Shown here: positions 1-64,000 of the stretch, piece by piece
Position numbering within the stretch: the first letter of the stretch is position 1
Layout: every line of letters begins with the position of its first letter
DNA from: Candidatus Bathyarchaeota archaeon
Lineage (GTDB): Archaea > Thermoproteota > Bathyarchaeia > Bathyarchaeales > Bathycorpusculaceae
Assembly: GCA_963811105.1 (NCBI GenBank)
Contig: CAWEPZ010000008.1
Span: 32,001 to 96,000 of the forward strand
DNA: 64,000 nucleotides
Reading direction: 5' to 3'
Notes under the pieces: generated by a model
The model's input: only the letters and a program-made list of their open reading frames with translations
Databases searched by the model: none
Told to the model about the DNA's origin: nothing
Position numbers and translations under genes: made by a program

Positions 1-323
1 GAGCTGCCAACTATGAAGGTTGTTAAGCTTGTTGGCGAAACCAATACTTCTTCCAGTGCCCAAGGATTAATCGTTTTCTGCACTAAGGTTAAGCTTTGAG
101 TTAAATAACTGCTAAAGGCTAAGCCGATAAGTAAGTACGTGGTTAAATTCATATTATAATTTTGAAGTACGCTTTGCATGGATGCATTTGATCCAAGATA
201 AGCAAACGATAGGGCACCAAAAACTGCCGTAAAAATAAGTATGGCCATGTTTGTCTTGTAAGTTGAGAAGCTGATTATGTCTCTCTTCATGAAATAATAG
301 ATTTTTTCGAGTTCCTCAAACAT
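1..323 (-). CDS. ABC-2 type transporter permease (5' part; runs off the window edge)
   Basis: Not in the ORF track. Manual translation from ATG at 323 gives MFEELEKIYYFMKRDIISFSTYKTNMAILIFTAVFGALSF...LEEVLVSPTS, hydrophobic and directly downstream of an ABC ATPase. Confidence 0.8.
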   Translation of the reverse strand, partial: MFEELEKIYYFMKRDIISFSTYKTNMAILIFTAVFGALSFAYLGSNASMQSVLQNYNMNLTTYLLIGLAFSSYLTQSLTLVQKTINPWALEEVLVSPTSLTTFIVGS

Positions 324-325
324 AT

Positions 326-1336
326 TTATGCTCTCTTCGTTAATTCGATAAAGGCATCTTCTAAAGTGGGCTCTTCCCGCTTGAAATTTACAAGCTTTAT
401 TTTTTGTTTGAATAAGAAATCAAAGATTGAAGGCAACTGATCAACATTTTTTAGTTCCACGCATAATGCCCTTTGATTAGGCGCCAAGTCACGTTCACTT
501 TTTTCTGTTAAGGTGATTACTCCTATTAAAGAACGCAACTGTTCAACTTGACTTTCGGTGATATCTTCGAGTAATAGGTAAATCAGTTCCTCTTTCTTTA
601 TTTTCGCCCTCAATGCACCCGGTGTGTCACAGGCAACTATTTTTCCCTGCTTTAGGATCCCTATCCTGCTGCAGATTTGGGCTGCCTCCTCAATATAATG
701 TGTGGTATAAAGCACTGTTTTGCCTGACTCCTCAACAGTCTTTTTAACAAATTCCCGAATATTCCTTGAAGATATAACATCTAAACCAGTTGTGGGTTCA
801 TCTAAAAGAATAACAGGCGGGTCGGGAAGCAGCGTTCGTGCAAGACTTAGTTTTCTCTTCATCCCGCCAGAATACCTTTGGTAGAGGTCAAAAGCGCTAT
901 TCTCCAAACCAACCAACTTCATCACTTCCAAAATTCGCTCATGCCGCTTCTGTCTTGGCACATTGTATATTGAAGCGAAAAACTCCAAATTTCTGTAACC
1001 GTTAAGTCTCCAAAAGAAACCTCTCTCTCCAACACTAAACAATGTACCCAAAGACTTCTTAACTTTCATTGGCTCTTTTACTATATCATAACCGTTGATT
1101 AGTGCCGTTCCTCCATCGGGAGGAAGAAGAGTGCATAGCATCTTGACCAGCGTTGTTTTTCCTGCACCGTTTGGACCAAGTAACCCGAAAAGCTCTCCTT
1201 TCTTAATTTCGATGTTGAGGTTGTCGATGGCGTTTACTGAAACAGTTTTGCGCCTAAAAAAACCAGTTTCGGAACTATTTTTTGATTTGAATGTTTTTGT
1301 CAGGTTAATCGTTTGGATGGCGTTTTCGTTTTGCAA
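326..1336 (-). CDS. ABC transporter ATP-binding protein (DrrA/NodI-like exporter)
   Basis: Walker A GPNGAGKT, signature YSGGMKRK, Walker B ILLDEPT, H-loop TTHY, C-terminal PTLEDAFI. Confidence 0.95.
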   Translation of the reverse strand: MQNENAIQTINLTKTFKSKNSSETGFFRRKTVSVNAIDNLNIEIKKGELFGLLGPNGAGKTTLVKMLCTLLPPDGGTALINGYDIVKEPMKVKKSLGTLFSVGERGFFWRLNGYRNLEFFASIYNVPRQKRHERILEVMKLVGLENSAFDLYQRYSGGMKRKLSLARTLLPDPPVILLDEPTTGLDVISSRNIREFVKKTVEESGKTVLYTTHYIEEAAQICSRIGILKQGKIVACDTPGALRAKIKKEELIYLLLEDITESQVEQLRSLIGVITLTEKSERDLAPNQRALCVELKNVDQLPSIFDFLFKQKIKLVNFKREEPTLEDAFIELTKRA

Positions 1337-1408
1337 TCATTAAACCTCGAGTCTTGCCTGATTTACCATAATTATCAATCTAATAATGTTGCATAAATTG
1401 TTTAAATC

Positions 1409-2341
1409 TTAGAATTTGTGAATCCATGGAAGAAGTTGCTGTGCATTCTCTGGTTTTTCTGTAAGAGGCAATTGCAAGTAAGCGCCGTGCCTATTGAAGT
1501 ATGGTGCGCCTTTCCTTGAAAACAGAGTTAAAACTCTGCCGTGATGGTTAATTTTGAAGCCCTCCTCGCTTGATTCATGACCCCGGATAAGGATTTTAGC
1601 GTTCAAATTCCCAAGAACCTCCTCGGTTACTTTTCTTCCAAAAAGCTTTCCGGCACCCCTCGGCGAAGCTGAGACGCCCTGCAAACGCTCCTTTGGGTCG
1701 CTCCAAAGCAAATCTTCAAGCAAAGCTTCGTTTTGTTTTTCTTGAGCTTGGGCAATATCTTGGAGATTATTGATTTCTGGCGACACGCCACCGTGAACCA
1801 TCAAGTAGCGATCCTTAACGAACAAGGCGTTATAGAAATAAGCCCACAAAGATTGGATCTTCTCGTAGGCTATCTCCCAGTCTTCGCCAAACCTGTTTTG
1901 GAATTGAAAAGGCAAATCATGTGGTTCACCTATCAGATTTTTTGGGGCTTCATGGTTCCCCCGCAACAGAATTACTTGTTTTGGAAAAACAAGCTTAAGC
2001 TTCAAAACTGCATAGTAGACTTCAGCAGATTTTATGCCTCGGTCTCCATAGTCGCCTAAGAATATCAGTGTGGCATCCTCATTTTTCTCCATTACCTCTA
2101 AAAAATGGCTTTCTTGAAGGATAATTACTAAACTTTCTAAATCTCCATGTAAATCGCCAACGACTAATGCTTCGCCTAACGGTTCAAGTGTAACTAAACG
2201 ATTCACAATTGTTAGATTGCCCACTTGCCCAGTTTCGTCCCGCAACAGGGATGTGACTGTTTCAACTGATTTGATGAATACATCGCTTGGAGCCCCTAAT
2301 GCTTCTCCAATAAGTGAAGACAAATCCAAAGGACGCGCCAC
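1409..2341 (-). CDS. Serine/threonine protein phosphatase, PPP family metallophosphoesterase
   Basis: Motifs GDLHG, GDYGDRG, RGNHE, HGG, LLWSDP, RGHE, TLFS. Confidence 0.92.
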   Translation of the reverse strand: MARPLDLSSLIGEALGAPSDVFIKSVETVTSLLRDETGQVGNLTIVNRLVTLEPLGEALVVGDLHGDLESLVIILQESHFLEVMEKNEDATLIFLGDYGDRGIKSAEVYYAVLKLKLVFPKQVILLRGNHEAPKNLIGEPHDLPFQFQNRFGEDWEIAYEKIQSLWAYFYNALFVKDRYLMVHGGVSPEINNLQDIAQAQEKQNEALLEDLLWSDPKERLQGVSASPRGAGKLFGRKVTEEVLGNLNAKILIRGHESSEEGFKINHHGRVLTLFSRKGAPYFNRHGAYLQLPLTEKPENAQQLLPWIHKF

Positions 2342-3594
2342 TACGATATTTGAACTTTAATGTTAATTGAATTAAGTATGTTTCTTTCAATGGATCGCTT
2401 TAGACTAGTGATTTTGTCAACTGCGTCATCATAGGAGTTTTCCTTAACAGTTTCATGCGTTTCGATACTTGTTTTCCTGGCTTTAAGCAAGTCAACCTGT
2501 TCTTGAAAAGTGTTGAGACTTTGCTTTATCTCGTCCATTTTCGCAGAAGCAATCAGCAATTCCTTTGTGTTTGCCATTTCCTTGCTTCTGATTTGGAGCT
2601 TCGCAAGCGAGTTTTGTTTTAGAATTTCCTTTATTGACTGCTCAGCTTTGCGTGCTTTATCCTGTTTTAGTTTCAATTTGTCTTCTGCAATTAAACCTTC
2701 AAGCTTCTGCAAAATCTCTTTTAGCAATGGGTAATCGTCTAGTTCGCTTGTTAGCGCTTCGAAAGGTGTCTCTAAATAATGGTTGACTTTGCTGAGCTCA
2801 TCTGGAGTTACTCCTGCTCCGCCTCCCGATATAGCTAATGCTTGCATTTTAATGAAGGGTTTTTGCAGATGCCTAAGCGAATATTTCAATTCGTTGCTTA
2901 ATGTGTCTATTTCAGCATTAACCATGTTTAGCTTATCAATTGGTCCTTTGTTTTTTAATTCATAAATTCTTAATTCCAATTCAGCGATATCTCTCTCTAC
3001 AGGCAAGCGCTCATTCTTTATTTGTTCTTTTTCCTGACCGATGACCTCAAGTTGCTTTTGCACATTTTGTAGCTCGTTCAGTTGCTGTAAAGCTTCTTCC
3101 AAAGTTTTAGTTTTGACGTACTCTTTAGTTAAGAATTCGTTTAACGATTGATTTGCTACCTTAGCCCTTTCATATATTGCTAAGAACTTTCTTCTGTCCA
3201 TGATGAAGAAGGGTGAAATTCGAGGAAACCAATTCTTGATGTCGATATCCATGACTAACATTACCTTTTGAATTTCTTGAACATACCTGCTTAGTGTGTC
3301 ATAACTGATTTCATCAGGCGTCGCAATCTTTTTGAGACGGTCAAGAAACAAATGTGAAAGCTTGTTGAGGGCTCTGGCCCGATTATAAACTTTCATATTT
3401 CTTTTTTCGATTTCTCGTGTGCTGTTATCTAAAAGGATCTTGCTGATGTCGCCAACGCCTTGAAGCGCCATGTTCATGTCATCTCTTAGTTTTTTGGCTT
3501 GGGCGTGTACAGGCGAGAGGATGGAGCTTGTTTGGTTTTCAAGCCAGCGTTTAACCTCGCTTGTATTGGAGAACTGAATTGCTTCCGTCAACAT
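2341..3594 (-). CDS. Long coiled-coil hypothetical protein
   Basis: 417 aa, K/E/L/Q-rich heptad character; stop codon overlaps the phosphatase start. Confidence 0.75.
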   Translation of the reverse strand: MLTEAIQFSNTSEVKRWLENQTSSILSPVHAQAKKLRDDMNMALQGVGDISKILLDNSTREIEKRNMKVYNRARALNKLSHLFLDRLKKIATPDEISYDTLSRYVQEIQKVMLVMDIDIKNWFPRISPFFIMDRRKFLAIYERAKVANQSLNEFLTKEYVKTKTLEEALQQLNELQNVQKQLEVIGQEKEQIKNERLPVERDIAELELRIYELKNKGPIDKLNMVNAEIDTLSNELKYSLRHLQKPFIKMQALAISGGGAGVTPDELSKVNHYLETPFEALTSELDDYPLLKEILQKLEGLIAEDKLKLKQDKARKAEQSIKEILKQNSLAKLQIRSKEMANTKELLIASAKMDEIKQSLNTFQEQVDLLKARKTSIETHETVKENSYDDAVDKITSLKRSIERNILNSINIKVQIS

Positions 3595-3707
3595 TATTCC
3601 CTGTACAATAGTGTTTATGAGGGCTTATTTATCAATTTTAGCCTAAATTTCACCGCCTTTCAACAAACTCATTTTTGAGTAGCTACTCTTAAATAGCTAA
3701 CGGCTGA

Positions 3708-4328
3708 ATGAAACAACCGAGAAGGGAACTATTATTGAACGCAAAAAAATTGGCATTTATAGTGATGATGGGAGCACTTGGTAATGTCCTATTTGCAGTC
3801 AGTTACTTTGCAGGACCAATAGCTCCTGGAATAGCTCTGGATTTCTCATTAATGGCTGTATTCATAGCCGGTTTTTTCGTGGGACCCACCGAAGGCATAG
3901 TCACAGGAGTTATCGCAGGAATATTGCCTGGGATAATGTTTGGGCCAGCAGGAACAGGCGGATGGTTAGGACTCATTGGCTTACCGCTCGGAAAAGCCCT
4001 AACAGGCTTAACAGCTGGGTTAGTCGGAAAAAGCATAAACTTGCAAAAACCGCGCTTTTCCCTTCTCGGAATTCCGCTGACTTTAGCGGCATATATTCCA
4101 GAAGCAATATTCACTTATGCCTACTTTGCGTTTTTACTTCCGCTATTCATACCTACCCAGCTACTTGGAAACGCAGTCATAATCACTATCTTGATAAAAG
4201 CGGTCGGTGAAGTGCTCATAATGGGCTTCGTAATAGCGGCATTGCTCGGAAACAAAGGCTTCAATAGTTTCATCCATTCATTTTTCGGTAAGCCACAAAA
4301 AACACTAACAAATGTGACTGCCCCATAA
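3708..4328 (+). CDS. ECF transporter S component-like membrane protein
   Basis: About 6 TM segments, N-terminal LAFIVMMGAL, DFS...AGFFVGP..G motif typical of S components. Confidence 0.7.
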   Translation: MKQPRRELLLNAKKLAFIVMMGALGNVLFAVSYFAGPIAPGIALDFSLMAVFIAGFFVGPTEGIVTGVIAGILPGIMFGPAGTGGWLGLIGLPLGKALTGLTAGLVGKSINLQKPRFSLLGIPLTLAAYIPEAIFTYAYFAFLLPLFIPTQLLGNAVIITILIKAVGEVLIMGFVIAALLGNKGFNSFIHSFFGKPQKTLTNVTAP

Positions 4329-4353
4329 AACGTTTTTTTTAACGAAAAGAAAT

Positions 4354-5313
4354 TTAGAATCCTAAGGATTGCGCTAGCACCTTAGGGTTGATTTGTCCTG
4401 CTTTGAAGGTTCTTCCAGTTTTAGCATTGTTAATTATTAGTATTGCTGGGGCGAATAAGCCGTGGTCTATTTTGTAGAAGTCTTTGTCTGCTTCTCGGAA
4501 AATCTGCAGGAATGGTTTACCGTAATCTTTTGAAGCCATTGATGGCGCCTGCTGCATAATATTTTGCAGAGCTGCTTCATCATCATGGTCAACTGTGCAG
4601 TACACTGTTCCTCCGTAGAGGATGGCGTCGTTTGTTCGTGCCATTGCAACTTCAAAATCTGTCCCCAGCGGCGGGATAGGTGCATATCCAAACGCGTGAC
4701 GGATAACCTTGGGGCTTAAGCCAAGAGTACGAAGCTTATGAATACCTACTTCAACTACTCTTCCAGCAACCTGAGTTAATCCAGCAATACTTGCGGTTGG
4801 AGCAACAACGATAATTAGGTTTTCTGTTTTGATATTGCTTGCAATTGTCACTTTTTCAATTAGCACATCTGAGGGCAAAGTGTTGCTTTCCAAAGTAAGC
4901 ACCGCTTTGTCGCTTTGATCTCTGTAGCCAATTTCCTCAAAAATGTCTTTAGGCTTCAGGGCCAAGGCGCGAACTGGGCCTGACCCGATAGCTATTTGGT
5001 CACCGTCTTTTATGCGCCAGCCAGCAAACTGAGAGCCTAACGCTGCAATCGCCGGGTGATCTGTGCTGACAGTGATTGATGGGAAGGTTAAGTCGCCGTA
5101 GGATTTGAATCCAAGTTGAGCTTTTCCAACGCCTCCCATGCAGAGTTCGGTTAGTTTTTTGCCTGCTTGAAAGCCTCCGGGAGCCTTGACTCCCGCGTCG
5201 ATTACGGTGGCTCCAGCAGTTGATTTTGAGACTGTTACACCGTAAAATTCTGGGTTATCGATAAGTTTTTGGGCTATTTTCCAAGCCATTTGGTTTACGC
5301 TTAACGTAGCCAT
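4354..5313 (-). CDS. mch: Methenyltetrahydromethanopterin cyclohydrolase
   Basis: DAGV..PGG, CMGG, GSQFAGW, GSGPVRALA, PTASIAG..QV.GRVVE, RTNDAILYGG, DYGKPF, DFYKID..LFAPA. Confidence 0.97.
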   Translation of the reverse strand: MATLSVNQMAWKIAQKLIDNPEFYGVTVSKSTAGATVIDAGVKAPGGFQAGKKLTELCMGGVGKAQLGFKSYGDLTFPSITVSTDHPAIAALGSQFAGWRIKDGDQIAIGSGPVRALALKPKDIFEEIGYRDQSDKAVLTLESNTLPSDVLIEKVTIASNIKTENLIIVVAPTASIAGLTQVAGRVVEVGIHKLRTLGLSPKVIRHAFGYAPIPPLGTDFEVAMARTNDAILYGGTVYCTVDHDDEAALQNIMQQAPSMASKDYGKPFLQIFREADKDFYKIDHGLFAPAILIINNAKTGRTFKAGQINPKVLAQSLGF

Positions 5314-5385
5314 GACTTTTCACTTCATCTAGCGTATTGTTGATTTGTTTTTTCATATTAACTTAACGCTGAAAATGCTCAAGTG

Positions 5386-6333
5386 CTACGGTCTGTATCC
5401 GTTAAGAGTGCAAAGCGCCAAAGCTGCTGCCGTCAAATCCGCGGTAGTCCCAGGATTACACTTGTTTTGGGATAAACGCAGTTTCTTATCGAGCTCTTTG
5501 AGAGTTTTTGTACCTTCTTCGGTTTCTAAACCACCAAGCTCTAAAACAGCCTTTGCCTCCTGTGACACTTCTTGCGCTTTTTTGATGCCGACTTTTCTTG
5601 CTATGAAGGTGTCAGGGCGATTTGACAGAATTTTTAGGAAAGAGTGAACGACGGCAGTGTTAAAAGGCTTAGTTTTTAGCTGTTCAGTAAGGTATGGGTA
5701 GGCTAAATCGAAGGTTATGGGATAATTGTTTATCCATTCATAGCAGATGTCATCGTAGTTTTCGCCGATTTTGAAAACCTCAAACAAAGTGACGTTATCT
5801 CGCATCAAGAGTTCTTTGGAAGCGGGGTCGGTTACATCAAGTTCAATCGATTTGTTAAGACCACTCGGACTAGCTATATCTACTGCCTCATAGAGGTGTA
5901 CGGAATCCCAAGCGGTTGTTGCTCTAATGACAAGATCAATATTTTTGCGCAATTGAGAGAAGTCGAAGCTTTCATTTTTTTTGGTTAGTGTCATTCCTGC
6001 GGCGACAGCAATTGGCATAAACAGCATTATGGTGCCGAGAATCGTGTTTCCACCCCTCTGCCAATCGTTAACGTCGCTCGCGCAGGTTTTGACAAGTTGA
6101 CCCAGACCTACTTCACCGATACCAAGCTTGTTTTTGGCCACTAAAGCTCCTCGAATTGCCGCTTCTTGGATAGTTGTCCCTGCAGCAATGGCTGAAGCCA
6201 AAAAATGTTGGCACGTTGTCTTCTCAAAACTCGATGTTAGATTGACGTTACCGGGCTTTTCTGCACTGACCTCTAAGAGTATAGCCAATTGGAGGCATTT
6301 TGAGATGTGTTGTGCTTTTTCTTGGTTACTCAT
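5386..6333 (-). CDS. citG: Triphosphoribosyl-dephospho-CoA synthase-like protein (CitG family)
   Basis: LLEVSAEKPGNV, GNTILG, PDTFIARKVG, NPGTTADL; likely start MSNQ at 6333. Confidence 0.85.
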   Translation of the reverse strand: MSNQEKAQHISKCLQLAILLEVSAEKPGNVNLTSSFEKTTCQHFLASAIAAGTTIQEAAIRGALVAKNKLGIGEVGLGQLVKTCASDVNDWQRGGNTILGTIMLFMPIAVAAGMTLTKKNESFDFSQLRKNIDLVIRATTAWDSVHLYEAVDIASPSGLNKSIELDVTDPASKELLMRDNVTLFEVFKIGENYDDICYEWINNYPITFDLAYPYLTEQLKTKPFNTAVVHSFLKILSNRPDTFIARKVGIKKAQEVSQEAKAVLELGGLETEEGTKTLKELDKKLRLSQNKCNPGTTADLTAAALALCTLNGYRP

Positions 6334-6429
6334 AGTTCTACGTGTAAAGTGGTTTAAAGAAGGTTTATTAAACTTTGCAAAAAAGTACAAGCATTCGAAA
6401 AACACATAGATTAGACTTGAGGGATAAGT

Positions 6430-7449
6430 TTGAAGGCTCGTGAAGGCGACTTAATCAAAACAAAGAGTAATGTGGTTTTTGACGTTAAAGGTTTAGTTCA
6501 CCCCGCAGACAAAATTATTGCTTTTCCCCGCTTTATTCCTTCACCGATGGGTACCAGAAGGGGTGATAACGGTGCCTATGGCAAAGTCTACAACCTCGGT
6601 GACAGGTTCAAGTATCTGCAAGAAAACCAGCCTGATCTCATCGTTTTTGACCCTGTCTTCGGCGAAACAATGTGCGAAGTCCCAGTTACAGATATAGCTG
6701 AGCAGTATAAACCTGAAGAAAAACTTTGGTCGCTGCGTTCATCCAAAGATCTTACGGTTTTGGAGAACAAGGCTTTGCAGCTGGCTGAACTCCTGAAGGT
6801 AGAGGCCGCCATTCCCTGGAGCAGCATTGGGATTTCTGGGTCGATCATGGCGGGTTTAACTACTGATAAATCAGACATTGATCCATTAATTTATGGGGTG
6901 GAGAACTGTCGAAAAGCCTACGCTGCACTGCAGGAGTTGCTGGGGAAGTCGGATTCTGGGTTCAAACCTTACAGCCGAGAAGAACTTGTGGAACTTTTCG
7001 ATTTTCGTTCGAAAGACACACAAATGAGCTTAGAAGACTTCGTTTTAGTCGAAAGTCGCAAGGCGTTTCAAGGCAAATTCATGGGAACTGACTATTTTAT
7101 TCGTTTCGTGAAGGAATGGAACGAAATAAACGAACATTATGGGGATGTGTGGTTCAAGAACAGTGGCTATGCAAAAGTAACCGCCAAAATAGCCGATGCC
7201 ACCGACTCGCTTTTCACTCCGTGCACCTACAAGCTTCAAGATGTCCGAGTTGTTGAAGGACCCAAATTGGCCCCAATAACTGAAATTGTTTCTTTCCGCG
7301 GCAGGTTCTGTGAGCAAGCAGCAAACGGCGAAGCGGTTGAGGCTCAGGGAAAAGTTGAATTAGTAACCAACAGGAAAATGGGCTGCGAATATTTCCGTTT
7401 GATATTGGGCAATAAGCCGTCGGATTATTTGGTTCTTTCACATGGTTAA
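6430..7449 (+). CDS. Predicted pol-beta superfamily nucleotidyltransferase (COG1665-like), paralog 1
   Basis: REGD..T...VFDVKG..HP N-terminus; GISGS...SDIDPLIYG catalytic motif; C-terminal OB-like VSFRGRFCEQA..GE.VEA.GKVE. Confidence 0.85.
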   Translation: MKAREGDLIKTKSNVVFDVKGLVHPADKIIAFPRFIPSPMGTRRGDNGAYGKVYNLGDRFKYLQENQPDLIVFDPVFGETMCEVPVTDIAEQYKPEEKLWSLRSSKDLTVLENKALQLAELLKVEAAIPWSSIGISGSIMAGLTTDKSDIDPLIYGVENCRKAYAALQELLGKSDSGFKPYSREELVELFDFRSKDTQMSLEDFVLVESRKAFQGKFMGTDYFIRFVKEWNEINEHYGDVWFKNSGYAKVTAKIADATDSLFTPCTYKLQDVRVVEGPKLAPITEIVSFRGRFCEQAANGEAVEAQGKVELVTNRKMGCEYFRLILGNKPSDYLVLSHG

Positions 7450-8519
7450 TGCTGCACTTTGAGGACTTGTTCGTAGTAGCGTGGACAGTAGGTTAAGGTA
7501 ATCTGGTAGCATGTTTCTCTTGGTGTTGTGACTTCTTCAAGGTTGCCTTCAACAATTATGACTTCGTCTTTTTGGGCTTGCTGGCGGAACTCTTCCATGA
7601 AAGAGATAACCCGCCGTGCCTGAAGTCCAACTGGGTCACCGCTTAAAACTTCCAAGGCTTTGATGCCGTAAATTGATGGAATAAAGGGTGCTTCACCGTC
7701 CGACGTGACTTTGGCTTTTAGTTTTATCCAGCCTTTAGATGTAATTTTCGTTTTTGGGTCGTATTCAGATTTAATTTCGCCCCAAGCCTTCACCGGTTCA
7801 AACTCAGCTTTGATAGTTCTGCCGCTGGCTTTATCATCATATAACCCGTAGATTTGTTTTCTTCGCTGATGCCAAACAAAGTCTTCAGTAGTGAAGTTTT
7901 TAAACCGCCAATCCTTACCCGCCATGGCTTTATCTGATTCAAACTCGTTAGTCAAACACGAACGCTTATCAGCATACAAGGCTTCAAGCGCTTTTCGCAT
8001 TTTGCAATTTTCATTTTTGCCATAAACCACAAGATCGATATCTGAGAATTTTGGGTGATGAAAACCATGCAACATGGAGCCGAAAACTCCGAAGTTTGAA
8101 GTTTTTAACCCTGATTTTTTGGTTACTTTATCAAGCACTTTTTGCATTGCTAAGATGAGTTCATCTTTTGATTCAGTTCTAATTATTTCTTGCAATCTTT
8201 CTTCTGGTTTTCTTGTTTGCGCGATTTCAGCTTCATTTATGCCAATAACTTTTCGGCGCAGCATGTCGTGATAAACGGTGTATTTTTGGAAAGAGTTGGC
8301 AATTAGTTTCCATCCTTCATCGTTATAGAATTTGTAGAAGATTTTGTTTCTGCCTGTTCTTTGCGCTCGAGCGTCATTTGAGGTGAAAATGTTTGAAGAG
8401 GCATATTCAGCATCACAAATGTATGCTTGTGGCGGGTGAGAGTATCCAAAGACGCGGAAAATCAAGCCTTCACTCGTCTCTATACCGTCTCGGTCACGCA
8501 GTTTTATGCTATTGGCCAT
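7446..8519 (-). CDS. Predicted nucleotidyltransferase (COG1665-like), paralog 2
   Basis: LRDRD..T.EGLIFRVFGY.HP; GVFGS...SDIDLVVYG; EEFRQQA..DE.IIVEG.LEEV. Confidence 0.85.
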   Translation of the reverse strand: MANSIKLRDRDGIETSEGLIFRVFGYSHPPQAYICDAEYASSNIFTSNDARAQRTGRNKIFYKFYNDEGWKLIANSFQKYTVYHDMLRRKVIGINEAEIAQTRKPEERLQEIIRTESKDELILAMQKVLDKVTKKSGLKTSNFGVFGSMLHGFHHPKFSDIDLVVYGKNENCKMRKALEALYADKRSCLTNEFESDKAMAGKDWRFKNFTTEDFVWHQRRKQIYGLYDDKASGRTIKAEFEPVKAWGEIKSEYDPKTKITSKGWIKLKAKVTSDGEAPFIPSIYGIKALEVLSGDPVGLQARRVISFMEEFRQQAQKDEVIIVEGNLEEVTTPRETCYQITLTYCPRYYEQVLKVQH

Positions 8520-9541
8520 ATGTATTCTTCCTCTGATGTTGCTGTTCCAACAACCACTTGATAATAAACTTCATCTGAAGTTGTTGATTCCACTCGTTCC
8601 AGTTTGCCCGCGACTTTAATCTCGCTTCCTTTGCGGGCTATGTTTCTGTAGCAGCCTATATTTGAAACAACCTGAACTGGAATTTTGTCTAAATCAAGCT
8701 CTGACTGCTCATCTTGCGGTTTGTAGCCTGAAATCTTGTATATAGCTGGACGATACATAGTTTCAGTATCATCGCAAACAGTTGCTTGGAATCGCACCGG
8801 GTCAAGCGGAATATAGCGGTAGGCTCCATATTTCTCCTTGACTTGTTCAGTTTTTTTGGTAGCGTTATACATGAAGATTTTGCCCAGGTATTTTCCCTGG
8901 AATTTTCTTGCAGCTTCCAACCGGTTGCCGATAATGTAACTTAATTTTGCAGTAGTTAACAAGCCTGGCTATAGCCTCTTCCACTAAACGGAAGTTTTCT
9001 GTGCCGTAAATAACGAAATCTATGTCTGATTCTGGTGCATGCATGTTCAAGGCGATGGAACCGTGGACTCCAAAATCTCTTAAATAGTATGTCCTGATTC
9101 CTTTGATATTAAATGAATTAGGCTCAGAGCCATTTGTTGGAGTTTGTCTTTTTTTGGCAGGTTTTGCAGCCAGACCAAGCGGTCTTTGGGAACAAAAACC
9201 TGCTGGATTAATTCGAGGGGTGCAGTGATTAATTCTTTGTTTCGGTAGGGGCAGAAGTAAAGGTAATCGGGAAAGTTTTTGCGGAAAGCTTCAATAAAAG
9301 TCTGGTAGTTTTTTGCAGTGTAGAGTTTTTCTGCTCTGAAAAGCTGGTTATCGCCAAACGTCCAGGTTCTCTCCAACATTTCAACGTCAAAAAGCTCCTT
9401 GTATTTGGCTGGGATATATTTGAGGAATGCGAAAACGCGGTCGTCTGGATGCTCGTACCCAAAAGTGTTGAGTATAAAGCCATCTTTGGTTACGAAGGTG
9501 TCTCCATCCATTGGAACCCAGATATCTTCAGTTATATTCAT
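8504..9541 (-). CDS. Predicted nucleotidyltransferase (COG1665-like), paralog 3, split by indels
   Basis: ORFs 9080-9541, 8865-9050 and 8504-8962 join into one protein ([15 protein letters not shown]; GVHGS...SDIDFVIYG; [17 protein letters not shown]). Breaks near 9090 and 8955 look like single-base errors. Confidence 0.8.
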
Positions 9542-9610
9542 GCCCCGCGGAATAAGATTAAAAGTGAAGATTAAAAAAGTTATTGCATTAAACGAATCTT
9601 GAGATAGAGC

Positions 9611-10955
9611 TTAATAATATTTTTTTGCCATTTTCTTTGCTTCAATAGCTTCTGGTGAATTGTCGTCCAATGTGTCTGGGGTCTTTTGCTGTTCTTCTAG
9701 ATTTTCTTTGGAGGTGTTTATTTTGTTTTTCGCGTTCTCTTTCTTTGTTTTCTTAAGTGCATTGGCAATATATTTGTTTAATTCAATATTTTTTATTATT
9801 TTATCGGATAGGGTTTCGGGTGCGTAAGCTAACGGCAGAATTGCTATAAACAAGAAGATAGCTGCAAAGGAAAAAACCGATTTTTCGCCTCCCATGACTG
9901 CAGCTATGTCTGTGCCAACAATAATACGCGTAATGTTTGAGAGAAGGTATGGCAATATGCCTAGGACATAATATTTTTCGCTGCTTTTTTCCTGTGCTAT
10001 GTCTCCCCAAATTGTAAATATGAATAGCATGGAAAATACGCCCCAGGCAATACCATCCACGCATACGTAAAACCAAGCGGTAAGGTAGCCGCCGAAAGTC
10101 AAGCTTGCATAGCCTAATCCTAATAGGGCAAATGCTATCAAAGCTAAGCGTTTTCGACCACTCTTGTCAGCTAGAACTCCACAAACTATAGCAGATACTC
10201 CTGCCAAAATATTTTCGATAAGTATAAAATTTTGACCAAAAAATACAGGGAATTGGTTACTACCAAAGTAATTAGAGTTCATTTTTTGTGTTAAGTCGTT
10301 GATAAGAGAGAACATGAACCATGGCACAATGTACAGCAGAAAAGTCTTATTTGAAATAATTGAACGGTAAGATACGCGGTCTTTTGGGGCCAATTCTTTT
10401 TCAGGAAGCTTCAAACGTGTGAGTAAAATTAATCCTATAATCAGCCAAATTGATAAAGTGCTGGCTGTAATTAGAGTTTGAGCGGTTCCTACTGATGGAC
10501 AGAATGAAGAAGCCTAAGGCCATTAAAAGAATTATTATACCGCTAAACTTAGCGCGATTTTGTGGCTCGGTGTTTGCGGTATAGTATCCTATGCACACGG
10601 GCATTCCAAGCCCGAAATAGACACCTAAAACACTTGCAAGTATCAAGAGTATTGTGAAGCCTGCCAAATTGATAAATGCAAATAATAATGAAAGCAAAAC
10701 ACCTGCAAGCACCCAATACTTAAGGAAAACTAGGCGTTGCTTGAATCTGCCAAATGATGTTGAGATTACTGCTGATAAAACCAAAGCGAAGAAATTAACG
10801 GCAACTACGGACAGTAGATCTTCTGGACGGGCGGCATCTTTTAGAAAAGTATATGTGGTAAGATACCACACAAAGACGTTCGCTACTAAAAAAGTACTGA
10901 CTAACGTGTTCTTTGATGTTGATTGAAGCTTCTTAATGATCCCGTGGTTTAGCAT
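9611..10955 (-). CDS. MFS transporter, split by one frameshift near 10490
   Basis: Two hydrophobic halves; motif A-like GVLADKSGRKR; the frames join after removing one base. Confidence 0.8.
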
Positions 10956-11087
10956 CTCTATCGTATTGAGCTACCTATTCTTAGTTAACCATTAAGGCTT
11001 AATAAACTATAAACAGTCCTTTGAATCCACATTTATAATCCACAACAAAACATTTCACTAACCAAAAAATATAAACACATTTCAAGG

Positions 11088-12108
11088 TCACATTTCAGCA
11101 CTTAAAGCCTCAAGCAAAATCGTCAACTCTTTCGCTCTCTTACTGTCTTTGAGCAGCAAATTGCTTGCCAATTCATTTTCACCAAGTTTCCGTAATTCAG
11201 CTTTTAGTTTTTGAACTTCAATGGAGTTTAATGTAGTTTTAGCGATGAATTTTAGATTTTTAGATGAAATCCTGTTTTCTTTGACAAATGGGAGAAATTG
11301 TTCTTTTATTTTCGGGTTTTGTAGTGCATAAAGCATGGGGTATGGGGGTAGTTCATTTTTGATTCTGTGTGCAAGTTCAGAGGGGGTCACAAGGTCAACA
11401 AATTCTTCCTTCAACGTTGACAATATCCCAATTAATCGACCATAATTAGTCAAATCCTCAATCATCTTCTCGTCTGCACCAGCAAAAACCCCGCCAATTC
11501 TGCAGTGAAGCCCAGCTATAACCCCTTTTAGCCTAATTACCTTAAAATATTCCTCGGGTGTTACATCTGCTTTCTTCCATAATTCTACTTCCACAGATTC
11601 TGCCTTGATTATTTCAGTCATTGATTTTAGAACAAAAGCTGTGACTACCTTTTTCTGATCATTTGTTAAGGATTCGCAGTTTTGTAGTGCTACAGTGCCT
11701 TCGAAGTAGTAAGGTGTCGCCTGCGAGAAGAGCAACATCTCTACCATATTTACCGAAAATGGTTTTTGTTTCGAATTTCTCAATCGAATTGTCAATGATG
11801 TCATCGTGGATGTCTCCTGCTGCGGTCATCAGCATCATGGCAGTGGCCAAAGGTTTTGTTTTTTCAGGGTTTCCTCCTCCGGCTTTGCAGGAGAGATACA
11901 AAAGGGCTGGGAAAATCGGCAATACATTTGGCAAAATTTCTGTAGCATAATAATTTAGTGCATTGGAGATTGTTCCCTTGGCTTCTTGACCCTCACGAAT
12001 CTTTTTGGAAGCTGCATCTAACACAGATTTGCCTCTGTGGTTAATAATTTCCAGAGCTTTTTCTGTTAGCGAGTAGGGTTTCATATCTTTACCGTGTCGG
12101 GTTTGCAT
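11088..12108 (-). CDS. Polyprenyl synthetase family protein (divergent), frameshift near 11700
   Basis: FARM DIHDDIID and ALLAGD; the second aspartate-rich motif is degenerate (LKEEFVD). Confidence 0.8.
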
Positions 12109-12870
12109 TTCTAATTAATAATTGATTTTTCAAAAAAGTAAATTGAAATTTGTGTATCGTTTTTGTCGACATTTACCAGCCGCCCCAATTCGCTGGTGTG
12201 GCTCTTGTTATAGCTTTTTTCTGGTTCATTAATTTCACCTCTATTTTGATGACGGTTTTGATAGGTTTTGTTTTCAATCCTCTGCGTCATTAGAAATAAT
12301 ATCGTGTCTCGTAATATATAAGCATAGGAGTAAAGAGACCAGGGTAGGAGCTGTATAAAACAAAACAACAATCTAACAATACAACAGTACAACAAGAATA
12401 CACTTTAACACATAATAAACCAGTTGATAGAAGCACAACAAATCCTGTGCAAACAACATAAAAAAAATTACTCCCCCTTAGAAGCTAATTTATTTTTCAT
12501 CAGTTGTTTGCCTTACACAGAGAAAATATGTTTTTTGAAATTGTTCCGCGTGACAAACCCGAGGTATCAACCACTCTTCACAACAAAGGCAAAAGGATAA
12601 GGTTTCGGCTTTGCCGTATATAAACTATTAATAGAAGCACAGAATAGCACAATAACTTTTGAAAGCGAAGAAAACAATGGAACCAAATTCACTATAACTC
12701 TGCCAATCGCAAAATAACCAATCTTCTTAACATAAATGCATCTGAAAGACAAGGCAAGCCCACCATTGCCTTGCGAAAAAAGAATATAGGACAAAGCACT
12801 GTTTCTCTTGTTAAAAAGACTCTGGTGAAACAATACGGTCTCATCTAACGCTGAAGAAAACAACAACGAA

Positions 12871-13977
12871 ATGGTTGTTACACCTTGGGAAGTAAAAGGC
12901 AAAGTAGACTACGAACGCTTAATCCGTGAATTCGGCACCCAACCCTTAACTCCCCAACTGCTTGAAAGAGTAGAAAAACATACTGACAAACTCCACCTAC
13001 AACTTGAAAGACGCATTTTCTTCAGCCACCGAGACCTCGACACCGTCCTAGACCTCTACGACAAAGGCATAAAATTCGTCCTCTACACAGGCAGAGGACC
13101 ATCAGGGCCAGTTCACATCGGACACCTCGTCCCATGGATATTCACACTTCACATCCAACAAAAATTCAACACAAGACTCTATTTTCAAATAACCGATGAT
13201 GAAAAATACCTCATAAGCGATGACGCAGACCTCAAAAAAACAAGCAAATACTCCTACGAAAACGCTTTAGACCTAATAGCGCTCGGATTCAAGCCAGAGA
13301 ACACATTCATCATCTACGACACCAAAGACATCGACTTACTATACGAAATCACGTTGGAAGTAGCTAAGCGCATAACTTACAGCACAGCACGAAGCAGCTT
13401 TGGTTTCCAAGACAGCACCAACATAGGTTGGGTCTTCTGGCCAGCAATCCAAGCCGCACCATGCTTCATTCACAAAAAACTCACAGGCGAAAACGTCCCA
13501 GCGCTCATCCCAGCAGCCATCGACCAAGACCCCTATTGGCGAGTAACCCGCGACATAGCTCAAAAACTCGGCTACTATAAACCAGCACAAATCCACTGCC
13601 GCTTCCTACCTGGTTTAGGAGCAGGCGGAAAAATGAGTGCATCAATGCCTGAAACCAGCATATTCACTGTTGACCCTCCAGATGTGGTTAAAAAGAAGAT
13701 TTGGAACGCATTCACAGGCGGCAAAGGCACAGCAGCTGAGCAACGAAAAACAGGCGCAGACCCAACAGTCTGCAGCATCTTCCAATACTATTTCTTCCTC
13801 GTTGAAGAAGAAAGCAGCAAATTAGCTGAACGCGAACGCAGGTGCCGAGGAGGCGAAATTCTATGCGGCGAATGCAAAAAAGATCTAGCAGAAAAACTCA
13901 ACAAATTTCTGCAAGGGCATCAGGAACGTCGCGAAAAAGCCAAAGATGTAATCGAACAATACCATATAAAACGTTAA
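12871..13977 (+). CDS. trpS: Tryptophan--tRNA ligase (archaeal/eukaryotic type)
   Basis: VTPW.V.G.VDY, YTGRGPS, HIGH, DQDPYWR, KMSAS, CGECKK. Confidence 0.98.
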   Translation: MVVTPWEVKGKVDYERLIREFGTQPLTPQLLERVEKHTDKLHLQLERRIFFSHRDLDTVLDLYDKGIKFVLYTGRGPSGPVHIGHLVPWIFTLHIQQKFNTRLYFQITDDEKYLISDDADLKKTSKYSYENALDLIALGFKPENTFIIYDTKDIDLLYEITLEVAKRITYSTARSSFGFQDSTNIGWVFWPAIQAAPCFIHKKLTGENVPALIPAAIDQDPYWRVTRDIAQKLGYYKPAQIHCRFLPGLGAGGKMSASMPETSIFTVDPPDVVKKKIWNAFTGGKGTAAEQRKTGADPTVCSIFQYYFFLVEEESSKLAERERRCRGGEILCGECKKDLAEKLNKFLQGHQERREKAKDVIEQYHIKR

Positions 13978-14276
13978 AGAATTCAATAAAACGTTAAAGT
14001 CTCAGCTCTATTTTCTTTTCCGAAATAGTTTTCTTCCATCCATCTCGGTAACATATTCAAAGCCTACTTCTACCAACTTTACAGCTTGATCGACCGTTGC
14101 AGCCAACTTGACTTCATATTGATCATTAAATTCAAGGATCGCAGCCTCAAGATTGGCGTGCAATTGCGTATTCAAAACGCTCTTGTGACCTGCGTGTTAT
14201 AGTATAGTATCAGTCACAAGAGTTTTTAAACAAAACAAATCATAACAAGCAAGTAAGCTATAAGGAGAATAAGAAA

Positions 14277-15063
14277 ATGCGTAAAAAATCAAGTATTTTT
14301 ATTTCGAGCTTGTTTATTGCAATGCTATTACTTTCAACGTCAGCTCTTGCTATTTTCAAGCGTTCAAGCACAAGGCAACGCTACAGTCACAGTTACAGAC
14401 GTAACCGGGGGCACAACCGATAATCCAGGAACTAGCACCTATGCCGATGGAACCTCTTTTACAATAACCGCCACACCAAATGGCCAATATGCCTTTGTAG
14501 ATTGGATAGTATCGACTGATTCAGGCTCAACCAACTATTTTGACAACCCATTAACAATAACGTTAACTGGCGGAACGACCTACACAATGCAACCAGAATT
14601 TCAGATAATAATTGCCCCTCCAGGCGGCAATCTTCCAGCTCAGAATAACAATGCCGCTATCGTAGTTGTTTTAGCATCAGCAGGAGGAACAACCACCCCA
14701 GCGCCAGGTGCATACGCAATAGCTGACGCAACAAATATGAAGTTAACGGCAACAGCAAACAGCGGCTGGCAATTCTCACAATGGACAATCTCCGGTGCAC
14801 CGACAACACATGGAGGCTACCCCACTGACTACACTCCAACAGACAACCCCTACACAGTTGGCCACGGCTACGGATACACATACTACTATCAACCAGTATT
14901 CACTCCAGTTGGAAGCCCAGGTTCATCGGCGTCACCTTCATCTTCACCTGCAGGCATGATTGGCGGATTATCAACTGAAACATGGATCATCATCGCATTA
15001 GTCATCGTACTCATTGTAATGGCAATTGGCTTTGCAGCATATACGATGAGAAGTAGAAAATAG
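14277..15063 (+). CDS. Secreted, membrane-anchored protein with two InlB B-repeat-like domains
   Basis: Signal peptide from ATG 14277 (MRKKSSIFISSLF) with a frameshift near 14355; two GGTT.P..G.Y...ITAT...G..F..W repeats; C-terminal TM plus RSRK. Confidence 0.7.
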
Positions 15064-15334
15064 GTTTCCTCTTTTTTTTCTTTTTAATAATCACCAATAA
15101 CATTCTTTTTTAAACTTTTACATTCAGAAACAGAGTCATTACTAACCAGCAATTTGAAACAATGTTTGGCTAAGATGGATTGTCTGTTTGTTGTTTGTGG
15201 TATGCACGTATGTCCTAATGCTAGCAGCACCTAACGAACCTATCCAACAATCCAGAAAATGAATCGATAGAAGAGTGATGGCTCCTCCAATTACTGGCGA
15301 GCCATGATTAAGGGCTTCTTAATTTATTGTTAAT

Positions 15335-15505
15335 TTAACTAGGCCTTGTGATGTTTGCGGAAGGATGACCGGCGGAGCTGCTAAGTTCTGCCCAAACTCT
15401 CAAATTTACTTCTGCTTCCTATGCTCATATCAATTAATGTCGGTAAAGGGAAAATTGACTTTGGAGTGCCCTATTCGCGGTGGAGAACTGGCTTTTCCAG
15501 AGTAA
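15335..15505 (+). pseudogene. Decayed small 8-ligand zinc-finger (RING-like) gene
   Basis: Translation RPCDVCGRMTGGAAKFCPNSQIYFCFLCSYQLMSVKGKLTLECPIRGGELAFPE*; two expected Cys are TCT and CGC; no canonical start codon. Confidence 0.5.
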
Positions 15506-15701
15506 AAACAAAAAGAAAAAGGAGGATTCCTCTTCTATCCTGGCGAAAACCTGCTTCTCTTATGGGAAGGATTTTTCTTGGCGATTGAGGATATGTTAAA
15601 GTCCGCTGAACTGTACATATATTTTTTAAAAAAATAAACGGTTGTGTGTGGCTATTACAGCAACAAAAAAAGAAAAGGTTTTTGTGGTTTTTTGTTTACG
15701 T

Positions 15702-15866
15702 CTATTTTTTCCTAAGCAACATTAAACCGACGATGACGATCGCGATAATAATGGCGATTACTCCACCAACAATGTAAATCATTAGATCTGTTGCAGTTGC
15801 GGCATTCAGAGGTTGAGCGGCTGATGTTGTGGTTGGTGAAATTTGCGGGTTTACGACGTTTGCGTG
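15702..15866 (-). pseudogene. C-terminal remnant of a PQQ-type beta-propeller surface protein
   Basis: Translates HANVVNPQISPTTTSAAQPLNAATATDLMIYIVGGVIAIIIAIVIVGLMLLRKK*, matching the tail of 22061-24664. Confidence 0.85.
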
Positions 15867-15964
15867 GGGGCGGTGGTCCTACATGGGACCAACTTTACCC
15901 TAACACAAATCCCAACTGGAACGCTCAAGAAAGCTTCACACCATACGTTCAAGGACCAAGCAGC
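15866..15964 (+). pseudogene. Internal fragment of a PQQ-type paralog in the opposite orientation
   Basis: GGGPTWDQLYPNTNPNWNAQESFTPYVQGPSS aligns with GGGANWPAYTNIYESNYKFVPYVQAPTS of 22061-24664. Confidence 0.7.
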
Positions 15965-16033
15965 CCTTGGGGGATACAAAGTTCTTGAAAAATTTATAAG
16001 TTTATTTGATTAAATATATAACGAAGCGGTTAA

Positions 16034-16504
16034 TTGACAGAGACAATACCAGAATTTTGCCCAAATTGTGGCAAAAAGACATCTGCAAACACGGTTTTTT
16101 GTTCTTTCTGCGGAAAGACATTAACTTTAGAACGAAATTCTGCCGATACAAATATCCAGAGTTCGGAAATCGATATTTTTTCATTTGGACCGTCAGGAGT
16201 AATGATTTGCTTGGCAAGACCTAGCGCCTTTGCGAAAGCAAGAGTCAATATCAAAGTTTTCTTGACAAACAAGCGAATCTATGGTCTAAACAAATTTATT
16301 CGGACGAAGCTATACTTGGAATTACCTATAGAATCAATTCTTTCTTTAGAGGCATGCAGTTATTCCCGTTTTAAGGGAGTGCTTATTCACCATAAACTCG
16401 GCTCAGAAATAAAGGAGATAGCGATAATGGGTGACAAGAATAACTATGGAAATGTCGGTCACTTAGTAGAATTGCTTACAAAAATGACTGCCACTAAAAC
16501 GTGA
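16034..16504 (+). CDS. Zinc-ribbon protein with PH/GRAM-like domain
   Basis: FCPNCG...FCSFCG double knuckle; VFLTNKRI typical of PH-like folds. Confidence 0.65.
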   Translation: MTETIPEFCPNCGKKTSANTVFCSFCGKTLTLERNSADTNIQSSEIDIFSFGPSGVMICLARPSAFAKARVNIKVFLTNKRIYGLNKFIRTKLYLELPIESILSLEACSYSRFKGVLIHHKLGSEIKEIAIMGDKNNYGNVGHLVELLTKMTATKT

Positions 16505-16581
16505 TTCTTGCTTCTTTTAGGTTGATTATAGAAAGACATATAACTTGACCAAAATAATTGCTGTAAAGAGCTCGTATCACT

Positions 16582-17379
16582 ATGAAGTGTTATGAACACC
16601 CTGACAGGGAAGCTTTAGCAATATGCAAATCTTGTGGGAAGGGCTTATGCAAAGATTGCAATATTGATGTTCAAAGAATTAGTTACTGCAAAGATTGTTT
16701 AAATAATAAACTAACAGTTCAAAGCGATAAGGATGCTCAACTAAATTTATTATTCGGCCCAGAGGCTGAATTGGAAAGAGAATTTAGATCTGGAGCAAAT
16801 GGACTAATCGCACTAGGAATAGTTTCTCTTTTCATAGTTGTTTTTATTACTATTACGGACTTTTACAACATACAAGCCACTGGAGTAACAGCCATAATTT
16901 GGATATGGATAATAGCAACAGCGATCTCAATATTTTCAGCTGCCCTTGGGTATAAAGCATTAAGGACAGCATATAGGAATAACTTAGGCATACCGGCGCG
17001 AATACTTGGCTATTTATCTGCAGTTTTCCTATTTTTGGTGTTATTGTTATGGCTTGTAATTGACCCAACAGTCGTATCCTCGCTTGATGCAATAAATGCC
17101 ATTAATGGCTTGAAAACTTACTTTTATTTGACCTTCACAATTTTTGGCGTTACGCAAATTGTGTGGGGTATCGCTCATCTCTCGAGTAGGCAACAAACTG
17201 GCAAAAGCAGTCTATCAGTTCTAAGCGGAATAGTAATGATAGTATCAGGGTCTATTGTATCTCTATCGATAGTTTTCTTTGATGCGGCGCTAGTACCTGG
17301 ATTAGTTATCTTTGCAGTGTCAGCTTTCTTGTCTTCAGCAGTGTTCATTACTGCAAAAAGACCTAAACTAAACAATTAG
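16582..17379 (+). CDS. B-box-like zinc finger membrane protein
   Basis: CYEHPDREALAICKSCGKGLCKDC...YCKDC, followed by about 6 TM helices. Confidence 0.75.
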   Translation: MKCYEHPDREALAICKSCGKGLCKDCNIDVQRISYCKDCLNNKLTVQSDKDAQLNLLFGPEAELEREFRSGANGLIALGIVSLFIVVFITITDFYNIQATGVTAIIWIWIIATAISIFSAALGYKALRTAYRNNLGIPARILGYLSAVFLFLVLLLWLVIDPTVVSSLDAINAINGLKTYFYLTFTIFGVTQIVWGIAHLSSRQQTGKSSLSVLSGIVMIVSGSIVSLSIVFFDAALVPGLVIFAVSAFLSSAVFITAKRPKLNN

Positions 17380-17414
17380 TCGGACCAAAAACTTTCGTAG
17401 GAGACAGGATAAAT

Positions 17415-18875
17415 TTGAAGGTCTATCAGAAAAAAGTTGGGTTCATTGTTTTATTACTAATTTTTAGTTTTACTACTGAATTGTCTAACACAATAGTAGC
17501 CGCAAATACTGCGGGTACCTTACAAATAAAGTCTAACATTGACGGTGCAAATGTATTCATGGGAAACAATCCAAATGGAACTACGGATTCTTGGGGAAAT
17601 TGCAATATCGGCGATATTTCGGCAGGGCAGTACACGATTAAAATAGCAAAAGTGGGATACAAAGACTGGATCAAACAAATAGCGATCGACCCAGGGAAAA
17701 CAACCATGATTTTTCCCTATCTTGAAAGTGGGACAGGAGCTGAAACAGTCAGACAGGAGATAATACTCTCCGGTTCTGTATCAGGCAGCTTAAAGGTGGT
17801 TTCTATTGAAGGTGTTAACATTTATGTTAATGACGAATTTGGCGGTATCACCGACACATGGGGAAATAGTCAAGTAAATGGCTTGCTTCAAGGCACATAT
17901 TCTCTAAGAATAACTTGTTTAGGATACAAAAACTGGGTTAAAACCATTAATATAGAACCTGGTTTAACAACAACTGTATACGCCGTTCCTGAACCCGGAG
18001 CTGGCGATAGTACAACAAGAGATGAAGTACTTTTTTACAATTCGTCTTATGGTAGCTTGCAGGTAAACTCAGCAAGCGACGTTAAAGTTTTTGTTAGCAA
18101 TGAATACGGCGGTAAAATAGATGTTTGGGGTAGCATTGCAGTCAATGGATTGCTTAATGGCACTTATACAATCAAACTTACCCAAAGTGGATTCAAAGAG
18201 TATGACAAGCAAGTTATAATTACGGCTGGTCAAACGACGCAACTGTATGCTTCCCTTGAACAAGGTACAGGAATTGCGGATACAAGAAATGAAACTTTAA
18301 GTTTTGATTCTCAATTTGGCACCTTAAAAATAAAAGGCGTTGATGGAACGGCTGTTTACATTGATAATGAGTATGGCGGAAGTATTGATTTTGGAGCTTG
18401 CCAGGTCAATGGTTTGATCGCGGGTGACTATAGCCTAAGGCTAACAAAAGAGGGGTACAAGGACTGGTTAATTCCTGTATCTATAATCGCAGGACAAACA
18501 AAACAGATTGAATCAAACCAGCTGGTTAATTATACAGTCACTATTGATCCAAATTCTACCGACAAAACATCAATTCCAACCATAAACCCTAATGATATTT
18601 CTAAGCCATCATCTGCTGAAATAACTCTTCCGTCCAAGTCGAGCGTCTATCTTAACTTCTTAATTGCAGGCGGGGTAATCGCAATAATTGCTGTGTCTGT
18701 AATTTCCATAAGCATAATCATTTCAAGAAGAGGAAGAAACGTTAAAAAAAAGAGTATTCAAACAGAATCCATCATAAATATACCGCAGGAGCCAGTGGCA
18801 AAATATTGTATAAATTGTGGGTCGATGGTCTCTCACAAGGAAGAGTTCTGCAAAAACTGCGGAAAAAAAGTGTAA
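17415..18875 (+). CDS. PEGA-repeat membrane protein with C-terminal zinc ribbon
   Basis: Signal peptide; four G.L.I.S..GA.V.......G.Y.I.I.K.GYKDW repeats; TM helix; YCINCG...FCKNCG. Confidence 0.85.
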   Translation: MKVYQKKVGFIVLLLIFSFTTELSNTIVAANTAGTLQIKSNIDGANVFMGNNPNGTTDSWGNCNIGDISAGQYTIKIAKVGYKDWIKQIAIDPGKTTMIFPYLESGTGAETVRQEIILSGSVSGSLKVVSIEGVNIYVNDEFGGITDTWGNSQVNGLLQGTYSLRITCLGYKNWVKTINIEPGLTTTVYAVPEPGAGDSTTRDEVLFYNSSYGSLQVNSASDVKVFVSNEYGGKIDVWGSIAVNGLLNGTYTIKLTQSGFKEYDKQVIITAGQTTQLYASLEQGTGIADTRNETLSFDSQFGTLKIKGVDGTAVYIDNEYGGSIDFGACQVNGLIAGDYSLRLTKEGYKDWLIPVSIIAGQTKQIESNQLVNYTVTIDPNSTDKTSIPTINPNDISKPSSAEITLPSKSSVYLNFLIAGGVIAIIAVSVISISIIISRRGRNVKKKSIQTESIINIPQEPVAKYCINCGSMVSHKEEFCKNCGKKV

Positions 18876-18919
18876 AGTCAAGCATGGTTATCATTGGCAC
18901 GCACGTTTATAGTCCCAGA

Positions 18920-19223
18920 TTTTTGGTATATTGAAGTTAGACCGTTATTCTGTTTCTGTTTAGGCTGTCTCTTATGCCGTCATTAGTCTTGGTATCAACT
19001 CTTCTTTTGCTTGCGTGACCAAAGCGGGTGACTTTCCAATTCTTCATATGTCCTCTGACAATTAGCGGATTTCTCATTAGTTTGTAGAAGGGCATTTTTA
19101 TTTGAGAAGAATAAAGTTATGCTATGAAATTTAGTAATCGTTTGCCTACACTTATTCCTTGATAGTCTGGTATAACGACTGAGCGGCTAAGAAATAAGCT
19201 TTGAAATGCCATGATTCAAGCTC
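18920..19223 (-). pseudogene. GNAT acetyltransferase remnant
   Basis: Translates LSRSVVIPDYQGISVGKRLLNFIA*LYSSQ...RNRITV*LQY: acetyl-CoA motif A with two in-frame stops. Confidence 0.65.
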
Positions 19224-19351
19224 ATCACAGCAAAGGACTCAGGAACAAGCTCAACAAAAAGCTCGGTAGCCCGACGACCGAAGATAAGCCCTTACAGCAC
19301 AAATCAGCGTTCTTTGATATCACATCTTGAAGCGGAATAGCACTAGCATAC

Positions 19352-19627
19352 TTATCGATAGTCTCCTGAACCCCTATCAAGGAGCGTATTCTCACTCTCA
19401 GTTAAACAATAAATATCGATTCTGGTCTCCGACTTAGCTGAATCATCCAACTGCAAAGCTAAGTGACCTACTTTCCGGTTCAACGGCCAAGACTTCAAGG
19501 CACAAACACCACCCTCAGCTTTATCCTCCAAAACCGACCCTGCTATTTTGAATTTCAAGAGAACCCGACAGCAGCATTTTAGAGAGTAAGTTGCCCAAGA
19601 TACCACGGAACAAGACAACCTTACCAT
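19352..19627 (-). pseudogene. Degenerate hypothetical gene starting inside direct-repeat copy 1
   Basis: ATGGTAAGGTTGTCTTG start is mirrored in repeat copy 2; no recognisable domain. Confidence 0.3.
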
Positions 19628-19689
19628 AATGTAACAATACAGCAAACAAAACTCGGGAAGTCTAAAGATCTTACATTACTGGTGGGATT
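19609..19689. repeat. Direct repeat copy 1 (pairs with 21659-21739)
   Basis: Core 19640-19689 versus 21690-21739 is 48/50 identical (CAGCAAACAAAACTCGGGAAGTCTAAAGATyTTACATTACTGkTGGGATT). Confidence 0.92.
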
Positions 19690-21529
19690 TAGTCCAGTTA
19701 TAGGCAGTAACACCATCATATTGTCCATAGATAATCATACCGTACGCTGAGGATACACTGTAGTCTCCAAAGATTCCCCATGGGTAACTTGACAGCTCGC
19801 TGGTCCATAATTCCTTTCCTGTTAACAAGTCCCAGCAATGCCAATGTCCATCGTTTAAACGTGCAGCAAATTTTCCGTGATCGGCAACCGCTGTGCTTCC
19901 ACTGTACAGACCCAAAGTAGAGTCGTTAGGGTTCGTTGAAACATTCCACAGTAGATTTCCTGTTGTCAGGCTTGCAGCCATTATGTTGAGACCATAGGCT
20001 ACTCCTGAGGTGGTAGGGGTTATTCCAACCGTGCTAACAGCTATGCCTGCTTGGAAATCACAAGTGCCTAAGGAGCTGAAAGGCCAAGTTATATTGCTTA
20101 TTATCCTAGTAGTGAAATTGTCGGTAACCGGGGCAGTGGTCCAGTTTAACAAACGATAGTTGCCGCTACCAAGACTTTGAACGCTCAAAACGTACGGGTC
20201 TTTGTAAAAGGTGCCTGTCATCCCTGTGAAATTATTGGCGAGACGTGTGATTCCGTTTATGAGAACTGCTCCAGTCCATGGATCATACTTTACAAGACGT
20301 GTACCTATAGACATGAGACAAGGCGTCAGTTGCAGTGGTTCACGAGCTTCAGAGCCAGGTACGCCTATGCCGCCCGCTGCCACAATGGGGGGAGAATAAA
20401 CATATGAAATCACTGTTGGCGCGGTTTCACCTGATGCTAGGGGTCTTTCCCAAAATAATTGTCCTGTGCGTAAGTCGAAGCATTTCCAATAGGTTTGCGT
20501 GGTTGTTCCAACACCAGGTTTTGAGTAAGTCTGATAACATCGCCCATCATAGACTATGGTCGGATTACCCCCGCCCGTAAGTGCTGATCCAGGAGCGCCA
20601 GTGCCTATAGTGCCAGCCCCCAGTTGTCCGCCAGCGAGACTGTTTTGTCCAGTTGAGCCTCCGACAAGTCCTGATATTACGCCTTGGGTTAGCCAAACTA
20701 TGTGTGCAGTTTTTGGTGCTTGAACATATGGTATGAAATTGTAATTGCTCATGTAAGTATTTGTTTCAACTGGCCAGTAAGCACTTCCTCCCGTTGCGAC
20801 TCCACCTATGCTGCCAGGGGCCCCGCATACTCCCGTCGCAGGGTAGTTTCCTAGTATAGGCCACCATTCTCTATTGTCGGGCTGGGCGGGTCTTGTCCAG
20901 TAGTCCGTTGGAAGTGTAGATGAAGGCCAAGAAGCGACTGGTTGACTTTGTACTATAAATGTTTCCACCGGACTGACTGATGGCTTATAGTAGGCTGATT
21001 GGGTGAAACTGTAGATTGTATTTACCGACGCTGATGCCTGCGATGTATAATTTCCCGGAGGGAAATAGCCGCCGGGGAAGTTAAATTGTATTGTCCAGTT
21101 GCCTAGCTGATCGGGTGCATACGTAAAGTATCCTGTTGTGTCTGCAAAAAAGGAATTGAATGGACCTACGGTGACTTTGGTTTCGTCAGGTTTTGTCATT
21201 GTGACTGTGTAACCTGTGTAGCATCGGCTTTGGTGAACTGGGGGCTCCGTCCATACGTTTACTAGGAGATATTGACCGAGGCCTATTGGGTTAGGACTAA
21301 ATGCTATTCGAGATAGAGTATCAAAACTCTGGTCAGGAGTGATACCTGCGGGTAGTGCCTGAGAGTATCCAGTTTGATTATTAGTTGGTGTGACTCCGGC
21401 AGGTAAGACGGCTTGAGCTTCAACTAATTGGATTGGTTTCGATGGCAATGCCATTAGTGTCGCAGAAGCAAGCATTAGAGCTATGAATATCAATGCAAAA
21501 GTTTTCTTTTCTATTACAAAAGTCTTCAT
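19676..21529 (-). pseudogene. PQQ-type beta-propeller surface protein, C-terminally truncated
   Basis: Collinear with 22061-24664 up to AYNWT, then KSHQ* from the repeat; lacks about 290 aa including the TM anchor. Confidence 0.85.
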
Positions 21530-21658
21530 TTTCTTTTTTCTTCTGTTTTTGTTTGAGAAAGAGCTATCTTTCGAAGTTTTGCCCTTTCCCTAAATTAGGC
21601 TTGCAGTCAGGTATCTTATAAGTATGCTGGAAAGTAGTTGCTGATAAGGTAACCACAA

Positions 21659-21739
21659 AACAAGACAACACTTACCATATTTTATCATTCAGCAAACAAA
21701 ACTCGGGAAGTCTAAAGATTTTACATTACTGTTGGGATT
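21659..21739. repeat. Direct repeat copy 2
   Basis: See copy 1; core offset 2050 bp. Confidence 0.92.
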
Positions 21740-22060
21740 GCTGAGGCTCTGAAAGTCACTAAGGAGAAAAAAAATTGTTAAACATTTCTTAATTGCTGGC
21801 TAAAAGCGTCTATTCAGCCTCTTGCACTCGCGACATAACACTTTTTCTAGGAGAACATATGCTAGAAACTCAGTTTTAACCGCATGTTGAAAGTGCATAC
21901 TGAATACAACGAGAATATTTTTGGGTGACTTGTTTGGCGCATCCTTTAGGTTGGATATAATCAAGAAGATTCGATACAATTTGCTACATCTGATATTTAG
22001 GAAAGATTTAAAATAAAACAGCCGATAAAGAAAGAGTCAAAAATAGGAGAAAAAAGAAAA

Positions 22061-24664
22061 ATGAACATTAAATTCTCAGCAAATCTAAAAACAACCACAG
22101 CAATCGCTATAATGATACTAATTTTCTCTATTCTAATATCTACAATGCCTGTTCAAGCACAAGCTCAGATAACTGGCGGAGCACCTCAAAGCTCCAATTA
22201 CACAGGAGGACCTTTGCCAACAGGTGTCACTCCAAACGATACAATTGAAACCATAGCCTATCTCAGCGTTAGCCCCAACCCCATCGGAGTCGGCCAACTA
22301 TTACTCGTAAACATGTGGCTTCAACCACCCGTAATTGTTAACCGAGTAGTCGTTGGATACAACGTCGTAATAACAAAACCGGACGGAACCAAAGATACCA
22401 TAGGACCTTTGAACTCCTATCAAGGAGACGCAACAAATTGGTTCACTTACCTTCCCCAACAAGCTGGCAATTACACCTTCCAACTCTTCTATGCAGGCAC
22501 ATATTATCCAGCAGGATACTACAATCAGGGAATAGTTTACAGCACATCTCAAACAGGCGGAAGTGCACTTCTCCAATCAGCCTACTATCTACCTAGCAAC
22601 AGTGCAGTCGTAAAACTTACGGTGCAGGCAGACCCTGTGGCAAGTTGGCCTCCATCTACTCTTCCTACGGACTACTGGTCTCGCCCTATATCGCCAAATA
22701 ATAGAGAATGGTGGGTAATTGCAGGAAACTTTCCGTTTAGCGGAATAGGAGGGGGAGCAAATTGGCCTGCTTACACGAACATATACGAGAGCAACTACAA
22801 GTTTGTTCCCTATGTACAAGCGCCAACCAGTGCACACGTATTATGGAGACAACAATTCGCAATAGGGGGTCTTATCGGAGGTACCCAAGGACAAACATCG
22901 GTATCTATGGGAATAGTTTCTCAAGGCGTTCCACATTTAATTTATGACGGAAGATGTTATGAGACTCTAACTAAAGTCATGCCTCAAATAATCAATGGTT
23001 CAATCGTCAATCAGCCGGCATCTGTTTGGGAATGCTTTGACCTGCAAACAGGACAAGTATATTGGGATCAGACAGGCATAACCCAACCCCCGACATTCAT
23101 TACCTACGGCAGTAGTAGTCCAAGCGTACCCGGTGCGACTTCAGGTGAGACATCTGCAATTTACTTGGTATACATAGGCAGTAGCAGACTCGTAGAATAT
23201 GACCCATACACAGGAGCCGTAGTCGTGAACGTTTCAATTCCAGTGACATCAGGCACAGTCTATGCGGACCCCTGGGTTCTAAGCATACAAACAATTGGAA
23301 CAGGCGCAGCAACGCAGTACTATTTAATTAACTGGACCGTTACGGGAACTAGCACAAACTTTGCAACAAGAGTGAATAGCAACGTTTCTTATCCGTTCAG
23401 CACAATAGGCACTGCTGACTTCGAATCAATGATAGCTGTCAACACAGCCTCGATAACGCCTTCAGCTACCGGAACAGCTCAAGGCCAAATCCTTATGGGC
23501 TCCAGCTTAGTAACAGGAAAACTGCTATGGAACGTTTCAACCAGCGTTACCGCTTCGGAAATTTTCTTCGCATCGCTTACTTTTGTCGCTGACCATGGAA
23601 AATTCGCCGCACGCATGGATGATGGTTACATTGAAGCATGGGATCTGAAAACTGGCGCAGTAGCTTGGAAAACTTTGATGCCTACTCCCTGGGGAGAATT
23701 TGGAGTTTACGATGTATATTCGGCATATGGCCTTCTTTATTCAAATGCATATGATGGCGTTCGCGCACTTAACTGGACCAACGGAAACATAGAATGGACA
23801 TACCAATCAGACGCTGTTCCATTCGAAACTCCATACACTAACTCAACCGGTTCAGACGTTTACTCTTTCAGTGCACCGGGATATGTTGCTGACGGAAAAA
23901 TCTACACATTCAATTGCGAACACACCCCCAGCGAGCCCTTAACCAGAGGATGGAAACTCTACTGCATCAACGCTACTACAGGTGCGGGCATATGGAACAT
24001 AACGTTCATGAGTTTAGGACAGAATGGACCTGGCGCTAGAGGCTTCCAAGGTGCTATTGCCGGAGGCTACCTCGCATACATCAACGAATATGACGGCTAC
24101 CTTTATGTTTTCGGCAAAGGACAATGCGTAACCTCAGTCTCAGCTCCACAAACAGCAATCACTTCAGGAACGCCAGCAATCATTTCAGGTACAGTCATGG
24201 ACCAATCACCAGCACAGTCAGGCACGCCAGCCGTTTCAGACGCATCAATGGGAACATACATGGAGTACTTGCATATGCAACAGCCAATCGACGGACTATT
24301 CCATAACACAATCGTTACGGGTGTCCCAGTATCTATTGATGCAGTTGACCCTAACCAAAACTATATACACATTGCAGATACCACGAGCGATGTCAGTGGA
24401 TTATTCTCATACACTTGGACTCCAACACTCGCAGGTGACTACAAGATATATGCAACATTTGCAGGTAGCGGTTCTTACGGAAGCTCATATGCAGAAACAG
24501 CAGCCCATGTTGTCAATGCACCAGCGACAACATCTACTCCCACGCAAACAACTCAAACTTCAGCAGCAACCGCAACAGACGTAATGGCATACACAGTTGC
24601 CGCCGCCGTCGCCATAATCATAGCAATCGCTATCGTTGGTTTACTGTTACTTAGGAAAAAATAG
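22061..24664 (+). CDS. PQQ-binding-like beta-propeller repeat surface protein
   Basis: Signal peptide, SPNPIGVGQ, PTDYWSRP, repeated D..TG...W blades, EHTP..P..RG, YMEYLHMQQP, S/T linker, TM plus RKK. Confidence 0.85.
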   Translation: MNIKFSANLKTTTAIAIMILIFSILISTMPVQAQAQITGGAPQSSNYTGGPLPTGVTPNDTIETIAYLSVSPNPIGVGQLLLVNMWLQPPVIVNRVVVGYNVVITKPDGTKDTIGPLNSYQGDATNWFTYLPQQAGNYTFQLFYAGTYYPAGYYNQGIVYSTSQTGGSALLQSAYYLPSNSAVVKLTVQADPVASWPPSTLPTDYWSRPISPNNREWWVIAGNFPFSGIGGGANWPAYTNIYESNYKFVPYVQAPTSAHVLWRQQFAIGGLIGGTQGQTSVSMGIVSQGVPHLIYDGRCYETLTKVMPQIINGSIVNQPASVWECFDLQTGQVYWDQTGITQPPTFITYGSSSPSVPGATSGETSAIYLVYIGSSRLVEYDPYTGAVVVNVSIPVTSGTVYADPWVLSIQTIGTGAATQYYLINWTVTGTSTNFATRVNSNVSYPFSTIGTADFESMIAVNTASITPSATGTAQGQILMGSSLVTGKLLWNVSTSVTASEIFFASLTFVADHGKFAARMDDGYIEAWDLKTGAVAWKTLMPTPWGEFGVYDVYSAYGLLYSNAYDGVRALNWTNGNIEWTYQSDAVPFETPYTNSTGSDVYSFSAPGYVADGKIYTFNCEHTPSEPLTRGWKLYCINATTGAGIWNITFMSLGQNGPGARGFQGAIAGGYLAYINEYDGYLYVFGKGQCVTSVSAPQTAITSGTPAIISGTVMDQSPAQSGTPAVSDASMGTYMEYLHMQQPIDGLFHNTIVTGVPVSIDAVDPNQNYIHIADTTSDVSGLFSYTWTPTLAGDYKIYATFAGSGSYGSSYAETAAHVVNAPATTSTPTQTTQTSAATATDVMAYTVAAAVAIIIAIAIVGLLLLRKK

Positions 24665-24956
24665 AATAAACAAGAAACCCACAAAACCCTTTTCCTTTTT
24701 TATTAAGGTACGAAATCAGGCTTAACGTCACACTACAAAATAGGCCGCCAAGTTGCACGAGCTTCAAAAACATTGTAAAAAAGTGTCTTCGCGAAAATAA
24801 ATTTGAAGTATTCTGGTATATGAAGTTGATATATGGTTTCTAACCAATTATTATAGTATTAAGACTTGCGCAACTGTATTGCTAAATTCGGTACAACTCG
24901 ATGAAAGAAATATCGCTTATAACGCATGACTTGACTGTGGAATATATCTGAAGAAA

Positions 24957-25321
24957 GTGACTGCGTTGACTGTAGAATTAATGGAAACTGCCTTTAGACG
25001 TCGTGGAAATTTTGGCACACTAACCGAAATTATGGGTATCTGCAAGAATGGGTGTTCGTCGACTCAAATCATGTTTAAAGCGAACCTTAGTTTTACCCAA
25101 CTGAAACAGTATTTGGCTTCTCTTTTAAAATGGGTCTCCTTGAAAAGGTTGAGCGTGAGGGTAAGCGCCTCTATAGGTCGACAAATAAGGGTTTGGAGTT
25201 TATGGTTCTGCAACAACAAATAATTAATCTGTTAAATGATAAAGACTCGAGATGTTGTTCTAAGCGTCCTTTATCGGGCGTTATTCTTTTCCCACGAAAT
25301 AATTCAAGGTTAATGTTTTAA
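24957..25321 (+). CDS. Winged-helix regulator (HTH_45-like), frameshift in an A-run near 25130
   Basis: RRR...EI...C..G...TQIMFKANLSF.QL..YL..L continues as MGLLE...Y.ST.KG.EF. Confidence 0.75.
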
Positions 25322-25513
25322 AAATTTTCTTGTGAAGTATTCACTGATTTTTTAGACGTTTTATTGAGTCTGCTTCGTGTGCAGTTTATGTCTGTGTGGT
25401 TTCCAAGCAAGGTATAATGCTGTAGTTAAAATGAGAGCTAAATTTTTTATATTTGAGAAGAGGAGGCTGTTAATAATAAGATGCAAATTTCCCAGTGCCA
25501 ATGTAGAGGTTTG

Positions 25514-26170
25514 TTATGTTATTCTGGTGGCTGTTTCTATGATGACACCTTTTTTTCCCAGAGTATAAGTTAGCCTTCGCGTCGGGATTATTGTTCCTGA
25601 CATTTTCCTTATTATCAGATGTCTCATGGTTGAGTCGGCTGACCAAGTTAATGCGAAGTTTATTGAGCCTTCCGCGAAATGGTTCAAGGTTGCTTCCGCT
25701 TGCGGGTCTTGCATGCCTTCAGTGATAAGGATCAGATGGAAATTTTGGCTTTTTCTGTTCTGATGCGTCATGGCAGTTACTAAGTTAGCGATTTCTCCGA
25801 TTTTGTGGATAAGCAACAGCTCTGAAAGAGAGTCAATCACAATGGTTCTACACTGCTGCATTTCCTCTAAAACATTTTTCAGCAGTTCATTTGAGGTTGT
25901 GTTTTTGAGGCTCTTGAATCTCCAAGCCCCCGCATCCTCACACGACACTGTGTCCCATCCGTAAGCCGCCATATCCTCTCGAACGCTCTCTGCCGAAACG
26001 TTAACTGTAAAATAAGTGACTGGACACGTCTGCACCCTGTTGAATAGGACTTGTTTTGCAAAGACTTCGTTTCCTGAACCTGGCGCACCTGTGAGAAGTA
26101 TGATTTTTGGGGGCAGTCCGCCCATTAAGAATTCGTCGAGGCCGGCAATTCCAGTTTTCACAGTTTTCAT
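25514..26170 (-). CDS. KaiC/RAD55-like single-domain ATPase with degenerate Walker A
   Basis: TGIAGLD...GGLP, G.PGSGNE (K to N), IVIDSLS, IIRKM.G. Confidence 0.8.
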   Translation of the reverse strand: MKTVKTGIAGLDEFLMGGLPPKIILLTGAPGSGNEVFAKQVLFNRVQTCPVTYFTVNVSAESVREDMAAYGWDTVSCEDAGAWRFKSLKNTTSNELLKNVLEEMQQCRTIVIDSLSELLLIHKIGEIANLVTAMTHQNRKSQNFHLILITEGMQDPQAEATLNHFAEGSINFALTWSADSTMRHLIIRKMSGTIIPTRRLTYTLGKKGVIIETATRIT

Positions 26171-26337
26171 TGACAGTTAACCTTTTCTGATATGAATATG
26201 AATTGCTTAGTATTAACTTTTGTAGAGTTAAGATATTAATTACATGTCCAATTGCTTTTCATTACCTTTTTTTAAGGTCAAAGAATTGAATGATTCTAAC
26301 TTTTTTTGTTGTTATTCTTGATATATTTTAGAAATTG

Positions 26338-26369
26338 AATATAGAGTATTAATTCATCATACTTTTAAG
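26338..26369 (+). promoter_or_regulatory. Shared pilin promoter motif plus TATA box, copy 1
   Basis: AATATAGAGTATTAATTCAT-N5-TTTTAAG upstream of pilin 26422. Confidence 0.7.
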
Positions 26370-26421
26370 CATGCACTTCTAAATGGAGAACCAGTAAATC
26401 AAGAATAAAGGCGAAATAGAA

Positions 26422-26901
26422 ATGAAATTTGGAAAAACAATAAGGAATTTCCGTAAAGATGTACGCGCAATCTCACCAGTAATTGCCACTCTACTAATGA
26501 TAGCCATCGCAGTCGTCGCTTCCTTAGTTACTTACGCTTGGGTTATGGGATACATGAACTTCACAACAGAGAAGACCGGCAAAGCAATACAGATACAGAG
26601 TGTTTCCTACAGGTACGGAGGACCAATTGACGTATTTACAATATATGTACAAAACGTTGGCGACTCAGATCTTCAGCTTAGCAACTGCTAACAGTGTCAT
26701 TCATAAACGGTGCAGTATCTACGGCCTCGGGATAACTGGCACCTCTGGAGCTACCACTACTCTGAGATAAGGGCTAATACAGCCATCTATAACTGGCAAC
26801 AGCGCGCAAGTCTACTAGCAGGCGTTCAATCGATAACTATCAAAGTGACAACAACAGACGGAACATTCAGCCAAATAACTCAGCAATTCACTATCGTATA
26901 A
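26422..26901 (+). CDS. Archaeal type IV pilin (class III signal peptide), split by indels
   Basis: RKDVRA|ISPVIATLLMIAIAVV; YVQNVG; ends ITIKVTTTDGTFSQ in ORF 26710-26901. Confidence 0.85.
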
Positions 26902-26993
26902 GTGTGGATTGTTTTGAGCATTTTTTCTTTTATTTTTTTTATTAACAGAGTCGATGAAGGAAGCGTTAACATGAATGAGGGGAAATCGCTAAG

Positions 26994-28661
26994 TTGACAT
27001 CTCAAAGGAAACTATTTTCGCGCAAGAAACCAGTAAAACTTCTGGAACCTGTCTTAGATTTATCTGAAAAAATAGGTAAGAAAAAAGGTTTGTCCCTAAA
27101 AGTACCATCATTCACCAAAAAAACAAGGTTGCCAAATCCTGTTGCTCCCATTCCTGACAGAGAGATACCAGTTTCCGAGCCAGTTAACGAGAAAATCCTC
27201 GAAACTTACTCTCTCATTGAGCCTTATTGTCACGTGAATATTGTGAAGGATTTGGACAGGGGAAACATAAGATACGTGGTTGATGAACCAAAACTCACAA
27301 TCGAAGATGAAACTCACCTTAAGCGGTTAAAAGAAATTCTTAATCAAGTAATAACCCTAAAGCCATCAGATTTACAATCAAAAGAGACTGCTGGAAAATA
27401 CTTAGTTGAGAAGAGTAAAGAAATTTTTGACAACTACGATTTTAAGATAGATGCAGCAACACAAGGTAAACTTCTTTACTGCATTGTTAGGGATAATCTC
27501 GGTTTTGGAAAAATAGATTCCCTAATGCACGACCAATTAATTGAGGACCTTTCATGCGATGGAGTTAATATCCCAATCTTCGTTTGGCATCGCAAGTCCG
27601 AGTCCATACCAACAAACATTCGTTTTGAGACTGAAGAGGAACTTGACTCATTCGCTCTGCGACTTGCATATATGTGTGGAAGTCACGTTTCCATAGCTCA
27701 ACCACTATTAGATGCAAGTCTTCCGGATGGCAGCAGAATCAACCTTACTTACGGCAAAGAGGTTACGCGTAGAGGCTCAACTTTTACCATAAGAAAATTC
27801 AAACTTGACCCATTCACAGTAACCGATCTAATTATTTTTGGCACTATCTCAGCGGAGATGGCTGCTTTCTTGTGGTATGCAGTAGAAAATCGAGTTTCAA
27901 TCCTGGTGGCTGGCGGTATTGCTGCTGGCAAAACTACACTTTTAAACTGTCTAAGCATGTTCATAAAAGCCGACTTAAAAGTCGTATCCATCGAAGATAC
28001 ACCTGAGATTAACCTTCCACATGAAAACTGGATTCCGGCTACCACTAGATCACATTTTGGAATAGCCACAGACTCTGCAGACGTTACATTATTTGATCTT
28101 CTGAAAGCTTCATTGAGACAAAGACCAGACTACATCATAGTTGGTGAAATCAGAGGAGCAGAAGCATACACTCTTTTCCAAGCTGTAAGTACAGGGCACC
28201 TTGGGATGTCAACCGTTCACGCTGAATCAGTTGAATCAGCGGTTTACCGTTTAGAATCAGCACCAATGAACATTCCTCGAACTCTCATCGCTGGAATAGA
28301 CATCATATTGGTTCAAAAACGAGTCGAAATAAAAGGCAAACCTGTGAGAAAAACGGTTGCCGCCTCAGAAATCGTTGGTTTAGATCCTCGTTCAGGAGAA
28401 ATATTAACAAACGAAGTGTATAGATGGAACGCGACTGATGAAACATTCGATTATACTGGTCGAAGTTATATTCTTGAGAAAATAGCTGAAAAAACAGGAA
28501 TAAGCATTGAGCAGGCTGAAGAAGAACTCAAAAATAGAAGAAAAATAATAACCTGGATGGCTAAAAAGGGCATTCGAAATTACAAAGACGTATCCAACAT
28601 AATTCGATCGTATATGGAGAATCCTACTCGCATACTTGCGGAGGCATTAAAAGACGAATAA
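26994..28661 (+). CDS. Type IV pilus/type II secretion assembly ATPase (FlaI/TadA-like)
   Basis: LPDGSR, FTIRKF, GGIAAGKTT, IEDTPE, LRQRPDYIIVGEIRG, TGH...STVHA. Confidence 0.95.
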   Translation: MTSQRKLFSRKKPVKLLEPVLDLSEKIGKKKGLSLKVPSFTKKTRLPNPVAPIPDREIPVSEPVNEKILETYSLIEPYCHVNIVKDLDRGNIRYVVDEPKLTIEDETHLKRLKEILNQVITLKPSDLQSKETAGKYLVEKSKEIFDNYDFKIDAATQGKLLYCIVRDNLGFGKIDSLMHDQLIEDLSCDGVNIPIFVWHRKSESIPTNIRFETEEELDSFALRLAYMCGSHVSIAQPLLDASLPDGSRINLTYGKEVTRRGSTFTIRKFKLDPFTVTDLIIFGTISAEMAAFLWYAVENRVSILVAGGIAAGKTTLLNCLSMFIKADLKVVSIEDTPEINLPHENWIPATTRSHFGIATDSADVTLFDLLKASLRQRPDYIIVGEIRGAEAYTLFQAVSTGHLGMSTVHAESVESAVYRLESAPMNIPRTLIAGIDIILVQKRVEIKGKPVRKTVAASEIVGLDPRSGEILTNEVYRWNATDETFDYTGRSYILEKIAEKTGISIEQAEEELKNRRKIITWMAKKGIRNYKDVSNIIRSYMENPTRILAEALKDE

Positions 28662-28665
28662 GCGG

Positions 28666-29532
28666 TTGCTATCTCTCTTTCTTAGAACGGCAAAGTTTGT
28701 TCCTCAATCTCTTATTACAGAATTAAAGAGCATGCAGGATAATCTATCTAAAGCCGCGGTTAAAATCACCTTCGAAGCTTACTTGGGCTTAATGGCCTTC
28801 TCAACAATAATAGCTGCAGTGTTAGGCTTTGGAGTTTCATTACTGATATTCTCAATTAGACTTCCAATTGTACCTGCATTGGTATTTTCAATAATAGCTG
28901 CGATGGTCACTGGCATTGTCGTATTTGGGTTTTGTTATGTTTACCCTGTTCTCACGATTTCGTCTAAGGTGAGAAAGATAGAGTCAAATTTGCCATTAAC
29001 AGCTAATTTCATGGCGGTGCTAGCAAGTTCAGGCATGCCTCCCGAACGTATTTTTCGATCCTTAGCAAATGTCGGCGATGAATTCGGGGTTGGAGAAGAA
29101 ATACGTCGTGCCATTGCTGATACCGAATTGATGGGTTTGGATTTAAATGATGCTTTGAGACGCGCATCTGTAAGGTCGGCTTCAAGAAAGTTTGGCGCAA
29201 TGTTAGATGGCATTGTCACTACTTCCCACATGGGTGGCGATTTGGCGTCTTTTCTTAGAGATGAGTCAGAAAAAGCCAAAAAGCTGCGGGTTACTTCAAT
29301 GAAAAGTTTTCTAGATAGTCTTGCAGGCATGGCCGAAGTCTACGTCAGTTTCATGATTGCACTGCCCTTGGTCCTTGTAGTTATGCTCTCTGTAATGTCA
29401 TTCTTAGGCGGCGGATCAATGCTTGCCGGTATGGATCCTCAAACAGTTTTGTTACTTATGACCTTCATAGTAACACCTGCAGGTGTAGGAATAATGTTGC
29501 TAATGGTCGATTCAATGACACCTCCGAGGTAA
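28666..29532 (+). CDS. Type II secretion system F-family platform protein (TadC/FlaJ-like)
   Basis: TM segments, IESNLP...FMAVLASSG, GGDLASFL. Confidence 0.9.
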   Translation: MLSLFLRTAKFVPQSLITELKSMQDNLSKAAVKITFEAYLGLMAFSTIIAAVLGFGVSLLIFSIRLPIVPALVFSIIAAMVTGIVVFGFCYVYPVLTISSKVRKIESNLPLTANFMAVLASSGMPPERIFRSLANVGDEFGVGEEIRRAIADTELMGLDLNDALRRASVRSASRKFGAMLDGIVTTSHMGGDLASFLRDESEKAKKLRVTSMKSFLDSLAGMAEVYVSFMIALPLVLVVMLSVMSFLGGGSMLAGMDPQTVLLLMTFIVTPAGVGIMLLMVDSMTPPR

Positions 29533-29538
29533 ATAATA

Positions 29539-30387
29539 TTGGGCAAAGTTGCAATTAAAAAAAGACAATTAACTTTGGGGCTTTCGATACTTGCCGTAAT
29601 AGTAGCTGTAGCAATTATCGCTATCGTATCATTCTCGGCATTAACAACTTATATCAATGAAATCTTTTTTGTTAGCATATTAGTGATATTAGTCCCTTCG
29701 GCTATTCTTGATTTGAAACACCAACGATGGATATCCTCAATAGAAAACCAGATGCCTCTGCTCGTCAGAGGAGTTGCAGAATCTCAGGAAACCGGGATGA
29801 CCTTAATTAGAGCTTTGGAAAAAGTTGTCGACAACAAAATGGTCAGTGGTCCCCTTTCAAAGGAAGTCAAGCAGTTAGTTATTGAAATGTCCTGGGGTAC
29901 ATCTTTTGAAGATGCACTAACCAATTTCAAAAATCGCATAAACTCACCCATAGTGAACCGCTTCTGTGTTCTTGTTTTGGAAGCAAGCCGATCAGGGGGA
30001 ACAATCAAGAAAGTATTCACTGCAACTGCAGGTTTCATGGAGGAAATGAAGGATATCGACAGGGAAACCGACGCCCAAATGAAACCTTACATAATAGTGA
30101 TTTATGCGGCCTTTGCAGTGTTTATAGTTACAGCAATTCTGCTGGTGCAATCGTTTTTTGCTCCCATGAGTGGTTCTCAGCAAATATCAAGCAATACCGC
30201 CATTGCTGGAGTTGGCGGATTAAAGGATTTCTTCTATCAAGACATGTTGGTTTCAGGTTTAACAGGCGGATTGATGGCAGGAAAAATCGGGGAACGCAGA
30301 GTAGCTGGAGGTATGAAACACTCAATCCTACTAGTCGTAATTGGATACGCCATATTCTTTGCAGGTATACCGCCCAACTGGATGTAA
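29539..30387 (+). CDS. Type II secretion system F-family platform protein (second)
   Basis: IENQMP..VR.VAE..ETGMTL..AL, SWG.SFEDAL, GLMAGKIGE. Confidence 0.9.
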   Translation: MGKVAIKKRQLTLGLSILAVIVAVAIIAIVSFSALTTYINEIFFVSILVILVPSAILDLKHQRWISSIENQMPLLVRGVAESQETGMTLIRALEKVVDNKMVSGPLSKEVKQLVIEMSWGTSFEDALTNFKNRINSPIVNRFCVLVLEASRSGGTIKKVFTATAGFMEEMKDIDRETDAQMKPYIIVIYAAFAVFIVTAILLVQSFFAPMSGSQQISSNTAIAGVGGLKDFFYQDMLVSGLTGGLMAGKIGERRVAGGMKHSILLVVIGYAIFFAGIPPNWM

Positions 30388-30392
30388 AAAAA

Positions 30393-30845
30393 ATGAAGAA
30401 ACTATTTAGAAACCGAAAGGCAGTTTCACCAGTGATCGCCACCGTATTGATGATATTAGTAACAATGGCTGGTATGTCGATTCTTTTTGGGTTTGTGATT
30501 TCATATTCTGATGCGTACAAAGCAGGTGTTGGAAGTTCTGTTATGGAGTCTTTAACCGTCGAAGACATATGGTTAAGCCCGCATACTACCACTTATAATT
30601 CTGAAGTTCAAATATCTGTCTACAATGTTGGAAAAGTAGATTCCACAATAACATCGATGTATGCAAACGGCTTAAAATTAACTGAAAATGGCACCCTCAA
30701 CTTAAACAAACCCATAGCCGTTGGCCAACATCTAACCATAACTCTTGACTGGAGCCCGAACCGTTGGGTTCATGGTCAAGAATATACATTTAGAGTTTCA
30801 ACATTGAGCGGATCTAACTTCGACATTAAATATACAGCGCCATAA
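30393..30845 (+). CDS. Type IV pilin (minor)
   Basis: RNRKA|VSPVIATVLMI; VYNVG. Confidence 0.85.
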   Translation: MKKLFRNRKAVSPVIATVLMILVTMAGMSILFGFVISYSDAYKAGVGSSVMESLTVEDIWLSPHTTTYNSEVQISVYNVGKVDSTITSMYANGLKLTENGTLNLNKPIAVGQHLTITLDWSPNRWVHGQEYTFRVSTLSGSNFDIKYTAP

Positions 30846-30860
30846 ACTGGGAGATGAAGA

Positions 30861-31343
30861 ATGTTGATAAAGCGACTATTAAAAAACAAGAAGGGAACAG
30901 CTGAAGTAATCGGATCAGTAATGTTCATTGTTATATTACTGTTCTTCTTTACAAACGTGTACTTGTGGCATGACACTGCAACAAAAGAAATGAACGATCT
31001 CTATGTTCAGAAGATAAACTCGCCAATTACGATTTCAATAATGTCGAGTCCTTACGAGTTGAATGTAACCAATAAAGGTGGCGTAGATGCTAGACTTTCA
31101 ATTTTGTGGGTGGATGTGACATCGGCCAGTTCCGGTAGCCCCGATCGGTTTCATGGTTACTTCAATCTTACACAATTAAATATTGTTGTCCTTCCAGGGT
31201 CAAGCATCCCAGTTTCTTGGAATTCTGTCGGCACTTTGAATAGTTTGGATGAAAGTTATAATCCCCAATCTGGTGATATATTGCAGCTTAAAATGGTTAC
31301 AAGCGTTGGAAATACTGCTGCTTGTCGATACCCCCAAGGTTGA
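30861..31343 (+). CDS. Pilin-like protein
   Basis: KNKKG|TAEVIGSVMFIVILLFFF; VTNKG; VTSVGN. Confidence 0.75.
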   Translation: MLIKRLLKNKKGTAEVIGSVMFIVILLFFFTNVYLWHDTATKEMNDLYVQKINSPITISIMSSPYELNVTNKGGVDARLSILWVDVTSASSGSPDRFHGYFNLTQLNIVVLPGSSIPVSWNSVGTLNSLDESYNPQSGDILQLKMVTSVGNTAACRYPQG

Positions 31344-31546
31344 AAATTTGTAGCTTATTTTTCTTCTTATTTCCCAAGATTTTACCCAAGAAGATGATCT
31401 TCTGGTCGGTGCCACTTTTCTATTTACTTGTTTTTGTTGTTTGGTCATAAGGAATTGCCTTTTCTTAGCTTGTCTGTCGATAGAGCATAATTTTTTTTCG
31501 TTTGATTGTTCGTTTATGAATATGTCTGCCTTTAGTTTTTTGGGGT

Positions 31547-32672
31547 CTAGTTTACATGCACTATTAGGGGTCTGTTAGAGATTATCCCATTGAATATCCA
31601 TTCGCCAAGTGCTAAATATGGAAGAGAGCTTGAGGTGCCTACCATGTTTGAGAGGTTTTCAATATCTTCTTTGTTTGTTGTTTTTCCAATTATTTGCGTG
31701 CCAATTTGAGATAGAACACTTCCTCCAAGTTGGGCTGGATGGGTAGTTAAGAGACATGCAAATATGCCTGTTTTTCTTCCTTCAGAGACAACTTGATCTA
31801 GTGTTTCTCCGATAAGATTTTCTGATTCCTCGATAATTAGGAATAGTGGCTTGATTTTATCTTCCAATCTTAGTTTTAGTAGCATTTGTAGAGCTTCGAT
31901 GTAGAAAGCCCTTTTTTCTTTGGGTGCTAATCCGTAGCCATTTAGAATTGATGTTTGTCCTCTCTTTATTTCTTTAGCCAGAGCATCTTTATCCATTTTT
32001 GAATTAACCACAATGGCTTTAGCGTGTGTTTCTAGAGCGTTTGAGTATTCATTATACGGGTCAAATACAATTATTTGACCTGGAGTTTTGCCGTATATTT
32101 CTTGAATCAATAATTTGGCAAGGTGAGTTTTTCCTGCGCCAGCTACAGCAGTGATGATTGCGTGTTTTGAAGTTAACTCTTGTGCATCTATAAAGCACTT
32201 AATGCTTCCGCTACTATCTTGCTCATGAGCCGATGAACCTTCAAAGGTTCCTATTTGAATAGGCATCTTGAAGACTTCTCCTTTTGCATTTCTATTCAGG
32301 ATGTCTTCAAGAAACTTTTTTAATGGAATATAGACTCGGCACCCCGGATTTGGGGGAACCAAAACTTTGCCCATTGGTTTAACTTCATTTCTAAGATCAA
32401 TGTATCCCTCGATTTTTGCAGTTGCTAGCATTTTACCAATTTTGTCGCCTATGGTTGAACCCGCAACTTCCTCATAGCTAGTATATATCAGTAATAACTG
32501 CCAAGACCTGGCATGCTTCACCAAAAAGCGGATGGTCAATAAGGACATAATCATATTTTTCCAAACTGCCCTTGTTCTTTGGGGGACTGACCAGAAAACA
32601 GAATTGCCCCGTATGGGTATCATTGGATACTAATCCAAAATGTTCCCTTATGCGAACGTTTGAAAGATCCAT
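31547..32672 (-). CDS. HerA/DUF87-like ATPase with HAS-barrel N-terminus, frameshift near 32480
   Basis: N-terminus from ORF 32478-32738 joins 31547-32623; KHAIITAVAGAGKT, IIVFDPYNEY, LIIEESE, EGRK.G...TTHP. Confidence 0.8.
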
Positions 32673-32815
32673 TAATCTAACCTCTAAATTGGTATTCTCT
32701 ATTTGATGTGTTGAGGATTTTAATTTATCGGAGTACAAATTCAGTGTACAAATTCAGGACATTTCCCTGGATAATCTGTTGCGATTCAACTTGGCTAATT
32801 TATCCATACAGCAAT

Positions 32816-32847
32816 AATACAGAGCAATAATTCATGTTTGTTAAATA
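32816..32847 (+). promoter_or_regulatory. Shared pilin promoter motif plus TATA box, copy 2
   Basis: AATACAGAGCAATAATTCAT-N5-TTAAATA upstream of 32918. Confidence 0.7.
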
Positions 32848-32917
32848 TCACTTCATCATAGCTAGCGCTTAGACGAAAAAATAGTCTACAAACTATTAAT
32901 TATGAAGGAAAAAACAA

Positions 32918-35482
32918 TTGACAAGAACAAAAAATGTAAAAAACACTACTAAATTCGAACGCTCAATCAAAGCAATATCTCCAGTCATCGCAACTCTACT
33001 AATGATTGCTATCGCAGTCGTTGCCTCGCTAGTCGTCTACGCTTGGGTAACAGGCTACATGGGCAACACAACATCCAAAGCTGGAAAAGCCATACAAATC
33101 CAAAGCTTCGCTTCCCAAGGTGGCAACTTGGTTATCTACGTGCAAAACGTAGGCCAAGGAGACGTAGAACTCAATAGAGACCAAAGCGTCTACGTAAACA
33201 GCAACTTGATACCTCTCAGATCAACCACTGCAGGCAAAAATTCCAATAGTAGCAGGTCAAACTGTAGAATTGCTGACTGACTTTGCTATACACTGCAGGC
33301 ACCAAGGTCAACATCAAAGTAACCACAACCGACGGCACTTTCATGACAGCAACAGGCACAGGTGGCTCAAGCAATCCAACAACCCCAGCAACTACGTATC
33401 CTGTTAGTTTTGTGTTGGGTGCTGGTGGTTAATCGATGAATCCAGTCGGTTCTCAAACTGTTGGTGGAACTATTGCGATAACGGCAACAGAAACTACCGG
33501 GCATCACTTTACTTTTTGGAGTAGCAGTACAGGCTCTATCACTTTTGGCGATGATAACTTAGCTTCAACAAGTGCCACAATCAACGGTGCAGGTACAATA
33601 ACAGCAAACTTTGCAGCCGATACAGTTCAGTACTCTGTTACTTTTGCTAAGTTAGGTGATGCTAGTGCAGTAATTAGTCCACTAGCTGGAACGTACTCTT
33701 ATGATGCTGGTTCATCAGTTCCAATTACAGCTACTGCCTCTTCTGGGAATCACTTTACCTCTTGGAGTAGCAGTACAGGCTCTATCACTTTTGGCGATGA
33801 TAGCTTAGCTTCAACAAGTGCCACAATCAACGGTGCAGGTACAATAACAGCAAACTTTGCAGCCGATACAGTTCAGTACTCTGTTACTTTTGCTAAGTTA
33901 GGTGATGCTAGTGCAGTAATTAGTCCACTGGCTGGAACGTACTCTTATGATGCTGGTTCATCAGTTCCAATTACAGCTACTGCCTCTTCTGGGAATCACT
34001 TTACCTCTTGGAGCAAAACGGGGTCTATCACTTTTGGTGATGATAGCTTGGCTTCAACAAGTGCCACAATCAACGGTGCAGGTACAATAACAGCAAACTT
34101 TGCAGCAAACACACGTGTTAGGTACTGATGGTTTTTCAATGAATCCAACTGCTGGTTCTCATAATGTTGGTGGAGCTATTGCGATAACAGCAACGGCAAA
34201 TACAGATTTCCACTTTGCATCTTGGACTGGCACAGGCTCAATTACCTTCGCCGATGCTAACGCTGCATCTACTACGGCCACGGTTAATGGTGCGGGCTCG
34301 ATAACTGCAAACTTTGCAGCAAACACTGTTAATTATAATATTGTTGTCACTAATCCTGCTGGTTCTCATGGCACGATTGCTCCATCTGGTACTACTTCTT
34401 ATGCAGCTGGTGCTACTCCGAGCTTCACGATTACAGCAGATTCTGGTTATCACATTGCAAGCGTAACGACTAATGCTGGTGCGCAGGCTCTTACTTCGCC
34501 TTATGTTTTTCCAGCTCTAGCTGCTGATGGAACTTTAACCGCAACATTTGCGGCAAACATTGTTAGCTATAATATTGTTGTGACTCAAACTACCAATGGT
34601 GCAATTGATCCTTCTGGTACTACTTCTTATGCTGCTGGTGCTACTCCGAGCTTCACGATTACTCCTGCTGCTAATTATCACATTGCGACTATAGTGACTA
34701 ATGCTGGGTCTCAAACTGTTACTACACCTTCCGGTCAGGCTTATGTGTTTCCAGCTCTAGCTGCTGATGGAACTTTAACCGCAACATTTGCGGCAAACAC
34801 AGTTGTTGCTACAAAGTTAGTGTTTGCTGCAGGTTCTTCTCAGACTTTAACTGCCGGCGTTATTTCGCCAACTGCGATAATAGTCCAACGTCAAGATGCA
34901 TCCAATAATCCTGTTTCGACTGGCACTGCTCAAATTACCGTCACGTTGAGTACAGGTTCTTCAGGCGGCGTGTTCTATTCAACTGCCGGTGGTACAACTG
35001 CGATTACTTCGATTACTATCGCTGCAGGCTCGAGTAGTTCTGCTGGTTTCTATTACAAGGATACTGTTGCTGCTGCTCCAACATTAACTGGTGCTTCTTC
35101 TGGTTTGACTTCCGCTACCTCACAGTTCACGATTAACGCTGCGGCTGCTTCCAAGTTGGTTTTCACGGTGCATCCAGGAACGGTCCAACACAATGTAGTT
35201 TCGACAGTGTTTACTGTACAACGCCAAGATCAGTATGGAAATCCAACTACAACAGGAACTGCAACTGTAACCTTAGCGAGCGACGGCGGATCCCGAGGTC
35301 ACTTTTACTCTGATTCTGCGGGTCACAATGAGATAACCTCCACTATAACAATTGCTGCTGGATCTAATGCGTACAATTTCTATTATCAAGACACAACCAG
35401 CAGTCCTCCTCAGACACGAACGATCACTGCGACTTCATCTTCTTTAACGACGGCTTCGACAACGATTTCCGTTATCACATAG
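32918..35482 (+). CDS. Giant pilin-adhesin fusion 1 (pilin domain plus tandem beta-rich repeats), broken by several indels
   Basis: ERSIKA|ISPVIATLLMI pilin N-terminus; continuation VNIKVTTTDGTF at about 33307; ORFs 33436-34128 and 34100-35482 carry InlB-B-like and KLVF...QRQD..NP repeats. Confidence 0.75.
33517..34107 (+). repeat. Near-identical 246-bp (82-codon) intragenic tandem repeat, about 2.4 copies
   Basis: GTAGCAGTACAGGCTCTATCAC at 33521 and 33767; CCAATTACAGCTACTGCC at 33721 and 33967. Confidence 0.92.
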
Positions 35483-36332
35483 AAAATCTATTTTCCGTTC
35501 TTTTTTTTTGTAATTTATCTTTATAACATTTCAATCGTTTTTGTATGATACGTTCTGTGAAAGATTTTCAAATTATTATAGGTAAAATAAATCTTAAAAC
35601 GACTCGAATGAACCCACTTTAGGAAACCCGCCTTGAGATTTACTGGTGACTTAGGTCCATGGGTTCAAATTAGCTACCTGGTTTTTGTTAGTTTTTATAT
35701 TTTAAGTCTCCCTACATTCCTTTCTTTTTTTTGGAATTCAAAAAAGTAACATTGCCCATTAATAAAAAACAACTATCTTCACCGAGAAGAACTCTGGCTT
35801 TCTTACCTGATTCAAACTTGATAACAATTAAAGCCTTCCTTAAACATAAGCTTGCAACGGATTCCTCGGAGATATTTTTAGATGAAATATTAGTAAGAAC
35901 TCACAGGAAACTGAATTGTTGAGAATAGAGCAATATTTGCTGCTTATTAATAGTGGTTAAGGCTTCATTTAAATTATTTTTCCTAAATTCTTCATTTATT
36001 TAATGTTGAACAGACGTAAGATTAATTCACTAATATCACAAAGGTATTTGCATATAATAAGAAGTCTTATGAACAAAACTTTCAAGATAACGAAGTGTAA
36101 AAAAAGTGAAGTTGCAAGGAAACTCTTAGCCAAGGAGAAACAGAGGAGTTCCAGCAGAGTTTGGAATTTTGTGGTACCCTTCACATAAGATGGGCAATAA
36201 TAACCCCATATTAGTCAATTCCACCTCTCACCAAAAAATCTTTTAGAAAAAACAGACGAAGAAAGACAAAGAGTGCCTGTTAGCGATTCTGGCTTACAAG
36301 ATTACCTTTTACTTGCCTATTTAAGAATTCTC

Positions 36333-36364
36333 AATATAGAGTATTGCTTCATGGGTCTTAAATA
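36333..36364 (+). promoter_or_regulatory. Shared pilin promoter motif plus TATA box, copy 3
   Basis: AATATAGAGTATTGCTTCAT-N5-TTAAATA upstream of 36441. Confidence 0.7.
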
Positions 36365-36440
36365 TCCCTTCCAGCAAGAATAGCATATAATTTAACGCTA
36401 ATTTAACAATTGGACAAATGGTAAAGGAAGAAGAGAAGAA

Positions 36441-39236
36441 ATGAGAAAAATAACTAAATTTAAACGGTCAATTCGTGCAATATCTCCAGTAGTTGCAACT
36501 TTACTAATGATTGCCATTGCAGTTATTGCAGCACTGGTAGTTTATGCTTGGGTAACAGGCTACATGGGCAATACTACAAACAAAGCTGGAAATGCGATAC
36601 TAATCCAAAGTCTCACAACAGATCAGGATAATAAATTAGTTGCCTATGTTCAAAATGTTGGTCAAGGCGACGTAATTCTGGATTCTGGCTACGTAAACGG
36701 TGACTTAGCAGCTCAATCGTTAAGCATTTCATTAGCCAAAGAGGCCACAGTAGCCGTCTCCACAACTTACCTTGTGACATCGGATAACTCATTAACGATA
36801 AAAATAGTGGCCACTGATGGTACTTTCACTCAGTTTACAGGATCTCCTGATTTTGAAAACGGGCATGCAACCACTTATCCAGTAGTCTTTAATTTAGGTA
36901 CAGGCGGCGCTTCCATGGTTCCCTCAGGAACACATTCGTATACAGCAGGAACCCTGGTAGCAGTACACACATTAGCTTTGTCGAGTTATCAATTTTCATC
37001 CTGGACCAGCACAGGAAGCATCTCTTTTGATTCTACAACTTCGGCTTCCACAACTGCCCATATTGACGGAGTAGGAACTGTAACAGCTAATTTTGTTGCT
37101 GTGCAGCCATCTCAAAACTATCAAGTAACATTCAACTTGGGCCAAGGCGGATCGTCCATGACCCCAACGGGTACTAAAACATACTCTGGCGGTTCATCAG
37201 TGCCTCTTTCAGCAATAACTTTGTCGGGTTATCAGTTTTCATCCTGGACATGTACAGGCACAATTTCGTTTGACTCGGCAACTTCTGTCTCGACAGTAGC
37301 ACACGTAAACAGCGCAGGTTCAATCACCGCCAACTTCATAGCCACTCAACCCACACAGAACTACCAAGTGAGCTGGATCTTAGGCACCGGTGGATCTTCA
37401 ATGAACCCCACTGGAACCCAAATCTATGCGGGTGGTTCAATCGTGACAATTTCCGCGATTCCTACTTCAGGATACCAGTTCTCATATTGGGCCAGTTCAA
37501 CTACTGGGTTTATTTCATTTGGCTCAGTAACCTCAGCTATCACAACAGCACAAATTAGCGGCACCGGTTCTATTACAGCTAACTTTATTCAAATTCAAAC
37601 CGACCAAAACTATCAAGTAACATTCAGCACAGATGGCGGCGGAAGCACCTCAACTACAAACCCAACTGGAACTCAAACATACGCAGCTGGAACAATAGTT
37701 CCAGTAAGCGCCACTGCCGGTTCAGGCTACCAATTCTCATCTTGGAGCAGTACAGGGTCAATTTCCTTTGACGCTTCAACTTCAACTTCAACAAATGCTC
37801 TAATTAACGGAGAAGGATCAATCATTGCCAACTTCATAACCCCACAAACAAGCCAGAACTACCAGGTTACCTTCACATTAGGCACAGGTGGAACATCCAT
37901 GAACCCCACTGGCACTCAGACTTACGCAGGCGGCTCCGCTGTCCCAGTATCTGCGGTTGCAGCATCAGGATATCAATTCTCCTCTTGGATAAGCACAGGC
38001 TCGATATCATTTGACTCCACAACATCAAGCTCAACAATCGCCCACGTCAACAGTGCAGGTTCCATTACTGCTAATTTCGCTCCTATCGCAACAGGTCAAA
38101 ACTACCAAGTTACATTCGCCCTAGGCACGGGAGGGGCATCTATGAATCCATCCGGAACCCAGATTTATGCCGCAGGCTCAACAGTAGCTATCAGCGCGAC
38201 TTCCGCTTCTGGCTACAAGTTTTCTAGCTGGACGAGCTCAGGCAGCATCTCTTTCGATGGTGCAACCTTAGCGTCAACAAATGCTCATATAGGTAGCGAC
38301 GGCACGATAACAGCCAACTTTGCTGCAAGTCAACATATCATCACTGTCACTCAAGGTTCTAATGGTGTTATTGCTCCTGGAACAACTGCTGTAAACGAAG
38401 GTGCAAGTCAGACTTTCATCATAACCCCCAACAACGGCTATCATGTTCTCGACGTAACCGTGGACAGTTCATCGAAAGGCGCTGTTACCTCTTGGACCTT
38501 CAACAATGTCCAAGTAGATCACACTATAACTGCGAGCTTTGCAAGCGGTGCCTATCATACTATTACAACTTCTGCAGGCCCAAATGGGCAGATAAGTCCT
38601 TCAGGTTCAGTACAAGTTTTAGATGGTGCCAGCCAAACATTCACAATCACACCTAGCAACGGATACATAATCGCCAGTTTAATGGTTGACGGCGCTTCTG
38701 CAGGCTACGGACAATCATACACATTCACAAACGTAGTGGCAGACCACACTATAACCACTAGCTTCACGACCGGATCAACACTGATTAACACTGGCTACGA
38801 TGGAAATCCATGGGACAACAACTGGATGGCAGGCGGAAACCCACCATGGCGTGCAGCCACAGGTGAAGGCGTCTTAGGAAGCACTGCCGCAAAATCTGAT
38901 TCCATAGTTGGAGACTCCGGGCCATTTACTTCCAACTCTTTGAATACTCAAGGAGGAACAACTATCCGAATAACCTTCATGTATAAAGTACAAAACACAA
39001 ACTCTGCAAATGACCTCAAGATAGAATACTGCGCAACCAACTCCGGCACACTCCCTAACCTCAACCCTGGAAGCACTGACTTCACTACAATTGCAGGTAT
39101 AGGCCAAACCACTCCAAGTAACACTTGGACCGTAGGAAGCGTCACCTTTACGAGCACAGCAAATCCAACAGCATTCAGAACACACTTCTATTTCAGATTC
39201 GAGAGTACCCTCCAAACACACAGTGGTGCTTGCTGA
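36441..39236 (+). CDS. Giant pilin-adhesin fusion 2 (931+ aa)
   Basis: KRSIRA|ISPVVATLLMI; six roughly 80-aa YQVTF.LG.GG.SM.P.G...GYQFSSW...ITANF repeats, two HTIT...NG.I.P repeats, and a C-terminal jelly-roll-like domain whose WIDNV end lies just past an apparent frameshift. Confidence 0.85.
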   Translation: MRKITKFKRSIRAISPVVATLLMIAIAVIAALVVYAWVTGYMGNTTNKAGNAILIQSLTTDQDNKLVAYVQNVGQGDVILDSGYVNGDLAAQSLSISLAKEATVAVSTTYLVTSDNSLTIKIVATDGTFTQFTGSPDFENGHATTYPVVFNLGTGGASMVPSGTHSYTAGTLVAVHTLALSSYQFSSWTSTGSISFDSTTSASTTAHIDGVGTVTANFVAVQPSQNYQVTFNLGQGGSSMTPTGTKTYSGGSSVPLSAITLSGYQFSSWTCTGTISFDSATSVSTVAHVNSAGSITANFIATQPTQNYQVSWILGTGGSSMNPTGTQIYAGGSIVTISAIPTSGYQFSYWASSTTGFISFGSVTSAITTAQISGTGSITANFIQIQTDQNYQVTFSTDGGGSTSTTNPTGTQTYAAGTIVPVSATAGSGYQFSSWSSTGSISFDASTSTSTNALINGEGSIIANFITPQTSQNYQVTFTLGTGGTSMNPTGTQTYAGGSAVPVSAVAASGYQFSSWISTGSISFDSTTSSSTIAHVNSAGSITANFAPIATGQNYQVTFALGTGGASMNPSGTQIYAAGSTVAISATSASGYKFSSWTSSGSISFDGATLASTNAHIGSDGTITANFAASQHIITVTQGSNGVIAPGTTAVNEGASQTFIITPNNGYHVLDVTVDSSSKGAVTSWTFNNVQVDHTITASFASGAYHTITTSAGPNGQISPSGSVQVLDGASQTFTITPSNGYIIASLMVDGASAGYGQSYTFTNVVADHTITTSFTTGSTLINTGYDGNPWDNNWMAGGNPPWRAATGEGVLGSTAAKSDSIVGDSGPFTSNSLNTQGGTTIRITFMYKVQNTNSANDLKIEYCATNSGTLPNLNPGSTDFTTIAGIGQTTPSNTWTVGSVTFTSTANPTAFRTHFYFRFESTLQTHSGAC

Positions 39237-39377
39237 GAGCACATGGATCGACAATGTAATAATCACTACTGTCTTAGTCTGCAACAAGGGAAAAAATTCC
39301 CAACTCTCCCTTTGTTTCAAACATTTAAAGTCTTAAAAAATATACGAAAAAAATAAAACTATCAGGACAGATAAAAC

Positions 39378-40112
39378 ATGAAAACAAAAGTAACATCAAC
39401 AATAGTTCTTCTAAGCCTACTATCTATTGTCTTAACTCCATTAGTTTTAGGTCAAACTACCACAGTTGGAGTCAAACCCGGAGATACCTTCAACTATAGC
39501 TACAGAATCAATTGGGACTCAACCGATCCAACCGCTACTGTTCCAGCCCAATATGAAGACTTAAACAATACTCAATTCATACGAATTACTGTAATCACCG
39601 TTACAGGTTCGTTGATTAATGTAGACTTTACACGACACTTCAACAACGGCAGTGAACAAACACAAAATGGAAACATAGATGTCAATACACAGATTCTTGA
39701 AATCCCATACAGTGTATTAATAATACGGGCGGATGCAAACCCAGGAGAAAAGATTTATCCAGCCGGAGGACACGCAATCCTAAACGACACAGCAAAACGG
39801 ACCTATGAGATTGGTCAAGTCGATACCATTCGATATGTTTCGCCTGATACAGCCGGCGCTAACTCCGAAAAGACAGAAATTTATTACAGCCGAACAAACG
39901 ATGTAGGAGTCGAATATACATCTGTTAGCCAAGAGACGTCCGGATCAGCTGTCACAACAACCCGAGAAACAATGTTAATAAGCTCTTGGGTTATTCCAGA
40001 GTTTCCAGTCACAACAATTCTCGTGATTCTGCTGCTAGCTATTCCAATACTGATGATCGCATACAAGAAAAAGAGGCTTTCAAACCACAAATCTTCGGTT
40101 CCCCTTAAATAA
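39378..40112 (+). CDS. Secreted protein with PEF-CTERM-like sorting signal
   Basis: Signal peptide, VGVKPGD.F.Y, C-terminal IPEFP plus TM plus YKKKR. Confidence 0.7.
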   Translation: MKTKVTSTIVLLSLLSIVLTPLVLGQTTTVGVKPGDTFNYSYRINWDSTDPTATVPAQYEDLNNTQFIRITVITVTGSLINVDFTRHFNNGSEQTQNGNIDVNTQILEIPYSVLIIRADANPGEKIYPAGGHAILNDTAKRTYEIGQVDTIRYVSPDTAGANSEKTEIYYSRTNDVGVEYTSVSQETSGSAVTTTRETMLISSWVIPEFPVTTILVILLLAIPILMIAYKKKRLSNHKSSVPLK

Positions 40113-40155
40113 TAATCTCTATCTTTTTTGTGCAGTTAAAATCAGCCTTATATGA

Positions 40156-40401
40156 CTAGTAAGCTGTCGCTTTCATGTTTGCCCTATCCCACTGTCTCTT
40201 TTTATACAATATATAGCCGAAGAAGTATGCCGATCCAAAGATCAGGAATGCGCTATCTAAGAAGTTGGGGAAAGAAGGAAAATAAACCCAATGATCAAAG
40301 AATGTTGTGAACTTCAATGCGACTCCGACGGTTCCGAAGAAAAATGCGACCATCAATCCATTAATGAGAACTTCTTTCCAACTCACATTTGAAGCCTTCA
40401 C
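40156..40401 (-). CDS. Small two-TM hypothetical protein
   Basis: GGAGG upstream of a GTG start; two hydrophobic segments. Confidence 0.55.
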   Translation of the reverse strand: MKASNVSWKEVLINGLMVAFFFGTVGVALKFTTFFDHWVYFPSFPNFLDSAFLIFGSAYFFGYILYKKRQWDRANMKATAY

Positions 40402-40659
40402 TTTTTAACCTCCAACCAGTACGGCCCTAAACTTGTCACAAAAGACTTATAAAAACCATAGAATTCCCTCAATAAAAGCACATGTGGTTCATAGATCCAA
40501 TAAAAACTACTCCAAAAACTCTAGAAAATGTTTTTTGAGAAACTGCTGTCAGACAGTTAAATGTTCTAGAAAAGTGAAAAATAGCTTCATAAATCTTATA
40601 TTCTGTATAACCTATGGTTGCAGCAATCAAATCTGTTATCGATAAATGGAGACCAATTA

Positions 40660-40866
40660 ATGACAAAATGCCCAAAATGTGGAAAAGAAGTGCCCAAAAA
40701 AGGCTGGACAATGGCATGTAAACCTGACGAAACAGGAAAAAGAACTGATGTCACATTCGGCTTGTGCGAAGAATGCTCACTGATAGTAATAACTAGAATT
40801 GCGCAAATCCCAATAAGCTCTCCAGTTACATTTTCGCAAACTCACGATTTGCCACAAAAAAGCTAA
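40660..40866 (+). CDS. Cren7-like small zinc-knuckle chromatin protein (divergent)
   Basis: MTKCPKCGKEVPKKGWTMA.KPD.TGKR..V.FGL.E.C resembles the Cren7 K.W.L...IGLF pattern. Confidence 0.5.
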   Translation: MTKCPKCGKEVPKKGWTMACKPDETGKRTDVTFGLCEECSLIVITRIAQIPISSPVTFSQTHDLPQKS

Positions 40867-41079
40867 TATTATAATAGTATTTACTAAGCAAAAGACCAAA
40901 ATTTAATTTATCTTATGTGAAAACTTTCCATTTTGTTGAAATGCTAGGCGGATCGCGTTCTTTGTTGTCATGAAGTTTTTAATTCTGCACACAAGAATTA
41001 GAAAATTATCCATTGATCGTTACATTTTTTGAAAGCAGTAATAAATTCTGTAATTGTGAGTCTTAATTTTAGTGAGAAA

Positions 41080-41262
41080 TCATGCTTTGGCTTTGCATCC
41101 TTTGCTGAGGTAGCAGGCGAGACAGTTTTTTTCTTCTCCTGTGTTCCAGCAGATCTTTACAATTTTTGGAACTGGAACGTCTAACTCTTGTAATGATGTG
41201 GAAATCACTGGCATCTCTTGGAGTATTTCGATTTCTTGCGTTTTTCTGTTTGAGCGGGACAT
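41080..41262 (-). CDS. Small Cys-rich hypothetical protein
   Basis: 60 aa with CW......CLAC.....C. Confidence 0.4.
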   Translation of the reverse strand: MSRSNRKTQEIEILQEMPVISTSLQELDVPVPKIVKICWNTGEEKNCLACYLSKGCKAKA

Positions 41263-41487
41263 ATGCTATCTCTATTCGTGTGGTTTAGATATATATCTTG
41301 TGTTTCTTAAGACATGAGATTTGATAGCAGTATTACAAATTCACATTCAAAAAAGTCTGATAGTGATTGCAGGTTGCCAAAAACCACTTGACTAATTACG
41401 ACAACTCCAACTTTGGTCATTAAAAACCGATAAATTACTTTAACAAAAAAAATAAAAGAAAAGGAGGAACGGTTTTCTTGCTAATCA

Positions 41488-44127
41488 TTACCGCTTTCTG
41501 AGTACCAGTATAATTGCTATTGCTGCGATAACGACGACAATTGCTATTCCAATTCCCGTGGACACGATCGTCATTGTATAGTCTGCTGCTGCCTGTGCTG
41601 CTGCAGGGGTTGAACTTGTTGTTGGAGCTGCTGTTACTGTTACGTAGGTGTTTGCCCAGGAACTACCGTAAGAGGCGTCGCCTGCGAAGCTAGCCGTGAT
41701 TTTATATTGACCTGGAATTGTTGGAGTCCATGAGTAGCCGAAGGTGCCTGTTTCGTCGCTGTTTGTATTACCAATGTGTACGTAGTTGCCGTTCGGATCA
41801 ATTGTGTCAATTGATACTGGAACTCCAGTAACCGTAATGTTGTGGTGTATGCCGTCGATTGGCTGTTGCATATGCAAGTATTCCATGTATGTACTCATTG
41901 AATCTTGGGATACACATGCCTTGCCGGGTTGCCCTGGAGATTGGTCTAAGACTGTGCCAGATATGACTGCGCTTTGTCCTGTTGTTATGGCTGTTTGTGG
42001 AGCTGAAACTGTTGCTGTGCTTGGACCTTTGCCGATTACATACGTATAGCCATCATATGAGCTTGCGTATGAGAGGTAACCGTCTGAGATACCGCCTGGG
42101 AATGTTCGAGAGCCACTTACTCCTGAGTATCCAAGCAAGTTCCATATGTTTTCGCCTGTGGTCGCGTTGAGGCAGAATATTCGAAGTCCTCTTGTAATTG
42201 GCTGAGATGGTGTGTGTTCTGCATTAAATGTGTAGAGTTTACCGTCAGCAACTAAGCCTGTTGCGTGCCATGCTTGACCTCCGTTGTAGGGAGTCTCAAA
42301 TGGTTCTGAAGTTGTTTGGAAGAACCATTCGAATTTGCCTGTGGTCCAGTTGATAGCGTGGACACCGTCATAGCCGTTGTCAAAGATTAAGCCATATGCT
42401 GATTGTACATCGTATGCTCCGAATGAACCCCAAGGCAGAAGCGGAATGTCACTCTTCCAAGCTATTGCGCCAGTGTTCAAGTCCCAACAGTACCATTGTC
42501 CGGAAAGCATTCTGCAAGCGAATTTTCCATGATCTGCAACACCGTCGATGGAGCTGAAGAATGTACCCCAACCATCGCTAGTATCGGTTGTAACGTTCCA
42601 TAGCAGTTTTCCAGTTGTTAAACTAGCTGCTTGTATGAACTGACCTATGGCTACACCTGTTCCAGTGGAACTAATTGATCCTGTAGTTACCGCGATGCCA
42701 GAGTCAAAGTCGACTGTGCCTAGAGAACTGAAAGGCCAGCTTATGTTTCCCCATATCCTTTGACTGAAATTGTCGATTGTCGGTTGACCTCCTCCAATGC
42801 CAACAGTTTCGGTGCCAGCGTTATTTGCGATTGTCCAGTTAATCAATCGGTATTGAGTGTTTAAACCACTTCCGATCGTTTGTATGCTTAAGACCCAGGG
42901 GTCAGAGTAGTATGTACCTGTGTTTACGCCTGAGGGTACTCCAGTGAAGTTGGCTGTAACTACACCTGTGTAGGGGCTATATTTTATTACTCTGCCTGAA
43001 TTATTTCCCGAAGCGGCTGTCAAAGTTACTAAGTATGCGGTGTATGTATGCTGGGCTTCTGCGCCGGGAACTTCCGGACCACCAGGCTCATAGGTTATAA
43101 TACTAGGCAAGGTTTCGCCAGAGGCTACTGGGCGCTCCCAGTAAATTTCTCCAGTCCGTAGGTCATAGCAACGCCATTTAGTGACTGCACTTATTGATGA
43201 TGGGTATTGCCAGGTACCATTAATGAGTGCAGGTTCTGGAGGTACGCTTACGCTTACATAGCATCTTCCTGCGTAAATTATGCTTGGGATTGGTCCTGCT
43301 GCAGTGTTTGAAAGTTGTCCTGCTGTGCTGCCAATTAAACCGCCTATGCCTCCTGATACCTTCCAAAGTATGTGGGCACTGCCTGGTGCTAGTGTGTAGG
43401 GAACGAATCTGTAGTTAGACATGTAAGTGTTTGTCTTCGCTGGCCAAATAGAACCACCTCCACGAAGGCCTGTTGTAGGCCAAGCGCCTAGAATAGACCA
43501 CCATTCTCTGTTGTCTGGTGAGACGGGTCTAGTCCAGTAATCGGTTGGAATTGGTGCTGGAGGCCATGACGCTACCTGGTCAGCCTGTACTGTGACGTTT
43601 ACTATTGGCGATGAACATGGCGCATAGTATGCTGAGTCCATGTATGATGCTGCTGAAGGTCTGTTGGTGCTGTTTGCATAGTAAGTGCCTTGATTGTAGT
43701 AGCCTGCGGGGAAGTACATGCCTAGGAAGTCATATTTGAAACTATATGTTCCAGTAGTATCTGGTACGTAATTTGCCCATGATGTTGAGTCACCTGCATA
43801 AGAATCAAGCGGACCGATAATGTCTTTTGTACCGTCAGGCTTCGTTACGGTTATTTGGTTGGTTTTTAGAAATATTCTTTGGACGTTAATCGGAGGTTGA
43901 TTCCATACGTTCACGAGTAGTGCTTGTCCAACACCGATTGGGCTTGGGTTTACTGCTAAGTATCCTTCCGGCTTAATTGTGACGCTGGGTGTAACACCAC
44001 TTGGTAGAGGTCCTGCTGCTGGTTGTGTAATAGTCTGTGCTTTCACTGATATAGTTGCGATTGAGGTAAAACATGAAATCAAAAGAATCATAGTAATGAT
44101 TGTTGTTTTTAGCATATTATTTTTCAT
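41488..44127 (-). CDS. PQQ-binding-like beta-propeller repeat surface protein
   Basis: Full-length paralog of 22061-24664 with TM plus RKR. Confidence 0.85.
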   Translation of the reverse strand: MKNNMLKTTIITMILLISCFTSIATISVKAQTITQPAAGPLPSGVTPSVTIKPEGYLAVNPSPIGVGQALLVNVWNQPPINVQRIFLKTNQITVTKPDGTKDIIGPLDSYAGDSTSWANYVPDTTGTYSFKYDFLGMYFPAGYYNQGTYYANSTNRPSAASYMDSAYYAPCSSPIVNVTVQADQVASWPPAPIPTDYWTRPVSPDNREWWSILGAWPTTGLRGGGSIWPAKTNTYMSNYRFVPYTLAPGSAHILWKVSGGIGGLIGSTAGQLSNTAAGPIPSIIYAGRCYVSVSVPPEPALINGTWQYPSSISAVTKWRCYDLRTGEIYWERPVASGETLPSIITYEPGGPEVPGAEAQHTYTAYLVTLTAASGNNSGRVIKYSPYTGVVTANFTGVPSGVNTGTYYSDPWVLSIQTIGSGLNTQYRLINWTIANNAGTETVGIGGGQPTIDNFSQRIWGNISWPFSSLGTVDFDSGIAVTTGSISSTGTGVAIGQFIQAASLTTGKLLWNVTTDTSDGWGTFFSSIDGVADHGKFACRMLSGQWYCWDLNTGAIAWKSDIPLLPWGSFGAYDVQSAYGLIFDNGYDGVHAINWTTGKFEWFFQTTSEPFETPYNGGQAWHATGLVADGKLYTFNAEHTPSQPITRGLRIFCLNATTGENIWNLLGYSGVSGSRTFPGGISDGYLSYASSYDGYTYVIGKGPSTATVSAPQTAITTGQSAVISGTVLDQSPGQPGKACVSQDSMSTYMEYLHMQQPIDGIHHNITVTGVPVSIDTIDPNGNYVHIGNTNSDETGTFGYSWTPTIPGQYKITASFAGDASYGSSWANTYVTVTAAPTTSSTPAAAQAAADYTMTIVSTGIGIAIVVVIAAIAIILVLRKR

Positions 44128-44369
44128 TTGTGTTTTTCTCCTTAGTTTGTTTTTTTTTGCAAAGCCGATAGAATTAGCTTTGTGAGAGTCCTGTATAACA
44201 TTTGCTTCTTATATGGTTGTGTGGAAAGTGACCACTGACGACACCTCAGTAATTTAAGCAGCAAAAAAATATCCTTGGAAACATCTAACCCACAAAAAAT
44301 TCTTCTCAAAAATAAAAATGTTCTTAAACAGGGAAATGCACTTTTTAATTGATTCTAAAGGTGATTTTT

Positions 44370-44807
44370 ATGGCAAGCAATGTTTTAGTTAGAGATGTTA
44401 TGTCAAAAAACGTTAAGGTGGTAAGAGAAGACACGAACCTACATGAAGTTATAGCGACCTTGAGTAGCTTCGAAATTAACTCGCTAATCGTCGTCCAAGG
44501 GGAAAGACCTGTGGGAATCGTAACTACAAAAGACGCATTAGTCAGAGGCTTTGAACACGGCCTACCAGTAACAGCCATCAAAGCTGGAATGGTAGCCTCG
44601 TCTCCCCTGACAACAATTAATGAAGAAGCATCAGTTGAAGAAGCAGCTGGACTTATGAAACGTGCAAAAATCAAGCATCTACCGGTATTAAACAACGGCA
44701 AACTAGTCGGCATCATCACAGACACCGACATCATGTTTTCAGTACCATCAATGCTTTCAACAATCGAAGCAGTCTGCCGCCCTCAAAAAAAGACCTCCCT
44801 CCAATAG
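44370..44807 (+). CDS. CBS domain pair protein
   Basis: VRDVMS, PVGIVT.KD, IKHLPV, LVGIITDTD. Confidence 0.92.
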   Translation: MASNVLVRDVMSKNVKVVREDTNLHEVIATLSSFEINSLIVVQGERPVGIVTTKDALVRGFEHGLPVTAIKAGMVASSPLTTINEEASVEEAAGLMKRAKIKHLPVLNNGKLVGIITDTDIMFSVPSMLSTIEAVCRPQKKTSLQ

Positions 44808-44988
44808 ACACAAATTCTTAAAATCCTAAACCCTTTCTTCAAATACTCTACATATCTGACTCGTCTTTGCAGAATAAATGCTCCAAAATCTGATCGCACT
44901 TGCAGATATCAAATGTCAAAGAAAAGCTTATCCCACTGAAGTATGAAAGTTATACTTAATTAATCAAAAACTAAGTTGTTGATTAAAA

Positions 44989-45261
44989 ATGGATGAAGAA
45001 GCTGAAATTGCGATTGTAGGTAGCAAAGGGCAGATTGTTATCCCACAAAAATTAAGAAAAGAATTAGCCATATTGCCAAATACCAAACTCTGTGTATACC
45101 GAAAAGATGACAAACTAGTCGCAGTGAAACTCAAAGTTCCGCCTTTAGGTGACTCTACAGAGTTCTTCAAAGAAGCTGATGAACGGAACCTGGGTAAAAA
45201 GAAGCCCACCGAAACTATTCAAGTCCCTTTAAGTAGAAAACGCAAAGGAAAAAAGAAATAA
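44989..45261 (+). CDS. AbrB/MazE/SpoVT family DNA-binding protein
   Basis: VGSKGQIVIP.KLRKEL.I.P. Confidence 0.88.
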   Translation: MDEEAEIAIVGSKGQIVIPQKLRKELAILPNTKLCVYRKDDKLVAVKLKVPPLGDSTEFFKEADERNLGKKKPTETIQVPLSRKRKGKKK

Positions 45262-45301
45262 GCGAACGCCCACAACTAATCCGTTTTACTCAGGTGATTA
45301 T

Positions 45302-45856
45302 GTGTCAGCAAAAACTCAAGTAAATATCTCTTCAGTCTACAGGCTGCTTCATCCAATGCACACCGTACTTGTTTCATGTGTCGGAAAAGCAGGTAAACCA
45401 AACGTCACAACCCTTGCATGGGCAATGCCAACTTCAATTAACCCACCGCTCTTAGCCATAAGTCTATCACCAGCACGCCACTCACACACGTTGATTGAGG
45501 AATCAGGAGAATTCATTGTTAACGTTCCAACATTGGAGCTCTTGCAAGCTGTTTACTCCTGCGGTTCATTAACAGGCAGAAGCTTTGATAAATTCAAAAA
45601 AGCAAATCTAACGCCAATGCCAGCTAAAAAAGTCAAAGCGCCAGCCATACGCGAATGCATCGCTCATCTTGAATGTGAAGTCGACGGCCAACTAACGACA
45701 GGAGATCACACAATATTTGTGGGCAAAATCTTAGAAGCATATGCAGACATGGGAGTTTTCACAGAAAGCGGTTACGACCTCAAAAAGGTGCGGATGCTCT
45801 ATCATGCAGGCGGCAACAACTTTTTGGTCCTAGATCCTAAAATCTATAAGTCCTGA
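45302..45856 (+). CDS. Flavin reductase family protein
   Basis: PPLLAISL..ARHS, EF.VNVP, DKF, ECIAHLEC, GDHTIFVG. Confidence 0.92.
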   Translation: MSAKTQVNISSVYRLLHPMHTVLVSCVGKAGKPNVTTLAWAMPTSINPPLLAISLSPARHSHTLIEESGEFIVNVPTLELLQAVYSCGSLTGRSFDKFKKANLTPMPAKKVKAPAIRECIAHLECEVDGQLTTGDHTIFVGKILEAYADMGVFTESGYDLKKVRMLYHAGGNNFLVLDPKIYKS

Positions 45857-46000
45857 GCTGAAATACGCATTTAACCGGCATCAAGAAATTAGTTTTGGCT
45901 GGGCTTTAACTTGAATTTAACCGTAGAGTAGTAATAGTGCGTTAGGTTACGCATTTAAGCACGCGATGCAATAATCCAACCCAACAAAAGTGAAATAGTT

Positions 46001-46903
46001 ATGCCCTACGATAAGGAAGAACTTGAAAAATTCCGTATATCGGGAAAAATTCTGCGTGAAACAAGAGAAGAAATGAGAACTCAAGTTCATGAGAACATGC
46101 CAATTATCGAAGTATGCGAGAAGGTAGAAGGATTAATTCGGGCTAAAGGAGGCAAACCAGCCTTCCCCTGCAACGTCAGCATAAACGAGGTAGCTGCACA
46201 TTATACTTCGCCGCCCGGTGATATCTTAACCATTCCAGAAGACTCCACGGTGAAAGTCGATTTAGGCGTCCAAGCAGATGGCTACGTAACTGATACAGCA
46301 TTCACAGTCTCTTTTAATCCTGAAGGCAGAAGCATGGCCAACACTGCTGAACAAGCACTAAAAACGGCCATTGATAATATTCATGGCGACATGATGCTGA
46401 GCAAAATCGGCAGCCTCATAGAAACCACAATAAAAAACCGCGGTTTCAAACCTATCAGCAACTTAACGGGGCACTCAGTTGGAAGATATCTTATTCATGC
46501 AGGCACATCTATCCCAAACGTCGCACAAATATCCTTCGGAAAAGTAAGAACAGGCGAAGTTTACGCAATAGAACCATTCGTTACATTACCAGACGCAATT
46601 GGCAGAGTCGATGACAGCCCACAATCAACAATATATCGTTTGGTTAAAGCTAAACCTGTAAAAACTGAATCCGCCAAAAAGATGCAAAAATATATTGAAT
46701 CAAATTTCAGAACTTTACCTTTTGCTGAAAGATGGCTAATCGGTGTAGTTCCCAAGGAACACCATAAAGCCGCGTTCAAAGAATTGCTTGTTTCAAAAGC
46801 GGTTATGAGTTACCCAGTTTTTGTTGAAGTAAGCAAAAAACCCGTTGCCCAAGCCGAACACACGGTGCTGATAAAAGATGAGGGCTGTGAAGTTTTAACT
46901 TAG
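46001..46903 (+). CDS. map: Methionine aminopeptidase type II
   Basis: PAFPCN.S.NE.AAHY, KVD.G...DGY.TDTA, NLTGHS, AIEPF, AQAEHT. Confidence 0.97.
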   Translation: MPYDKEELEKFRISGKILRETREEMRTQVHENMPIIEVCEKVEGLIRAKGGKPAFPCNVSINEVAAHYTSPPGDILTIPEDSTVKVDLGVQADGYVTDTAFTVSFNPEGRSMANTAEQALKTAIDNIHGDMMLSKIGSLIETTIKNRGFKPISNLTGHSVGRYLIHAGTSIPNVAQISFGKVRTGEVYAIEPFVTLPDAIGRVDDSPQSTIYRLVKAKPVKTESAKKMQKYIESNFRTLPFAERWLIGVVPKEHHKAAFKELLVSKAVMSYPVFVEVSKKPVAQAEHTVLIKDEGCEVLT

Positions 46904-47334
46904 ACATTGTATGTTTTTTCTTTCTCTTTGACTTCCTTGTAGATTGCGGTAATCATTTGTTTGCCTGAGCATTTTTGGCATGGAACGTCGAGTTCTTTGT
47001 AGACGTAGTCGCCGCGTTGGAATTCTCGCACTGTTTTGACATCGCAGGTCTTGACTGTGCATTGTATTGTTGTCATTACTTTGGGTATTTCAATTTTCAT
47101 ATCTGCCGTTTGCCTCCTTGATTGGTAAAACGTGAAAAGTGACATAGCTAAAGCGACAAGACCGATAACCGAGTAAGCTGCCACGGGTGCCAAATCGTTT
47201 GGATTAATGGCGTAGAGGTAGGCTGCTACTACTATAGATGCAAGCGAAATAACTACAACAATTACGACTATTAGGTTTACGTAGTTTGAGATCTTTTTGG
47301 TTGACGCTGATGTTTGATTGTGATCATGTTCCAT
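46900..47334 (-). CDS. Conserved hypothetical membrane protein with zinc ribbon
   Basis: Two TM helices, then TTIQC...C...REFQRGDYV...CQKC...ITAIY. Confidence 0.75.
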   Translation of the reverse strand: MEHDHNQTSASTKKISNYVNLIVVIVVVISLASIVVAAYLYAINPNDLAPVAAYSVIGLVALAMSLFTFYQSRRQTADMKIEIPKVMTTIQCTVKTCDVKTVREFQRGDYVYKELDVPCQKCSGKQMITAIYKEVKEKEKTYNV

Positions 47335-47346
47335 TTTATAGTCCTC

Positions 47347-48519
47347 CTATTGCCCTACTCCAATGGAGTTGCCGACACCTACGATAATAACTCTGTCGCC
47401 TTCTTTGGTTCGCTCCAAGATTACGTTCTTAACTCGTTCAATGACTGGGTCAACTGCATCATTGATTTCTTTTCGCATAGGTGAAACTGCATCGCCAATG
47501 TCTTCTTTGACTATTACAGCGTTGATTGGAATATGATACTTTGTCAGCTTCGCTTCAATCTTAAACTGGTCTACGCCTGGTCCACCAATTGCAGCCCCAA
47601 TACCTTCTGCTACTTCGCCGACCATTTCGCCTTCAAGTTTCAAGCCTGCATCAATCATGATAACCATGCCAATCTTGCCTTCATTTTCTTCAATAACAGC
47701 TTCAACTGCATCGCCTGGTTTGCCAACGTTACCGCCTGGTCCTTCAGCTTTTATGACCAGTGCTGTTCGTCCTTCAAACGGCACCGTTGCCATCACGCAG
47801 TCTTTTGGTAACTTGCGAACTTCGTAGCCGTGCATGAGTTTTGCAGCGACTAATGGTCCAGCGCCATCGCCTATAGGCTGACCGTAAGCAAAGGCTTTAA
47901 GAGCGCTTCCATATGCTTCGGCTTCTTTCATGACCATTGGCAATATCATTTGTATTTGCATTATTACGTAGAGGCTTAGGGTTTTTTTGCCTTGAATGTA
48001 GTAGTGCCGTATAACTTTGTAAATGAAGTTTAAAGCCATTGCCGCTTCTAAAGTGTTTTCTAAGTTGTTCACTTGGACTTCGTCAATTCCTGGCGCCATT
48101 AGTTTGACTTCATCTTTTAGTCGCTCATCTCTCACATCTAGAATGTGATCAAGCTTGTACACTATGCCTGCTGGATCCATGCTTTGGGGACCGATTGTAA
48201 AGTATTCTAGATAGCGATCAACACGAGTTGAAGGGTCAACTGTTGGTTTGCCAACCTCTTTTATGGCGTCTATGGCATTTTTTCGCCCTTCCTCTTTTAT
48301 GAACTTTAATTTATGAAGCGAGTTCTCTACCTCTCGAATCATAACGTACATTTGGATTCTTTGGCCGTAGAAAATTAGAACGATGAAAAATAGGTACGAA
48401 ATCAGGCTCAAATATGTAGTCCAGTCACTTGAACCTCCTAACTGGTTTGTATGTACTGGTAAAGCTATCGCCATTGATAGTTCCCGTGTAATAGCATTGC
48501 TTCCCGTAATAAGACTCAA
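47347..48519 (-). CDS. DUF1512 family protein
   Basis: DPAGIV, KVIRHY, PIGDG.GPLVA, KAEGPG.NVG.PG, IDA.LKLEGE, GVGNS.GVGQ. Confidence 0.85.
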   Translation of the reverse strand: MSLITGSNAITRELSMAIALPVHTNQLGGSSDWTTYLSLISYLFFIVLIFYGQRIQMYVMIREVENSLHKLKFIKEEGRKNAIDAIKEVGKPTVDPSTRVDRYLEYFTIGPQSMDPAGIVYKLDHILDVRDERLKDEVKLMAPGIDEVQVNNLENTLEAAMALNFIYKVIRHYYIQGKKTLSLYVIMQIQMILPMVMKEAEAYGSALKAFAYGQPIGDGAGPLVAAKLMHGYEVRKLPKDCVMATVPFEGRTALVIKAEGPGGNVGKPGDAVEAVIEENEGKIGMVIMIDAGLKLEGEMVGEVAEGIGAAIGGPGVDQFKIEAKLTKYHIPINAVIVKEDIGDAVSPMRKEINDAVDPVIERVKNVILERTKEGDRVIIVGVGNSIGVGQ

Positions 48520-48602
48520 TTTCTACACCACTTCTCAAAAAACTATAGACAGTAAGTTATAAAGCTATGCCAAATCGCGCTCTATTAATTGGGTTTATAA
48601 GT

Positions 48603-48726
48603 GGGCTGCCAGCTTTCCCAGGTTCGCATGGCCTAAGACCACACTACAACTGGAAACGGAACACGGTTTAACTTCTGAGTTCGGAATGGGATCAGGTGGA
48701 ACCCGTGCCCTTTGACCGGCAATCCC
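48603..48726 (-). rRNA. rrf: 5S rRNA (unlinked from 16S/23S)
   Basis: Reverse complement contains CCACCTGATCCCATTCCGAACTCAGAAGTTAAAC with a terminal stem TGCCGG...CTGGCA; ends approximate. Confidence 0.93.
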
Positions 48727-48914
48727 AGCATTACACCTCAACTTTCCTTCATTAACCTTTCGCTTTTTGCATGAATTACTATTGGAGAACCACGAAGTTT
48801 TGGAAGCCTGTTTATTTATTAGCGGCTAAGACATTGTTTTTCTGATTCGTGGAGGCACTGAAGACGGCAAAATTCTTTAGACAATCTTCAGCCATAGAGT
48901 CTAGAGGTACCTTA

Positions 48915-49514
48915 ATGATGCAAGGACTTAGAAAAAAGAGAATCGGAGCTTCCGCGGGCATATTAGCACCCATACTTGCCTTTGCCTGCATCTTGACATC
49001 TATCGCATCTTACCCACAATTCAGCTGGAAGAGCAACGCCTTAAGCGATTTAGGCATAATCACTGGATTGACTGGACCACTTTTCAATTTTGGATTATAC
49101 GCCAGCGGGTTCTTAGGATTAAACTTTGCATTATTAGGTTTATTTTCATATCTTGGAAAAAGCTGGGTTGGCAAAATTGGAGCAATATTTTTTGCAGGTA
49201 CATCTATTGCGCTTATCGGTATCGGAGTTTTCAACGAAAGTTACTCTGGAACACATTTTGCGGTTTCCGTAGCGTTTTTTGTGTTAGCACCCATTTCAAT
49301 GTTCATCATAGCCTGCGCTTTTTTGTTGTTGCATCAACCAAGAATGTCAATCTTTACTGTTTTGATTGGGATTGCTGCTGCATCGCCATGGATCTTACAA
49401 TTTGCCTTTAACTACGTTCCAAATGTGGCAATCCCAGAGTTTTTATCAGGGCTTGCTTTGTCAATATGGACTATTGCAGTCAGTATCAAAATGATTATGC
49501 AAACTAAGAAGTGA
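48915..49514 (+). CDS. DUF998 family membrane protein
   Basis: FSW..NALSDLG, FN.GL, IG.GVF.E, HF.VS..FF, AIPE. Confidence 0.85.
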   Translation: MMQGLRKKRIGASAGILAPILAFACILTSIASYPQFSWKSNALSDLGIITGLTGPLFNFGLYASGFLGLNFALLGLFSYLGKSWVGKIGAIFFAGTSIALIGIGVFNESYSGTHFAVSVAFFVLAPISMFIIACAFLLLHQPRMSIFTVLIGIAAASPWILQFAFNYVPNVAIPEFLSGLALSIWTIAVSIKMIMQTKK

Positions 49515-50516
49515 TTAGCTTTTAATTTTCTGCGTTGCGTCAAAGTACATTTGAGCGCAACAATATGAGGAAAAAGAAATCTTGCTGCCTTGGCTTTTTG
49601 CATATTTGACTGCTTCTTCACTGGGAAAAGCAACTGCATCCACCCCGGCTTTCAACGCTAAGACATCTGTTTCGCCGCGGGCTGCACCTTTCTGTCGCAT
49701 ACACCCCAATACCAAGGGGATTTTTGGGAACATCAGTCGCGCCGCCGCGGTCACTTTGGCGATTTCAACTGGTGTTGGTGGCTGCGTTTTCGCCATGGCT
49801 GTTCCATGTATAGGCATAAATGCAATTATGACTAGCGCAGAAGGCTTAACTTGACTTATCATTTTAAGCGCTTCTAATTCGCCGTCTAGTTTGCCTTCGT
49901 TTAAACCTACAATAACATGGGGTATAAATTTTAAGGCTGATTTTTCTAAAGCAATCAGCGAGTTCACGTAATCGTTTGTTGTAACTTTCAGATCGAAAGT
50001 TTTCTTTATCGTTTCAGCCGACCCTATTATATCAATTAAGGCTGCATCTACCCCGGCAGCTTTGAGCAATTTCGCAGTCTCAGAATTTATTATGCCAGTG
50101 TGGACAAAAACGGTTAAGCCTAGCTCTTTCTTGATCTTCTTAAGCGAAGGTACAAATTCACCAAGAGGCACTGACCCATCAGGCAAACATCCGCCGCTGA
50201 TAAGGCAGCCTTGAGCACCAGCTGCCTTTAGCTTCACGCATAGCTCAAACAGTTCCGTGGGCGAGAGTGCTGGAAGCATGGTTTCAAGCACTTTTTTACC
50301 GCAATGCTTGCAATTCGACGAGCAAGATGTACCTGTAACTGAGATTGTTGGGAAACTTGTTGGTGAAGAGCAATAATATCTTGTTTTGTAGTATGTGAAG
50401 CTGGGGGCGTAGAAGCGAATTTCTTTGGGCTTGAATGGATTAAATTCTTTTTCTAGTAAGTTTAAAAGCCCTTTTTCGGTTGAGTTCCAAACTTTTTCGG
50501 GAGATAGCTGGGTCAT
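49515..50516 (-). CDS. Radical SAM protein (biotin synthase-related)
   Basis: CSSNCKHC cluster motif, G.LISGGC, PH...GL, LGCMR. Confidence 0.9.
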   Translation of the reverse strand: MTQLSPEKVWNSTEKGLLNLLEKEFNPFKPKEIRFYAPSFTYYKTRYYCSSPTSFPTISVTGTSCSSNCKHCGKKVLETMLPALSPTELFELCVKLKAAGAQGCLISGGCLPDGSVPLGEFVPSLKKIKKELGLTVFVHTGIINSETAKLLKAAGVDAALIDIIGSAETIKKTFDLKVTTNDYVNSLIALEKSALKFIPHVIVGLNEGKLDGELEALKMISQVKPSALVIIAFMPIHGTAMAKTQPPTPVEIAKVTAAARLMFPKIPLVLGCMRQKGAARGETDVLALKAGVDAVAFPSEEAVKYAKSQGSKISFSSYCCAQMYFDATQKIKS

Positions 50517-51177
50517 GTTTTTCGGCTTAATGAAATCTTTGCGTTCCTTAATAGTTTAGCGTAGACTGCCAAATGTATCCAATATGAACGTGATTTAGGA
50601 GAATTAGTCTTAAGTTCATAGCACTTGTGATTAACTCCTTACTCTCACATATAGATATACGAACCACCAATAATGAAAAATTGGAGCGCTTTTTTCCGAA
50701 AGATTAAGGTTAAATTATGAAGAGTAAGAATTTGTTCAGTTACTTGGGGTTTCTTTCAACGATTGGAGGACAGATAATGCCCCTTTGCGAGCCGCGTTCT
50801 TAACTTTTTTATAATCTTGCCCGTCACCGACGCTTTTGCTCATTATAGTCATTTTTTTGCGCAGTTCAATGGCCAAACTCAAGCAACCCAACAATTAATG
50901 CAAATAATAACTGCCATATCCAAAGCAGGATGTTACCTGAGTCTTAGAGAAGATAGTGAAACCAATAGAGGAGGCAGGAGTAATAATAGAGTTGGCAACA
51001 AAGGAATCTGACGCCGAAATGTTACAGCACCCAACGGGTAAGCAACTTGAATATAAAGCCTCAGAGCAAAAACAAGAAAAGAAATTGAAAAAAGAAAGAA
51101 GACCGACCGAATAAAGAAACTGTTGAACAAAGGGAAAGCCAACTCTACAACAAACCTAAGAAAAACTGAGCTTGAGA

Positions 51178-51255
51178 TGGTGGGCCGAGGCGGATTTGAA
51201 CTGCCGACCTTTCGATTATCAGTCGAACGCTCCAGCCGTGCTGAGCTACCGGCCC
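51178..51255 (-). tRNA. tRNA-Ile(GAT), CCA encoded
   Basis: GGGCCGGTAGCTCAG...TTCGA CT GAT AA TCGAA...GTTCAAATC...CGGCCCA CCA cloverleaf. Confidence 0.95.
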
Positions 51256-51281
51256 ACCTGAAAGAGCACTGAAGTTTAATA

Positions 51282-52667
51282 TTATGTTGGTTTATAAGAA
51301 TAACGCTTAAGGTTTTCAGAGTTACCATAAATGTTTTTTGTTTCGCCGCTGAATCGTTTGGGTCGTCGATAGAAATGTACTTGAACTTGGTTGAAGGTGA
51401 TCTCGTCGTATTTTGTCCAGCCGCCTTTTCCAAGATTTCGTATTTCTTCAATTGTTGTAGCTGTCGTTTCTTCGTATTCTTTAGGTTCAAACTTCTTCGC
51501 GTGAATGTACTTCATTGAGCTTTCAATGCACTTGTGACGCAGCAACTGCTTAACTATTAGAACGTTGCCATTGGTGTTTTCAGCAATTGTTGTTCCTCCC
51601 CAGTGTCGGATGCTTTTGAAGTTAATGTCCAAGATTTGAGGTCGTCCAAGTTTAGCTGCAAGCCTTCTGCGGATGTATAGGAAACTGGTTTCAAGTGAAG
51701 CATAAGTCGTTGGGAAAATGCGTTTGTCCTTTTTCGGCAGCCTGTTAAGCATCGTGAGAAGTTCTCCAGAGATTTCGTATTCGTCGGTGTTATGTCCTTT
51801 GACTGGATGCGCGATTGTGAACATGTTACCTTTAAGGTCAATCCACTCAGCAGCAAGAATTTCTCCTGGGTCCGCGTATGTTTCTTTTATGCTTTGTAGG
51901 AAGGCAGCCATTCGTTTACTTGTCGTTGAAGCAATTAAGGCGTCAATGTCATCTTCGTTAGGCGTTCTGATTATGGGCGCTTCAATATTATACTCAGGTC
52001 TTTTCCAACGGATGCCTTCCATATCGCAGAAAGCTTGGTAAGCGAAAGCAGCAAGATTCTTAGAACTATCTTTCCACTTCTGGATTTTGCCTGTTTTGTC
52101 TTCAAAGGTATGTCGTGCAATCCTTGTTTTTACGTCCTCTGGATCAAGCAGATTTGCGCCATCTTTGACAAGCCTAATCAATTGCTTGAGATAGAGACTT
52201 TCTCCGGCTGCGTCAAAATAGTAGTTTTCTCGCTCCAGGTAAGCCATGAACTTTGTCAGTAAACCTTTAGCGTCTTGAGGTAGTTTCTCGATGTCTCCGG
52301 CAACAGTTTTTATTTCCGTTGCAGAGGTCAAATTTTTCGTCTCCTTAACGCATATTTGACGTTTAGAAAGGAAGGAGACGCCAGTATTTAATGATAATTC
52401 CAATTTTTTTTGTAATGGCTTCTCAGAGAAACGAAATCCACATTTCCGGCAAATCCAACGCTGAATTACCTCATCTTTGAGGTAGCGAAGGCCATCTCGC
52501 CAGGTCTTAGCGGATCCGCAGCTGGGGCAGTTGGGGATTTGCGAGGCGGCGCCGGCAGTTAGAACTGAAACCGACTTGCCAGTGATATTATTTCCCAGCT
52601 GATTGCCAAATATGCTTATAGGAGACGGAATATTGGCAAAGCCGCCTGTTCGCTCCCCTTCAACCAC
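51282..52667 (-). CDS. Tyrosine recombinase/integrase with N-terminal zinc ribbon
   Basis: CPSCGS..WRDG.R....IQRW.C.KCG.RFS; KETYADPGE, VKG, FKSIRHW, LLRH..IESSMKYIH. Confidence 0.88.
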   Translation of the reverse strand: MVEGERTGGFANIPSPISIFGNQLGNNITGKSVSVLTAGAASQIPNCPSCGSAKTWRDGLRYLKDEVIQRWICRKCGFRFSEKPLQKKLELSLNTGVSFLSKRQICVKETKNLTSATEIKTVAGDIEKLPQDAKGLLTKFMAYLERENYYFDAAGESLYLKQLIRLVKDGANLLDPEDVKTRIARHTFEDKTGKIQKWKDSSKNLAAFAYQAFCDMEGIRWKRPEYNIEAPIIRTPNEDDIDALIASTTSKRMAAFLQSIKETYADPGEILAAEWIDLKGNMFTIAHPVKGHNTDEYEISGELLTMLNRLPKKDKRIFPTTYASLETSFLYIRRRLAAKLGRPQILDINFKSIRHWGGTTIAENTNGNVLIVKQLLRHKCIESSMKYIHAKKFEPKEYEETTATTIEEIRNLGKGGWTKYDEITFNQVQVHFYRRPKRFSGETKNIYGNSENLKRYSYKPT

Positions 52668-52912
52668 TAATAATTAACCTCCAGGACCGCTAAATGTACT
52701 GTATGTTCAGGTACGGAAGGTGATTCTAGTTCAACGAAGACGGCGCCATAATTATCCAGCAAGGTGAAAGGGTACCTTATGCCTTCAATTCTAAGACACA
52801 CCGCCATTTTACCTGTAAATTCTTCTCTGGGAATAACTAGGCAAGGACCCCATACAGGATCCTGGAGCTGAAGATAACCCTGAGCCTTAAGGAAGTCAAG
52901 AAAAACCATCAA
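52667..52912 (-). CDS. Small hypothetical protein (element)
   Basis: Stop codon overlaps the integrase start. Confidence 0.6.
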   Translation of the reverse strand: MMVFLDFLKAQGYLQLQDPVWGPCLVIPREEFTGKMAVCLRIEGIRYPFTLLDNYGAVFVELESPSVPEHTVHLAVLEVNY

Positions 52913-53103
52913 CCCTTAGCCCCCATTAATGCAAGCTTAGTTGTTACTTCATCAAAAACTTTAATTGCCCTATTCATAAGGGTAACATATTCTTCTCGAT
53001 CAGCTTCGGTTTCGAAGTAGATCAGCATTTTCTTACGTTTGTTATCTAGGCCGATTAAGTCAACCTCGGCAGGATAAACCAAAGACATTTTTGTTGTACT
53101 CAT
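52909..53103 (-). CDS. Small hypothetical protein (element)
   Basis: Overlaps both neighbours by 4 nt. Confidence 0.6.
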   Translation of the reverse strand: MSTTKMSLVYPAEVDLIGLDNKRKKMLIYFETEADREEYVTLMNRAIKVFDEVTTKLALMGAKG

Positions 53104-53243
53104 GGTGTCTTAACCTCTGCTTTGGCAGCCTCCGATAGGGCAGCATCTGCCAGGTAGAGCTTATTTTGCATGCAAGATTCCCAGTAGCGTTTAGATACTA
53201 GGCAAACTCCGGGTATTCTGTAGCAGCCACAAGGATTAAACAT
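53100..53243 (-). CDS. 47-aa Cys-rich ORF not in the ORF track
   Basis: MFNPCGCYRIPGVCLVSKRYWESCMQNKLYLADAALSEAAKAEVKTP*; fills the operon gap and has an ATGA overlap with 53103. Confidence 0.55.
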   Translation of the reverse strand: MFNPCGCYRIPGVCLVSKRYWESCMQNKLYLADAALSEAAKAEVKTP

Positions 53244-53247
53244 CAAA

Positions 53248-53472
53248 CTACGGCGCCTCCTGGAAGGAACCTTCAGCGATTACTTGGGTAATTTTGGCGC
53301 CGGCTTCTAAATCATCAATGCCTAGGTCGTCACAGTGCTTAGCAAGACCCAGAGGATCATACTGAACGATGCAATTTAATTCACCATAGACGGGAAACGT
53401 AAGCACTGTTTTGCCATTTTTAGTTTCTGAAAGTTTAGTTCGGCAAATAGGGTACCATGCAGAGTTTGGCAA
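53248..53472 (-). CDS. Small hypothetical protein (element)
   Basis: Starts 3 nt after the RHH stop codon. Confidence 0.55.
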   Translation of the reverse strand: MPNSAWYPICRTKLSETKNGKTVLTFPVYGELNCIVQYDPLGLAKHCDDLGIDDLEAGAKITQVIAEGSFQEAP

Positions 53473-53475
53473 GGA

Positions 53476-53658
53476 TTATTTCACCCGGCATTTTGCAGCT
53501 TTTTGGGCTTCTAGTTGCTCCATTCGCATTCTGGCGGCTTCACTTAGGAAATCGGCGACGCTTCTGTATTCTCGATTGTCCTGTACGAAATGTGTAACTT
53601 TGATGTATAGATTTTTGTTTAGACTTACGCCTTTGAAGTTTTGATTCTTACCTGGCAA
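53476..53658 (-). CDS. Ribbon-helix-helix regulator
   Basis: FKGVSL.K.LY..V..FV......YRSVADF..EAAR.RME. Confidence 0.8.
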   Translation of the reverse strand: MPGKNQNFKGVSLNKNLYIKVTHFVQDNREYRSVADFLSEAARMRMEQLEAQKAAKCRVK

Positions 53659-53674
53659 TTAATCTTCCTTCTTT

Positions 53675-53826
53675 TGGTGGTACCTATGCTACATAAACCC
53701 ACTATGCTAAGACTTAATTAATAATATTTGTGGCACATTTAAGGGATAAAAACCCCATTGACTAAAAAAAATAAAGCTTCTTTATTAACACAAAGCCACA
53801 TATATTATATGGCATCTATGCCACAT
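53675..53826. promoter_or_regulatory. Candidate operators between the divergent RHH genes
   Basis: TGGTACCTATGCTACAT (53678-53694) and TGGCATCTATGCCACAT (53810-53826), with extra half-sites at 53729 and 53795. Confidence 0.55.
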
Positions 53827-53857
53827 CAAACCATTAAAGCAAACAAAGGGGATTAAC

Positions 53858-54241
53858 TTACCAAAAAAAGACTCAGACTACAAAGGAGTCAGCTTAAAAA
53901 AAGAATTAATCAAACAAATAGAAGTATTCATCGACAACAACCCACAATACAAGAGCATTTCAGACTTCATTCACGAAGCAGCCAGAATTAGAATGGAAGA
54001 AATAAACAAGATAAAAATACTCCCACGGTACGAGCACTTCAACATTAACGATACTGGTGTAAGAATAACTGATCGTAAAATCGGCATGATAGCGGAAATT
54101 TACATCAAACCCCAGGGAATATTTTGTGATATCGACAAAAGCAACACTTGTGAACATATAGACTTCGCATTAACAGTACCCGCCATACAAGAAATAATAA
54201 CAAGAAAAAGAAAAGAAGGCTGGAACCTCCCAGAGATCTAA
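53858..54241 (+). CDS. RHH regulator with C-terminal Cys/His domain
   Basis: The frame of 53993-54241 extends upstream as LPKKDSDYKGVSLKKELIKQIEVFIDNNPQYKSISDFIHEAARIRMEE; no ATG/GTG/TTG at the expected start; C-terminal FCD......CEH. Confidence 0.7.
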   Translation, partial: LPKKDSDYKGVSLKKELIKQIEVFIDNNPQYKSISDFIHEAARIRMEEINKIKILPRYEHFNINDTGVRITDRKIGMIAEIYIKPQGIFCDIDKSNTCEHIDFALTVPAIQEIITRKRKEGWNLPEI

Positions 54242-54489
54242 AATCTTGGCTAACGTCTGAGCTTTCGCCGTTCATGTTTTTTTAATTAATAAAAAGCACA
54301 TCATAGAAGAATAAGTTTTGATCTTTGTTATCTCTAATGAAATTTTAATGTAACTAATCTCCAATGTTATACCCTTTTTGTCATTTTTGTTAATAAGATT
54401 TTCTAGAGGAAATTTCTGCCAGCCTTATAAGTGGGCTCTTAGATGGCAAACACTCAAACTCATAGGTTATAATGTATGCAATCCCGCAA

Positions 54490-54672
54490 TCAAGTTCCTT
54501 GATTGTTTGATGCGGGAGGTTTTGGTGTAAAGGTGACTGTTATGGTTCCGTTCTCTTCTTTGGCGTCCCAGTCGAAGTCTTGGGTGAAAATGGGTTTGAG
54601 CACCTTGCTGAATTTTTTAGGAAAAACGAATTCCGTGGCTTCAATGTCAGCCAGCAGGAGTAACGAGCTCAC
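54490..54672 (-). CDS. Small hypothetical protein or remnant
   Basis: 60-aa ORF with a protein-like FPKKF...L.P...QDF pattern. Confidence 0.35.
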   Translation of the reverse strand: MSSLLLLADIEATEFVFPKKFSKVLKPIFTQDFDWDAKEENGTITVTFTPKPPASNNQGT

Positions 54673-54929
54673 TTACACTTATGATAGTTGACCACTAAAG
54701 GGAAAACAATTTCTTATTCTTTCAATTTTCTCAACAAATATTATCGTTAATTTGTTAAACCGTTTTGTTGCCTATTATTTCTAACATCTGCGTACTGTTT
54801 GATGATGCACTTTTCATAGTTGACCGGCAGAAATAGATTAAAAAAATACACGATATTGTGTAAAATTGTGCGCATAACATACGCATATTAACACTTGTAA
54901 TTTACGTTGCTTTGCTTAAGTCTAAAAAA

Positions 54930-55385
54930 TTATTTGGGCTGTATAGGCGAGGACTTTTTGGAAAGCTCTGCGTATTTCGCACTCCACTCTAACATTTCAG
55001 CTTCAAGCCCACGATAATCCATGTAATCGACCAGGAGCTCTTTGTAAACTTTGGAGCCGGCGATGATCCCTCGCAAACGCAAAACCTCATACTTATCCAA
55101 GCCTGGCTTCTCCAAAGCCTTCAAAGCAGCAACCAAAGTCTTCAAAGTTTCCTCAACACTTGGCAACTCCTCAGGCAATTCGAGCTTTGAAGAACAACAA
55201 CACTGATTTTTTTGCTGTTGTTGTTCTCTCAACAAACCAAACTTTATTAGTTTTTGACGAATACCCTCTTCCGAGTATTTGCCATCAAAACTAGAAGCAA
55301 GCACCCTAAGATCAACAGTTCCAGCTCTAAACCAACTGGTTAGTTTCTTTTCATCCTCAAGATCCCAAGGCCTACCTTTAACCAA
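54930..55385 (-). CDS. Hypothetical protein with N-terminal Myb/HTH-like motif (mobile-element type)
   Basis: KGRPW..EDEKKL..., SEEGIRQKL, LPEELPSVEETLK, helical C-terminus. Confidence 0.6.
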   Translation of the reverse strand: MVKGRPWDLEDEKKLTSWFRAGTVDLRVLASSFDGKYSEEGIRQKLIKFGLLREQQQQKNQCCCSSKLELPEELPSVEETLKTLVAALKALEKPGLDKYEVLRLRGIIAGSKVYKELLVDYMDYRGLEAEMLEWSAKYAELSKKSSPIQPK

Positions 55386-55508
55386 TATAGATACTCCTAA
55401 TCAGCTCTAATCTAACCAGAACAATACTTCACCGATTGAACAAAAATAGATTATTATCGTATTTACGATAATAACTCATTTATTCATCTAAACCCCAAAA
55501 CTAACACA

Positions 55509-55700
55509 ATGAGTCTAACGCAAAGAGAGCGCATAATTCTGCAATTAGAAACCAAGGGCTTAAGCGACTACAAGATAGCCCGCAAAATCAACACCGACCC
55601 ACCCTCCATAACAAGATCAAGAAGAAACGCCCACAAAAAACTCAAACAAGCCCAAACAGACCTACAATACGCACAACAAATAGGTATAACAATGACTTAA
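55509..55700 (+). CDS. LuxR/sigma70-r4-like HTH protein
   Basis: LTQRER.IL.L...GLSDYKIARK......I......A.KKL. Confidence 0.75.
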   Translation: MSLTQRERIILQLETKGLSDYKIARKINTDPPSITRSRRNAHKKLKQAQTDLQYAQQIGITMT

Positions 55701-56089
55701 ATTTGTTAACTTATTGCATGTTGAATCTTCTTCTTAACCTTCTAAGCGAAACATCCAATAAGCATAGCTCTATCAAATCGCGTATTAGAGAAAATACGTA
55801 AAGACGCTTCAAAACAGAAAAGATCAAGAAGCGAAATTGTAGAACTACATTTTGAAACCCTTTTCTTCGAGAACTTGGAATTAAAACCGTCTCGAAACTA
55901 AACGTTTAACCTATTTGCTTAAATTTACAACAATTCAGGATAATAGCTGCAAAACAGTGAACTTAACTCCGGCATAATGTAGTAGACCACTTTAACAAAC
56001 AAGATTATGACTGATTAGGCCGAGATAGATAGTGCAGTTAATGTTTAAAAAAATATTATTAATTGAAAGCATTAGTCAATATTTAGCTA

Positions 56090-56380
56090 TCATTCTAAAC
56101 ATTCAGAAATTTCTGGGTTTCTGGTTAATTCATCTAAAGACTTGTTTAGCAATACATTGTCTCCAACTTGCGAAACTAATGAGATAGGTAAGCATACAGT
56201 TTTTGGACTTCTAAATCTTTTTTTGAACCCAAGGTCCTCAGATGCTGCTTTTGACAACTTCACATGGAGATGGGTAACTTGCCAAGTGCTAGTGTTTATT
56301 TCTCCTCCATTAATCTCTCCGAGGTCAAATCCGCCTGCACAAATAACATATTTTCCAGAAAGTTCATCAAAACTCACCAT
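56090..56380 (-). CDS. PRC-barrel domain protein
   Basis: L.GK.VI...G..LGEI....IN...W.V, V..VGD.VLL. Confidence 0.8.
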   Translation of the reverse strand: MVSFDELSGKYVICAGGFDLGEINGGEINTSTWQVTHLHVKLSKAASEDLGFKKRFRSPKTVCLPISLVSQVGDNVLLNKSLDELTRNPEISECLE

Positions 56381-56751
56381 AACAAATCACTAATTAATAC
56401 CACCAAAATCAGAAATATAATTCTTTCCGTAATATCGCGTTAGACAAATTCATGGAGAAAAGATGATTGAATCACCTGAAATTCACTATTTAAGATTAAT
56501 AAACATGGAGAAATAAAATTCAGCTGATAGAGTGTATTTTCTTTCTTTTCCTGTGTCCCATTTTTTAATCTCGAAGCCTGAAATAGAAAATATCAAAAAG
56601 TGAGTAAATAGAGCTTCACTTTCAAAATGTCTTTGTTAAACAATATCTATTGGTAACCATGACCTGAGAGTGTTTTATCCACAGAATAGCTGTCGAATTT
56701 TTCAAGAATCAAAAATAGAGGAAGATAGATGTTTTCTATTTTTTACTGTTT

Positions 56752-57849
56752 TTAAGTTGCTGCTAATCCTGAAGCTGCTGCTGGAACTGAGCTAACTGAA
56801 GTTACTTGCCAAAAGCTTCCGTCGCTGTAGACTTTGAACCCGGTTATGCTACCCCCATTAAGTGTATATAAGAATTGACTGTGTTTGCTGAAAGCTAAAT
56901 CAAGGGTAGGTACATTGGTTTTTGCCTCTATTGAACTCACTAAGTTCAATGCACCCGTATCTGAGATAGAAAATGTTGAAATCGTTCCGCCATGTGCGTT
57001 AGAGGTATAGGCAAAGGTGCCCTTTTCATTTATTACTACCCAACAAGGGGCATTTCCGAAAGTAGGCATAGCACCACTGATCGTTCTTAAGTTACCTTGG
57101 TCAGAAACTACGTATGAGGATAAAGAGTTTGTTGCGGCTTCACTTAGAACCAATTTGTCTTTGTCTGTGAAAGCAAAGCCATAAGGTCCTCCACCATTGG
57201 AGGGTTGAGTTGCTACGTCCTCAGCTATTCCGTCTGGGCCAACTGTGTACGTGTCAATGATGTTTGTACCTTTTTCTGTTACGACTAATACGTTTCCTTT
57301 CGGGTTGAATCCTATCTGTTCGGCTGATGGAGAAGGCATTCCGCTTAGAGGTTGATTAGATCCAACTAAGTAAGTTAACGTCCCAGTAGTGCTAAGCATA
57401 AATCCAGCAATGTTTCCAGATCCGCCAGCATCTAGCACATATACCCAGTTCTTATCGTTGATAGTTAGGCTAATCGGCATGGTACCGTGTGAACTGACTT
57501 TGCTTACAAAATTTAAGCCGTTGTTTTGTACCTTGAAAACAGAGATTTCGTTGCTTCCAGCATTAACCACAAGTAGGAAACGCCCATCTTGTGTGAGCAT
57601 TACTGCGCCTTGGCTTGCCAATGCTGCTCCTGTTCCTGCTCCTTGTGTGGCATAAGAACTAACAAACATGATTGACCCATCTGCAGCTCTACCGTAATAC
57701 AAAACATTGTTAGATGCAGCATTATCAATAGTGTAAATGGCTCCCGCAGGTCCAGGAACTGCAGTTACAAAGCTTGCAGCTAAAACCGCTGCTATGACTA
57801 TTACCACAATACTAAAAAGCGCCAAAAAATTTCTTTTCGTTTTTTTCAC
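56752..57849 (-). CDS. Secreted beta-propeller lactonase family protein
   Basis: Signal peptide; DGRFLLVVNAGSNEISVF, GPYGFAF, APCWV, FLYTLN blades. Confidence 0.85.
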   Translation of the reverse strand: MKKTKRNFLALFSIVVIVIAAVLAASFVTAVPGPAGAIYTIDNAASNNVLYYGRAADGSIMFVSSYATQGAGTGAALASQGAVMLTQDGRFLLVVNAGSNEISVFKVQNNGLNFVSKVSSHGTMPISLTINDKNWVYVLDAGGSGNIAGFMLSTTGTLTYLVGSNQPLSGMPSPSAEQIGFNPKGNVLVVTEKGTNIIDTYTVGPDGIAEDVATQPSNGGGPYGFAFTDKDKLVLSEAATNSLSSYVVSDQGNLRTISGAMPTFGNAPCWVVINEKGTFAYTSNAHGGTISTFSISDTGALNLVSSIEAKTNVPTLDLAFSKHSQFLYTLNGGSITGFKVYSDGSFWQVTSVSSVPAAASGLAAT

Positions 57850-58435
57850 CTCCTAATTACTTTGCTTGAATTAAGAGCTATCTGCTAAAACCAGAAACAG
57901 ACTTATAAGAAATTGTGGTAGTCGTGAAACAAGATCAATTAGCTTTTTTCCACAAAGAAGCACGCCAGAAATTTCAGTGTTTTTTGAAAGGAAAATTTTT
58001 GTCCACAATTAAAGTAAGTTTACTTATATTGTGACTCTTGGTAGTTCTCGTCTCGTTGCTGTGATGCTATATCATCCCTAATTGGAGCCTTACCTCTAAT
58101 TTGGAGCTTTACCCCTGAATATTGGATAATAGTCGCACTTTGCGTAATAATTGCAATTGTAGCAGCTGCGGCATTGGCAAAAAAATAAATCATATAGCAA
58201 AATTCTTTTTTTTCTGAACAAGGCAAATTGCGCTAAAAGGAATCTAAACACCGAACTATATAAGCAATTTAGAACCGCTCGCGATTTATGAAGCCAGTTT
58301 ACAGCAACAAACCAAACGGTATCTGTTCTAATTCTTTCGCGCTGGGTTCTCTTTCTATAGGGTTTGTGGTATCAGAATGCCAACAACAAAGCCTTAACTT
58401 TCCTTTTGAATTGAATCAATAACTAAGAAAATGAG

Positions 58436-58810
58436 GTGTTTTATAAAATGCGGGCTTCAATAAATGAATTAACCAAAGTTATGGATACCGAAGAGATGGC
58501 TATGTATGAAGGAGTATGGGGTGAAATGCACGTTGAATATGACGTGTTCAAAACAGCAATGGATGTTACCCCTTACTTGAAAGGACTGCCAAACGACCGT
58601 GACCCATGTCCACACTGGGGCATCGTTGTAAAAGGACAAATGAAGATAATATACGATGGAAAAGAAGAAATTGCCAAAGCAGGAGACGCCTACTATTTCC
58701 CGCCAAATCATACGGCCATGGCAGAACCAGGAACAGAGGTTTGGGAATTTAGCCCCAACGACAAGCTGCAAAAAACAATGGAAGTTATCAACCGCAACAT
58801 GGAAGGATGA
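58436..58810 (+). CDS. Cupin domain protein
   Basis: CPHWG.V.KG, AGDAYY.PP.H, EFSP. Confidence 0.85.
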   Translation: MFYKMRASINELTKVMDTEEMAMYEGVWGEMHVEYDVFKTAMDVTPYLKGLPNDRDPCPHWGIVVKGQMKIIYDGKEEIAKAGDAYYFPPNHTAMAEPGTEVWEFSPNDKLQKTMEVINRNMEG

Positions 58811-59029
58811 TGCCGAAGAAATAGACTGCGTTGTTTTCCAAAAGATAATTGAGCATTTTATCATCTCTTTTTTGAAAAAAGAAATAGAAAGTCAAAAAAA
58901 AACAGAAAAGACAACTTGTGTTATTTTTTAGATGCGCGACAAAAATTTCCTAAATCCTCGCATGAGCACTAACGAGCTAAGACTTGCAGTAGTTATTCCA
59001 ACTGCTATAAATGCAAGACAAAGTTCTGC

Positions 59030-59323
59030 TTACTCAAGCCGCAGGTTATTACCAGGAAGCCAACCAATACCAAGATAGCGACGAAGACCCAAGTCTCCAA
59101 GGGCATTCCCATTAACTTCTATTTGGACTCTTTTTTTCTTTTCGGCCGTTTGTTCTCTTCCCTGCATGAAGGCGTTTTCAGAAGCAGTTATTTCGTCTTC
59201 ATCAAGCATTTCTTCTCTCTGTTCATCATCATAAATATCTTCAGTATCTGCTTCTTCTTCTTGCTTGTCAACATCGTCAGTGTCAACATGCTTCATCTTC
59301 CTCTTCTTACTCATCAAAAACAT
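59030..59323 (-). CDS. Acidic hypothetical protein
   Basis: EDIYDDEQREEMLDEDEITASENAFMQG; the tail looks unrelated. Confidence 0.5.
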   Translation of the reverse strand: MFLMSKKRKMKHVDTDDVDKQEEEADTEDIYDDEQREEMLDEDEITASENAFMQGREQTAEKKKRVQIEVNGNALGDLGLRRYLGIGWLPGNNLRLE

Positions 59324-59432
59324 ATATCAAAAATATGCAGGACAGAAGCTTATGATGTTAACGAGAACAAAACAAGAGCATTGCACGCTAGATATAAAAG
59401 TTCAATGTCGATCTCAATAGATAGAACAAAAA

Positions 59433-59900
59433 ATGCCTGCAGCGAACACAGTTTTGGAAGTTGAGGATCCCCATTTTACAATTAGGCTCTATGAGGATCT
59501 CCTCAAAATTGACTTGAAAGGAAGCTTCAAGAATGAAATCGAAGAAGCACTAGAAAATAAACCCGTTCTCAAAGAAACACTCGGTAGGATACTTGGCATA
59601 TTTGTTCCGTTGCACATACGCATAAGCGACATAGATTCGGTGCATATGGACGAGACTGGAAAAATCAATATAAGACTCTCTCATCACCGAGATATTACAG
59701 TTCAGTTTGAACGCAAAGAAGATGCTGAGAAACTCGTGGAAAAACTGAATCAATTGCTTTCAAGAGCTGAAACAAAGAAAATCCAAGAAATTAAAGCGAG
59801 GCGCAGAGCTGAAAAGGAGAAAATCCAAGTAAGTAAAGTGAGGAGCAGAGCTGAAAGAAAACGGTATCGCAAGCGCTCGGACGCGGAACGAAGAGTCTAA
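59433..59900 (+). CDS. Hypothetical protein (PH-like core, basic tail)
   Basis: 155-aa ORF; IRISDIDSV; R/K-rich end. Confidence 0.6.
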   Translation: MPAANTVLEVEDPHFTIRLYEDLLKIDLKGSFKNEIEEALENKPVLKETLGRILGIFVPLHIRISDIDSVHMDETGKINIRLSHHRDITVQFERKEDAEKLVEKLNQLLSRAETKKIQEIKARRRAEKEKIQVSKVRSRAERKRYRKRSDAERRV

Positions 59901-60035
59901 AATCGGCGACTTTTAGGCAATTGATTCTGTCTTCATTAATGGGTGTACTCTTGGTTTTGCCAAATACTGTTTTTTCAATACCGCTACTCAAACTTTTTTA
60001 ATGTCAGAATAGCTTACCCTTATGGGCTAGTACTT

Positions 60036-60377
60036 TTGCTTTTTGGACACAAAAATAAATCTCAAAGTGAACTCCAAGTAGACTTAGGCGATTTACAAAA
60101 CGAAAAAGAAAACCTAACTAGCTTTCTGCAATTACACCTCAAAGTTTCAGTTTCCCAAGTTGAGGACAAGTTGAAGGTAGATTCAGAAACGGTGTCACTA
60201 CAGGAACTGCAGCATGTAGTGAACAAGTTTGTATACCACCGAGACCTAAACAACACTCACTGGGTCTCCGCTGAAGGGTCAACCGTAAAAATTAACAAGC
60301 TTAAGGTAACCGAGAAAAAAGAGAAACCTGAGAAAGAACCACCACACCAAACCGCTGCGCAAAGCTGGGGACTATAA
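60036..60377 (+). CDS. eL22 (ribosomal L22e)-like protein, divergent
   Basis: LQVDL.DL......L.SFL...LKV....V.S.....L..VVNKFVY...L...HWV pattern; likely TTG start at 60036. Confidence 0.45.
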   Translation: MLFGHKNKSQSELQVDLGDLQNEKENLTSFLQLHLKVSVSQVEDKLKVDSETVSLQELQHVVNKFVYHRDLNNTHWVSAEGSTVKINKLKVTEKKEKPEKEPPHQTAAQSWGL

Positions 60378-60553
60378 GAAAATTCCGTTAAATTCGCCAG
60401 TTCTTTACTGGTTCTAACAACAAAACAAGCTAGCGTGCGCTATAGTAAAATCACCAGTACCAATCGTTTTTGGTGCGAGGTAACCATTATTGTTTTTAGT
60501 TAACTTGTTTGAGATCCGCTGCATTTTTAAGAGAAGAAAACAGTATTTGTTAC

Positions 60554-60961
60554 ATGCAGATTGGCTATGTTTTTCTGTGCAGTAATGCTTCGATGATTAA
60601 GTGCATGAGAAATAAACGCTTTAGTTGTTCCGATAAACAAATTAAAGTAGCTCAAGAATTAGAAATAAACACAATCATTTTTTTGCTCAATAATGAAACA
60701 GATACACTTCTTGGGCCATTCACTGTTGTTCAAGGACCTGAAGATTTGGAAAAGGGAACATGGTACAGTAGCATAGATGAGCATAGCGCTTCCGAAAACC
60801 TCAAAGTCGAATGGGAAAGACTACATGAACTAAAACACGCAACCGAAAAAATATCCTTTCTGAAAGAAACCAAAGATTGCAGCCTTTCTGATCTACAGAC
60901 TCAGGAACTACTATCAACATTAAAGGATGCACCTTTATACACTGAATCGAAATCTGAGTAA
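60554..60961 (+). CDS. DCD (development and cell death)-like domain protein
   Basis: GYVFLCSN.S...C.....F, IFLLN...D.LLGPF. Confidence 0.55.
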   Translation: MQIGYVFLCSNASMIKCMRNKRFSCSDKQIKVAQELEINTIIFLLNNETDTLLGPFTVVQGPEDLEKGTWYSSIDEHSASENLKVEWERLHELKHATEKISFLKETKDCSLSDLQTQELLSTLKDAPLYTESKSE

Positions 60962-61085
60962 GAAAAAAACAGCCTCCAACTATTGCAAGAAGTAATATTT
61001 TTTTAAGCAATCCGAACAGGGAAATGAAAAAACGATAAGAACAAGATGAATTTGTTAATGCTCTTTTTCGATAGCTATTTCTAAA

Positions 61086-63527
61086 TCAAATGGGCAGTTC
61101 CATTATGAATTTGGTTCCTTTCCCAATCTCACTCTCAAAGGTGACCGTTCCGCCCATTCCTTCAGTTAACCTTTTAACCACGGCTAAACCGAAGCCCTGA
61201 CCTTTAGACTTGGTCGTCACAAGCGGCGTAAACAGATTGTTTCTAACGCTTTCAGGTATGCCTTCACCTTCGTCCTCAACAGTAATGATGGCTTTGCCAT
61301 TTTTCGTAACCGCGTTTATGGCGAGTTTTCCCCCGTTTGGCATTGCTTGAACGGCGTTGTTAACCAAGTTTGTCAATATTCTTCGCATGTAAGCTTCGTC
61401 GGTTCTAAGTTTGGGAAAGTCTTTTCTGATGGAATATCTTACAGTAACGTTCCCAGGAATTTCAAGTTGAGCTAAGACCGAGTGAACTATCTGTTTGAGA
61501 TCGGTTTCTTCGAGTTTTGGCGCCAAAGGTCTCGCGAAGTCTTGCAGGTCCGCTACAATCTTGTTAATGTAATCAACGTTCTTTTCAATTTCCTGCAGAC
61601 TTTCTAACGCATTCTTTTTCTCATCACTCTCTGGAATAGAAGCTAACTCTGTTTTAGCCAGGTACAGATCGCCAGTTATAGCCTGCAACGGGTTTCGAAT
61701 ATCATGACCAACCATGCCAGCAGTCTGACCAATAGCTACCATGCGTTCAGAATCTTTAAGCTGTTTGGTGCGGGCTTCAACAAGCTTCTCCAAGTCCTTC
61801 CGGTATTCTTCAAGCTTCTCTTCAGCTTCCTTACGTTCAGAGATATCTCGGAAGATGAGAACGACACCAGTGGTCTTGCCGTCCTTGTCTTTTATGGGTG
61901 CGCCGCTGTCGTCGATTGGGACTTCGGTGCTGTCTTTTCGGATCAAGACTGAGTGGTTAGCCAAACCGACGATTACGCCCTCTTTGAGAACTCTATCTAT
62001 TGGATTTTCAACTTTCAAACGGGTTTGCTCGTTAATTATGTTGAACACTTCTTGCACTGATTTCTTTGAAGCCTCGGCTAGAGTCCAACCAGTTAATTTC
62101 TCCGCCACGCTATTCATGAAATCAACTTTTCCTTTAGCATCTGTGGCAATGACCGCGTCGCCGACACTCGATAGTGTGGTCGCCCAACGCTGTTCACTAG
62201 CCCGCAGAGCCTCCTCAGCCTGCTTCCTTTCATCAACGTTAACTGAATATATGCGCATTCGCTGATCTTGCGTCAAATAGAATCGTTGATTATACCAGTG
62301 ACTTTCGATTTTTTCATCTCTATTAAAAGTTCTTTTCTTTTCATCTCGAAAGGCTTTGACCACTTGTTCCCAGTCGCCAAGCAAACGATGGCTCAGACCC
62401 TTGGATTTGAAATCAGGAAACAGATTTTCAGTCGCCTGATTAGCGTACCGAACAGTGCCATCAAAATCAACTTCAATAATAGGGTTAGGATTAAGCGCCG
62501 GGAACGAAGCTAACCTGGAAATCTCTACATCAGATTTCTTTCGCCCAGTAATGTCTTCGAACATTGCAACGAAATATTCTTTCTTTGGGCTGTAAGCTGA
62601 TATTGAATACCATTTTTTGAGCGGTTCAAAATAAGTCTCAAACTTCACGGCCTGGCCGGTGATTGCCACTTTTCCGTAAGTTCCAATTAGATTAGCTGGA
62701 TCTTTCTCTATGCCAGGAAAAACAATAGTTACCTTTTTCCCAATTATTTTTTCCTTTTTTAGCCCTGTTAACTTCTCAAAGGTTTTATTGACCTCGAGAA
62801 AAACGTAATCCACAGGTTTTCCTTTCTCATCAAGCAAGACTTTGTGATAGGCATAGGCGTCCTGCATTTTCTCGAAAAGCACGCTGTATTTATGCTCGCT
62901 AAGTTCAAGCGCACCGTTCGCCAGTTTCCGCCTTACAGCATTTTCAACTAAACTCCACTTTTTACCCTGCTTGATTAACGTCCCTACATGATTACGTATA
63001 ACATCAACAACATCCGTGCCGCTGCAGCTTAAGAGGCAGTAAGTGCATAATGCAATCATCCGGTGCTCTATGATAACTGAGTTGATTGCTTCTTCGTAAT
63101 CGACAAAACTGGTCCAGAGATCGCGTTCGATCCAGAACGTGTTTCCAGAAAGACGCAAACCGTCAAACCCATGTTGAAATGCATATTTTTCTTTTTGGAC
63201 CCAACCCTGCAAGACTCTATTGCAATCAAACTTGCCGCCCAACAAGTACCAATTATCATATGAGATTATCTCAATCTGCCCTTTCCTAAAATATTCGTCA
63301 ATATTTGGGAGAACTCGACTAAGTGCCTCTTTTGCTTCCTTCACTTCTAAAGGCGGAGAAGTAATCCACATGCAAAACTCGTTATTCCTCAAACCTTCGG
63401 CAAAATAAGGAACAAGGATATCAATTAGGTCTTCTTTGCTTTCATAAAACTGGCAAAGGTGAGTCCCCCAAGGAATTTTCCCCACATGACTGACGCCAAA
63501 TCTGCGCAGTGCATCATTTTTTGCCAT
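61086..63527 (-). CDS. Sensor histidine kinase, MEDS plus PAS domains
   Basis: PWGTHLCQFY (MEDS), three PAS-like segments, GHDIRNPL, NLVNNAVQAM, DEGEGI, TTK.KG.GFGL. Confidence 0.95.
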   Translation of the reverse strand: MAKNDALRRFGVSHVGKIPWGTHLCQFYESKEDLIDILVPYFAEGLRNNEFCMWITSPPLEVKEAKEALSRVLPNIDEYFRKGQIEIISYDNWYLLGGKFDCNRVLQGWVQKEKYAFQHGFDGLRLSGNTFWIERDLWTSFVDYEEAINSVIIEHRMIALCTYCLLSCSGTDVVDVIRNHVGTLIKQGKKWSLVENAVRRKLANGALELSEHKYSVLFEKMQDAYAYHKVLLDEKGKPVDYVFLEVNKTFEKLTGLKKEKIIGKKVTIVFPGIEKDPANLIGTYGKVAITGQAVKFETYFEPLKKWYSISAYSPKKEYFVAMFEDITGRKKSDVEISRLASFPALNPNPIIEVDFDGTVRYANQATENLFPDFKSKGLSHRLLGDWEQVVKAFRDEKKRTFNRDEKIESHWYNQRFYLTQDQRMRIYSVNVDERKQAEEALRASEQRWATTLSSVGDAVIATDAKGKVDFMNSVAEKLTGWTLAEASKKSVQEVFNIINEQTRLKVENPIDRVLKEGVIVGLANHSVLIRKDSTEVPIDDSGAPIKDKDGKTTGVVLIFRDISERKEAEEKLEEYRKDLEKLVEARTKQLKDSERMVAIGQTAGMVGHDIRNPLQAITGDLYLAKTELASIPESDEKKNALESLQEIEKNVDYINKIVADLQDFARPLAPKLEETDLKQIVHSVLAQLEIPGNVTVRYSIRKDFPKLRTDEAYMRRILTNLVNNAVQAMPNGGKLAINAVTKNGKAIITVEDEGEGIPESVRNNLFTPLVTTKSKGQGFGLAVVKRLTEGMGGTVTFESEIGKGTKFIMELPI

Positions 63528-63717
63528 TAGCCAACACTTTATCCTCAAATAAACGTACTTTGCATAAAAAGCTTTCAGAAAAAGACATTTCAAGATAAAG
63601 AAAGGAAATTGGCTGGAAGAAACCGTCGTTTCTCAGAATGCAAGAAGGTGCACAACTTTGCAATATGATCCTTGTTCACATTCGATTAGAGAAAGAGCCA
63701 TTCAGCTGTCTTCATTA

Positions 63718-64000
63718 TTAGCGCCGGACGTTTTTTTTTGAATTTTTGAAATAAGATAATTGGATATGAGAAAATGTAGATGAAGCAAAAGAAGGTTGTT
63801 GTCTGTTAGATATTGCTTCTTCATGCCCCATTAATCTGAAGAAGTGAATCTTTAACTGGTCGGTTATCAGGAAGCTGAGTAATGCATAACCCCAGACAAA
63901 GGCGGCGAATCCCCACCCAATCGGATTCATGAAAACGCCGTAGACAGCGAACAATGTGCCAACAACTTGAGTAACCTCAGTAGTGATAAAGAGAATACTG
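63718..64000 (-). CDS. P-type H+-ATPase C-terminal part (gene begins beyond the window)
   Basis: TQVVGTLFAVYGVFMNPIGWG.A.FVWGYAL..FL.TD.LK is the typical last-TM segment of proton-efflux P-type ATPases. Confidence 0.75.
   Translation of the reverse strand, partial: SILFITTEVTQVVGTLFAVYGVFMNPIGWGFAAFVWGYALLSFLITDQLKIHFFRLMGHEEAISNRQQPSFASSTFSHIQLSYFKNSKKNVRR

Follow-up and report, generated by a model that had tools for sequence, protein, structure and literature searches.

Archaeal pilus regulation is known from a few model lineages, through ArnR, Orc1-2, EarA and CsmR. The ArnR/ArnR1 boxes of Sulfolobus acidocaldarius are inverted repeats with a 5-nt spacer at type IV filament genes; ArnR is membrane-bound and two boxes are required (PMC6396743). 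ArnR has been placed in pfam13463 (PMC4858521). At the ups pili, the non-palindromic Orc1-2 DNA-damage element (ANTTTC) sits at about -44 to -39 in several promoters of one locus (PMC5817253, PMC6061795). EarA and CsmR have dedicated sites upstream of the BRE/TATA of filament genes, with the motifs A(C/G)(C/G)TACA(T/C) and TATCA-N4-TGATA, and they control archaella, not the pilus considered here; CsmR acts alongside the KaiC-like protein CirA (PMC10665913, PMC13286277). In Pyrococcus furiosus, TFB-RF1 (PF1088) recognises a 13-bp box, TCTGAANTTCAGA, a palindrome set at a conserved distance upstream of a good TATA box with a weak BRE, and its activation was demonstrated in vitro (PMC5937170). 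Those members of the Sso10a family that have been characterised are chromatin proteins that bend or bridge DNA, and no site has been determined for them. Binding by Sso10a1 and Sso10a2 shows no apparent sequence specificity; a 25-bp site has been proposed for Sso10a1, and the authors state that genome-wide or SELEX studies are still needed to find sites of high affinity (PMC4941522).

The locus described here lies in the window, a 64,000-nt stretch of a Candidatus Bathyarchaeota archaeon contig that was analysed as a whole. It carries three copies of a 17-bp palindrome, RTRGAABAWTVTTCYAY, at 26341, 32819 and 36336. Like the TFB-RF1 box, this is a palindrome at a conserved distance before a weak BRE and an intact TATA box, but it is 17 bp long with a 5-nt spacer, its targets differ, and its consensus columns do not match the TFB-RF1 regulon site TCTG-N5-CAGA. 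With the ArnR boxes it shares the inverted repeat, the 5-nt spacer and the type IV filament genes, and 57 of 85 palindromes contain the skeleton T.GA-N7-TC.A; either half of the ArnR box TCGAC-N5-GTCGA occurs in 0/85. The likeness to the ArnR system is one of geometry; the candidate regulator falls in HTH_45, and ArnR has been placed in pfam13463, not HTH_45. As with Orc1-2, several promoters within one pilus locus share an upstream element, but ANTTTC is found in 0/85 sites. Dedicated sites upstream of BRE/TATA are common to this locus and to EarA and CsmR, whose motifs are unrelated to the palindrome. The NrpR operator is GGAA-N6-TTCC, which none of the 85 palindromes contains.

This promoter architecture is already known; the motif and the candidate regulator family are new to the literature searched. 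No paper on the motif or on Bathyarchaeia pilin promoters was found in the main texts of the top-ranked matches (the winged-helix (wHTH) gene or the locus could be listed in the supplementary tables of PMC4858521 and PMC13705601), and no promoter motif for Bathyarchaeia appears in the available portions of the archaeal type IV filament censuses of 2016 and 2026. For Bathyarchaeia, which are abundant in sediments, the palindrome supplies a precise, deeply conserved predicted operator for which a candidate binder can be named, and it can serve to search genomes of the class for co-regulated surface proteins.

The palindromic sites and the pilus locus

The genes, sites and TATA boxes of the locus are as follows.

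25514..26170, minus strand: single-domain KaiC-like ATPase (PF06745), divergent from the major pilin; cluster in 34/40 genomes
26341..26357, unstranded: palindromic site 1, before the major pilin/pilus assembly operon; score 13.9, window rank 2
26362..26369, plus strand: TATA 8-mer of the major pilin promoter; preceding BRE region A-poor
26422..26901, plus strand: major pilin with class III signal peptide (Pilin_N); stop at 26689; aligns full-length with 150-aa relatives
26994..30387, plus strand: pilus assembly ATPase (T2SSE) and two TadC-like platform proteins (two T2SSF matches)
30393..31343, plus strand: two operon-internal minor pilins, without palindrome; Pilin_N on the first only, below cutoff
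31547..32738, minus strand: HerA-like ATPase (DUF87), frameshifted, divergent from the first giant pilin; cluster in 29/40 genomes
32819..32835, unstranded: palindromic site 2, in the gap that separates the first giant pilin from the divergently oriented HerA-like gene; score 10.0 in the oriented and 6.5 in the symmetrised model
32840..32847, plus strand: TATA 8-mer in the promoter of the first giant pilin
32918..35482, plus strand: first giant pilin (Pilin_N, Flg_new_2), split over three ORFs and bearing InlB-B-like repeats; pieces match intact relatives
35925..35941, unstranded: weaker copy noted earlier, rejected; score 3.1, window rank 20, TATA score -3.0
36336..36352, unstranded: palindromic site 3, upstream of the second giant pilin gene; score 15.9, window rank 1
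36357..36364, plus strand: TATA 8-mer in the promoter of the second giant pilin
36441..39236, plus strand: intact second giant pilin of 931 aa, with 7 Flg_new_2 repeats

The earlier note had described three 20-nt motifs (26338, 32816 and 36333), each 5 nt before a TATA-like box and upstream of a class III pilin gene. All are present with those spacers and boxes, and a Pilin_N gene lies downstream of each. The length has been revised: the conserved unit is the 17-bp palindrome, with the half-site layout RTRGAAB-AWT-VTTCYAY, which starts 3 nt later, and the first three bases (the 5' AAT extension) are variable, with 0.04-0.29 bits at positions -3 to 0. With the 20-mers aligned in register, 15/20 columns are identical in all three copies, against 6/60 upstream, 0/5 in the spacer and 5/57 downstream. 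When a matrix is built from two of the sites, whichever they are, the third outscores every other one of the 127,962 positions. Random expectation at up to three mismatches is a mean of 0.55 matches, and 3/100 shuffles gave three, a lenient figure because the real matches show no mismatches. The matrix of the 17-bp site correlates with its own reverse complement at r = 0.88, a value equalled by 1 in 10,000 column shuffles.

Scores and window ranks of sites 1 and 3 come from a model trained without the window. Site 2 is the weakest of the three and is altered at a column invariant in 82/82 training sites. The further, weaker copy suggested at 35922 (core at 35925) was rejected, as it has no TATA match in the trained model and the homologous place holds no strong site in four relatives (best scores 0.8-7.6). 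In this sequence the wHTH gene and two of the pilin genes, those for the major and the first giant pilin, are interrupted by stops or frameshifts. Between 21500 and 41500 there are no Rfam matches to structured RNA at the gathering threshold.

Conservation and promoter architecture

Loci from 40 genomes were picked by pilin protein similarity (two peptide patterns), not by the motif. The DNA examined comprised the window and flanks of up to 10 kb, about 0.97 Mb in all, and covers two kaiC clades (support 100/100). The palindrome is carried by 83 of the 92 main (self-promoted) pilin genes, in 36/40 genomes, counts that, like those for the BRE below, are not phylogenetically independent. It is still found in 81/92 main pilin promoters when each genome is left out of training; the 99th percentile score of shuffled promoters is 10.1. 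None of the 61 operon-internal minor pilins has it, with no score above 4.3. Palindrome-plus-TATA sites number 99 in the same DNA, 90 of them before main pilins, and shuffled DNA yields 1-3 in total. The palindrome is thus almost confined, within the DNA examined, to self-promoted pilin promoters. The earlier note had inferred a dedicated regulator site, fixed in place before TATA and common to the major pilin operon and the giant pilins. Two of the observations that it named as refuting, absence from orthologous pilin promoters and frequent occurrence before unrelated genes, are not borne out in the DNA examined, which supports that reading.

The three palindrome-preceded pilins are paralogues with 56-62% identity over the N-terminal domain, which would be compatible with the element being a neutral remnant of promoter duplication. 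That reading has a negligible probability: the flanks are at background divergence while the site itself is kept in 36 of the 40 genomes.

The palindrome lies 5 nt from the TATA box at 51 sites, 4 nt at 30 and 3 nt at 4 (n=85), so the offset is 4-5 nt in 81/85. The trinucleotide AAA within 6 nt before TATA occurs in 3/85 pilin promoters, compared with 25/35 kaiC promoters. This weakness of the BRE is partly forced by the motif, because the palindrome overlaps the distal BRE by 1-3 nt; the BRE positions free of overlap are likewise not A-rich. The promoters show two features of a TFB-recruiting activator site, namely a palindrome at a conserved distance before BRE/TATA and a weak BRE with an intact TATA box. 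By analogy with TFB-RF1, a dimer bound at the palindrome likely aids TFB loading on the weak BRE and so switches on the pilus genes together. The co-activated set would comprise the operon of the major pilin and the assembly proteins as well as the large pilins that bear repeats.

The dyad symmetry, the weak BREs and the variation in spacer length are what such a dimeric activator would lead one to expect, and they do not fit an alternative TFB, the other possibility raised earlier. An extended BRE read by an alternative TFB would account for the near-fixed position beside TATA, and TFIIB homologues are present in many T4P loci (PMC4858521). Such a BRE, however, would be an asymmetric element of 6-7 nt, whereas this one is a 17-bp dyad with a spacer of 3, 4 or 5 nt, occurs in tandem copies and lies downstream of TATA in wHTH genes, and no TFB cluster was seen in the loci. 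We consider this reading highly improbable.

With its end 4-5 nt upstream of the TATA 8-mer, the palindrome reaches into the 6-7-nt BRE, which would also suit a repressor dimer that covers the distal BRE and blocks TFB until a signal frees it. In Haloferax, deletion of csmR raises transcripts of genes that have their CsmR site upstream of BRE/TATA (PMC13286277). Repression is nevertheless an unlikely role here, as the free BRE positions are not A-rich, so that an abundant pilin would have a weak promoter unless it was aided, and near-fixed spacing is typical of activators (PMC2995911, PMC2241852).

An activator could also belong to the Lrp/AsnC (FFRP) family, such as Ptr2. The palindrome matches the form abcdeWWWedcba, with an AAT/ATT centre in 77/85 and a WWW centre in 84/85, has GAA in common with the FL11 site (PMC2715240), and Lrp activators bind just upstream of the BRE (PMC2995911). 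Against this, position e (position 7) is A in all four SELEX sites and in 0/85 here, tandem copies are spaced 15 bp apart with no signal at 21-22 or 31-33 bp, and none of the clusters seen in the loci was a full-length Lrp, which makes an Lrp-type binder very unlikely.

The Sso10a-family protein as candidate binder

A wHTH gene stands beside the KaiC-like ATPase gene.

24916..24923, plus strand: TATA-like box of the wHTH gene, aligned with clade-A promoters
24937..24953, unstranded: degenerate remnant at the autoregulatory palindrome position, left half only; half-site score 1.1, p 0.18
24957..25321, plus strand: Sso10a-family (Pfam HTH_45) winged-helix gene of clade A, candidate regulator; frameshifted near 25130

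The encoded protein is a member of the Sso10a/Sac10a family (NF053610, PF14947; 1r7j, 4hw0) by HMM, sequence and predicted fold. HTH_45 (PF14947), presumably the entry that InterPro names 'ArnR1-like', is passed by 11/11 proteins and by the window fragment. For NF053610 the fragment falls below the cutoff, while an intact relative reaches 74.9 bits against a cutoff of 60. A monomer model has pLDDT > 83 over residues 11-90, with a C-terminal helix at residues 74-93 followed by a disordered tail, and its top Foldseek matches are the Sso10a dimers 1r7j and 4hw0; the modelled wHTH with a C-terminal dimerisation helix is that expected of the family. HTH_27 gives a weak match in 1/11 of these proteins (E 0.006, below cutoff). 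The gene belongs to clade A (support 98/97).

Outside the window, 10 of 13 clade-A wHTH genes carry the palindrome between their own TATA box and ribosome-binding site, 26-30 nt after the start of TATA and immediately before the ribosome-binding site. As read from the sequence, this is the position of a putative negative-autoregulation site. Elsewhere, the palindrome is found at the gene start in 1/12 clade-B genes (a second Sso10a-like clade), 0/7 other wHTH genes and 8/638 background ORFs, none of the last between TATA and ribosome-binding site. The ten sites amount to roughly one event because they are homologous (p 0.001-0.012 per gene), and the conserved AWT centre is present in 2/10 of them, compared with 77/85 pilin sites. 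In the window, the remnant at 24937 precedes the RR anchor by 62 nt; in relatives the distance is 63-65 nt. An RNA hairpin is an unlikely explanation of the leader inverted repeat (-0.4 to -0.6 kcal/mol in 7/10, inner pair in 3/10).

The earlier note had nominated this gene as regulator on account of its adjacency. The candidacy has gained from the palindrome in its relatives' leaders; adjacency alone is weak evidence because gene position and orientation vary among relatives. Clade-A genes occur within 10 kb of pilins in 12/39 other genomes and were not seen there in the remaining 27/39 (flanks up to 10 kb). The window gene is inverted relative to its relatives, has a long branch and differs at columns invariant in 50 homologues. 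It was not established as a pseudogene: its pN of 0.24-0.34 is well below a saturated pS of 0.73-0.95 (mean pN of intact pairs, 0.21). For the frameshift an assembly error is plausible, because 18/92 main pilins also have an early stop. Judged from the sequences, the ORF census holds no other DNA-binding cluster in more than three genomes. No longer or fused clade-A forms were found among 7,998 candidates, which is weak evidence, and an atlas search returned no named relatives, only unnamed HTH_45 clusters.

The proposed circuit and the second element

We propose that the palindrome is the operator of a homodimeric transcription factor for type IV pilus expression in one Bathyarchaeia lineage. 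If it activates, the odds slightly favour the dimer being a clade-A Sso10a-family protein, encoded in or beside the pilus locus, that also binds the weaker copy at its own gene start and represses itself. A second element, E2, would be the target of a different factor, so that the circuit would form a feed-forward loop.

24876..24896, plus strand: E2 in the wHTH promoter; also in 12/13 related clade-A promoters
36317..36337, minus strand: weak E2 match abutting site 3; score 8.8, offset -19, the same offset in three related promoters

Taken whole (homodimer operator, clade-A binder, self-repression, E2 feed-forward), the model has a little under an even chance of being correct. The 17-bp site and the 115-125-aa protein make the question of Sso10a site specificity directly testable. 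More doubtful is a fuller version, in which a family characterised as sequence-independent chromatin proteins would supply the master activator of the pilus in Bathyarchaeia, one that binds a specific sequence and represses its own gene. Clade B, as the reader of E2, and the KaiC-like ATPase would be its partners in a feed-forward circuit. If true, this version would give the Sso10a family a defined binding site and a largely uncultured class a reconstructed regulon. The ATPase as signal input is conjecture; the predicted complex of the ATPase with a clade-A dimer scored 0.02 and was counted neither way.

The same activator site could have another binder: a clade-B protein, a heterodimer of the two clades or a factor whose gene lies elsewhere. 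In that case the clade-A gene would be a repressed target of this factor, and its product may itself read E2. In 12 genomes a clade-B gene follows kaiC in the same orientation, and position 1 of the site is A in 31/33 in genomes carrying clade A but G in 17/25 in those carrying clade B, a difference confounded with phylogeny. The site stands at the start of just 1/12 clade-B genes, and the census offers no further widespread DNA-binding cluster. We judge a different binder possible but less probable than clade A. Clade A might bind E2 instead of the palindrome, because E2 is common to the wHTH and many major-pilin promoters (offset -15 in 15/84), and its dyad, wider and weaker than that of the palindrome (r 0.6), could suit a longer Sso10a-type site.

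A palindrome before the TATA boxes of main pilins

The pilus locus of the window has the following order:

24957-25321 (+), wHTH gene of the Sso10a family (HTH_45)
(-), KaiC-like ATPase gene
26341, palindrome site 1, before the major pilin gene
assembly ATPase gene
two TadC genes
two minor pilin genes
31547-32738 (-), HerA-like ATPase gene
32819, palindrome site 2, before the first giant pilin gene
36336, palindrome site 3, before the second giant pilin gene

The earlier note described a 20-nt motif shared by three pilin genes. The 20-mers are present at 26338, 32816 and 36333, and a Pilin_N gene follows each. Across the three in-register copies, 15/20 motif columns are identical, compared with 6/60 upstream and 5/57 downstream, and when a matrix is built from two of the sites, the third always outscores every other window position. 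The conserved element is real but shorter than 20 nt: it is a 17-bp dyad beginning 3 nt into the 20-mer, with the consensus RTRGAAB-AWT-VTTCYAY. The correlation between the matrix and its own reverse complement is 0.88; of 10,000 column shuffles, one attained as much.

Related loci (designated L0xx, with coordinates within each locus) were chosen by pilin protein, independently of the motif. The best 80 of 91 confirmed stretches from a genome scan with a pilin alignment gave 55 loci, 54 from Bathyarchaeota or Bathyarchaeia and one from an uncultured archaeon. With the window, these hold 93 main pilin genes (with their own promoter) and 62 minor pilin genes (operon-internal) in 40 genomes; one of each was left out because its upstream DNA was too short, leaving 92 and 61. 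The motif model started from the window sites, and training on the 89 other promoters retained 82 sites. The score threshold of 10 is the 99th percentile of shuffled promoters. Scores of at least 10 occur in 83/92 main pilin promoters, from 36/40 genomes, and 81/92 still pass under leave-one-genome-out training; none of the 61 minor pilins scores above 4.3. By eye, the four genomes below threshold include one degenerate site correctly placed and one with a one-base insertion. The palindrome precedes the TATA 8-mer by 5 nt in 51 sites, 4 nt in 30 and 3 nt in 4.

The element is rare before unrelated genes: main pilins hold 90 of the 99 palindrome-plus-TATA sites in about 0.97 Mb of locus DNA, and shuffled DNA yields 1-3. 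Two of the remaining nine lie upstream of pilin reading frames and one at a locus edge. In the window, site 3 ranks first, site 1 second and site 2 lower, while the weaker fourth copy suggested at 35922 (core 35925) ranks only 20th and lacks a TATA match. The element is a real, conserved, pilin-specific operator, and almost certainly the site of a dimeric regulator of a pilin regulon. Its architecture is known; we found no published report of the motif, supplementary material aside.

All three window sites carry T at position 14 (26354, 32832, 36349), as against 7/82 training sites elsewhere; they may have drifted together with the divergent wHTH. In L044, a strong palindrome with a TATA box (16250-16266, -) lies upstream of the gene for a 277-aa protein that has a hydrophobic helix at its N-terminus. 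This gene occupies the place of a giant pilin in other genomes and is possibly a non-pilin regulon member.

Sign of regulation and known systems

AAA occurs among the six bases preceding TATA in 3/85 pilin promoters and in 25/35 kaiC promoters of the same loci, several of whose boxes are imperfectly placed. The TFB-RF1 site, too, is a palindrome adjoining a weak BRE (PMC5937170), which makes activation via TFB recruitment likeliest, and the predicted dimer probably activates. Inference of sign is limited by the overlap of the palindrome with the distal BRE, and the example of CsmR shows that the position of an upstream site does not determine the sign (PMC13286277). An alternative-TFB element, also raised in the earlier note, does not fit the symmetric 17-bp site, the variable spacer, the 15-bp tandem copies (four promoters) and copies 3' of the TATA box.

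The element works like the upstream boxes of TFB-RF1, ArnR, EarA and Orc1-2 but is identical to none (PMC5937170, PMC6396743, PMC10665913, PMC5817253, PMC6061795; further comparison literature in PMC10269533, PMC13705601, PMC2241852, PMC2995911). The Lrp form abcdeWWWedcba fits, but each of the four SELEX sites has A beside the centre (PMC2715240), against 0/85 sites here, and no Lrp-type auxiliary sites lie 2-3 turns off around palindrome sites. ANTTTC, the ArnR half-site and the NrpR pattern each occur in 0/85 sites. The ArnR skeleton T.GA-N7-TC.A is common to 57/85 sites, but ArnR is assigned to pfam13463 (PMC4858521). Sso10a1 and Sso10a2 were reported to bind without apparent specificity, high-affinity sites being left open (PMC4941522, PMC11894785).

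Sso10a-like genes and a second element

The adjacent gene at 24957 encodes an Sso10a-family winged-helix protein. An HMM search found 33 Sso10a-like genes in 24/40 genomes. Clade A comprises 14, including the window's (support 98/97), and clade B comprises 12 by recognition-helix pattern, to which the tree adds one long-branch gene; the others are unrelated paralogs. Clade-B genes, with a differing recognition helix, lie downstream of kaiC (L009, L018, L024, L025, L027, L029, L030, L031, L033, L037, L042, L054), and in two of these loci, L009 and L024, inverted repeats with the palindrome's geometry stand ahead of the start.

Ten of the 13 non-window clade-A genes carry ATAGAD-N5-HTCTAG 26-30 nt past their own TATA start, immediately ahead of the ribosome-binding site. 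The same test gives 1/12 for clade B, 0/7 for other Sso10a-like genes, 0/35 for kaiC, 0/24 for the ATPase, 1/28 for HerA-like genes (a site shared with a pilin) and 8/638 for background ORFs, none at the clade-A position. As evidence for clade A as the binder this has limits: the ten sites share common ancestry and have degenerate centres. The window wHTH is frameshifted, inverted and divergent at conserved residues and retains only a half-site of the palindrome, although its pN is far under pS.

Clade-A genes also have an element E2 (about ATATTMCNAAWWYCGATATA) roughly 19 nt upstream of their TATA box; it is present in 12/13 of their promoters and in the window wHTH promoter. Examples are:

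window 24876-24896
L042:9897
L013:9914
L046:784
L051:9910
L035:9893

In 15/84 pilin promoters, mostly of major pilins, reversed E2 directly adjoins the palindrome with an offset of -15, and four have E2 at -19 (mean per offset 0.31). In the major pilin promoters of L025, L027, L029 and L031, a complete second palindrome in tandem, offset by 15 bp, replaces E2. E2-like matches with no wHTH gene behind occur about 80 nt downstream of the kaiC stop codon in L004, L008, L035 and L042, and at window 12308 (-).

Since palindrome and E2 are both shared with pilin promoters, the wHTH gene belongs to the pilin circuit, and its protein is a candidate reader of either element. The earlier note had named the adjacent wHTH as a candidate regulator. 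One factor would activate pilin targets from the upstream site and repress its own gene from a site at its own start, which would explain both palindrome placements. A clade-A Sso10a-like protein may be this pilin activator, a tentative assignment to which we give slightly less than an even chance.

Interrupted genes and neighbours in the window

Reading frames are interrupted in the major pilin, first giant pilin, HerA-like and wHTH genes. Early stops also occur in 18/92 related pilins, making assembly error a plausible cause. Genes at 9611-10955, 11088-12108 and 19676-21529 also look split or truncated, consistent with indel errors throughout the assembly.

Both giant pilins carry InlB-B-like repeats. 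The HerA-like ATPase, kept within the pilus locus in 29/40 genomes, has below-cutoff similarity to the HerA and CedD models, and its presence hints at DNA transfer. Three PQQ_2 secreted beta-propeller paralogs without the palindrome flank the locus (19676-21529, 22061-24664, 41488-44127). Two of them adjoin the wHTH gene and the small ORF that precedes wHTH in a close relative, so the wHTH gene may have moved by rearrangement.

A block conserved at the DNA level precedes the last giant pilin (36000-36330, with equivalents in L014, L021, L028 and L053). It maintains no reading frame across relatives and has no match in an Rfam scan; it may represent an RNA, or a small gene whose frame is disrupted by assembly errors. 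An ORF at 51282-52667 (-) appears by eye zinc-ribbon-like at its N-terminus and tyrosine-recombinase-like at its C-terminus.
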